From Auanema rhodensis (Eukaryota; Animalia; Nematoda): a DNA stretch of 64,000 bases. The notes under the pieces are model-generated. The model was not told where the DNA came from, did not search any database, and was given only the letters and a program-made list of their open reading frames with translations. The position numbers were made by a program, and so were the translations under genes. The stretch is taken from positions 149,864 to 213,863 of the forward strand of contig CAXKVF010000088.1 of NCBI GenBank assembly GCA_964057225.1. Direction: 5' to 3'. Positions 1 to 64,000 of the stretch are shown here, piece by piece. Positions within the stretch are counted from its first letter, which is position 1, and each line of letters begins with the position of its first letter.

Positions 1-3000
1 ACATGGGGAATCTAATTTTGAAAACCGCATCTCTTTATCTTTCACGTGAAGCGAGTTACATACCAAGTGCACATCACGTGTACATTTAATTAGCATAAAT
101 TAAAGTTCACGTAAATTTCAAAGTCATGGTTACCATGAACCAATATCAATAAAAATTTGTTTTTAGACTAATATGGACATGGGGAATCTAATTTTGAAAA
201 CCGCATCTCTTTATCTTTCACGTGAAGCGAGTTACATACCAAGTGCACATCACGTGTACATTTAATTAGCATAAATTAAAGTTCACATAAATTTCAAAGT
301 CATGGTTACCATGAACCAATATCAATAAAAATTTGTTTTTAGACTAATATGGACATGGGGAATCTAATTTTGAAAACCGCATCTCTTTATCTTTCACGTG
401 AAGCGAGTTACATACCAAGTGCACATCACGTGTACATTTAATTAGCATAAATTAAAGTTCACGTAAATTTCAAAGTCATGGTTACCATGCACCAATATCA
501 ATAAAAATTTGTTTTTAGACTAATATGGACATGGGGAATCTAATTTTGAAAACCGCATCTCTTTATCTTTCACGTGAAGCGAGTTACATACCAAGTGCAC
601 ATCACGTGTACATTTAATTAGCATAAATTAAAGTTCACGTAAATTTCAAAGTCATGGTTACCATGAAGCAATATCAATAAAAATTTGTTTTTAGACTAAT
701 ATGGACATGGGGAATCTAATTTTGAAAACCGCATCTCTTTATCTTTCACGTGAAGCGAGTTACATACCAAGTGCACATCACGTGTACATTAAATTAGCAT
801 AAATTAAAGTTCACGTAAATTTCAAAGTCATGGTTACCATGCACCAATATCAATAAAAATTTGTTTTTAGACTAATATGGACATGGGGGATCTAATTTTG
901 AAAACCGCATCTCTTTATCTTTTACGTGAAGCGAGTTACATACCAAGTGCACATCACGTGTACATTTAATTAGCATAAATTAAAGTTCACGTAAATTTCA
1001 AAGTCATGGTTACCATGAACCAATATCAATAAAAATTTGTTTTTAGACTAATATGGACATGGGGAATCTAATTTTGAAAACCGCATCTCTTTATCTTTCA
1101 CGTGAAGCGAGTTACATACCAAGTGCACATCACGTGTACATTTAATTAGCATAAATTAAAGTTCACGTAAATTTCAAAGTCATGGTTACCATGCACCAAT
1201 ATCAATAAAAATTTGTTTTTAGACTAATATGGACATGGGGAATCTAATTTTGTAAACCGCATCTCTTTATCTTTCACGTGAAGCGAGTTACATACCAAGT
1301 GCACATCACGTGTACATTTAATTAGCATAAATTAAAGTTCACGTAAATTTCAAAGTCATGGTTACCATGCACCAATATCAATAAAAATTGGTTTTTAGAC
1401 TAATATGGACATGGGGAATCTAATTTTGAAAACCGCATCTCTTTATCTTTCACGTGAAGCGAGTTACATACCAAGTGCACATCACGTGTACATTTAATTA
1501 GCATAAATTAAAGTTCACGTAAATTTCAAAGTCATGGTTACCATGCACCAATATCAATAAAAATTTGTTTTTAGACTAATATGGACATGGGGAATCTAAT
1601 TTTGAAAACCGCATCTCTTTATCTTTCACGTGAAGCGAGTTACATACCAAGTGCACATCACGTGTACATTTAATTAGCATAAATTAAAGTTCACGTAAAT
1701 TTCAAAGTCATGGTTACCATGAACCAATATCAATAAAAATTTGTTTTTAGACTAATATGGACATGGGGAATCTAATTTTGAAAACCGCATCTCTTTATCT
1801 TTCACGTGAAGCGAGTTACATACCAAGTGCACATCACGTGTACATTTAATTAGCATAAATTAAAGTTCACGAAAATTTCAAAGTCGTGGTTACCATGCAC
1901 CAATATCAATAAAAATTCGTTTTTAGACTAATATGGACATGGGGAATCTAATTTTGAAAACCGCATCTCTTTATCTTTCACGTGAAGCGAGTTACATACC
2001 AAGTGCACATCACGTGTACATTTAATTAGCATAAATTAAAGTTCACGTAAATTTCAAAGTCATGGTTACCATGCACCAATATCAATAAAAATTTGTTTTT
2101 AGACTAATATGGACATGGGGAATCTAATTTTGTAAACCGCATCTCTTTATCTTTCACGTGAAGCGAGTTACATACCAAGTGCACATCACGTGTACATTTA
2201 ATTAGCATAAATTAAAGTTCACGTAAATTTCAAAGTCATGGTTACCATGCACCAATATCAATAAAAATTGGTTTTTAGACTAATATGGACATGGGGAATC
2301 TAATTTTGAAAACCGCATCTCTTTATCTTTCACGTGAAGCGAGTTACATACCAAGTGCACATCACGTGTACATTTAATTAGCATAAATTAAAGTTCACGT
2401 AAATTTCAAAGTCATGGTTACCATGCACCAATATCAATAAAAATTTGTTTTTAGACTAATATGGACATGGGGAATCTAATTTTGAAAACCGCATCTCTTT
2501 ATCTTTCACGTGAAGCGAGTTACATACCAAGTGCACATCACGTGTACATTTAATTAGCATAAATTAAAGTTCACGTAAATTTCAAAGTCATGGTTACCAT
2601 GAACCAATATCAATAAAAATTTGTTTTTAGACTAATATGGACATGGGGAATCTAATTTTGAAAACCGCATCTCTTTATCTTTCACGTGAAGCGAGTTACA
2701 TACCAAGTGCACATCACGTGTACATTTAATTAGCATAAATTAAAGTTCACGAAAATTTCAAAGTCGTGGTTACCATGCACCAATATCAATAAAAATTCGT
2801 TTTTAGACTAATATGGACATGGGGAATCTAATTTTGAAAACCGCATCTCTTTATCTTTCACGTGAAGCGAGTTACATACCAAGTGCACATCACGTGTACA
2901 TTTAATTAGCATAAATTAAAGTTCACGTAAATTTCAAAGTCATGGTTACCATGAACCAATATCAATTAAAATTTGTTTTTAGACTAATATGGACATGGGC

Positions 3001-6000
3001 AATCTAATTTTGAAAACCGCATCTCTTTATCTTTCACGTGAAGCGAGTTACATACCAAGTGCACATCACGTGTACATTTAATTAGCATAAATTAAAGTTC
3101 ACGTAAATTTCAAAGTCATGGTTACCATGCACCAATATCAATAAAAATTTGTTTTTAGACTAATATGGACATGGGGAATCTAATTTTGAAAACCGCATCT
3201 CTTTATCTTTCACGTGAAGCGAGTTACATTCCAAGTGCACATCACGTGTACATTTAATTAGCATACATTAAAGTTCACGTAAATTTCAAAGTCATGGTTA
3301 CCATGCACCAATATCAATAAAAATTTGTTTTTAGACTAATATGGACATGGGGAATCTAATTTTGAAAACCGCATCTCTTCATCTTTCACGTGAAGCGAGT
3401 TACATACCAAGTGCACATCACGTGTACATTTAATTAGCATAAATTAAAGTTCACGTAAATTTCAAAGTCATGGTTACCATGCACCAATATCAATAAAAAT
3501 TTGTTTTTAGACTAATATGGACATGGGGAATCTAATTTTGAAAACCGCATCTCTTTATCTTTCACGTGAAGCGAGTTACATACCAAGTGCACATCACGTG
3601 TACATTTAATTAGCATAAATTAAAGTTCACGTAAATTTCAAAGTCATGGTTACCATGAACCAATATCAATAAAAATTTGTTTTTAGACTAATATGGACAT
3701 GGGGAATCTAATTTTGAAAACCGCATATCTTTATCTTTCACGTGAAGCGAGTTACATACCAAGTGCACATCACGTGTACATTTAATTAGCATAAATTAAA
3801 GTTCACGTAAATTTCAAAGTCATGGTTACCATGAACCAATATCAATTAAAATTTGTTTTTAGACTAATATGGACATGGGCAATCTAATTTTGAAAACCGC
3901 ATCTCTTTATCTTTCACGTGAAGCGAGTTACATACCAAGTGCACATCACGTGTACATTTAATTAGCATAAATTAAAGTTCACGTAAATTTCAAAGTCATG
4001 GTTACCATGCACCAATATCAATAAAAATTTGTTTTTAGACTAATATGGACATGGGGAATCTAATTTTGAAAACCGCATATCTTTATCTTTCACGTGAAGC
4101 GAGTTACATACCAAGTGCACATCACGTGTACATTTAATTAGCATAAATTAAAGTTCACGTAAATTTCAAAGTCATGGTTACCATGAACCAATATCAATTA
4201 AAATTTGTTTTTAGACTAATATGGACATGGGCAATCTAATTTTGAAAACCGCATCTCTTTATCTTTCACGTGAAGCGAGTTACATACCAAGTGCACATCA
4301 CGTGTACATTTAATTAGCATAAATTAAAGTTCACGTAAATTTCAAAGTCATGGTTACCATGCACCAATATCAATAAAAATTTGTTTTTAGACTAATATGG
4401 ACATGGGGAATCTAATTTTGAAAACCGCATCTCTTTATCTTTCACGTGAAGCGAGTTACATTCCAAGTGCACATCACGTGTACATTTAATTAGCATACAT
4501 TAAAGTTCACGTAAATTTCAAAGTCATGGTTACCATGCACCAATATCAATAAAAATTTGTTTTTAGACTAATATGGACATGGGGAATCTAATTTTGAAAA
4601 CCGCATCTCTTCATCTTTCACGTGAAGCGAGTTACATACCAAGTGCACATCACGTGTACATTTAATTAGCATAAATTAAAGTTCACGTAAATTTCAAAGT
4701 CATGGTTACCATGCACCAATATCAATAAAAATTTGTTTTTAGACTAATATGGACATGGGGAATCTAATTTTGAAAACCGCATCTCTTCATCTTTCACGTG
4801 AAGCGAGTTACATACCAAGTGCACATCACGTGTACATTTAATTAGCATAAATTAAAGTTCACGTAAATTTCAAAGTCATGGTTACCATGCACCAATATCA
4901 ATAAAAATTTGTTTTTAGACTAATATGGACATGGGGAATCTAATTTTGAAAACCGCATCTCTTTATCTTTCACGTGAAGCGAGTTACATACCAAGTGCAC
5001 ATCACGTGTACATTTAATTAGCATAAATTAAAGTTCACGTAAATTTCAAAGTCATGGTTACCATGAACCAATATCAATAAAAATTTGTTTTTAGACTAAT
5101 ATGGACATGGGGAATCTAATTTTGAAAACCGCATATCTTTATCTTTCACGTGAAGCGAGTTACATACCAAGTGCACATCACGTGTACATTTAATTAGCAT
5201 ATATTAAAGTTCACGTAAATTTCAAAGTCGTGGTTACCATGCACCAATATCAATAAAAATTCGTTTTTAGACTAATATGGACATGGGGAATCTAATTTTG
5301 AAAACCGCATCTCTTTATCTTTCACGTGAAGCGAGTTACATACCAAGTGCACATCACGTGTACATTTAATTAGCATAAATTAAAGTTCACGTAAATTTCA
5401 AAGTCATGGTTACCATGCACCAATATCAATAAAAATTTGTTTTTAGACTAATATGGACATGGGGAATCTAATTTTGAAAACCGCATCTCTTTATCTTTCA
5501 CGTGAAGCGAGTTACATACCAAGTGCACATCACGTGTACATTTAATTAGCATAAATTAAAGTTCACGTAAATTTCAAAGTCATGGTTACCATGAACCAAT
5601 ATCAATTAAAATTTGTTTTTAGACTAATATGGACATGGGGAATCTAATTTTGAAAACCGCATCTCTTTATCTTTCACGTGAAGCGAGTTACATACCAAGT
5701 GCACATCACGTGTACATTTAATTAGCATAAATTAAAGTTCACGTAAATTTCAAAGTCATGGTTACCATGAACCAATATCAATAAAAATTTGTTTTTAGAC
5801 TAATATGGACATGGGGAATCTAATTTTGAAAACCGCATCTCTTTATCTTTCACGTGAAGCGAGTTACATACCAAGTGCACATCACGTGTACATTTAATTA
5901 GCATAAATTAAAGTTCACGTAAATTTCAAAGTCGTGGTTACCATGCACCAATATCAATAAAAATTCGTTTTTAGACTAATATGGACATGGGGAATCTAAT

Positions 6001-9000
6001 TTTGAAAACCGCATCTCTTTATCTTTCACGTGAAGCGAGTTACATACCAAGTGCACATCACGTCTAAATTTAATTAGCATAAATTAAAGTTCACGAAAAT
6101 TTCAAAGTCATGGTTACCATGAACCAATATCAATAAAAATTTGTTTTTAGACTAATATGGACATGGGCAATCTAATTTTGAAAACCGCATCTCTTTATCT
6201 TTCACGTGAAGCGAGTTACATACCAAGTGCACATCACGTGTACATTTAATTAGCATAAATTAAAGTTCACGTAAATTTCAAAGTCATGGTTACCATGCAC
6301 CAATATCAATAAAAATTTGTTTTTAGACTAATATGGACATGGGGAATCTAATTTTGAAAACCGCATCTCTTCATCTTTCACGTGAAGCGAGTTACATACC
6401 AAGTGCACATCACGTGTACATTTAATTAGCATTAATTAAAGTTCACGTAAATTTCAAAGTCATGGTTACCATGAACCAATATCAATAAAAATTTGTTTTT
6501 AGACTAATATGGACATGGGGAATCTAATTTTAAAAACCGCATCTCTTTATCTTTCACGTGAAGCGAGTTACATACCAAGTGCACATCACGTGTACATTTA
6601 ATTAGCATAAATTAAAGTTCACGTAAATTTCAAAGTCATGGTTACCATGCACCAATATCAATAAAAATTTGTTTTTAGACTAATATGGACATGGGGAATC
6701 TAATTTTGAAAACCGCATCTCTTCATATTTCACGTGAAGCGAGTTACATACCAAGTGAACATCACGTCTAAATTTAATTAGCATAAATTAAAGTTCACGA
6801 AAATTTCAAAGTCATGGTTACCATGAACCAATATCAATAAAAATTTGTTTTTAGACTAATATGGACATGGGCAATCTAATTTTGAAAACCGCATCTCTTT
6901 ATCTTTCACGTGAAGCGAGTTACATACCAAGTGCACATCACGTGTACATTTAATTAGCATAAATTAAAGTTCACGTAAATTTCAAAGTCATGGTTACCAT
7001 GCACCAATATCAATAAAAATTTGTTTTTAGACTAATATGGACATGGGGAATCTAATTTTGAAAACCGCATCTCTTCATCTTTCACGTGAAGCGAGTTACA
7101 TACCAAGTGCACATCACGTGTACATTTAATTAGCATAAATTAAAGTTCACGTAAATTTCAAAGTCATGGTTACCATGAACCAATATCAATAAAAATTTGT
7201 TTTTAGACTAATATGGACATGGGGAATCTAATTTTAAAAACCGCATCTCTTTATCTTTCACGTGAAGCGAGTTACATACCAAGTGCACATCACGTGTACA
7301 TTTAATTAGCATAAATTAAAGTTCACGTAAAATTCAAAGTCATGGTTACCATGCACCAATATCAATAAAAATTTGTTTTTAGACTAATATGGACATGGGG
7401 AATCTAATTTTGAAAACCGCATCTCTTTATCTTTCACGTGAAGCGAGTTACATACCAAGTGCACATCACGTGTACATTTAATTAGCATAAATTAAAGTTC
7501 ACGTAAATTTCAAAGTCATGGTTACCATGCACCAATATCAATAAAAATTTGTTTTTAGACTAATATGGACATGGGGAATCTAATTTTGAAAACCGCATCT
7601 CTTTATCTTTCACGTGAAGCGAGTTACATACCAAGTGCACATCACGTGTACATTTAATTAGCATAAATTAAAGTTCACGTAAATTTCAAAGTCATGGTTA
7701 CCATGAAGCAATATCAATAAAAATTTGTTTTTAGACTAATATGGACATGGGGAATCTAATTTTGAAAACCGCATCTCTTTATCTTTCACGTGAAGCGAGT
7801 TACATACCAAGTGCACATCACGTGTACATTTAATTAGCATAAATTAAAGTTCACGTAAATTTCAAAGTCATGGTTACCATGAACCAATATCAATAAAAAT
7901 TTGTTTTTAGACTAATATGGACATGGGGAATCTAATTTTGAAAACCGCATCTCTTTATCTTTCACGTGAAGCGAGTTACATACCAAGTGCACATCACGTG
8001 TACATTTAATTAGCATAAATTAAAGTTCACGTAAATTTCAAAGTCATGGTTACCATGCACCAATATCAATAAAAATTTGTTTTTAGACTAATATGGACAT
8101 GGGGAATCTAATTTTGAAAACCGCATCTCTTTATCTTTCACGTGAAGCGAGTTACATACCAAGTGCACATCACGTGTACATTTAATTAGCATAAATTAAA
8201 GTTCACGTAAATTTCAAAGTCATGGTTACCATGCACCAATATCAATAAAAATTTGTTTTTAGACTAATATGGACATGGGGAATCTAATTTTGAAAACCGC
8301 ATCTCTTTATCTTTCACGTGAAGCGAGTTACATACCAAGTGCACATCACGTGTACATTTAATTAGCATAAATTAAAGTTCACGTAAATTTCAAAGTCATG
8401 GTTACCATGCACCAATATCAATAAAAATTTGTTTTTAGACTAATATGGACATGGGGAATCTAATTTTGAAAACCGCATCTCTTTATCTTTCACGTGAAGC
8501 GAGTTACATACCAAGTGCACATCACGTGTACATTTAATTAGCATAAATTAAAGTTCACGTAAATTTCAAAGTCATGGTTACCATGAAGCAATATCAATAA
8601 AAATTTGTTTTTAGACTAATATGGACATGGGGAATCTAATTTTGAAAACCGCATCTCTTTATCTTTTACGTGAAGCGAGTTACATACCAAGTGCACATCA
8701 CGTGTACATTTAATTAGCATAAATTAAAGTTCACGTAAATTTCAAAGTCATGGTTACCATGCACCAATATCAATAAAAATTTGTTTTTAGACTAATATGG
8801 ACATGGGGAATCTAATTTTGAAAACCGCATCTCTTTATCTTTCACGTGAAGCGAGTTACATACCAAGTGCACATCACGTGTACATTTAATTAGCATAAAT
8901 TAAAGTTCACGTAAATTTCAAAGTCATGGTTACCATGAACCAATATCAATAAAAATTTGTTTTTAGACTAATATGGACATGGGGAATCTAATTTTGAAAA

Positions 9001-12000
9001 CCGCATCTCTTTATCTTTCACGTGAAGCGAGTTACATACCAAGTGCACATCACGTGTACATTTAATTAGCATAAATTAAAGTTCACGTAAAATTCAAAGT
9101 CATGGTTACCATGCACCAATATCAATAAAAATTTGTTTTTAGACTAATATGGACATGGGGAATCTAATTTTGAAAACCGCATCTCTTTATCTTTTACGTG
9201 AAGCGAGTTACATACCAAGTGCACATCACGTGTACATTTAATTAGCATAAATTAAAGTTCACGTAAATTTCAAAGTCATGGTTACCATGAACCAATATCA
9301 ATAAAAATTTGTTTTTAGACTAATATGGACATGGGGAATCTAATTTTGAAAACCGCATCTCTTTATCTTTCACGTGAAGCGAGTTACATACCAAGTGCAC
9401 ATCACGTGTACATTTAATTAGCATAAATTAAAGTTCACGTAAATTTCAAAGTCATGGTTACCATGAACCAATATCAATAAAAATTTGTTTTTAGACTAAT
9501 ATGGACATGGGGAATCTAATTTTGAAAACCGCATCTCTTTATCTTTCACGTGAAGCGAGTTACATACCAAGTGCACATCACGTGTACATTTAATTAGCAT
9601 AAATTAAAGTTCACGTAAATTTCAAAGTCATGGTTACCATGAAGCAATATCAATAAAAATTTGTTTTTAGACTAATATGGACATGTGGAATCTAATTTTG
9701 AAAACCGCATCTCTTTATCTTTCACGTGAAGCGAGTTACATACCAAGTGCACATCACGTGTACATTTAATTAGCATAAATTAAAGTTCACGTAAAATTCA
9801 AAGTCATGGTTACCATGAACCAATATCAATAAAAATTTGTTTTTAGACTAATATGGACATGGGGAATCTAATTTTGAAAACCGCATCTCTTTATCTTTCA
9901 CGTGAAGCGAGTTACATACCAAGTGCACATCACGTGTACATTTAATTAGCATAAATTAAAGTTCACGTAAATTTCAAAGTCATGGTTACCATGAACCAAT
10001 ATCAATAAAAATTTGTTTTTAGACTAATATGGACATGGGGAATCTAATTTTGAAAACCGCATCTCTTTATCTTTCACGTGAAGCGAGTTACATACCAAGT
10101 GCACATCACGTGTACATTTAATTAGCATAAATTAAAGTTCACGTAAATTTCAAAGTCATGGTTACCATGAACCAATATCAATAAAAATTTGTTTTTAGAC
10201 TAATATGGACATGGGGAATCTAATTTTGAAAACCGCATCTCTTTATCTTTCACGTGAAGCGAGTTACATACCAAGTGCACATCACGTGTACATTTAATTA
10301 GCATAAATTAAAGTTCACGTAAATTTCAAAGTCATGGTTACCATGAACCAATATCAATAAAAATTTGTTTTTAGACTAATATGGACATGGGGAATCTAAT
10401 TTTGAAAACCGCATCTCTTTATCTTTCACGTGAAGCGAGTTACATACCAAGTGCACATCACGTGTACATTTAATTAGCATAAATTAAAGTTCACGTAAAT
10501 TTCAAAGTCATGGTTACCATGCACCAATATCAATAAAAATTTGTTTTTAGACTAATATGGACATGGGGAATCTAATTTTGAAAACCGCATCTCTTTATCT
10601 TTCACGTGAAGCGAGTTACATACCAAGTGCACATCACGTGTACATTTAATTAGCATAAATTAAAGTTCACGTAAATTTCAAAGTCATGGTTACCATGAAG
10701 CAATATCAATAAAAATTTGTTTTTAGACTAATATGGAAATGGGGAATCTAATTTTGAAAACCGCATCTCTTTATCTTTCACGTGAAGCGAGTTACATACC
10801 AAGTGCACATCACGTGTACATTTAATTAGCATAAATTAAAGTTCACGTAAATTTCAAAGTCATGGTTACCATGAACCAATATCAATAAAAATTTGTTTTT
10901 AGACTAATATGGACATGGGGAATCTAATTTTGAAAACCGCATCTCTTTATCTTTCACGTGAAGCGAGTTACATACCAAGTGCACATCACGTGTACATTTA
11001 ATTAGCATAAATTAAAGTTCACTTAAATTTCAAAGTCATGGTTACCATGAACCAATATCAATAAAAATTTGTTTTTAGACTAATATGGACATGGGGAATC
11101 TAATTTTGGAAACCGCATCTCTTTATCTTTCACGTGAAGCGAGTTACATACCAAGTGCACATCACGTGTACATTTAATTAGCATAAATTAAAGTTCACGT
11201 AAATTTCAAAGTCATGGTTACCATGCACCAATATCAATAAAAATTTGTTTTTAGACTAATATGGACATGGGGAATCTAATTTTGAAAACCGCATCTCTTT
11301 ATCTTTCACGTGAAGCGAGTTACATACCAAGTGCACATCACGTGTACATTTAATTAGCATAAATTAAAGTTCACGTAAATTTCAAAGTCATGGTTACCAT
11401 GCACCAATATCAATAAAAATTTGTTTTTAGACTAATATGGACATGGGGAATCTAATTTTGAAAACCGCATCTCTTTATCTTTCACGTGAAGCGAGTTACA
11501 TACCAAGTGCACATCACTTGTACATTTAATTAGCATAAATTAAAGTTCACGTAAATTTCAAAGTCATGGTTACCATGCACCAATATCAATAAAAATTTGT
11601 TTTTAGACTAATATGGACATGGGGAATCTAATTTTGAAAACCGCATCTCTTTATCTTTCACGTGAAGCGAGTTACATACCAAGTGCACATCACGTGTACA
11701 TTTAATTAGCATAAATTAAAGTTCACGTAAATTTCAAAGTCATGGTTACCATGAAGCAATATCAATAAAAATTTGTTTTTAGACTAATATGGACATGGGG
11801 AATCTAATTTTGAAAACCGCATCTCTTTATCTTTTACGTGAAGCGAGTTACATACCAAGTGCACATCACGTGTACATTTAATTAGCATAAATTAAAGTTC
11901 ACGTAAATTTCAAAGTCATGGTTACCATGCACCAATATCAATAAAAATTTGTTTTTAGACTAATATGGACATGGGGAATCTAATTTTGAAAACCGCATCT

Positions 12001-13478
12001 CTTTATCTTTCACGTGAAGCGAGTTACATACCAAGTGCACATCACGTGTACATTTAATTAGCATAAATTAAAGTTCACGTAAATTTCAAAGTCATGGTTA
12101 CCATGCACCAATATCAATAAAAATTTGTTTTTAGACTAATATGGACATGGGGAATCTAATTTTGAAAACCGCATCTCTTTATCTTTTACGTGAAGCGAGT
12201 TACATACCAAGTGCACATCACGTGTACATTTAATTAGCATAAATTAAAGTTCACGTAAATTTCAAAGTCATGGTTACCATGAACCAATATCAATAAAAAT
12301 TTGTTTTTAGACTAATATGGACATGGGGAATCTAATTTTGAAAACCGCATCTCTTTATCTTTCACGTGAAGCGAGTTACATACCAAGTGCACATCACGTG
12401 TACATTTAATTAGCATAAATTAAAGTTCACGTAAATTTCAAAGTCATGGTTACCATGCACCAATATCAATAAAAATTTGTTTTTAGACTAATATGGACAT
12501 GGGGAATCTAATTTTGAAAACCGCATCTCTTTATCTTTTACGTGAAGCGAGTTACATACCAAGTGCACATCACGTGTACATTTAATTAGCATAAATTAAA
12601 GTTCACGTAAATTTCAAAGTCATGGTTACCATGAACCAATATCAATAAAAATTTGTTTTTAGACTAATATGGACATGGGGAATCTAATTTTGAAAACCGC
12701 ATCTCTTTATCTTTCACGTGAAGCGAGTTACATACCAAGTGCACATCACGTGTACATTTAATTAGCATAAATTAAAGTTCACGTAAATTTCAAAGTCATG
12801 GTTACCATGAAGCAATATCAATAAAAATTTGTTTTTAGACTAATATGGACATGTGGAATCTAATTTTGAAAACCGCATCTCTTTATCTTTCACGTGAAGC
12901 GAGTTACATACCAAGTGCACATCACGTGTACATTTAATTAGCATAAATTAAAGTTCACGTAAATTTCAAAGTCATGGTTACCATGCACCAATATCAATAA
13001 AAATTTGTTTTTAGACTAATATGGACATGGGGAATCTAATTTTGAAAACCGCATCTCTTTATCTTTTACGTGAAGCGAGTTACATACCAAGTGCACATCA
13101 CGTGTACATTTAATTAGCATAAATTAAAGTTCACGTAAATTTCAAAGTCATGGTTACCATGAACCAATATCAATGAAAATTTGTTTTTAGACTAATATGG
13201 ACATGGGGAATCTAATTTTGAAAACCGCATCTCTTTATCTTTCACGTGAAGCGAGTTACATACCAAGTGCACATCACGTGTACATTTAATTAGCATAAAT
13301 TAAAGTTCACGTAAATTTCAAAGTCATGGTTACCATGAAGCAATATCAATAAAAATTTGTTTTTAGACTAATATGGACATGTGGAATCTAATTTTGAAAA
13401 CCGCATCTCTTTATCTTTCACGTGAAGCGAGTTACATACCAAGTGCACATCACGTGTACATTTAATTAGCATAAATTA
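1..13478. repeat. 176-bp satellite array, block 1 (~76.5 monomers)
   Basis: ACATGGGGAATCTAATTTTG... recurs at 1, 177, 353 and onward with period 176; monomers differ by only a few substitutions. Confidence 0.99.
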
Positions 13479-13712
13479 GTCAAGGTTTATTGTTCTTTAT
13501 CACAGGTTATAACAATAGCAGTTTTGAAAAAAGAAAGTGGATAAAAGAAGTTCCTTACAATATGAACATGATTATATAAATTGATTGACATGAAAACATT
13601 AATTGTATAGAGATAAGAATAATTATTGAATCAATTATGTCAGTAGAAAATATATATTCTAAACAAGTAAATCTATGTGTCATAGTTGTCAACCCATCCT
13701 TGATAAACAAGG

Positions 13713-13867
13713 GATTTGTTCAGTTCAAAAAATATGACCTGACCTCATTTTTACTTTTACCAGGTGCGGTGGAACTTAGAGAAAAAGTCGAGCCCGTTCT
13801 GGTAATCAGAGGTAACTATCACCAGATTCGTATGGCTAATGCCTATAGAGTCCATGGTGCAGTAACA
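13713..13867 (-). other. Conserved structured RNA domain in the 3' UTR of element 1
   Basis: Aligns by eye to 38924-39071 with compensatory changes in several stems while the flanking UTR is poorly alignable. Confidence 0.7.
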
Positions 13868-14019
13868 TTGTAGCAAAGGGAACAAGGATGTGGTTGAAAA
13901 CAAAAAATGATACATGAAGAACATAGTTTGCATAGATATTTGTAGAAGACATATTGAAATAATAATTAGAGAACAAAATATCATAAGCAGACGAAAAACA
14001 TTAATAATGAAAGTGCAAG

Positions 14020-16884
14020 CTAATCGCTAAGGAAAAGTTGAAGATGTTTGCGAAATTTGGGAGCTTTTTCAAGACTCACAATGTTTGATGGTATTGAATT
14101 CCAGAGTTCTATGGCTCTGTACTCGATACCTCTTCTAGTTTGAGTCTTCTGGACGTTTGGAAAATCCACAGTCCATTCGTGACGCCTTAGTGAGTGTGTG
14201 AATTTTTTGAGCTTAAAAATTTTCAAAGTATTCTCTGAAATTGGTTGTTTTATTTGGTTAAAATAAAAAATTAAATCGAAAACTAGTCTTCTGAAAAATA
14301 ACTTTTGCCCCCCTAGCAAAGACAGTTGATCTTCATAGCTCATTTTAGATCCTGAGCGCATGAAAACTGCGCGCAGAAACTTTTTTTGAACATTTTCAAT
14401 CCGGTCTTTGTCTTTAGAATCTTGTGGGGACCAGATAATAGAAGCATATTCCAATATTGGTCTTATGTAAGTACAGAATAAGTTGTACATAAGAGAAGGC
14501 GATTTAGAGTAGAAACAACGTAAAATTATTTTACATTTTTTTGCTGCTTCACTTGTGATTTTGTTTATGTGGTTTGAGAAGGAGAGATTGTAATCTGTGA
14601 ATACTCCAAGATCTTTGTAACAATCTACTGAAGATAGGTTAAAGTTACCAAAAGTGAAAGCGAAGTTTTCAGGATTACTAATTGGTTTATTTGACATAAC
14701 CATTATTTTAGATTTAGAGATGTTAACGGCCATCCCGTTTGAGTCGCACCATAATTTTAATTGATCAAGGGCCCGCTGTAAACTAGTAGGGTTTTTGCTG
14801 TAGAGCTTCAAATCATCTGCATAGAGAATGGAGCTGACATCATTAGGAAAATCGGATGTTATGTCATTTATGTAAAATAAAAACAACAGAGGACCAAGAA
14901 CTGTACCTTGTGGTACACCACAAGTGAGTTGTTTAGGTGGTGATAAGGAATTATTGACCATAACTGAAAAAAACCTACCAGAGATGAAACTTTGGAGAAA
15001 GGAATGAAGTGGGCCTTGAATACCAATGGACTTGAGTTTTGAAAAAAGAGTAGAATGTTGTATAAGATCGAAGGCTTTTGAAAAGTCGATATAAGCTACA
15101 AAAACCGGAGTATTACAGTCCAATGATGATCTGAAAGAGATGTGGCTACTGAGAATTGCAGAAACAGTGCTTCTTTTAGGAAGGAAGGCGTGTTGATTTT
15201 GAGATATGGCACCATTGGAAATACCAAAATTAAGAAGTGGAGTACGTATTATACGTTCAAAGATTTTTGAGAGACTGGAAGTGAGTGAAATTGGGCGGTA
15301 GTTACTTGGATTTTCAGGTCGGCCCGTTTTGAAAATGGGACGAATCCAGGCTAACTTCCAATCAGGAGGACAAGTTGAGGTAACTAACAAATTGTGAAAA
15401 ATAAAAGCTAATGGATTAGCCAGAGTAAAAGCACATTGTTTAAGAAAGTAATATGGAATACCATCCGGAGATGTGGATACCCTGAGTGGAAGACTATGAA
15501 GAGTTTTGTAGACCAATTCAGGTGTTATATCCATGAAATCAATGGTATGACTGGAAGAAGAAGAGACGGAAACATGAGTGTTTTCCTGAGAGACAAGAGG
15601 AGAAAGAGGAGAAACCGTGAAAACCTCGGCAAATGCTGACACTTTATCAATATCTGAAGAAACTGACACATTGTTGACAGTGAGGTTTGGAATGTCAGAT
15701 GTTTTACCATTTAATCGGGCCTTACAAAAACGATAAAAAAGTTTGGAGTTTTTTAAGGCAGCAATACGCTCTTCCTCTAAAGCACAATTGATTTTTATTA
15801 GCTTGTCCAATTTTACTGAAAGATTTTTACGGCGAATCTCGTCAGATAGATATAAAGAGCAACTTAGCCTGTTAATTTGATTTCTGAGTTTTGCAATGTT
15901 ACGATCCGCTTTTTTATTTTTCCTCGGTTGTTTTTTAGGAACATAAATGTCAATGATTGAATGTAGAATAGAGATAAACTTTGAATACGATTGGAGTGGA
16001 GTAAGACCTGAAAGTTCAGAACAGAAGTCGATGTTGACCAGTTGCCTATTGATACGTTCATAATCAGCCAAAAGGAAATTGCGGTCTGATAACATGGAGA
16101 GAGATGTGGGTTCAGCACTATGTAAATCTTGTAGATGAAAATTTTCAGATTTTGAAAGTATATGAAAGGTGATGGAAAAATGATCCGAAGCCCCAAGTGG
16201 ACCAGATCGCTTGATATTGTTGACACAACGAACGTTATTTGTAATTATATAGTCAAGAATATTTTCACCTCTAGTAGGAAAATTTACTAGCTGGTTTAGA
16301 CAATTGTGATTGAGAAATTGGAGTAGAATTCTACTAGAAGGAGTAGGTTGAGAACATATACCAAGATCCCAGTTTATTTTAGGGAAATTAAGATCACCAG
16401 TGAGATAGAGAGACCGATTAACTAAATGATTTTGTAGATCACAAAGATAGTTTGAGAAATCTAAGCTAGATGATGATGGAGAACGGTAACAAACAGAAAA
16501 AATAGAATTGGAAGATGTGATGAGAATATTTATAAACTGTATGGTAGATGAATTACAAGAGCAGGAAAGAAGACGAAAAGTAATATGTTTTTTGATGAAA
16601 AGTAGTACACCACCACCCCGTGATGAACATCTATCAGCCCTGAGGATATTATAGATGTCACCTAACGGAAGAAGATTAGTGTTAAATTGGGGGTAAAGCC
16701 AGGACTCTGATATAGCAATTATATCAGGAGAATTGGGAGAGATGATAACTGGGAGAAGATGAAGTTTGTTGAGAATTGAGCGTGCATTGTAACGGTGAAC
16801 AGAAGTGTAAGTGTGGTTAGAGACGAGAACAGGTGTTGACGATAACATTGGATCAACGAAAGGACCCGTTATTGGACAAAACAA
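14020..16884 (-). CDS. ORF2: apurinic-like endonuclease + reverse transcriptase, intact
   Basis: EN motifs NARS, ISESWL, YRSP, GDLN, LDY, SDH; RT motifs YRPISL, DFSKAFD, GVPQGTVLGP, YADD. Frame is open from 16908; the track start is a TTG and the first ATG is at 16848; true entry may be by frameshift near 16860. Confidence 0.96.
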   Translation of the reverse strand: MFCPITGPFVDPMLSSTPVLVSNHTYTSVHRYNARSILNKLHLLPVIISPNSPDIIAISESWLYPQFNTNLLPLGDIYNILRADRCSSRGGGVLLFIKKHITFRLLSCSCNSSTIQFINILITSSNSIFSVCYRSPSSSSLDFSNYLCDLQNHLVNRSLYLTGDLNFPKINWDLGICSQPTPSSRILLQFLNHNCLNQLVNFPTRGENILDYIITNNVRCVNNIKRSGPLGASDHFSITFHILSKSENFHLQDLHSAEPTSLSMLSDRNFLLADYERINRQLVNIDFCSELSGLTPLQSYSKFISILHSIIDIYVPKKQPRKNKKADRNIAKLRNQINRLSCSLYLSDEIRRKNLSVKLDKLIKINCALEEERIAALKNSKLFYRFCKARLNGKTSDIPNLTVNNVSVSSDIDKVSAFAEVFTVSPLSPLVSQENTHVSVSSSSSHTIDFMDITPELVYKTLHSLPLRVSTSPDGIPYYFLKQCAFTLANPLAFIFHNLLVTSTCPPDWKLAWIRPIFKTGRPENPSNYRPISLTSSLSKIFERIIRTPLLNFGISNGAISQNQHAFLPKRSTVSAILSSHISFRSSLDCNTPVFVAYIDFSKAFDLIQHSTLFSKLKSIGIQGPLHSFLQSFISGRFFSVMVNNSLSPPKQLTCGVPQGTVLGPLLFLFYINDITSDFPNDVSSILYADDLKLYSKNPTSLQRALDQLKLWCDSNGMAVNISKSKIMVMSNKPISNPENFAFTFGNFNLSSVDCYKDLGVFTDYNLSFSNHINKITSEAAKKCKIILRCFYSKSPSLMYNLFCTYIRPILEYASIIWSPQDSKDKDRIENVQKKFLRAVFMRSGSKMSYEDQLSLLGGQKLFFRRLVFDLIFYFNQIKQPISENTLKIFKLKKFTHSLRRHEWTVDFPNVQKTQTRRGIEYRAIELWNSIPSNIVSLEKAPKFRKHLQLFLSD
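16853..16864 (-). promoter_or_regulatory. Putative +1 ribosomal frameshift site TCC_TTT_CGT_TGA
   Basis: Last three ORF1 codons plus stop; ORF2 overlaps in the +1 frame; same motif in element 2. Confidence 0.75.
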
Positions 16885-17922
16885 CAGAAGATGATGCAGA
16901 AGGACTACTCATAGATCTGGTATTAGGTCCAGTTGGTTTAACTACCCGAGGCGGATTTTTTCTCCTTCTTGGGCTTATTGAATGATTTTTATCTGTTGGT
17001 ACAGACACCTGCCTATTGTTAGACCGACTGGGTCTACCAGATTTACGAGGGGGGCTGGAGATGAGAGAAGAAATTGGTTTTAAGATTGAACTGCAAACGG
17101 CATCAACTACTGAAGGGGTTTCAGCTGGTTGAGTGTCCACAGTGACAGAGAGAGTGTTGATGGCATGCGAAGTAACATTGGTAGATTTACGGGGGACTTC
17201 AATAATTTTGAGATCCCGTACAAGAAAAGTCTTTTCAGTGTTATTTTCATTCTTGATTTTTGCTTCTTTTCGCAAGTTTTTCTCCAGTTCAATTTCGAAG
17301 GGGAGATAATCTCGTCGCAAAAACGTTTTTGAGAGGAAATCGAAGCATTTTGATTTATTGAATTTAATAACTTGAATAATCTTGTCACGTAAATCTACCG
17401 ATGGACACGTAATTATGAGAGGGCCAGGGGAATTAGATTTGAGAGTTGAACGTGCAATAGTAATTTGATTGCTATCGATCAAAGAAGACAAAGTGGTGTC
17501 CTGAGATTTCTCGATAATAAGATAATAAGTTTTAGTAACAACAGAGGTTCAGTTGGAAATTCTGTTGACTTTAATGGCACTCGAAACCAAAGGGCTCTTT
17601 TGGCACGGTAGAGGTACTTTGTCTCCTCTGATCGTAATTTTTGAAAATGACATGCTACATTGAGTGGGGAAAAAGTTGGAACACAGGTAGAATTAGTGTT
17701 GCTAGTGGTTTGAAATGAGTTAAAAGTTTGCTCTAACTTATCTAAGCGGGATTTGAAATCCGTTTCGATAGTTTTTAAGCGAGCCTCGTGCGACGTGATA
17801 CTAATTTTCATACAGTTAAGCTCATTTTTTATATCATTTGACAATTTTGAAAAAGAGTTCTCGAGAGACTTTGAGAAATTTTGAAGAGCATTTGTAAGAA
17901 AATCATTAGTCACGAAAGACAT
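16853..17922 (-). pseudogene. ORF1 (coiled coil + RRM/CTD-like + basic Ser/Pro tail), frameshifted by an 8-bp duplication
   Basis: Starts MSFVTNDFL at ATG 17922; removing one copy of GATAATAA (17513-17528) joins the 165-aa and 212-aa track ORFs into one 353-aa frame; the C-terminal part is homologous to element 2 ORF1. Confidence 0.85.
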
Positions 17923-18118
17923 ATTGAAAAACGAGGGAGTAAAAGAAGGGAAGTAAGAAAGAATAAGAATAAACACTGAAGTGGAAAATAAAAAAGAAAC
18001 AAATACGAGAGAAAGGAAATAATGATAAAACTAAAATGCGATACGAAAGAGAGCGCACCTTGACAAAGCCAGTCCGACGAAAATTTCCTTGACAGAAACG
18101 GATCCGGATCCAAACAGC

Positions 18119-18647
18119 GGAAGTCAACTGACGAGTGGGAGGTCAACTGACGAGTGAGGAGGTCAACTGACGAGTGGGAGGTCAACTGACGAGTGTGGAG
18201 GTCAACTGACGAGTGGGAGGTCAACTGACGAGTGGGGAGGTCAACTGACGAGTGGGAGGTCAACTGACGAGTGAGGAGGTCAACTGACGAGTGGGAGGTC
18301 AACTGACGAGTGAGGAGGTCAACTGACGAGTGAGAGGTCAACTGACGAGTGGGGAGGTCAACTGACGAGTGGGGAGGTCAACTGACGAGTGGGGAGGTCA
18401 ACTGACGAGTGGGGAGGTCAACTGACGAGTGGGAGGTCAACTGACGAGTGGGAGGTCAACTGACGAGTGAGGAGGTCAACTGACGAGTGGGAGGTCAACT
18501 GACGAGTGGGAGGTCAACTGACGAGTGAGGACGTCAACTGACGAGTGAGGAGGTCAACTGACGAGTGAGGAGGTCAACTGACGAGTGAGGAGGTCAACTG
18601 ACGAGTGAGGAGGTCAACTGACGAGTGAGGAGGTCAACTGACGAGTG
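18119..18647. repeat. 27 x 19-20-bp tandem repeat at the 5' end of element 1
   Basis: Invariant core GTCAACTGACGAGTG joined by variable linkers GGAG, AGGAG, GGGAG, TGGAG, AGAG, AGGAC. Confidence 0.97.
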
Positions 18648-18676
18648 TTCACGTAAATTTCAAAATTTTAAATTTC
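18648..18676. other. Junction filler copied from adjacent satellite sequence
   Basis: TTCACGTAAATTTCAAA-ATTT-TAAATTTC repeats pieces of the target at 18686-18702. Confidence 0.85.
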
Positions 18677-21600
18677 AAATTAAAGTTCACGTAAATTTCA
18701 AAGTCATGGTTACCATGAAGCAATATCAATAAAAATTTGTTTTTAGACTAATATGGACATGGGGAATCTAATTTTGAAAACCGCATCTCTTTATCTTTTA
18801 CGTGAAGCGAGTTACATACCAAGTGCACATCACGTGTACATTTAATTAGCATAAATTAAAGTTCACGTAAATTTCAAAGTCATGGTTACCATGAACCAAT
18901 ATCAATAAAAATTTGTTTTTAGACTAATATGGACATGGGGAATCTAATTTTGAAAACCGCATCTCTTTATCTTTCACGTGAAGCGAGTTACATACCAAGT
19001 GCACATCACGTGTACATTTAATTAGCATAAATTAAAGTTCACGTAAATTTCAAAGTCATGGTTACCATGAAGCAATATCAATAAAAATTTGTTTTTAGAC
19101 TAATATGGACATGTGGAATCTAATTTTGAAAACCGCATCTCTTTATCTTTCACGTGAAGCGAGTTACATACCAAGTGCACATCACGTGTACATTTAATTA
19201 GCATAAATTAAAGTTCACGTAAAATTCAAAGTCATGGTTACCATGAACCAATATCAATAAAAATTTGTTTTTAGACTAATATGGACATGGGGAATCTAAT
19301 TTTGAAAACCGCATCTCTTTATCTTTCACGTGAAGCGAGTTACATACCAAGTGCACATCACGTGTACATTTAATTAGCATAAATTAAAGTTCACGTAAAT
19401 TTCAAAGTCATGGTTACCATGAACCAATATCAACAAAAATTTGTTTTTAGACTAATATGGACATGGGGAATCTAATTTTGGAAACCGCATCTCTTTATCT
19501 TTCACGTGAAGCGAGTTACATACCAAGTGCACATCACGTGTACATTTAATTAGCATAAATTAAAGTTCACGTAAATTTCAAAGTCATGGTTACCATGCAC
19601 CAATATCAATAAAAATTTGTTTTTAGACTAATATGGACATGGGGAATCTAATTTTGAAAACCGCATCTCTTTATCTTTTACGTGAAGCGAGTTACATACC
19701 AAGTGCACATCACGTGTACATTTAATTAGCATAAATTAAAGTTCACGTAAATTTCAAAGTCATGGTTACCATGAAGCAATATCAATAAAAATTTGTTTTT
19801 AGACTAATATGGACATGGGGAATCTAATTTTGAAAACCGCATCTCTTTATCTTTCACGTGAAGCGAGTTACATACCAAGTGCACATCACGTGTACATTTA
19901 ATTAGCATAAATTAAAGTTCACGTAAATTTCAAAGTCATGGTTACCATGAACCAATATCAATAAAAATTTGTTTTTAGACTAATATGGACATGGGGAATC
20001 TAATTTTGAAAACCGCATCTCTTTATCTTTCACGTGAAGCGAGTTACATACCAAGTGCACATCACGTGTACATTTAATTAGCATAAATTAAAGTTCACGT
20101 AAATTTCAAAGTCATGGTTACCATGCACCAATATCAATAAAAATTTGTTTTTAGACTAATATGGACATGGGGAATCTAATTTTGAAAACCGCATCTCTTT
20201 ATCTTTCACGTGAAGCGAGTTACATACCAAGTGCACATCACGTGTACATTTAATTAGCATAAATTAAAGTTCACGTAAATTTCAAAGTCATGGTTACCAT
20301 GCACCAATATCAATAAAAATTTGTTTTTAGACTAATATGGACATGGGGAATCTAATTTTGAAAACCGCATCTCTTTATCTTTCACGTGAAGCGAGTTACA
20401 TACCAAGTGCACATCACGTGTACATTTAATTAGCATAAATTAAAGTTCACGTAAATTTCAAAGTCATGGTTACCATGAACCAATATCAATAAAAATTTGT
20501 TTTTAGACTAATATGGACATGGGGAATCTAATTTTGAAAACCGCATCTCTTTATCTTTCACGTGAAGCGAGTTACATACCAAGTGCACATCACGTGTACA
20601 TTTAATTAGCATAAATTAAAGTTCACGTAAATTTCAAAGTCATGGTTACCATGCACCAATATCAATAAAAATTTGTTTTTAGACTAATATGGACATGGGG
20701 AATCTAATTTTGAAAACCGCATCTCTTTATCTTTCACGTGAAGCGAGTTACATACCAAGTGCACATCACGTGTACATTTAATTAGCATAAATTAAAGTTC
20801 ACGTAAATTTCAAAGTCATGGTTACCATGAAGCAATATCAATAAAAATTTGTTTTTAGACTAATATGGACATGGGGAATCTAATTTTGAAAACCGCATCT
20901 CTTTATCTTTCACGTGAAGCGAGTTACATACCAAGTGCACATCACGTGTACATTTAATTAGCATAAATTAAAGTTCACGTAAATTTCAAAGTCATGGTTA
21001 CCATGCACCAATATCAATAAAAATTTGTTTTTAGACTAATATGGACATGGGGAATCTAATTTTGAAAACCGCATCTCTTTATCTTTCACGTGAAGCGAGT
21101 TACATACCAAGTGCACATCACGTGTACATTTAATTAGCATAAATTAAAGTTCACGTAAATTTCAAAGTCATGGTTACCATGCACCAATATCAATAAAAAT
21201 TTGTTTTTAGACTAATATGGACATGGGGAATCTAATTTTGAAAACCGCATCTCTTTATCTTTCACGTGAAGCGAGTTACATACCAAGTGCACATCACGTG
21301 TACATTTAATTAGCATAAATTAAAGTTCACGTAAATTTCAAAGTCATGGTTACCATGAAGCAATATCAATAAAAATTTGTTTTTAGACTAATATGGACAT
21401 GTGGAATCTAATTTTGAAAACCGCATCTCTTTATCTTTCACGTGAAGCGAGTTACATACCAAGTGCACATCACGTGTACATTTAATTAGCATAAATTAAA
21501 GTTCACGTAAAATTCAAAGTCATGGTTACCATGAACCAATATCAATAAAAATTTGTTTTTAGACTAATATGGACATGGGGAATCTAATTTTGAAAACCGC

Positions 21601-24600
21601 ATCTCTTTATCTTTCACGTGAAGCGAGTTACATACCAAGTGCACATCACGTGTACATTTAATTAGCATAAATTAAAGTTCACGTAAATTTCAAAGTCATG
21701 GTTACCATGAACCAATATCAATAAAAATTTGTTTTTAGACTAATATGGACATGGGGAATCTAATTTTGAAAACCGCATCTCTTTATCTTTTACGTGAAGC
21801 GAGTTACATACCAAGTGCACATCACGTGTACATTTAATTAGCATAAATTAAAGTTCACGTAAATTTCAAAGTCATGGTTACCATGCACCAATATCAATAA
21901 AAATTTGTTTTTAGACTAATATGGACATGGGGAATCTAATTTTGAAAACCGCATCTCTTTATCTTTCACGTGAAGGGAGTTACATACCAAGTGCACATCA
22001 CGTGTACATTTAATTAGCATAAATTAAAGTTCACGTAAATTTCAAAGTCATGGTTACCATGAAGCAATATCAATAAAAATTTGTTTTTAGACTAATATGG
22101 ACATGGGGAATCTAATTTTGAAAACCGCATCTCTTTATCTTTCACGTGAAGGGAGTTACATACCAAGTGCACATCACGTGTACATTTAATTAGCATAAAT
22201 TAAAGTTCACGTAAATTTCAAAGTCATGGTTACCATGAACCAATATCAATAAAAATTTGTTTTTAGACTAATATGGACATGGGGAATCTAATTTTGAAAA
22301 CCGCATCTCTTTATCTTTCACGTGAAGCGAGTTACATACCAAGTGCACATCACGTGTACATTTAATTAGCATAAATTAAAGTTCACGTAAATTTCAAAGT
22401 CATGGTTACCATGCACCAATATCAATAAAAATTTGTTTTTAGACTAATATGGACATGGGGAATCTAATTTTGAAAACCGCATCTCTTTATCTTTCACGTG
22501 AAGCGAGTTACATACCAAGTGCACATCACGTGTACATTTAATTAGCATAAATTAAAGTTCACGTAAATTTCAAAGTCATGGTTACCATGAAGCAATATCA
22601 ATAAAAATTTGTTTTTAGACTAATATGGAAATGGGGAATCTAATTTTGAAAACCGCATCTCTTTATCTTTCACGTGAAGCGAGTTACATACCAAGTGCAC
22701 ATCACGTGTACATTTAATTAGCATAAATTAAAGTTCACGTAAATTTCAAAGTCATGGTTACCATGAACCAATATCAATAAAAATTTGTTTTTAGACTAAT
22801 ATGGACATGGGGAATCTAATTTTGAAAACCGCATCTCTTTATCTTTCACGTGAAGCGAGTTACATACCAAGTGCACATCACGTGTACATTTAATTAGCAT
22901 AAATTAAAGTTCACGTAAAATTCAAAGTCATGGTTACCATGCACCAATATCAATAAAAATTTGTTTTTAGACTAATATGGACATGGGGAATCTAATTTTG
23001 AAAACCGCATCTCTTTATCTTTTACGTGAAGCGAGTTACATACCAAGTGCACATCACGTGTACATTTAATTAGCATAAATTAAAGTTCACGTAAATTTCA
23101 AAGTCATGGTTACCATGCACCAATATCAATAAAAATTTGTTTTTAGACTAATATGGACATGGGGAATCTAATTTTGAAAACCGCATCTCTTTATCTTTCA
23201 CGTGAAGCGAGTTACATACCAAGTGCACATCACGTGTACATTTAATTAGCATAAATTAAAGTTCACGTAAATTTCAAAGTCATGGTTACCATGAACCAAT
23301 ATCAATAAAAATTTGTTTTTAGACTAATATGGACATGGGGAATCTAATTTTGAAAACCGCATCTCTTTATCTTTCACGTGAAGCGAGTTACATACCAAGT
23401 GCACATCACGTGTACATTTAATTAGCATAAATTAAAGTTCACGTAAATTTCAAAGTCATGGTTACCATGAACCAATATCAATAAAAATTTGTTTTTAGAC
23501 TAATATGGACATGGGGAATCTAATTTTGAAAACCGCATCTCTTTATCTTTCACGTGAAGCGAGTTACATACCAAGTGCACATCACGTGTACATTTAATTA
23601 GCATAAATTAAAGTTCACGTAAATTTCAAAGTCATGGTTACCATGCACCAATATCAATAAAAATTTGTTTTTAGACTAATATGGACATGGGGAATCTAAT
23701 TTTGAAAACCGCATCTCTTTATCTTTCACGTGAAGCGAGTTACATACCAAGTGCACATCACGTGTACATTTAATTAGCATAAATTAAAGTTCACGTAAAT
23801 TTCAAAGTCATGGTTACCATGCACCAATATCAATAAAAATTTGTTTTTAGACTAATATGGACATGGGGAATCTAATTTTGAAAACCGCATCTCTTTATCT
23901 TTCACGTGAAGCGAGTTACATACCAAGTGCACATCACGTGTACATTTAATTAGCATAAATTAAAGTTCACGTAAATTTCAAAGTCATGGTTACCATGCAC
24001 CAATATCAATAAAAATTTGTTTTTAGACTAATATGGACATGGGGAATCTAATTTTGAAAACCGCATCTCTTTATCTTTCACGTGAAGCGAGTTACATACC
24101 AAGTGCACATCACGTGTACATTTAATTAGCATAAATTAAAGTTCACGTAAATTTCAAAGTCATGGTTACCATGCACCAATATCAATAAAAATTTGTTTTT
24201 AGACTAATATGGACATGGGGAATCTAATTTTGAAAACCGCATCTCTTTATCTTTTACGTGAAGCGAGTTACATACCAAGTGCACATCACGTGTACATTTA
24301 ATTAGCATAAATTAAAGTTCACGTAAATTTCAAAGTCATGGTTACCATGAAGCAATATCAATAAAAATTTGTTTTTAGACTAATATGGACATGGGGAATC
24401 TAATTTTGAAAACCGCATCTCTTTATCTTTCACGTGAAGCGAGTTACATACCAAGTGCACATCACGTGTACATTTAATTAGCATAAATTAAAGTTCACGT
24501 AAATTTCAAAGTCATGGTTACCATGCACCAATATCAATAAAAATTTGTTTTTAGACTAATATGGACATGGGGAATCTAATTTTGAAAACCGCATCTCTTT

Positions 24601-27600
24601 ATCTTTCACGTGAAGCGAGTTACATACCAAGTGCACATCACGTGTACATTTAATTAGCATAAATTAAAGTTCACGTAAATTTCAAAGTCATGGTTACCAT
24701 GCACCAATATCAATAAAAATTTGTTTTTAGACTAATATGGACATGGGGAATCTAATTTTGAAAACCGCATCTCTTTATCTTTCACGTGAAGCGAGTTACA
24801 TACCAAGTGCACATCACGTGTACATTTAATTAGCATAAATTAAAGTTCACGTAAATTTCAAAGTCATGGTTACCATGAACCAATATCAATAAAAATTTGT
24901 TTTTAGACTAATATGGACATGGGGAATCTAATTTTGAAAACCGCATCTCTTTATCTTTCACGTGAAGCGAGTTACATACCAAGTGCACATCACGTGTACA
25001 TTTAATTAGCATAAATTAAAGTTCACGTAAATTTCAAAGTCATGGTTACCATGCACCAATATCAATAAAAATTTGTTTTTAGACTAATATGGACATGGGG
25101 AATCTAATTTTGAAAACCGCATCTCTTTATCTTTCACGTGAAGCGAGTTACATACCAAGTGCACATCACGTGTACATTTAATTAGCATAAATTAAAGTTC
25201 ACGTAAATTTCAAAGTCATGGTTACCATGCACCAATATCAATAAAAATTTGTTTTTAGACTAATATGGACATGGGGAATCTAATTTTGAAAACCGCATCT
25301 CTTTATCTTTCACGTGAAGCGAGTTACATACCAAGTGCACATCACGTGTACATTTAATTAGCATAAATTAAAGTTCACGTAAATTTCAAAGTCATGGTTA
25401 CCATGAAGCAATATCAATAAAAATTTGTTTTTAGACTAATATGGACATGGGGAATCTAATTTTGAAAACCGCATCTCTTTATCTTTCACGTGAAGCGAGT
25501 TACATACCAAGTGCACATCACGTGTACATTTAATTAGCATAAATTAAAGTTCACGTAAATTTCAAAGTCATGGTTACCATGAACCAATATCAATAAAAAT
25601 TTGTTTTTAGACTAATATGGACATGGGGAATCTAATTTTGAAAACCGCATCTCTTTATCTTTCACGTGAAGCGAGTTACATACCAAGTGCACATCACGTG
25701 TACATTTAATTAGCATAAATTAAAGTTCACGTAAATTTCAAAGTCATGGTTACCATGAAGCAATATCAATAAAAATTTGTTTTTAGACTAATATGGACAT
25801 GGGGAATCTAATTTTGAAAACCGCATCTCTTTATCTTTCACGTGAAGCGAGTTACATACCAAGTGCACATCACGTGTACATTTAATTAGCATAAATTAAA
25901 GTTCACGTAAATTTCAAAGTCATGGTTACCATGAACCAATATCAATAAAAATTTGTTTTTAGACTAATATGGACATGGGGAATCTAATTTTGAAAACCGC
26001 ATCTCTTTATCTTTCACGTGAAGCGAGTTACATACCAAGTGCACATCACGTGTACATTTAATTAGCATAAATTAAAGTTCACGTAAATTTCAAAGTCATG
26101 GTTACCATGCACCAATATCAATAAAAATTTGTTTTTAGACTAATATGGACATGGGGAATCTAATTTTGAAAACCGCATCTCTTTATCTTTCACGTGAAGC
26201 GAGTTACATACCAAGTGCACATCACGTGTACATTTAATTAGCATAAATTAAAGTTCACGTAAATTTCAAAGTCATGGTTACCATGAACCAATATCAATAA
26301 AAATTTGTTTTTAGACTAATATGGACATGGGGAATCTAATTTTGAAAACCGCATCTCTTTATCTTTCACGTGAAGCGAGTTACATACCAAGTGCACATCA
26401 CGTGTACATTTAATCAGCATAAATTAAAGTTCACGTAAATTTCAAAGTCATGGTTACCATGCACCAATATCAATAACAATTTGTTTTTAGACTAATATGG
26501 ACATGGGGAATCTAATTTTGAAAACCGCATCTCTTTATCTTTCACGTGAAGCGAGTTACATACCAAGTGCACATCACGTGTACATTTAATTAGCATAAAT
26601 TAAAGTTCACGTAAATTTCAAAGTCATGGTTACCATGCACCAATATCAATAAAAATTTGTTTTTAGACTAATATGGACATGGGGAATCTAATTTTGAAAA
26701 CCGCATCTCTTTATCTTTCACGTGAAGCGAGTTACATACCAAGTGCACATCACGTGTACATTTAATTAGCATAAATTAAAGTTCACGTAAATTTCAAAGT
26801 CATGGTTACCATGAAGCAATATCAATAAAAATTTGTTTTTAGACTAATATGGACATGGGGAATCTAATTTTGAAAACCGCATCTCTTTATCTTTTACGTG
26901 AAGCGAGTTACATACCAAGTGCACATCACGTGTACATTTAATTAGCATAAATTAAAGTTCACGTAAATTTCAAAGTCATGGTTACCATGCACCAATATCA
27001 ATAAAAATTTGTTTTTAGACTAATATGGACATGGGGAATCTAATTTTGAAAACCGCATCTCTTTATCTTTCACGTGAAGCGAGTTACATACCAAGTGCAC
27101 ATCACGTGTACATTTAATTAGCATAAATTAAAGTTCACGTAAATTTCAAAGTCATGGTTACCATGAACCAATATCAATAAAAATTTGTTTTTAGACTAAT
27201 ATGGACATGGGGAATCTAATTTTGAAAACCGCATCTCTTTATCTTTCACGTGAAGCGAGTTACATACCAAGTGCACATCACGTGTACATTTAATTAGCAT
27301 AAATTAAAGTTCACGTAAATTTCAAAGTCATGGTTACCATGCACCAATATCAATAAAAATTTGTTTTTAGACTAATATGGAAATGGGGAATCTAATTTTG
27401 AAAACCGCATCTCTTTATCTTTCACGTGAAGCGAGTTACATACCAAGTGCACATCACGTGTACATTTAATTAGCATAAATTAAAGTTCACGTAAATTTCA
27501 AAGTCATGGTTACCATGAAGCAATATCAATAAAAATTTGTTTTTAGACTAATATGGACATGGGGAATCTAATTTTGAAAACCGCATCTCTTTATCTTTCA

Positions 27601-30600
27601 CGTGAAGCGAGTTACATACCAAGTGCACATCACGTGTACATTTAATTAGCATAAATTAAAGTTCACGTAAATTTCAAAGTCATGGTTACCATGCACCAAT
27701 ATCAATAAAAATTTGTTTTTAGACTAATATGGACATGGGGAATCTAATTTTGAAAACCGCATCTCTTTATCTTTTACGTGAAGCGAGTTACATACCAAGT
27801 GCACATCACGTGTACATTTAATTAGCATAAATTAAAGTTCACGTAAAATTCAAAGTCATGGTTACCATGCACCAATATCAATAAAAATTTGTTTTTAGAC
27901 TAATATGGACATGGGGAATCTAATTTTGAAAACCGCATCTCTTTATCTTTTACGTGAAGCGAGTTACATACCAAGTGCACATCACGTGTACATTTAATTA
28001 GCATAAATTAAAGTTCACGTAAATTTCAAAGTCATGGTTACCATGCACCAATATCAATAAAAATTTGTTTTTAGACTAATATGGACATGGGGAATCTAAT
28101 TTTGAAAACCGCATCTCTTTATCTTTCACGTGAAGCGAGTTACATACCAAGTGCACATCACGTGTACATTTAATTAGCATAAATTAAAGTTCACGTAAAT
28201 TTCAAAGTCATGGTTACCATGCACCAATATCAATAAAAATTTGTTTTTAGACTAATATGGACATGGGGAATCTAATTTTGAAAACCGCATCTCTTTATCT
28301 TTCACGTGAAGCGAGTTACATACCAACATCACGTGTACATTTAATTAGCATAAATTAAAGTTCACGTAAATTTCAAAGTCGTGGTTACCATGCACCAATA
28401 TCAATAAAAATTCGTTTTTAGACTAATATGGACATGGGGAATCTAATTTTGAAAACCGCATCTCTTTATCTTTCACGTGAAGCGAGTTACATACCAAGTG
28501 CACATCACGTGTACATTTAATTAGCATAAATTAAAGTTCACGTAAATTTCAAAGTCATGGTTACCATGCACCAATATCAATAAAAATTTGTTTTTAGACT
28601 AATATGGACATGGGGAATCTAATTTTGAAAACCGCATCTCTTTATCTTTCACGTGAAGCGAGTTACATACCAAGTGCACATCACGTGTACATTTAATTAG
28701 CATAAATTAAAGTTCACGTAAAATTCAAAGTCATGGTTACCATGAACCAATATCAATAAAAATTTGTTTTTAGACTAATATGGACATGGGGAATCTAATT
28801 TTAAAAACCGCATCTCTTTATCTTTCACGTGAAGCGAGTTACATACCAAGTGCACATCACGTGTACATTTAATTAGCATAAATTAAAGTTCACGTAAATT
28901 TCAAAGTCATGGTTACCATGCACCAATATCAATAAAAATTTGTTTTTAGACTAATATGGACATGGGGAATCTAATTTTGAAAACCGCATCTCTTTATCTT
29001 TCACGTGAAGCGAGTTACATACCAAGTGCACATCACGTGTACATTTAATTAGCATAAATTAAAGTTCACGTAAATTTCAAAGTCATGGTTACCATGCACC
29101 AATATCAATAAAAATTTGTTTTTAGACTAATATGGACATGGGGAATCTAATTTTGAAAACCGCATCTCTTTATCTTTCACGTGAAGCGAGTTACATACCA
29201 AGTGCACATCACGTGTACATTTAATTAGCATAAATTAAAGTTCACGTAAATTTCAAAGTCATGGTTACCATGAAGCAATATCAATAAAAATTTGTTTTTA
29301 GATTAATATGGACATGGGGAATCTAATTTTGAAAACCGCATCTCTTTATCTTTCACGTGAAGCGAGTTACATACCAAGTGCACATCACGTGTACATTTAA
29401 TTAGCATAAATTAAAGTTCACGTAAATTTCAAAGTCATGGTTACCATGAACCAATATCAATAAAAATTTGTTTTTAGACTAATATGGACATGGGGAATCT
29501 AATTTTGAAAACCGCATCTCTTTATCTTTCACGTGAAGCGAGTTACATACCAAGTGCACATCACGTGTACATTTAATTAGCATAAATTAAAGTTCACGTA
29601 AATTTCAAAGTCATGGTTACCATGCACCAATATCAATAAAAATTTGTTTTTAGACTAATATGGACATGGGGAATCTAATTTTGAAAACCGCATCTCTTTA
29701 TCTTTCACGTGAAGCGAGTTACATACCAAGTGCACATCACGTGTACATTTAATTAGCATAAATTAAAGTTCACGTAAAATTCAAAGTCATGGTTACCATG
29801 AACCAATATCAATAAAAATTTGTTTTTAGACTAATATGGACATGGGGAATCTAATTTTAAAAACCGCATCTCTTTATCTTTCACGTGAAGCGAGTTACAT
29901 ACCAAGTGCACATCACGTGTACATTTAATTAGCATAAATTAAAGTTCACGTAAATTTCAAAGTCATGGTTACCATGCACCAATATCAATAAAAATTTGTT
30001 TTTAGACTAATATGGACATGGGGAATCTAATTTTGAAAACCGCATCTCTTTATCTTTCACGTGAAGCGAGTTACATACCAAGTGCACATCACGTGTACAT
30101 TTAATTAGCATAAATTAAAGTTCACGTAAATTTCAAAGTCATGGTTACCATGCACCAATATCAATAAAAATTTGTTTTTAGACTAATATGGACATGGGGA
30201 ATCTAATTTTGAAAACCGCATCTCTTTATCTTTCACGTGAAGCGAGTTACATACCAACATCACGTGTACATTTAATTAGCATAATTTAAAGTTCACGTAA
30301 ATTTCAAAGTCGTGGTTACCATGCACCAATATCAATAAAAATTCGTTTTTAGACTAATATGGACATGGGGAATCTAATTTTGAAAACCGCATCTCTTTAT
30401 CTTTCACGTGAAGCGAGTTACATACCAAGTGCACATCACGTGTACATTTAATTAGCATAAATTAAAGTTCACGTAAATTTCAAAGTCATGGTTACCATGC
30501 ACCAATATCAATAAAAATTTGTTTTTAGACTAATATGGACATGGGGAATCTAATTTTGAAAACCGCATCTCTTTATCTTTCACGTGAAGCGAGTTACATA

Positions 30601-33600
30601 CCAAGTGCACATCACGTGTACATTTAATTAGCATAAATTAAAGTTCACGTAAAATTCAAAGTCATGGTTACCATGAACCAATATCAATAAAAATTTGTTT
30701 TTAGACTAATATGGACATGGGGAATCTAATTTTAAAAACCGCATCTCTTTATCTTTCACGTGAAGCGAGTTACATACCAAGTGCACATCACGTGTACATT
30801 TAATTAGCATAAATTAAAGTTCACGTAAATTTCAAAGTCATGGTTACCATGCACCAATATCAATAAAAATTTGTTTTTAGACTAATATGGACATGGGGAA
30901 TCTAATTTTGAAAACCGCATCTCTTTATCTTTCACGTGAAGCGAGTTACATACCAAGTGCACATCACGTGTACATTTAATTAGCATAAATTAAAGTTCAC
31001 GTAAAATTCAAAGTCATGGTTACCATGAACCAATATCAATAAAAATTTGTTTTTAGACTAATATGGACATGGGGAATCTAATTTTAAAAACCGCATCTCT
31101 TTATCTTTCACGTGAAGCGAGTTACATACCAAGTGCACATCACGTGTACATTTAATTAGCATAAATTAAAGTTCACGTAAATTTCAAAGTCATGGTTACC
31201 ATGCACCAATATCAATAAAAATTTGTTTTTAGACTAATATGGACATGGGGAATCTAATTTTGAAAACCGCATCTCTTTATCTTTCACGTGAAGCGAGTTA
31301 CATACCAAGTGCACATCACGTGTACATTTAATTAGCATAAATTAAAGTTCACGTAAATTTCAAAGTCATGGTTACCATGCACCAATATCAATAAAAATTT
31401 GTTTTTAGACTAATATGGACATGGGGAATCTAATTTTGAAAACCGCATCTCTTTATCTTTCACGTGAAGCGAGTTACATACCAAGTGCACATCACGTGTA
31501 CATTTAATTAGCATAAATTAAAGTTCACGTAAATTTCAAAGTCATGGTTACCATGAAGCAATATCAATAAAAATTTGTTTTTAGATTAATATGGACATGG
31601 GGAATCTAATTTTAAAAACCGCATCTCTTTATCTTTCACGTGAAGCGAGTTACATACCAAGTGCACATCACGTGTACATTTAATTAGCATAAATTAAAGT
31701 TCACGTAAATTTCAAAGTCATGGTTACCATGAACCAATATCAATAAAAATTTGTTTTTAGACTAATATGGACATGGGGAATCTAATTTTGAAAACCGCAT
31801 CTCTTTATCTTTCACGTGAAGCGAGTTACATACCAAGTGCACATCACGTGTACATTTAATTAGCATAAATTAAAGTTCACGTAAATTTCAAAGTCATGGT
31901 TACCATGCACCAATATCAATAAAAATTTGTTTTTAGACTAATATGGACATGGGGAATCTAATTTTGAAAACCGCATCTCTTTATCTTTCACGTGAAGCGA
32001 GTTACATACCAAGTGCACATCACGTGTACATTTAATTAGCATAAATTAAAGTTCACGTAAAATTCAAAGTCATGGTTACCATGAACCAATATCAATAAAA
32101 ATTTGTTTTTAGACTAATATGGACATGGGGAATCTAATTTTAAAAACCGCATCTCTTTATCTTTCACGTGAAGCGAGTTACATACCAAGTGCACATCACG
32201 TGTACATTTAATTAGCATAAATTAAAGTTCACGTAAATTTCAAAGTCATGGTTACCATGCACCAATATCAATAAAAATTTGTTTTTAGACTAATATGGAC
32301 ATGGGGAATCTAATTTTGAAAACCGCATCTCTTTATCTTTCACGTGAAGCGAGTTACATACCAAGTGCACATCACGTGTACATTTAATTAGCATAAATTA
32401 AAGTTCACGTAAATTTCAAAGTCATGGTTACCATGCACCAATATCAATAAAAATTTGTTTTTAGACTAATATGGACATGGGGAATCTAATTTTGAAAACC
32501 GCATCTCTTTATCTTTCACGTGAAGCGAGTTACATACCAAGTGCACATCACGTGTACATTTAATTAGCATAAATTAAAGTTCACGTAAATTTCAAAGTCA
32601 TGGTTACCATGAAGCAATATCAATAAAAATTTGTTTTTAGACTAATATGGAAATGGGGAATCTAATTTTGAAAACCGCATCTCTTTATCTTTCACGTGAA
32701 GCGAGTTACATACCAAGTGCACATCACGTGTACATTTAATTAGCATAAATTAAAGTTCACGTAAATTTCAAAGTCATGGTTACCATGAAGCAATATCAAT
32801 AAAAATTTGTTTTTAGACTAATATGGACATGGAAAATCTAATTTTGAAAACCGCATCTCTTTATCTTTCACGTGAAGCGAGTTACATACCAAGTGCACAT
32901 CACGTGTACATTTAATTAGCATAAATTAAAGTTCACGTAAATTTCAAAGTCATGGTTACCATGAACCAATATCAATAAAAATTTGTTTTTAGACTAATAT
33001 GGACATGGGGAATCTAATTTTGAAAACCGCATCTCTTTATCTTTCACGTGAAGCGAGTTACATACCAAGTGCACATCACGTGTACATTTAATTAGCATAA
33101 ATTAAAGTTCACGTAAATTTCAAAGTCATGGTTACCATGAACCAATATCAATAAAAATTTGTTTTTAGACTAATATGGACATGGGGAATCTAATTTTGAA
33201 AACCGCATCTCTTTATCTTTCACGTGAAGCGAGTTACATACCAAGTGCACATCACGTGTACATTTAATTAGCATAAATTAAAGTTCACGTAAATTTCAAA
33301 GTCATGGTTACCATGCACCAATATCAATAAAAATTTGTTTTTAGACTAATATGGACATGGGGAATCTAATTTTGAAAACCGCATCTCTTTATCTTTCACG
33401 TGAAGCGAGTTACATACCAAGTGCACATCACGTGTACATTTAATTAGCATAAATTAAAGTTCACGTAAAATTCAAAGTCATGGTTACCATGAACCAATAT
33501 CAATAAAAATTTGTTTTTAGACTAATATGGACATGGGGAATCTAATTTTAAAAACCGCATCTCTTTATCTTTCACGTGAAGCGAGTTACATACCAAGTGC

Positions 33601-35369
33601 ACATCACGTGTACATTTAATTAGCATAAATTAAAGTTCACGTAAATTTCAAAGTCATGGTTACCATGCACCAATATCAATAAAAATTTGTTTTTAGACTA
33701 ATATGGACATGGGGAATCTAATTTTGAAAACCGCATCTCTTTATCTTTCACGTGAAGCGAGTTACATACCAAGTGCACATCACGTGTACATTTAATTAGC
33801 ATAAATTAAAGTTCACGTAAATTTCAAAGTCATGGTTACCATGCACCAATATCAATAAAAATTTGTTTTTAGACTAATATGGACATGGGGAATCTAATTT
33901 TGAAAACCGCATCTTTTTATCTTTCACGTGAAGCGAGTTACATACCAAGTGCACATCACGTGTACATTTAATTAGCATAAATTAAAGTTCACGTAAATTT
34001 CAAAGTCATGGTTACCATGAAGCAATATCAATAAAAATTTGTTTTTAGACTAATATGGAAATGGGGAATCTAATTTTGAAAACCGCATCTCTTTATCTTT
34101 CACGTGAAGCGAGTTACATACCAAGTGCACATCACGTGTACATTTAATTAGCATAAATTAAAGTTCACGTAAATTTCAAAGTCATGGTTACCATGAAGCA
34201 ATATCAATAAAAATTTGTTTTTAGACTAATATGGACATGGAAAATCTAATTTTGAAAACCGCATCTCTTTATCTTTCACGTGAAGCGAGTTACATACCAA
34301 GTGCACATCACGTGTACATTTAATTAGCATAAATTAAAGTTCACGTAAATTTCAAAGTCATGGTTACCATGAACCAATATCAATAAAAATTTGTTTTTAG
34401 ACTAATATGGACATGGGGAATCTAATTTTGAAAACCGCATCTCTTTATCTTTCACGTGAAGCGAGTTACATACCAAGTGCACATCACGTGTACATTTAAT
34501 TAGCATAAATTAAAGTTCACGTAAATTTCAAAGTCATGGTTACCATGCACCAATATCAATAAAAATTTGTTTTTAGACTAATATGGACATGGGGAATCTA
34601 ATTTTGAAAACCGCATCTCTTTATCTTTCACGTGAAGCGAGTTACATACCAAGTGCACATCACGTGTACATTTAATTAGCATAAATTAAAGTTCACGTAA
34701 AATTCAAAGTCATGGTTACCATGCACCAATATCAATAAAAATTTGTTTTTAGACTAATATGGACATGGGGAATCTAATTTTGAAAACCGCATCTCTTTAT
34801 CTTTTACGTGAAGCGAGTTACATACCAAGTGCACATCACGTGTACATTTAATTAGCATAAATTAAAGTTCACGTAAATTTCAAAGTCATGGTTACCATGC
34901 ACCAATATCAATAAAAATTTGTTTTTAGACTAATATGGACATGGGGAATCTAATTTTGAAAACCGCATCTCTTTATCTTTCACGTGAAGCGAGTTACATA
35001 CCAAGTGCACATCACGTGTACATTTAATTAGCATAAATTAAAGTTCACGTAAATTTCAAAGTCATGGTTACCATGCACCAATATCAATAAAAATTTGTTT
35101 TTAGACTAATATGGACATGGGGAATCTAATTTTGAAAACCGCATCTCTTTATCTTTCACGTGAAGCGAGTTACATACCAAGTGCACATCACGTGTACATT
35201 TAATTAGCATAAATTAAAGTTCACGTAAATTTCAAAGTCATGGTTACCATGAAGCAATATCAATAAAAATTTGTTTTTAGACTAATATGGAAATGGGGAA
35301 TCTAATTTTGAAAACCGCATCTCTTTATCTTTCACGTGAAGCGGGTTACATACCAAGTGCACATCACGT
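18677..35369. repeat. 176-bp satellite array, block 2 (~95 monomers)
   Basis: Same monomer and orientation; two monomers carry a 5-bp deletion (near 28326 and 30257). Confidence 0.99.
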
Positions 35370-35372
35370 CAC

Positions 35373-35547
35373 GAATTATCTTCCTTTTGAAATTATCTTC
35401 CTTTTGAATTGATCTTCCTTTTGAAATTATCTTCCTTTTGAATTGATCTTCCTTTTGAAATTATCTTCCTTTTGAAATTATCTTCCTTTTGAAATTATCT
35501 TCCTTTTGAAATTATCTTCCTTTTGAAATTATCTTCCTTTTGAAATT
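35373..35547. repeat. 10 x 17-bp tandem repeat GAAATTATCTTCCTTTT at the 5' truncation point
   Basis: Units start at 35373, 35389, 35406 and onward to 35525; two are GAATTGATCTTCCTTTT variants; the unit is ORF1 coding sequence (YLPFEI). Confidence 0.97.
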
Positions 35548-35988
35548 CAACTGGAAAACAACCTTCGCGAGGAAGCAAAAGAAAAAAACAAAAACAACAC
35601 TAAGTCTGTCTTTTTGGTACGAGATCTTCGACTTATTGAAGTTTCCCGCAATCCAGCCGATCCTCCAAACCCTCAAATAGCTCCCACTTCTTCTTGTAAT
35701 CAAACTCCTAAAATACCATCTATTCACAACGTTCCATTACCAACACTCCATTCTCAAACTCTCACATCCCCAACTCTTTTTTCTAGCCCCCCTTGTAAAT
35801 CTGGTAGAATGAGCCGGTCGAAGGAAAGACAGAACCGCACGTCAAAAGACAAGCGTTCTTCTGTTAGCCCAAGACGTCGCAAAAATCCACCACGATCCGC
35901 AAAATTAACCACAGATCAAATTACCAGATCTGTTAGCATGAACAATACATCTCAACGTCTCACGTCTGACAAAATGTCCTTTCGTTAA
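35530..35988 (+). pseudogene. ORF1 C-terminal remnant of element 2
   Basis: YLPFEIQLENNLREEAK...FLVRDLRLIEV...SSPPCKSGR...SPRRRKNPPR...SFR* matches element 1 ORF1. Confidence 0.88.
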
Positions 35989-38809
35989 CACTGTCACGTC
36001 TTCAACCCCCCCTGTCTCACATCCTACCAGCCTCTCAGTTCAGTGTCTTAATGCACGTTCTATTCTTAACAAACTTCATATACTATCCCACGTTATTTCT
36101 TTATCCACTCCTGATATAATTGCAATATCAGAATCATGGCTTTTTCCTGAGTTCGATACCCACCTACTCCCATGTAAACATACTTACACTATTTTTAGAG
36201 CCGATAGGTGTCTCTCACGTGGTGGTGGTGTTGTCCTCTATATTAAAAGTCATATCAAACCTTTTCTTCTTTCCTGTTCTTCTCCTCAATCTTCTATACA
36301 ATTCATTAACTTACTCATACCTTCACTTAATGCTGTTTTCTCACTTTGTTATCGTCCTCCAACAGCTTCTCATTCAGATTTCATTTCGTTTCTTTCTGAT
36401 CTACGTAAACAAATTTCCAAACGATCGTTCTTCCTAACGGGCGATCTTAATTTTCCTAAAATCAACTGGGACCTCGGTATTTGCTCTCAACCATGCTCCT
36501 CTAGTAGATCTATTCTTCAATTTCTTAACGATAGCTGTTCTCATCAGTTGGTAAAGTTCCCTACCAGAGGCAAGAACATTCTTGATTATGTTATCACTGA
36601 TAACATATCCAGTGTAGGCAACATATCCCGTTCTTCCCCCCTCGGCTCCTCGGATCACCATTCTGTGGTTTTCCAAATTGTTTCAGACTCTTTTCAGTTA
36701 GCTAATACAATCAGCTCTTCTAATACTTTGTCTCCGGTAGCATTACCTATGTTTTCTGATCGCAATTTTCAAGTTGCTGACTACAATCTCATCAATCATA
36801 GACTAGCCAAAATTGATTTCGCTAATCATCTCTCCGGTCTCACTCCTTTAGATTCTTACTCTAAACTTGTTCACATTCTTCACTCGGTCATTGATAGCTG
36901 CGTTCCCAAAAAACAAGAAAGAAGAAAAAAGAAGATTGACCGAGATATTTTAAAACTCTCATCTCATATAAAAAAACTCAGTTGTTCTTATCATCATCAT
37001 GATGAATCTCGTCGTAAAAAACTTTCACATTCTCTTGATAAACTTATCAAGAATAGATTGGCTTTGGAAGAGGAACGTATTGCCAACTATAATAATTCAA
37101 AACTTCTTTACCGCTTTTGCAGAACCCGTTTGGGTGGCAGCACTTCAGATATCCCAAATCTCAAAATAGATAATGATTCTGTTTCGTCTGATTCTGACAA
37201 AGCTTCTATCTTTGCTACTACCTTCTCTGTTCGCCCCCTTCCTATCTCTCTACCACATGCTCCTCATTCCTTTTCTTCTACTATTATCGACTTTATTGAT
37301 GTCTCCCCTCTCAACGTTCACAAAATTCTCTGTCAGTTACCTCTTCGGGTATCAACATCCCCAGACGGAATCCCTTATTTCTTCCTAAAAAATTGTGCTT
37401 CTACTCTCTCTCAGCCTCTGGCCTTTGTTTTCCACAATCTACTTGTTTCCTCCTCTTGCCCTCCTGACTGGAAAACAGCTTGGATTCGTCCCGTTCATAA
37501 ATCAGGACTTTCTTCTAACCCGGCTAATTATCGTCCTATTTCTCTCACATCCAGTCTATCTAAAGTTTTTGAACGTCTCCTTCGTTCACCTCTTCTTGAC
37601 TTTGGTATTTCCTCCGGCTTTATTTCTCCTAATCAGTTTGCTTTTCTTCCAAAACGCAATACTGTATCAGCAATTCTTAGTAGTCATGTTCTCTGGAGAT
37701 CTGCTGTAGACAAGAAAAAACCTGTTTATGTTGCCTTTATTGACTTTTCTAAGGCTTTTGATCTCATAAATCATTCCGTTCTGTTAGCTAAATTAAAATC
37801 AATTGGCATTGCCGGCTGTATTCTCACTTTTCTCAAAAACTTCATTACTAATAGATCTTTCTCTGTATTAGTTAATTACTCTCTATCCGTCACAAATTCT
37901 TTGCCCTGTGGAGTTCCACAGGGGACAGTACTGGGTCCTCTTCTTTTTTTATTTTATATAAATGATATTACATCAAATTTACCTGATGATGTACATCCAA
38001 CTCTTTATGCAGACGATCTTAAACTAAGCAGCACAAATCCGGTAAGTTTACAACTAGCTTTGAATATTCTCAAAAACTGGTGTCTATCTAACGGTATGAA
38101 AGTTAATACTTCCAAATCCAAAGTTATGATTATATCGAGTACCACTACACCAAGAACAAACACAATTTTCAAATTTGGAGACATTTCTTTAGCTACAGTA
38201 TCATCATATAAAGATCTAGGTGTGTGTACAGACTATAATCTCTCTTTTAACAGTCATATAGACAGAATTTCTAACATTGCTGCTCACAAATGTCGTGTTA
38301 TTTTGCGTTGTTTTTACTCAAGATCACCAACTTTGATGTTCAAACTTTTTTGCTGCTATATCCGACCAATTTTAGAATATGCTTCAGTTGTATGGTCTCC
38401 TCAGAATAACAAAGATAAAGCGCGCATTGAGTCTGTCCAAAAAAAGTTTTTAAACGCTATTTTTAAGAGAGCCGAAATAGCTTTGGATTACAAGAACCAG
38501 CTATTGTTTCTTGGAGCCGAGGAGCTAACGTTTAGAAGACTACTAATTGATCTCGTTTTTTATCATAATCAGATTACTAAAAATGTTCCAGAAAACAACC
38601 TTAACTTTTTTACTACCAAGCACTATGCTCATTCACTACGTAGACATCTATGGAATGTTGAATACCCTGATCTTTGGAAGAGCGAAACAAGAACTGGAAT
38701 AGAATACAGAGCTATTCAAATCTGGAACACACTCCCTGAAAACATCGTTCAACTAAGAAACACTTCCAGCTTCAGAAAACATCTTTCTATTAATCTTAAC
38801 AATATTTAA
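35942..38809 (+). CDS. ORF2: apurinic-like endonuclease + reverse transcriptase, intact; no initiator ATG
   Basis: Manual translation shows the frame open from 35942 (after TGA) through CLNARSILNKLH, ISESWL, YRPP, GDLNFP into the 753-aa track ORF (YADD); first in-frame ATG is at 36749. Confidence 0.95.
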   Translation, partial: TIHLNVSRLTKCPFVNTVTSSTPPVSHPTSLSVQCLNARSILNKLHILSHVISLSTPDIIAISESWLFPEFDTHLLPCKHTYTIFRADRCLSRGGGVVLYIKSHIKPFLLSCSSPQSSIQFINLLIPSLNAVFSLCYRPPTASHSDFISFLSDLRKQISKRSFFLTGDLNFPKINWDLGICSQPCSSSRSILQFLNDSCSHQLVKFPTRGKNILDYVITDNISSVGNISRSSPLGSSDHHSVVFQIVSDSFQLANTISSSNTLSPVALPMFSDRNFQVADYNLINHRLAKIDFANHLSGLTPLDSYSKLVHILHSVIDSCVPKKQERRKKKIDRDILKLSSHIKKLSCSYHHHDESRRKKLSHSLDKLIKNRLALEEERIANYNNSKLLYRFCRTRLGGSTSDIPNLKIDNDSVSSDSDKASIFATTFSVRPLPISLPHAPHSFSSTIIDFIDVSPLNVHKILCQLPLRVSTSPDGIPYFFLKNCASTLSQPLAFVFHNLLVSSSCPPDWKTAWIRPVHKSGLSSNPANYRPISLTSSLSKVFERLLRSPLLDFGISSGFISPNQFAFLPKRNTVSAILSSHVLWRSAVDKKKPVYVAFIDFSKAFDLINHSVLLAKLKSIGIAGCILTFLKNFITNRSFSVLVNYSLSVTNSLPCGVPQGTVLGPLLFLFYINDITSNLPDDVHPTLYADDLKLSSTNPVSLQLALNILKNWCLSNGMKVNTSKSKVMIISSTTTPRTNTIFKFGDISLATVSSYKDLGVCTDYNLSFNSHIDRISNIAAHKCRVILRCFYSRSPTLMFKLFCCYIRPILEYASVVWSPQNNKDKARIESVQKKFLNAIFKRAEIALDYKNQLLFLGAEELTFRRLLIDLVFYHNQITKNVPENNLNFFTTKHYAHSLRRHLWNVEYPDLWKSETRTGIEYRAIQIWNTLPENIVQLRNTSSFRKHLSINLNNI
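35977..35988 (+). promoter_or_regulatory. Putative +1 ribosomal frameshift site TCC_TTT_CGT_TAA
   Basis: Last ORF1 codons plus stop; ORF2 is in the +1 frame and lacks an upstream ATG. Confidence 0.78.
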
Positions 38810-38923
38810 CCTTTCTCTGTTATTGTAACTTGAAATCTTGTTTATGTATATTCTTCTATTTACAAGCATTTAAGCCTCAAGCTATGTTAAAGTTAGACAG
38901 TTCCCTAGTTTACCTCTGAGACC

Positions 38924-39071
38924 TGTTACTACGTATTTTATCCTATAGACATTAGTCATACGGATAGAACGATAGTTACCTCTTGCTGTCAGAACGGGCT
39001 TGACTCACATCAAGAGTTCCACCGTACCTGTCAGAATACTATAGAGGTCAGTGATCTACACTGAACAAATC
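38924..39071 (+). other. Conserved structured RNA domain in the 3' UTR of element 2
   Basis: Covarying stems relative to 13713-13867 (minus strand). Confidence 0.7.
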
Positions 39072-39303
39072 AACTCTTCTTTATCAAACTAGAACTGTTT
39101 CGAAACCTTAACAAACAAGTAGTGCTGCTCGCTATCATTGTAAAAGAAAATATGCTGAACCTGTTTCTTGTACATATATTTTTTTAGTCAATTATTACAA
39201 GTATGTTTGTATTGTAAGGTTCTTTTGAATATCTGCAATTTTCCCGATTTATTAACCTTGTTTTCCGATTATAACCTGTGATTCGAACAATAAACCCGTT
39301 CAA

Positions 39304-42300
39304 ACGTGTACATTTAATTAGCATAAATTAAAGTTCACGTAAATTTCAAAGTCATGGTTACCATGAACCAATATCAATAAAAATTTGTTTTTAGACTAAT
39401 ATGGACATGGGGAATCTAATTTTGAAAACCGCATCTCTTTATCTTTCACGTGAAGCGAGTTACATACCAAGTGCACATCACGTGTACATTTAATTAGCAT
39501 AAATTAAAGTTCACGTAAAATTCAAAGTCATGGTTACCATGCACCAATATCAATAAAAATTTGTTTTTAGACTAATATGGACATTGGGAATCTAATTTTG
39601 AAAACCGCATCTCTTTATCTTTTACGTGAAGCGAGTTACATACCAAGTGCACATCACGTGTACATTTAATTAGCATAAATTAAAGTTCACGTAAATTTCA
39701 AAGTCATGGTTACCATGCACCAATATCATTAAAAATTTGTTTTTAGACTAATATGGACATGGGGAATCTAATTTTGAAAACCGCATCTCTTTATCTTTCA
39801 CGTGAAGCGAGTTACATACCAAGTGCACATCACGTGTACATTTAATTAGCATAAATTAAAGTTCACGTAAATTTCAAAGTCATGGTTACCATGAACCAAT
39901 ATCAATAAAAATTTGTTTTTAGACTAATATGGACATGGGGAATCTAATTTTGAAAACCGCATCTCTTTATCTTTCACGTGAAGCGAGTTACATACCAAGT
40001 GCACATCACGTGTACATTTAATTAGCATAAATTAAAGTTCACGTAAATTTCAAAGTCGTGGTTACCATGCACCAATATCAATAAAAATTCGTTTTTAGAC
40101 TAATATGGACATGGGGAATCTAATTTTGAAAACCGCATCTCTTTATCTTTCACGTGAAGCGAGTTACATACCAAGTGCACATCACGTGTACATTTAATTA
40201 GCATAAATTAAAGTTCACGTAAATTTCAAAGTCATGGTTACCATGAACCAATATCAATTAAAATTTGTTTTTAGACTAATATGGACATGGGGAATCTAAT
40301 TTTGAAAACCGTATCTCTTTATCTTTCACGTGAAGCGAGTTACATACCAAGTGCACATCACGTGTACATTTAATTAGCATAAATTAAAGTTCACGTAAAT
40401 TTCAAAGTCATGGTTACCATGAACCAATATCAATAAAAATTTGTTTTTAGACTAATATGGACATGGGCAATCTAATTTTGAAAACCGCATCTCTTTATCT
40501 TTCACGTGAAGCGAGTTACATACCAAGTGCACATCACGTGTACATTTAATTAGCATAAATTAAAGTTCACGTAAATTTCAAAGTCATGGTTACCATGCAC
40601 CAATATCAATAAAAATTTGTTTTTAGACTAATATGGACATAGGGAATCTAATTTTGAAAACCGCATCTCTTCATCTTTCACGTGAAGCGAGTTACATACC
40701 AAGTGCACATCACGTCTAAATTTAATTAGCATAAATTAAAGTTCACGAAAATTTCAAAGTCATGGTTACCATGAACCAATATCAATAAAAATTTGTTTTT
40801 AGACTAATATGGACATGGGCAATCTAATTTTGAAAACCGCATCTCTTTATCTTTCACGTGAAGCGAGTTACATACCAAGTGCACATCACGTGTACATTTA
40901 ATTAGCATAAATTAAAGTTCACGTAAATTTCAAAGTCATGGTTACCATGCACCAATATCAATAAAAATTTGTTTTTAGACTAATATGGACATGGGGAATC
41001 TAATTTTGAAAACCGCATCTCTTCATCTTTCACGTGAAGCGAGTTACATACCAAGTGCACATCACGTGTACATTTAATTAGCATAAATTAAAGTTCACGT
41101 AAATTTCAAAGTCATGGTTACCATGAACCAATATCAATAAAAATTTGTTTTTAGACTAATATGGACATGGGGAATCTCATTTTAAAAACCGCATCTCTTT
41201 ATCTTTCACGTGAAGCGAGTTACATACCAAGTGCACATCACGTGTACATTTAATTAGCATAAATTAAAGTTCACGTAAATTTCAAAGTCATGGTTACCAT
41301 GCACCAATATCAATAAAAATTTGTTTTTAGACTAATATGGACATGGGGAATCTAATTTTGAAAACCGCATCTCTTTATCTTTCACGTGAAGCGAGTTACA
41401 TACCAAGTGCACCTCACGTGTACATTTAATTAGCATAAATCAAAGTTCACGTAAATTTCAAAGTCATGGTTACCATGCACCAATATCAATAAAAATTTGT
41501 TTTTAGACTAATATGGACATGGGGAATCTAATTTTGAAAACCGCATCTCTTTATCTTTCACGTGAAGCGAGTTACATACCAAGTGCACATCACGTGTACA
41601 TTTAATTAGCATAAATTAAAGTTCACGTAAATTTCAAAGTCATGGTTACCATGCACCAATATCAATAAAAATTTGTTTTTAGACTAATATGGACATGGGG
41701 AATCTAATTTTGAAAACCGCATCTCTTCATCTTTCACGTGAAGCGAGTTACATACCAAGTGCACATCAAGTGTACATTTAATTAGCATAAATTAAAGTTC
41801 ACGTAAATTTCAAAGTCATGGTTACCATGCACCAATATCAATAAAAATTTGTTTTTAGACTAATATGGACATGGGGAATCTAATTTTGAAAACCGCATCT
41901 CTTTATCTTTCACGTGAAGCGAGTTACATACCAAGTGCACATCACGTGTACATTTAATTAGCATAAATTAAAGTTCACGTAAATTTCAAAGTCATGGTTA
42001 CCATGAACCAATATCAATAAAAATTTGTTTTTAGACTAATATGGAAATGGGGAATCTAATTTTGAAAACCGCATCTCTTTATCTTTCACGTGAAGCGAGT
42101 TACATACCAAGTGCACATCACGTGTACATTTAATTAGCATAAATTTAAGTTCACGTAAATTTCAAAGTCATGGTTACCATGAACCAATATCAATAAAAAT
42201 TTGTTTTTAGACTAATATGGACATGGGGAATCTAATTTTGAAAACCGCATCTCTTTATCTTTCACGTGAAGCGAGTTACATACCAAGTGCACATCACGTG

Positions 42301-45300
42301 TACATTTAATTAGCATAAATTAAAGTTCACGTAAATTTCAAAGTCATGGTTACCATGCACCAATATCAATAAAAATTTGTTTTTAGACTAATATGGACAT
42401 GGGGAATCTAATTTTGAAAACCGCATCTCTTTATCTTTCACGTGAAGCGAGTTACATACCAAGTGCACATCAAGTGTACATTTAATTAGCATAAATTAAA
42501 GTTCACGTAAATTTCAAAGTCATGGTTACCATGCACCAATATCAATAAAAATTTGTTTTTAGACTAATATGGACATGGGGAATCTAATTTTGAAAACCGC
42601 ATCTCTTTATCTTTCACGTGAAGCGAGTTACATACCAAGTGCACATCACGTGTACATTTAATTAGCATAAATTAAAGTTCACGTAAATTTCAAAGTCATG
42701 GTTACCATGAACCAATATCAATAAAAATTTGTTTTTAGACTAATATGGACATGGGGAATCTAATTTTGAAAACCGCATCTCTTCATCTTTCACGTGAAGC
42801 GAGTTACATACCAAGTGCACATCACGTGTACATTTAATTAACATAAATTAAAGTTCACGTAAATTTCAAAGTCATGGTTACCATGCACCAATATCAATAA
42901 AAATTTGTTTTTAGACTAATATGGACATGGGGAATCTCATTTTAAAAACCGCATCTCTTTATCTTTCACGTGAAGCGAGTTACATACCAAGTGCACATCA
43001 CGTGTACATTTAATTAGCATAAATTAAAGTTCACGTAAATTTCAAAGTCATGGTTACCATGCACCAATATCAATAAAAATTTGTTTTTAGACTAATATGG
43101 ACATGGGGAATCTAATGTTGAAAACCGCATCTCTTCATCTTTCACGTGAAGCGAGTTACATACCAAGTGCACATCACGTGTACATTTAATTAGCATAAAT
43201 TAAAGTTCACGTAAATTTCAAAGTCATGGTTACCATGAAGCAATATCAATAAAAATTTGTTTTTAGACTAATATGGAAATGGGGAATCTAATTTTGAAAA
43301 CCGCATCTCTTTATCTTTCACGTGAAGCGAGTTACATACCAAGTGCACATCACGTGTACATTTAATTAGCATAAATTAAAGTTCACGTAAATTTCAAAGT
43401 CATGGTTACCATGAACCAATATCAATAAAAATTTGTTTTTAGACTAATATGGACATGGGGAATCTCATTTTAAAAACCGCATCTCTTTATCTTTCACGTG
43501 AAGCGAGTTACATACCAAGTGCACATCACGTGTACATTTAATTAGCATAAATTAAAGTTCACGTAAATTTCAAAGTCATGGTTACCATGCACCAATATCA
43601 ATAAAAATTTGTTTTTAGACTAATATGGACATGGGGAATCTAATTTTGAAAACCGCATCTCTTTATCTTTCACGTGAAGCGAGTTACATACCAAGTGCAC
43701 CTCACGTGTACATTTAATTAGCATAAATCAAAGTTCACGTAAATTTCAAAGTCATGGTTACCATGCACCAATATCAATAAAAATTTGTTTTTAGACTAAT
43801 ATGGACATGGGGAATCTAATTTTGAAAACCGCATCTCTTTATCTTTCACGTGAAGCGAGTTACATACCAAGTGCACATCACGTGTACATTTAATTAGCAT
43901 AAATTAAAGTTCACGTAAATTTCAAAGTCATGGTTACCATGAACCAATATCAATAAAAATTTGTTTTTAGACAAATATGGACATGGGGAATCTAATTTTG
44001 AAAACCGCATCTCTTTATCTTTCACGTGAAGCGAGTTACATACCAAGTGCACATCACGTGTACATTTAATTAGCATAAATTAAAGTTCACGTAAATTTCA
44101 AAGTCATGGTTACCATGCACCAATATCAATAAAAATTTGTTTTTAGACTAATATGGACATGGGGAATCTAATTTTGAAAACCGCATCTCTTTATCTTTCA
44201 CGTGAAGCGAGTTACATACCAAGTGCACATCACGTGTACATTTAATTAGCATAAATTAAAGTTCACGTAAATTTCAAAGTCATGGTTACCATGCACCAAT
44301 ATCAATAAAAATTTGTTTTTAGACTAATATGGACATGGGGAATCTAATTTTGAAAACCGCATCTCTTCATCTTTCACGTGAAGCGAGTTACATACCAAGT
44401 GCACATCAAGTGTACATTTAATTAGCATAAATTAAAGTTCACGTAAATTTCAAAGTCATGGTTACCATGCACCAATATCAATAAAAATTTGTTTTTAGAC
44501 TAATATGGACATGGGGAATCTAATTTTGAAAACCGCATCTCTTTATCTTTCACGTGAAGCGAGTTACATACCAAGTGCACATCACGTGTACATTTAATTA
44601 GCATAAATTAAAGTTCACGTAAATTTCAAAGTCATGGTTACCATGAAGCAATATCAATAAAAATTTGTTTTTAGACTAATATGGAAATGGGGAATCTAAT
44701 TTTGAAAACCGCATCTCTTTATCTTTCACGTGAAGCGAGTTACATACCAAGTGCACATCACGTGTACATTTAATTAGCATAAATTTAAGTTCACGTAAAT
44801 TTCAAAGTCATGGTTACCATGAACCAATATCAATAAAAATTTGTTTTTAGACTAATATGGACATGGGGAATCTAATTTTGAAAACCGCATCTCTTTATCT
44901 TTCACGTGAAGCGAGTTACATACCAAGTGCACATCACGTGTACATTTAATTAGCATAAATTAAAGTTCACGTAAATTTCAAAGTCATGGTTACCATGCAC
45001 CAATATCAATAAAAATTTGTTTTTAGACTAATATGGACATGGGGAATCTAATTTTGAAAACCGCATCTCTTTATCTTTCACGTGAAGCGAGTTACATACC
45101 AAGTGCACATCAAGTGTACATTTAATTAGCATAAATTAAAGTTCACGTAAATTTCAAAGTCATGGTTACCATGCACCAATATCAATAAAAATTTGTTTTT
45201 AGACTAATATGGACATGGGGAATCTAATTTTGAAAACCGCATCTCTTTATCTTTCACGTGAAGCGAGTTACATACCAAGTGCACATCACGTGTACATTTA

Positions 45301-48300
45301 ATTAGCATAAATTAAAGTTCACGTAAATTTCAAAGTCATGGTTACCATGAACCAATATCAATAAAAATTTGTTTTTAGACTAATATGGACATGGGGAATC
45401 TAATTTTGAAAACCGCATCTCTTCATCTTTCACGTGAAGCGAGTTACATACCAAGTGCACATCACGTGTACATTTAATTAACATAAATTAAAGTTCACGT
45501 AAATTTCAAAGTCATGGTTACCATGCACCAATATCAATAAACATTTGTTTTTAGACTAATAAGGACATGGGGAATCTAATTTTGAAAACCGCATCTCTTT
45601 ATCTTTCACGTGAAGCGAGTTACATACCAAGTGCACATCACGTGTACATTTAATTAGCATAAATTAAAGTTCACGTAAATTTCAAAGTCATGGTTACCAT
45701 GCACCAATATCAATAAAAATTTGTTTTTAGACTAATATGGACATGGGGAATCTAATGTTGAAAACCGCATCTCTTCATCTTTCACGTGAAGCGAGTTACA
45801 TACCAAGTGCACATCACGTGTACATTTAATTAGCATAAATTAAAGTTCACGTAAATTTCAAAGTCATGGTTACCATGAAGCAATATCAATAAAAATTTGT
45901 TTTTAGACTAATATGGAAATGGGGAATCTAATTTTGAAAACCGCATCTCTTTATCTTTCACGTGAAGCGAGTTACATACCAAGTGCACATCACGTGTACA
46001 TTTAATTAGCATAAATTAAAGTTCACGTAAATTTTAAAGTCGTGGTTACCATGCACCAATATCAATAAAAATTCGTTTTTAGACTAATATGGACATGGGG
46101 AATCTAATTTTGAAAACCGCATCTCTTTATCTTTCACGTGAAGCGAGTTACATACCAAGTGCACATCACGTGTACATTTAATTAGCATAAATTAAAGTTC
46201 ACGTAAATTTCAAAGTCATGGTTACCATGCACCAATATCAATAAAAATTTGTTTTTAGACTAATATGGACATGGGGAATCTAATTTTGAAAACCGCATCT
46301 CTTTATCTTTCACGTGAAGCGAGTTACATACCAAGTGCACATCACGTGTACATTTAATTAGCATAAATTAAAGTTCACGTAAATTTCAAAGTCGTGGTTA
46401 CCATGCACCAATATCAATAAAAATTCGTTTTTAGACTAATATGGACATGGGGAATCTAATTTTGAAAACCGCATCTCTTCATCTTTCACGTGAAGCGAGT
46501 TACATACCAAGTGCACATCACGTGTACATTTAATTAGCATAAATTAAAGTTCACGTAAATTTCAAAGTCATGGTTACCATGAAGCAATATCAATAAAAAT
46601 TTGTTTTTAGACTAATATGGAAATGGGGAATCTAATTTTGAAAACCGCATCTCTTTATCTTTCACGTGAAGCGAGTTACATACCAAGTGCACATCACGTG
46701 TACATTTAATTAGCATAAATTAAAGTTCACGTAAATTTCAAAGTCATGGTTACCATGAACCAATATCAATTAAAATTTGTTTTTAGACTAATATGGACAT
46801 GGGCAATCTAATTTTGAAAACCGCATCTCTTTATCTTTCACGTGAAGCGAGTTACATACCAAGTGCACATCACGTGTACATTTAATTTGCATAAATTAAA
46901 GTTCACGTAAATTTCAAAGTCACGGTTACCATGCACCAATATCAATAAAAATTTGTTTTTAGACTAATATGGACATGGGGAATCTAATTTTGAAAACCGT
47001 ATCTCTTTATCTTTCACGTGAAGCGAGTTACATACCAAGTGCACATCACGTGTACATTTAATTAGCATAAATTAAAGTTCACGTAAATTTCAAAGTCGTG
47101 GTTACCATGAACCAATATCAATAACAATTTGTTTTTAGACTAATATGGACATGGGCAATCTAATTTTGAAAACCGCATCTCTTTATCTTTCACGTGAAGC
47201 GAGTTACATACCAAGTGCACATCACGTGTACATTTAATTAGCATAAATTAAAGTTCACGTAAATTTCAAAGTCATGGTTACCATGAAGCAATATCAATAA
47301 AAATTTGTTTTTAGACTAATATGGACATGAGGAATCTAATTTTGAAAACCGCATCTCTTTATCTTTCACGTGAAGCGAGTTACATACCGAGTGCACATCA
47401 CGTGTACATTTAATTAGCATAAATTAAAGTTCACGTAAATTTCAAAGTCATGGTTACCATGCACCAATATCAATAAAAATTTGTTTTTAGACTAATATGA
47501 AAATGGGGAATCTAATTTTGAAAACCGCATCTCTTTATCTTTCACGTGAAGCGAGTTACATACCAAGTGCACATCACGTGTACATTTAATTAGCATAAAT
47601 TAAAGTTCACGTAAATTTCAAAGTCGTGGTTACCATGCACCAATATCAATAAAAATTCGTTTTTAGACTAATATGGACATGGGGAATCTAATTTTGAAAA
47701 CCGCATCTCTTTTTCTTTCACGTGAAGCGAGTTACATACCAAGTGCACATCACGTGTACATTTAATTAGCATAAATTAAAGTTCACGTAAATTTCAAAGT
47801 CATGGTTACCATGCACCAATATCAATAAAAATTTGTTTTTAGACTAATATGGACATGGGGAATCTAATTTTGAAAACCGCATCTCTTTATCTTTCACGTG
47901 AAGCGAGTTACATACCAAGTGCACATCACGTGTACATTTAATTAGCATAAATTAAAGTTCACGTAAATTTCAAAGTCATGGTTACCATGAACCAATATCA
48001 ATTAAAATTTGTTTTTAGACTAATATGGACATGGACAATCTAATTTTGAAAACCGCATCTCTGTATCTTTCACGTGAAGCGAGTTACATACCAAGTGCAC
48101 ATCACGTGTACATTTAATTAGCATAAATTAAAGTTCACGTAAATTTCAAAGTCACGGTTACCATGCACCAATATCAATAAAAATTTGTTTTTAGACTAAT
48201 ATGGACATGGGGAATCTAATTTTGAAAACCGTATCTCTTTATCTTTCACGTGAAGCGAGTTACATACCAAGTGCACATCACGTGTACATTTAATTAGCAT

Positions 48301-51300
48301 AAATTAAAGTTCACGTAAATTTCAAAGTCATGGTTACCATGAACCAATATCAATAACAATTTGTTTTTAGACTAATATGGACATGGGCAATCTAATTTTG
48401 AAAACCGCATCTCTTTATCTTTCACGTGAAGCGAGTTACATACCAAGTGCACATCACGTGTACATTTAATTAGCATAAATTAAAGTTCACGTAAATTTCA
48501 AAGTCATGGTTACCATGCACCAATATCAATAAAAATTTGTTTTTAGACTAATATGAAAATGGGGAATCTAATTTTGAAAACCGCATCTCTTTATCTTTCA
48601 CGTGAAGCGAGTTACATACCAAGTGCACATCACGTGTACATTTAATTAGCATAAATTAAAGTTCACGTAAATTTCAAAGTCATGGTTACCATGCACCAAT
48701 ATCAATAAAAATTTGTTTTTAGACTAATATGAAAATGGGGAATCTAATTTTGAAAACCGCATCTCTTTATCTTTCACGTGAAGCGAGTTACATACCAAGT
48801 GCACATCACGTGTACATTTAATTAGCATAAATTAAAGTTCACGTAAATTTCAAAGTCGTGGTTACCATGCACCAATATCAATAAAAATTCGTTTTTAGAC
48901 TAATATGGACATGGGGAATCTAATTTTGAAAACCGCATCTCTTTATCTTTCACGTGAAGCGAGTTACATACCAAGTGCACATCACGTGTACATTTAATTA
49001 GCATAAATTAAAGTTCACGTAAATTTCAAAGTCATGGTTACCATGCACCAATATCAATAAAAATTTGTTTTTAGACTAATATGGACATGGGGAATCTAAT
49101 TTTGAAAACCGCATCTCTTTATCTTTCACGTGAAGCGAGTTACATACCAAGTGCACATCACGTGTACATTTAATTAGCATAAATTAAAGTTCACGTAAAT
49201 TTCAAAGTCATGGTTACCATGAACCAATATCAATTAAAATTTGTTTTTAGACTAATATGGACATGGGCAATCTAATTTTGAAAACCGCATCTCTTTATCT
49301 TTCACGTGAAGCGAGTTACATACCAAGTGCACATCACGTGTACATTTAATTAGCATAAATTAAAGTTCACGTAAATTTCAAAGTCACGGTTACCATGCAC
49401 CAATATCAATAAAAATTTGTTTTTAGACTAATATGGACATGGAGAATCTAATTTTGAAAACCGTATCTCTTTATCTTTCACGTGAAGCGAGTTACATACC
49501 AAGTGCACATCACGTGTACATTTAATTAGCATAAATTAAAGTTCACGTAAATTTCAAAGTCATGGTTACCATGAACCAATATCAATAACAATTTGTTTTT
49601 AGACTAATATGGACATGGGCAATCTAATTTTGAAAACCGCATCTCTTTATCTTTCACGTGAAGCGAGTTACATACCAAGTGCACATCACGTGTACATTTA
49701 ATTAGCATAAATTAAAGTTCACGTAAATTTCAAAGTCATGGTTACCATGCACCAATATCAATAAAAATTTGTTTTTAGACTAATATGGACATGAGGAATC
49801 TAATTTTGAAAACCGCATCTTTTTATCTTTCACGTGAAGCGAGTTACATACCGAGTGCACATCACGTGTACATTTAATTAGCATAAATTAAAGTTCACGT
49901 AAATTTCAAAGTCATGGTTACCATGCACCAATATCAATAAAAATTTGTTTTTAGACTAATATGGACATGGGGAATCTAATTTTGAAAACCGCATCTCTTC
50001 ATCTTTCACGTGAAGCGAGTTACATACCAAGTGCACATCACGTCTAAATTTAATTAGCATAAATTAAAGTTCACGAAAATTTCAAAGTCATGGTTACCAT
50101 GAACCAATATCAATAAAAATTTGTTTTTAGACTAATATGGACATGGGCAATCTAATTTTGAAAACCGCATCTCTTCATCTTTCACGTGAAGCGAGTTACA
50201 TACCAAGTGCACATCACGTGTACATTTAATTAGCATAAATTAAAGTTCACGTAAATTTCAAAGTCATGGTTACCATGCACCAATATCAATAAAAATTTGT
50301 TTTTAGACTAATATGGACATGGGGAATCTAATTTTGAAAACCGCATCTCTTCATCTTTCACGTGAAGCGAGTTACATACCAAGTGCACATCACGTGTACA
50401 TTTAATTAGCATAAATTAAAGTTCACGTAAATTTCAAAGTCATGGTTACCATGAACCAATATCAATAAAAATTTGTTTTTAGACTAATATGGACATGGGG
50501 AATCTAATGTTGAAAACCGCATCTCTTTATCTTTCACGTGAAGCGAGTTACATACCAAGTGCACATCACGTTTACAATTAATTAGCATAAATTAAAGTTC
50601 ACGTAAATTTCAAAGTCATGGTTACCATGAACCAATATCAATAAAAATTTGTTTTTAGACTAATATGGACATGGGGAATCTAATGTTGAAAACCGTATCT
50701 CTTTATCTTTCACGTGAAGCGAGTTACATACCAAGTGCACATCACGTGTACATTTAATTAGCATAAATTAAAGTTCACGTAAATTTCAAAGTCATGGTTA
50801 CCATGAACCAATATCAATAAAAATTTGTTTTTAGACTAATATGGACATGGGGAATCAAATTTTGAAAACCGCATCTCTTTATCTTTCACGTGAAGCGAGT
50901 TACATACCAAGTGCACATCACGTGTACATTTAATCAGCATAAATTAAAGTTCACGTAAATTTCAAAGTCATGGTTACCATGAACCAATATCAATACAAAT
51001 TTGTTTTTAGACTAATATGGACATGGGGAATCTAATTTTGAAAACCGCATCTCTTCATCTTTCACGTGAAGCGAGTTACATACCAAGTGCACATCACGTC
51101 TAAATTTAATTAGCATAAATTAAAGTTCACGAAAATTTCAAAGTCATGGTTACCATGAACCAATATCAATAAAAATTTGTTTTTAGACTAATATGGACAT
51201 GGGCAATCTAATTTTGAAAACCGCATCTCTTCATCTTTCACGTGAAGCGAGTTACATACCAAGTGCACATCACGTGTACATTTAATTAGCATAAATTAAA

Positions 51301-54300
51301 GTTCACGTAAATTTCAAAGTCATGGTTACCATGCACCAATATCAATAAAAATTTGTTTTTAGACTAATATGGACATGGGGAATCTAATTTTGAAAACCGC
51401 ATCTCTTCATCTTTCACGTGAAGCGAGTTACATACCAAGTGCACATCACGTGTACATTTAATTAGCATAAATTAAAGTTCACGTAAATTTCAAAGTCATG
51501 GTTACCATGCACCAATATCAATAAAAATTTGTTTTTAGACTAATATGGACATGGGGAATCAAATTTTGAAAACCGCATCTCTTTATCTTTCACGTGAAGC
51601 GAGTTACATACCAAGTGCACATCACGTGTACATTTAATCAGCATAAATTAAAGTTCACGTAAATTTCAAAGTCATGGTTACCATGAACCAATATCAATAC
51701 AAATTTGTTTTTAGACTAATATGGACATGGGGAATCTAATTTTGAAAACCGCATCTCTTTATCTTTCACGTGAAGCGAGTTACATACCAAGTGCACATCA
51801 CGTGTACATTTAATTAGCATAAATTAAAGTTCACGTAAATTTCAAAGTCATGGTTACCATGAACCAATATCAATAAAAATTTGTTTTTAGACTAATATGG
51901 ACATGGGGAATCAAATTTTGAAAACCGCATCTCTTTATCTTTCACGTGAAGCGAGTTACATACCAAGTGCACATCACGTGTACATTTAATCAGCATAAAT
52001 TAAAGTTCACGTAAATTTCAAAGTCATGGTTACCATGAACCAATATCAATACAAATTTGTTTTTAGACTAATATGGACATGGGGAATCTAATTTTAAAAA
52101 CCGCATCACTTTATCTTTCACGTGAAGCGAGTTACATACCAAGTGCACATCACGTGTACATTTAATTAGCATAAATTAAAGTTCACGTAAATTTCAAAGT
52201 CATGGTTACCATGCACCAATATCAATAAAAATTCGTTTTTAGACTAATATGGACATGGGGAATCTAATGTTGAAAACCGCATCTCTTTATCTTTCACGTG
52301 AAGCGAGTTACATACCAAGTGCACATCACGTGTACATTTAATTAGCATAAATTAAAGTTCACGTAAATTTCAAAGTCATGGTTACCATGCACCAATATCA
52401 ATAAAAATTTGTTTTTAGACTAATATGGACATGGGGAATCTAATGTTGAAAACCGCATCTCTTTATCTTTCACGTGAAGCGAGTTACATACCAAGTGCAC
52501 ATCACGTGTACATTTAATTAGCATAAATTAAAGTTCACGTAAATTTCAAAGTCATGGTTACCATGAACCAATATCAATAAAAATTTGTTTTTAGACTAAT
52601 ATGGACATGGGGAATCTAATTTTGAAAACCGCATCTCTTTATCTTTCACGTGAAGCGAGTTACATACCAAGTGCACATCACGTGTATATTTAATTAGCAT
52701 AAATTAAAGTTCACGTAAATTTCAAAGTCATGGTTACCATGCACCAATATCAATAAAAATTTGTTTTTAGACTAATATGGACATGGGGAATCTAATGTTG
52801 AAAACCGCATCTCTTTATCTTTCACGTGAAGCGAGTTACATACCAAGTGCACATCACGTGTACATTTAATTAGCATAAATTAAAGTTCACGTAAATTTCA
52901 AAGTCATGGTTACCATGAACCAATATCAATACAAATTTGTTTTTAGACTAATATGGACATGGGGAATCTAATTTTGAAAACCGCATCACTTTATCTTTCA
53001 CGTGAAGCGAGTTACATACCAAGTGCACATCACGTGTACATTTATTTAGCATAAATTAAAGTTCACGTAAATTTCAAAGTCATGGTTACCATGCACCAAT
53101 ATTAATAAAAATTTGTTTTTAGACTAATATGGACATGGGGAATCTAATGTTGAAAACCACATCTCTTTATCTTTCACGTGAAGCGAGTTACATACCAAGT
53201 GCACATCACGTGTACATTTAATTAGCATAAATTAAAGTTCACGTAAATTTCAAAGTCATGGTTACCATGCACCAATATCAATAAAAATTTGTTTTTACAC
53301 TAATGTGGACATGGGGAATCTAATGTTGAAAACCGCATCTCTTTATCTTTCACGTGAAGCGAGTTACATACCAAGTGCACATCACGTGTACATTTAATTA
53401 GCATAAATTAAAGTTCACGTAAATTTCAAAGTCATGGTTACCATGAACCAATATCAATAAAAATTTGATTTAGACTAATATGGACATGGGGAATCTAATT
53501 TTGAAAACCGCATCTCTTTATCTTTCACGTGAAGCGAGTTACATACCAAGTGCACATCACGTGTACATTTAATTAGCATAAATTAAAGTTCACGTAAATT
53601 TCAAAGTCATGGTTACCATGAACTAATATCAATAAAAATTTGTTTTTAGACTAATATGGACATGGGGAATCTAATTTTGAAAACCGCATCTCTTTATCTT
53701 TCACGTGAAGCGAGTTACATACCAAGTGCACATCACGTGTACATTTAATTAGCATAAATTAAAGTTCACGTAAATTTCAAAGTCATGGTTACCATGAACC
53801 AATATCAATAAAAATTTGTTTTTAGACTAATATGGACATGGGGAATCTAATTTTGAAAACCGCATCTCTTTATCTTTCACGTGAAGCGAGTTACATACCA
53901 AGTGCACATCACGTGTACATTTAATTAGCATAAATTAAAGTTCACGTAAAATTCAAAGTCATGGTTACCATGCACCAATATCAATAAAAATTTGTTTTTA
54001 GACTAATATGGACATGGGGAATCTAATTTTGAAAACCGCATCTCTTTATCTTTCACGTGAAGCGAGTTACATACCAAGTGCACATCACGTGTACATTTAA
54101 TTAGCATAAATTAAAGTTCACGTAAATTTCAAAGTCATGGTTACCATGCACCAATATCAATAAAAATTTGTTTTTAGACTAATATGGACATGGGGAATCT
54201 AATTTTGAAAACCGCATCTCTTTATCTTTCACGTGAAGCGAGTTACATACCAAGTGCACATCACGTGTACATTTAATTAGCATAAATTAAAGTTCACGTA

Positions 54301-57300
54301 AATTTCAAAGTCATGGTTACCATGAACCAATATCAATAAAAATTTGTTTTTAGACTAATATGGACATGGGGAATCTAATGTTGAAAACCGCATCTCTTTA
54401 TCTTTCACGTGAAGCGAGTTACATACCAAGTGCACATCACGTTTACAATTAATTAGCATAAATTAAAGTTCACGTAAATTTCAAAGTCATGGTTACCATG
54501 AACCAATATCAATAAAAATTTGTTTTTAGACTAATATGGACATGGGGAATCTAATGTTGAAAACCGTATCTCTTTATCTTTCACGTGAAGCGAGTTACAT
54601 ACCAAGTGCACATCACGTGTACATTTAATTAGCATAAATTAAAGTTCACGTAAATTTCAAAGTCATGGTTACCATGCACCAATATCAATAAAAATTTGTT
54701 TTTAGACTAATATGGACATGGGGAATCTAATTTTGAAAACCGCATCTCTTTATCTTTCACGTGAAGCGAGTTACATACCAAGTGCACATCACGTGTACAT
54801 TTAATTAGCATAAATTAAAGTTCACGTAAATTTCAAAGTCATGGTTACCATGAAGCAATATCAATAAAAATTTGTTTTTAGACTAATATGGACATGGGGA
54901 ATCTAATGTTGAAAACCGCATCTCTTTATCTTTCACGTGAAGCGAGTTACATACCAAGTGCACATCACGTTTACAATTAATTAGCATAAATTAAAGTTCA
55001 CGTAAATTTCAAAGTCATGGTTACCATGAACCAATATCAATAAAAATTTGTTTTTAGACTAATATGGACATGGGGAATCTAATGTTGAAAACCGTATCTC
55101 TTTATCTTTCACGTGAAGCGAGTTACATACCAAGTGCACATCACGTGTACATTTAATTAGCATAAATTAAAGTTCACGTAAATTTCATAGTCATGGTTAC
55201 CATGAACCAATATCAATAAAAATTTGTTTTTAGACTAATATGGACATGGGGAATCAAATTTTGAAAACCGCATCTCTTTATCTTTCACGTGAAGCGAGTT
55301 ACATACCAAGTGCACATCACGTGTACATTTAATCAGCATAAATTAAAGTTCACGTAAATTTCAAAGTCATGGTTACCATGAACCAATATCAATACAAATT
55401 TGTTTTTAGACTAATATGGACATGGGGAATCTAATTTTGAAAACCGCATCTCTTCATCTTTCACGTGAAGCGAGTTACATACCAAGTGCACATCACGTCT
55501 AAATTTAATTAGCATAAATTAAAGTTCACGAAAATTTCAAAGTCATGGTTACCATGAACCAATATCAATAAAAATTTGTTTTTAGACTAATATGGACATG
55601 GGCAATCTAATTTTGAAAACCGCATCTCTTCATCTTTCACGTGAAGCGAGTTACATACCAAGTGCACATCACGTGTACATTTAATTAGCATAAATTAAAG
55701 TTCACGTAAATTTCAAAGTCATGGTTACCATGAACCAATATCAATAAAAATTTGTTTTTAGACTAATATGGACATGGGGAATCTAATTTTGAAAACCGCA
55801 TCTCTTCATCTTTCACGTGAAGCGAGTTACATACCAAGTGCACATCACGTGTACATTTAATTAGCATAAATTAAAGTTCACGTAAATTTCAAAGTCATGA
55901 TTACCATGAACCAATATCAATAAAAATTTGTTTTTAGACTAATATGGACATGGGGAATCTAATTTTGAAAACCGCATCTCTTTATCTTTCACGTGAAGCG
56001 AGTTACATACCAAGTGCACATCACGTGTACATTTAATTAGCATAAATTAAAGTTCACGTAAATTTCAAAGTCATGGTTACCATGCACCAATATCAATAAA
56101 AATTTGTTTTTAGACTAATATGGACATGGGGAATCTAATTTTGAAAACCGCATCTCTTTATCTTTCACGTGAAGCGAGTTACATACCAAGTGCACATCAC
56201 GTGTACATTTAATTAGCATAAATTAAAGTTCACGTAAATTTCAAAGTCATGGTTACCATGAACCAATATCAATAAAAATTTGTTTTTAGACTAATATGGA
56301 CATGGGGAATCTAATTTTGAAAACCGCATCTCTTTATCTTTCACGTGAAGCGAGTTACATACCAAGTGCACATCACGTGTACATTTAATTAGCATAAATT
56401 AAAGTTCACGTAAATTTCAAAGTCATGGTTACCATGAACCAATATCAATAAAAATTTGTTTTTAGACTAATATGGACATGGGGAATCTAATGTTGAAAAC
56501 CGTATCTCTTTATCTTTCACGTGAAGCGAGTTACATACCAAGTGCACATCACGTGTACATTTAATTAGCATAAATTAAAGTTCACGTAAATTTCAAAGTC
56601 ATGGTTACCATGAACCAATATCAATAAAAATTTGTTTTTAGACTAATATGGACATGGGGAATCAAATTTTGAAAACCGCATCTCTTTATCTTTCACGTGA
56701 AGCGAGTTACATACCAAGTGCACATCACGTGTACATTTAATCAGCATAAATTAAAGTTCACGTAAATTTCAAAGTCATGGTTACCATGAACCAATATCAA
56801 TACAAATTTGTTTTTAGACTAATATGGACATGGGGAATCTAATTTTGAAAACCGCATCACTTTATCTTTCACGTGAAGCGAGTTACATACCAAGTGCACA
56901 TCACGTGTACATTTAATTAGCATAAATTAAAGTTCACGTAAATTTCAAAGTCATGGTTACCATGCACCAATATCAATAAAAATTTGTTTTTAGACTAATA
57001 TGGACATGGGGAATCTAATGTTGAAAACCGCATCTCTTTATCTTTCACGTGAAGCGAGTTACATACCAAGTGCACATCACGTGTACATTTAATTACCATA
57101 AATTAAAGTTCACGTAAATTTCAAAGTCATGGTTACCATGAACCAATATCAATAAAAATTTGTTTTTAGACTAATATGGACATGGGGAATCTAATTTTGA
57201 AAACCGCATCTCTTTATCTTTCACGTGAAGCGAGTTACATACCAAGTGCACATCACGTGTACATTTAATTAGCATAAATTAAAGTTCACGTAAATTTCAA

Positions 57301-60300
57301 AGTCATGGTTACCATGCACCAATATCAATAAAAATTTGTTTTTAGACTAATATGGACATGGGGAATCTAATGTTGAAAACCGCATCTCTTTATCTTTCAC
57401 GTGAAGCGAGTTACATACCAAGTGCACATCACGTGTACATTTAATTAGCATAAATTAAAGTTCACGTAAATTTCAAAGTCATGGTTACCATGAACCAATA
57501 TCAATACAAATTTGTTTTTAGACTAATATGGACATGGGGAATCTAATTTTGAAAACCGCATCACTTTATCTTTCACGTGAAGCGAGTTACATACCAAGTG
57601 CACATCACGTGTACATTTATTTAGCATAAATTAAAGTTCACGTAAATTTCAAAGTCATGGTTACCATGCACCAATATTAATAAAAATTTGTTTTTAGACT
57701 AATATGGACATGGGGAATCTAATGTTGAAAACCACATCTCTTTATCTTTCACGTGAAGCGAGTTACATACCAAGTGCACATCACGTGTACATTTAATTAG
57801 CATAAATTAAAGTTCACGTAAATTTCAAAGTCATGGTTACCATGCACCAATATCAATAAAAATTTGTTTTTACACTAATATGGACATGGGGAATCTAATG
57901 TTGAAAACCGCATCTCTTTATCTTTCACGTGAAGCGAGTTACATACCAAGTGCACATCACGTGTACATTTAATTAGCATAAATTAAAGTTCACGTAAATT
58001 TCAAAGTCATGGTTACCATGAACCAATATCAATAAAAATTTGATTTAGACTAATATGGACATGGGGAATCTAATTTTGAAAACCGCATCTCTTTATCTTT
58101 CACGTGAAGCGAGTTACATACCAAGTGCACATCACGTGTACATTTAATTAGCATAAATTAAAGTTCACGTAAATTTCAAAGTCATGGTTACCATGAACTA
58201 ATATCAATAAAAATTTGTTTTTAGACTAATATGGACATGGGGAATCTAATTTTGAAAACCGCATCTCTTTATCTTTCACGTGAAGCGAGTTACATACCAA
58301 GTGCACATCACGTGTACATTTAATTAGCATAAATTAAAGTTCACGTAAATTTCAAAGTCATGGTTACCATGAACCAATATCAATAAAAATTTGTTTTTAG
58401 ACTAATATGGACATGGGGAATCTAATTTTGAAAACCGCATCTCTTTATCTTTCACGTGAAGCGAGTTACATACCAAGTGCACATCACGTGTACATTTAAT
58501 TAGCATAAATTAAAGTTCACGTAAATTTCAAAGTCATGGTTACCATGAAGCAATATCAATAAAAATTTGTTTTTAGACTAATATGGACATGGGGAATCTA
58601 ATTTTGAAAACCGCATCTCTTTATCTTTCACGTGAAGCGAGTTACATACCAAGTGCACATCACGTGTACATTTAATTAGCATTAATTAAAGTTCACGTAA
58701 ATTTCAAAGTCATGGTTACCATGAAGCAATATCAATAAAAATTTGTTTATAGACTAATATGGACATGGGGAATCTAATTTTGAAAACCGCATCTCTTTAT
58801 CTTTCACGTGAAGCGAGTTACATACCAAGTGCACATCACGTGTACATTTAATTAGCATAAATTAAAGTTCACGTAAATTTCAAAGTCATGGTTACCATGA
58901 ACCAATATCAATAAAAATTTGTTTTTAGACTAATATGGACATGGGGAATCTAATTTTGAAAACCGCATCTCTTTATCTTTCACGTGAAGCGAGTTACATA
59001 CCAAGTGCACATCACGTGTACATTTAATTAGCATAAATTAAAGTTCACGTAAATTTCAAAGTCATGGTTACCATGCACCAATATCAATAAAAATTTGTTT
59101 TTAGACTAATATGGACATGGGGAATCTAATTTTGAAAACCGCATCTCTTTATCTTTCACGTGAAGCGAGTTACATACCAAGTGCACATCACGTGTACATT
59201 TAATTAGCATAAATTAAAGTTCACGTAAATTTCAAAGTCATGGTTACCATGAACCAATATCAATAAAAATTTGTTTTTAGACTAATATGGACATGGGGAA
59301 TCTAATTTTGAAAACCGCATCTCTTTATCTTTCACGTGAAGCGAGTTACATACCAAGTGCACATCACGTGTACATTTAATTAGCATAAATTAAAGTTCAC
59401 GTAAAATTCAAAGTCATGGTTACCATGCACCAATATCAATAAAAATTTGTTTTTAGACTAATATGGACATGGGGAATCTAATTTTGAAAACCGCATCTCT
59501 TTATCTTTCACGTGAAGCGAGTTACATACCAAGTGCACATCACGTGTACATTTAATTAGCATAAATTAAAGTTCACGTAAATTTCAAAGTCATGGTTACC
59601 ATGAACCAATATCAATAAAAATTTGTTTTTAGACTAATATGGACATGGGGAATCTAATTTTGAAAACCGCATCTCTTTATCTTTCACGTGAAGCGAGTTA
59701 CATACCAAGTGCACATCACGTGTACATTTAATTAGCATAAATTAAAGTTCACGTAAATTTCAAAGTCATGGTTACCATGAACCAATATCAATAAAAATTT
59801 GTTTTTAGACTAATATGGACATGGGGAATCTAATTTTGAAAACCGCATCTCTTTATCTTTCACGTGAAGCGAGTTACATACCAAGTGCACATCACGTGTA
59901 CATTTAATTAGCATAAATTAAAGTTCACGTAAATTTCAAAGTCATGGTTACCATGAAGCAATATCAATAAAAATTTGTTTTTAGACTAATATGGACATGG
60001 GGAATCTAATTTTGAAAACCGCATCTCTTTATCTTTCACGTGAAGCGAGTTACATACCAAGTGCACATCACGTGTACATTTAATTAGCATAAATTAAAGT
60101 TCACGTAAATTTCAAAGTCATGGTTACCATGAACCAATATCAATAAAAATTTGTTTTTAGACTAATATGGACATGGGGAATCTAATTTTGAAAACCGCAT
60201 CTCTTTATCTTTCACGTGAAGCGAGTTACATAGCAAGTGCACATCACGTGTACATTTAATTAGCATTAATTAAAGTTCACGTAAATTTCAAAGTCATGGT

Positions 60301-63300
60301 TACCATGAAGCAATATCAATAAAAATTTGTTTATAGACTAATATGGACATGGGGAATCTAATTTTGAAAACCGCATCTCTTTATCTTTCACGTGAAGCGA
60401 GTTACATACCAAGTGCACATCACGTGTACATTTAATTAGCATAAATTAAAGTTCACGTAAATTTCAAAGTCATGGTTACCATGAACCAATATCAATAAAA
60501 ATTTGTTTTTAGACTAATATGGACATGGGGAATCTAATTTTGAAAACCGCATCTCTTTATCTTTCACGTGAAGCGAGTTACATAGCAAGTGCACATCACG
60601 TGTACATTTAATTAGCATTAATTAAAGTTCACGTAAATTTCAAAGTCATGGTTACCATGAAGCAATATCAATAAAAATTTGTTTATAGACTAATATGGAC
60701 ATGGGGAATCTAATTTTGAAAACCGCATCTCTTTATCTTTCACGTGAAGCGAGTTACATACCAAGTGCACATCACGTGTACATTTAATTAGCATAAATTA
60801 AAGTTCACGTAAATTTCAAAGTCATGGTTACCATGAACCAATATCAATAAAAATTTGTTTTTAGACTAATATGGACATGGGGAATCTAATTTTGAAAACC
60901 GCATCTCTTTATCTTTCACGTGAAGCGAGTTACATACCAAGTGCACATCACGTGTACATTTAATTAGCATAAATTAAAGTTCACGTAAATTTCAAAGTCA
61001 TGGTTACCATGAACCAATATCAATAACAATTTGTTTTTAGACTAATATGGACATGGGGAATCTAATTTTGAAAACCGCATCTCTTTATCTTTCACGTGAA
61101 GCGAGTTACATACCAAGTGCACATCACGTGTACATTTAATTAGCATAAATTAAAGTTCACGTAAATTTCAAAGTCATGGTTACCATGAACCAATATCAAT
61201 AAAAATTTGTTTTTAGACTAATATGGACATGGGGAATCTTATTTTGAAAACCGCATCTCTTTATCTTTCACGTGAAGCGAGTTACATACCAAGTGCACAT
61301 CACGTGTACATTTAATTAGCATAAATTAAAGTTCACGTAAATTTCAAAGTCATGGTTACCATGAAGCAATATCAATAAAAATTTGTTTTTAGACTAATAT
61401 GGACATGGGGAATCTAATTTTGAAAACCGCATCTCTTTATCTTTCACGTGAAGCGAGTTACATAGCAAGTGCACATCACGTGTACATTTAATTAGCATTA
61501 ATTAAAGTTCACGTAAATTTCAAAGTCATGGTTACCATGAAGCAATATCAATAAAAATTTGTTTATAGACTAATATGGACATGGGGAATCTAATTTTGAA
61601 AACCGCATCTCTTTATCTTTCACGTGAAGCGAGTTACATACCAAGTGCACATCACGTGTACATTTAATTAGCATAAATTAAAGTTCACGTAAATTTCAAA
61701 GTCATGGTTACCATGAACCAATATCAATAAAAATTTGTTTTTAGACTAATATGGACATGGGGAATCTAATTTGAAAACCGCATCTCTTTATCTTTCACGT
61801 GAAGCGAGTTACAATACCAAGTGCACATCACGTGTACATTTAATTAGCATAAATTAAAGTTCACGTAAATTTCAAAGTCATGGTTACCATGAACCAATAT
61901 CAATAAAAATTTGTTTTTAGACTAATATGGACATGGGGAATCTAATTTTGAAAACCGCATCTCTTTATCTTTCACGTGAAGCGAGTTACATACCAAGTGC
62001 ACATCACGTGTACATTTAATTAGCATAAATTAAAGTTTCACGTAAATTTCAAAGTCATGGTTACCATGAACCAATATCAATAAAAATTTGTTTTTAGACT
62101 AATATGGACATGGGGAATCTAATTTGAAAACCGATCTCTTTATCTTTCACGTGAAGCGAGTTACATACCAAGTGCACATCACGTGTACATTTAATTAGCA
62201 TAAATTAAAGTTCACGTAAATTTCAAAGTCATGGTTACCATGAACCAATATCAATAACAATTTGTTTTTAGACTAATATGGACATGGGGAATCTAATTTT
62301 GAAAACCGCATCTCTTTATCTTTCACGTGAAGCGAGTTACATAGCAAGTGCACATCACGTGTACATTTAATTAGCATTAATTAAAGTTCACGTAAATTTC
62401 AAAGTCATGGTTACCATGAAGCAATATCAATAAAAATTTGTTTATAGACTAATATGGACATGGGGAATCTAATTTTGAAAACCGCATCTCTTTATCTTTC
62501 ACGTGAAGCGAGTTACATACCAAGTGCACATCACGTGTACATTTAATTAGCCATAAATTAAAGTTCACGTAAATTTCAAGTCATGGTTACCATGAAGCAA
62601 TATCAATAAAAATTTGTTTTTAGACTAATATGGACATGGGGAATCTAATTTTGAAAACCGCATCTCTTTATCTTTCACGTGAAGCGAGTTACATAGCAAG
62701 TGCACATCACGTGTACATTTAATTAGCATTAATTAAAGTTCACGTAAATTTCAAAGTCATGGTTACCATGAAGCAATATCAATAAAAATTTGTTTATAGA
62801 CTAATATGGACATGGGGAATCTAATTTGAAACCGCATCTCTTTATCTTTCACGTGAAGCGAGTTACATACCAAGTGCACATCACGTGTACATTTAATTAG
62901 CATAAATTAAAGTTCACGTAAATTTCAAAGTCATGGTTACCATGAAACCAATATCAATAAAAATTTGTTTTTAGACTAATATGGACATGGGGAATCTAAT
63001 TTTGAAACCGCATCTCTTTATCTTTCACGTGAAGCGAGTTACATACCAAGTGCACATCACGTGTACATTTAATTAGCATAAATTAAAGTTCACGTAAATT
63101 TCAAAGTCATGGTTAACCATGAACAATATCAATAACAATTTGTTTTTAGACTAATATGGACATGGGGAATCTAATTTTGAAACCGCATCTCTTTATCTTT
63201 CACGTGAAGCGAGTTACATACCAAGTGCACATCACGTGTACATTTAATTAGCATAAATTAAAGTTCACGTAAATTTCAAAGTCATGGTTACCATGAAGCA

Positions 63301-64000
63301 ATCTCAATAAAAATTTGTTTTTAGACTAATATGGACATGGGGAATCTATTTTGAAACCGCATCTCTTTATCTTTCACGTGAAGCGAGTTACATAGCAAGT
63401 GCACATCACGTGGTACATTTAATTAGCATAAAATTAAAGTTCACGTAAATTTCAAAGTCATGGTTACCATGAAGCAATATCAATAAAAATTGTTTATAGA
63501 CTAATATGGGACATGGGGAATCTAATTTTGAAACCGCATCTCTTTATCTTTCACGTGAAGCGAGTTACATACCAAGTGCACATCACGTGTACATTTAATT
63601 AGCATAAATTAAAGTTCACGTAAATTTCAAAGTCATGGTTACCATGAACCAATATCAATAAAAATTTGTTTTTAGACTAATATGGACATGGGGAATCTAA
63701 TTTGAAAACCGCATCTCTTTATCTTTCACGTGAAGCGAGTTACATACCAAGTGCACATCACGTGTACATTTAATTAGCATAAATTAAAGTTCACGTAAAT
63801 TTCAAAGTCATGGTTACCATGAACCAATATCAATAAAAATTTGTTTTTAGACTAATATGGACATGGGGAAATCTAATTTTGAAACCGCATCTCTTTTATC
63901 TTTCACGTGAAGCGAAGTTACATACCAAGTGCACATCACGTGTACATTTAATTAGCATAATTAAAGTTCACGTAAATTTCAAAAGTCATGGTTACCATGA
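39304..64000. repeat. 176-bp satellite array, block 3 (~140 monomers)
   Basis: Same monomer; richer in variants, with local higher-order duplications. Confidence 0.99.

Follow-up and report, generated by a model that had tools for sequence, protein, structure and literature searches.

How the second open reading frame (ORF2) of a LINE is translated has been described in a review as an open question (PMC3894237). The window analysed here, i.e., the whole stretch of 64,000 nt from the nematode Auanema rhodensis, contains two LINEs that raise this question anew: in both, ORF2 overlaps the end of ORF1 in the +1 frame. The first-pass annotation of this DNA had proposed that a nine-base motif at the end of ORF1, UCC_UUU_CGU, lets some ribosomes slip into ORF2. 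On comparative sequence evidence, we hold it probable (roughly 85%) that a +1 slip at this motif gives a minor fusion of ORF1, endonuclease and reverse transcriptase; the proposal survived every comparative test that we ran and was strengthened by the relatives of the two elements. Directly observed are the motif, its frame, its position and its recurrence across LINEs at 23–50% endonuclease identity, without a conserved ORF2 start.

If this reading is right, a third route to ORF2, the frameshifted ORF1–ORF2 fusion, becomes testable through a nine-base signal of defined sequence. It would predict a different enzyme, with the reverse transcriptase tied to the ORF1 coat protein, and would explain ORF2s devoid of a start codon, which bears on annotation and on the building of active elements. 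The UUU_C signal has so far been described in two vertebrate genes and a handful of viruses; the dozens of diverged sites would further supply natural variants of the E-site and A-site codons that flank it.

Two LINEs in a Satellite Array

The window (1..64000) is a 176-bp satellite array of about 362 units, interrupted by the insertion of the two LINEs. Element 1 occupies 13479-18647 (minus strand); element 2, which is 5'-truncated inside ORF1, occupies 35374-39303 (plus strand). Their ORF2s, 62% identical to each other, encode an AP endonuclease followed by a reverse transcriptase, with matches to Pfam PF14529/PF03372 and PF00078 above or near the cut-off; ORF1 lies upstream, there are no LTRs, and 5' truncation occurs, all as expected of AP-endonuclease LINEs, while the domain search of the elements showed no protease domain. 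We take them to be probably CR1-like, a label suggested by the absence of an RNase H match, by C-terminal motifs, by a PHD in the ORF1 of relatives and by trees without named CR1 references.

Element 2 begins with about ten tandem copies of a 17-bp piece of ORF1 (35374..35547), followed by the 3' part of ORF1 (153 codons, 35527..35988), the ORF2 frame (955 codons, 35942..38809; +1 relative to ORF1) and the 3' UTR (38810..39303), the satellite restarting at 39304. Element 1 is headed by 27 copies of a 20-bp unit (18119..18647), then shows an ORF1 of about 355 codons with its ATG at 17922 (16853..17922), an ORF2 frame of 962 codons, again +1 to ORF1 (14020..16908), and a 3' UTR (13479..14019) that has conserved blocks in common with that of element 2. 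ORF1 of element 1 changes frame once, near 17548. Both of its halves align in order to unbroken full-length Auanema ORF1 proteins, and the break reads as a mutation or an assembly error; a second programmed shift was rejected, as no slippery heptamer was seen and the Auanema homologues are unbroken. Since ORF1 is broken in element 1 and truncated in element 2, neither assembled copy encodes the whole fusion.

Several observations concern the insertions themselves. The array at the head of element 2 (17 bp x 10) was copied from the truncated ORF1 end, which suggests repeated re-priming by the reverse transcriptase during integration; that of element 1 is 20 bp x 27. Within the satellite unit, the two insertion points (35369/39304 and 13478/18676) are separated by about 23 nt; the elements face opposite ways, with candidate target duplications of 4 nt and 6 nt and short filler DNA. 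In both 3' UTRs (38955-39060 and 13735-13840), the conserved blocks, over about 130 nt, are more similar than their flanks, and both regions fold at about -24 kcal/mol (a value without shuffle control); no Rfam family matches them, and they are possibly a recognition element for the reverse transcriptase. Public contigs of three runs contain the joins 35809>36427, 36475>37424 and 37495>38983, without GT-AG ends, probably from a short, non-autonomous offshoot of the family that no longer contains the junction. Finally, ORF1 of element 1 starts with M-S-F-V (17922-17911, minus strand), the same residues as in the predicted shift product of element 2, probably by chance.

The ORF1 End in the Two Elements and a Third Subfamily

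In element 2, the predicted shift site and the ORF1 stop occupy 35977..35988 (TCC 35977-79, TTT 35980-82, CGT 35983-85, TAA 35986-88); in element 1, they occupy 16853..16864 on the minus strand (TCC TTT CGT 16864-16856, TGA 16855-16853). The first-pass annotation was thus exact as to both ORF1 ends. Its account of the surroundings is likewise borne out: the ORF2 frame opens at 35942 in element 2 and at 16908 in element 1, giving overlaps of 47 and 56 nt; the ORF2 frame of element 2 has no ATG until 36749 (Met at residue 270), beyond the Pfam endonuclease match; and the ORF1 residues preceding the site are not conserved, being identical in 5/27 columns. The junctions have an identical island of 11 nt in common. 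The word TCCTTTCGT occurs exactly twice in the window, both times at the junctions, against 0.27 occurrences expected, and two occurrences were reached in 3/100 shuffles.

Given that both elements encode S-F-R, the probability that all three codons are identical is about 0.075 (from the same-codon rates in ORF2), so that the two copies alone do not show selection at this level. A third subfamily, found in public contigs, differs from element 2 at 81 positions over 555 nt (85% identity). None of its 12 listed differences (of 19, the other 7 being near the ends of the stretch) falls within 35963-35990; an insertion of 3 nt, which keeps the frame, lies after the site and ahead of the endonuclease, and none of the listed differences creates an ORF2-frame ATG (as judged by eye). 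Taken alone, the two elements and the third subfamily would make a weak case, and it is the relatives, not the window pair, that appear to carry it.

Junctions of Distant Relatives

Metagenome contigs were scanned (13/64 parts covered) for CCTTTCG located 26–86 nt ahead of the first endonuclease motifs. The frame, the first base, the third base of CGN and the position of the stop were left free; since the core letters were forced, the scan bears on position and phase and not on synonymous constraint. Among the 117 loci obtained, 11 encode an endonuclease and 106 are chance matches. The endonuclease is +1 to NCC_UUU_CGN in 10/11 true loci, with UCC (4) or CCC (6) as first triplet and all four CGN codons represented. 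The exception, L069, lies within an ORF and has frame 0. The ORF1 stop is at most 3 codons away in nine true loci. Jointly, the +1 frame, a pyrimidine as first base and a stop within 3 codons characterize 9/11 true loci vs. 8/138 chance loci, the latter being the non-endonuclease loci of the metagenome and viral pattern scans (Fisher p 1.5e-8). After removal of three near copies of L033 (L027, L030 and L116), the proportion is 6/8 (p 6e-6). The true loci are 23–36% identical to the window endonucleases over 100 residues and mostly 37–54% identical among themselves. In viral contigs, 0/32 pattern matches were endonuclease loci, and two further scans for related loci found no LINE.

A scan blind to the motif, using an endonuclease-only pattern in prokaryote genome assemblies, gave 29 loci (L150–L178), 27 of which match the LINE ORF2 profile and which are apparently eukaryotic contamination. 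Of these, L172 alone groups with the motif loci (97/94, in a tree that left out short loci). Its +1 overlap contains UUC_UUU_CGU at five codons from the start, with the ORF1 stop 41 codons further on (chance about 0.02), and no ATG is present ahead of the endonuclease. The other 28 have no UUU_CG in +1 arrangement within 300 nt, and the signal is thus lineage-limited rather than general to LINEs.

Altogether, 13 DNA junctions (both elements and 11 relatives) have UUU_C in the zero frame, with the +1 frame open after it. The E-site codon of the relatives is UCC, CCC or UUC, and the exact UCC_UUU_CGU is found in both window elements. For UUU itself, the DNA evidence in which no letters were forced comes from four junctions: the two elements, the third subfamily and L172.

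Other arrangements were observed among the motif-blind loci. In L153, L163 and L169, the upstream frame (open over 87, 361 and 244 codons) is in frame with ORF2 across a single UGA, followed by CUA, CUC and CUA, respectively, and located 10–26 codons ahead of endonuclease motif I. UGA followed by CU is a readthrough-like context, and these junctions look like stop-codon readthrough, another route to an ORF1–ORF2 fusion. A -1 overlap of ORF2 with ORF1 is seen in L157 (about 170 nt ahead of the endonuclease) and in L155, with candidate -1 slippery sites near its start: G_GGU_UUU in L157 and U_UUU_UUG in L155.

Start Codons at the Junction

The rival that survives best, though we regard it as unlikely, is that ribosomes terminate near the ORF1 stop and reinitiate there to make a separate ORF2p, using an AUG if one is present and a non-AUG codon if not, the pyrimidine-rich motif helping to hold the ribosome. 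Reinitiation is the tested LINE route, established for SART1 and mammalian L1, where it yields a separate ORF2p (PMC5972666; PMC3894237). Moreover, the ORF1 stop is mostly near the motif, and element 1 has an ORF2-frame ATG at 16848, 4 nt past the stop. This ATG aligns with a Val codon of element 2. The first-pass annotation had named a conserved ORF2 ATG in other copies as evidence against the frameshift, and the 13 junctions speak the other way: from the start of the overlap to endonuclease motif I, an ORF2-frame ATG is absent in 8/13 and present at unconserved positions in 5/13 (at +4 codons in element 1, elsewhere in L040, L058, L086 and L116). Over the same interval, L075 has no ATG, CTG, GTG, TTG or ACG, i.e., none of five common start codons, and no conserved AUG of the SART1/L1 type is found at or soon after the ORF1 stop in the 13 junctions. 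The TURBS core UGGGA was seen within 90 nt of the stop in 1/13 junctions, so that TURBS-type reinitiation finds no footing either. Reinitiation further leaves unexplained why the motif keeps to the codon phase of ORF1, and why it does so 41 codons from the stop in L172.

The Residue after the Last Phenylalanine

The frameshift reading can also be confronted with proteins. A profile of eight ORF1s matched 57 proteins, of which 50 were kept, the other 7 having no core end or no tail. A Phe occurs in the last 16 residues in 39/50 tails, against 28% expected from tail composition; the 11 tails without it include frameshifted copies and the most distant matches. The residue after this late Phe is R in 20 proteins, L in 7, Q in 5, H in 3, P in 3 and D in one (P0069). 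Codons beginning with C specify precisely R, L, Q, H and P, and this CNN-coded set follows 38/39 late Phe vs. 106/330 Phe at other places in these proteins. Among the 38, P0076 is spurious, being a frameshifted copy with its Phe inside the endonuclease. The enrichment holds after clustering at 80% (28/29, p 3e-13) and at 60% (9/10, p 2.6e-4). In these 39 proteins, the follower is never K and never a residue with an obligate U-initial codon. It does not simply mirror the search profile either: the seeds had F-R tails and L, Q, H and P are in no seed tail, yet 18/19 non-R followers are these four, and only P0030 has a tail 7-mer in common with a seed. The residue ahead of the Phe is mostly S (18) or P (13), then N (3), L (2), T, K and G. 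Protein sequences do not tell UUU from UUC for Phe; the follower set, being that of the CNN-coded residues, would be the trace of UUU_C and not of a peptide motif. Decay of CGN at CpG was rejected by reasoning as a source of the followers, for it would give Cys or Trp as often as His or Gln.

These tails bear most directly on the view that the motif is kept for the sake of a peptide, be it S/P-F-R at the C-terminus of ORF1p or P-F opening ORF2p, and resembles PA-X by chance. The codon identity of the window pair, at p about 0.075, leaves room for it, and all five full-tailed proteins of the window's lineage end in F-R; in that lineage alone, where the follower is always Arg, a peptide motif may be at work. 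In the relatives, however, the followers are five chemically unlike residues that have only their C-initial codons in common; Lys, which a peptide motif would admit, is not among them, and the distance to the ORF1 end varies from 1 to 9 residues, and much more in L172. A free P-F in the ORF2 frame would often be written with UUU (TTT makes up 73/114 ORF2 Phe codons) and so give U-initial followers, none of which is seen, and an N, L or T ahead of the Phe breaks the ORF2-frame Pro. We therefore consider a peptide reason very unlikely.

As to the window's own lineage, a word-based search with its ORF1 gave no match, and HMMER recovered four proteins: three from Auanema sp. JU1783 (32–36% identity), which end in S-F-R-K, S-F-R and T-F-R-K after unalignable tails, and one from Gnathostoma spinigerum (P0090, 28%), without an F-R end. 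Atlas searches returned generic endonuclease and unnamed ORF1-like clusters only. The window family groups with the large motif clade at 83/77 in one tree and with an SH-aLRT of 85 in the other, and a comparison of their ORF1 profiles, at first without a match, gave a probability of 52% (E 1.4e-4) when made deeper. This tie is weak, so that the motif may have been inherited or reached twice. Most relatives form one clade, and a few hosts may be their source.

Taking DNA and proteins together, the predicted site is (YC)C_UUU_CNN, with UUU_C as its core; its E-site codon appears to be mostly UCC or CCC and its A-site codon mostly CGN, with CUN, CAN and CCN added from the proteins. Two marks of a PA-X-type site can be recognized here, as far as alignments tell: conservation beyond what the peptide needs, seen in the CNN-only followers, and a preference for CGN in the A site and UCC in the E site, with Arg after the Phe in 20/39 tails and the other CNN residues in 18. 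The check on junctions called for by the first-pass annotation is favourable for position, phase and CNN followers in the relatives, rather than for the codons of the window pair by itself.

RNA Structure and Other Signals

Scans around the junctions spoke against a 3' stimulatory structure, pairing with the 3' end, a TURBS, a conserved splice donor and an Rfam element. Local 3' folds have z scores of -1.0 to +0.8 in the 13 junctions; for base pairing between the downstream side and the 3' end of the element, z ranges from -0.5 to +1.1 in five elements, and one of ten pairing tests (upstream side, L027) reached -2.05; at the gathering level, no Rfam family was found, with one chance-level match; and no splice donor is conserved at the junctions, the GT after the motif being absent in L075, L058, L086 and others. 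A role at the RNA level, i.e., a splice or trans-splice site, a protein-binding site or a pairing site, for an ORF2 mRNA or for replication, is the least likely rival of all: the motif is pyrimidine-rich and trans-splicing exists in nematodes, but the motif contains no AG, the scans just given found neither fold, pairing, Rfam family nor constant GT, an ORF2-only mRNA of element 2 would still have no AUG, and codon phase would be irrelevant.

A Model for ORF2 Expression

By analogy with PA-X and PLEKHM2, the tRNA-Phe in the P site would let go of UUU and re-pair with UUC before the CNN codon in the A site is decoded; what is kept in the relatives, a Phe codon and the C after it, is what such re-pairing needs. 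The efficiency would, by the same analogy, be around 1%. Most ribosomes would end ORF1 a few codons on, giving a gag-pol-like ratio of ORF1p to ORF2p, and the rare fusion of about 1,300 residues (355 + 945 in element 1) would keep the coiled coil of ORF1 and could enter the ORF1p coat of its own RNA. The first-pass annotation had also suggested that the adjacent stop codon stimulates the shift. As a required part, the stop can be discarded, being 2 to 41 codons from UUU across the 13 DNA junctions; with UUU in the P site, the stop has yet to enter the A site, and in L172 it lies a long way off, so that any contribution to the shift could only be indirect.

A wider generalization, to which we give even odds, is that a broad branch of invertebrate CR1-like LINEs, from nematodes to unrelated hosts, expresses ORF2 only as an ORF1 fusion and has switched between recoding signals: UUU_CNN +1 shifts here, UGA_CU readthrough in the close relatives L153, L163 and L169, and -1 shifts in others. 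On this view, the PA-X-type signal would have its largest natural reservoir in LINEs, and the gag-pol-like fusion would be a normal LINE strategy.

Comparison with Known Systems

A literature search (titles and abstracts, with incomplete coverage) gave no report of UCC_UUU_CG or UUU_CGN in LINEs, in agreement with the first-pass annotation, which was aware of no such description. Recoding as such has been proposed for several AP-endonuclease LINEs as a way to reach ORF2, as it is here: a -1 frameshift in Dictyostelium TRE5-A/TRE3-A (PMC5911963), a +1 shift or reinitiation in Paramecium non-LTR groups 1–2 and readthrough in group 3 (PMC5405496), and a frameshift in the gag of HeT-A (PMC5009743). 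These elements belong to other clades, and the accessible text of the reports names no shift motif for them and gives no UUU_C site; likewise, in its accessible portions, a large review of frameshifting mentions, among non-LTR elements, only HeT-A and TART (PMC5009743). Virus-like recoding of the 2A type is also known in LINEs (PMC3894237). SART1 (UAAUG coupling) and L1 (reinitiation) resemble the present elements in their bicistronic RNA and low ORF2 output, but translate ORF2p on its own, starting at an AUG located at the stop or beyond it (PMC5972666); element 2 and most relatives have no such AUG. Ty1 and Ty3 also produce their enzymes as a +1 fusion to a structural ORF; they differ as LTR elements, with CUU_AGG_C-type sites, much higher efficiency and processing by a protease (PMC5911963, PMC5052127).

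Beyond retroelements, the predicted vertebrate ASXL1 site is reportedly also of the UUU_C type. Vertebrate PLEKHM2, with UCC_UUU_CGG, shifts at about 1.3%, so that the motif works at about 1% on a nuclear-encoded animal mRNA (PMC11451614); in PLEKHM2 and ASXL1, unlike here, cellular genes are concerned and the shift swaps a C-terminal domain. The amalgaviruses are close to the LINE layout, with a coiled-coil ORF1, a polymerase and a proposed low-level +1 shift at UUU_CGN using all four CGN codons, but they are dsRNA viruses with overlaps of 287–968 nt, while those of the LINEs are mostly short (PMC5052127). The closest parallel for the site is influenza A PA-X, whose UCC_UUU_CGU is identical in both window elements and acts by a P-site slip on UUU_C at 0.7–1.3% (PMC3498833). 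Motifs of this type need no 3' structure, as described for PA-X and PLEKHM2 (PMC3498833, PMC11451614), which is consistent with none being found at the LINE junctions. Compared with PA-X, the present case would concern a retrotransposon, in which an RNA-binding ORF1 is joined to an endonuclease and a reverse transcriptase, the ORF1 stop is mostly a few codons away, and the relatives also use CCC and, as judged from proteins, non-Arg CNN codons.
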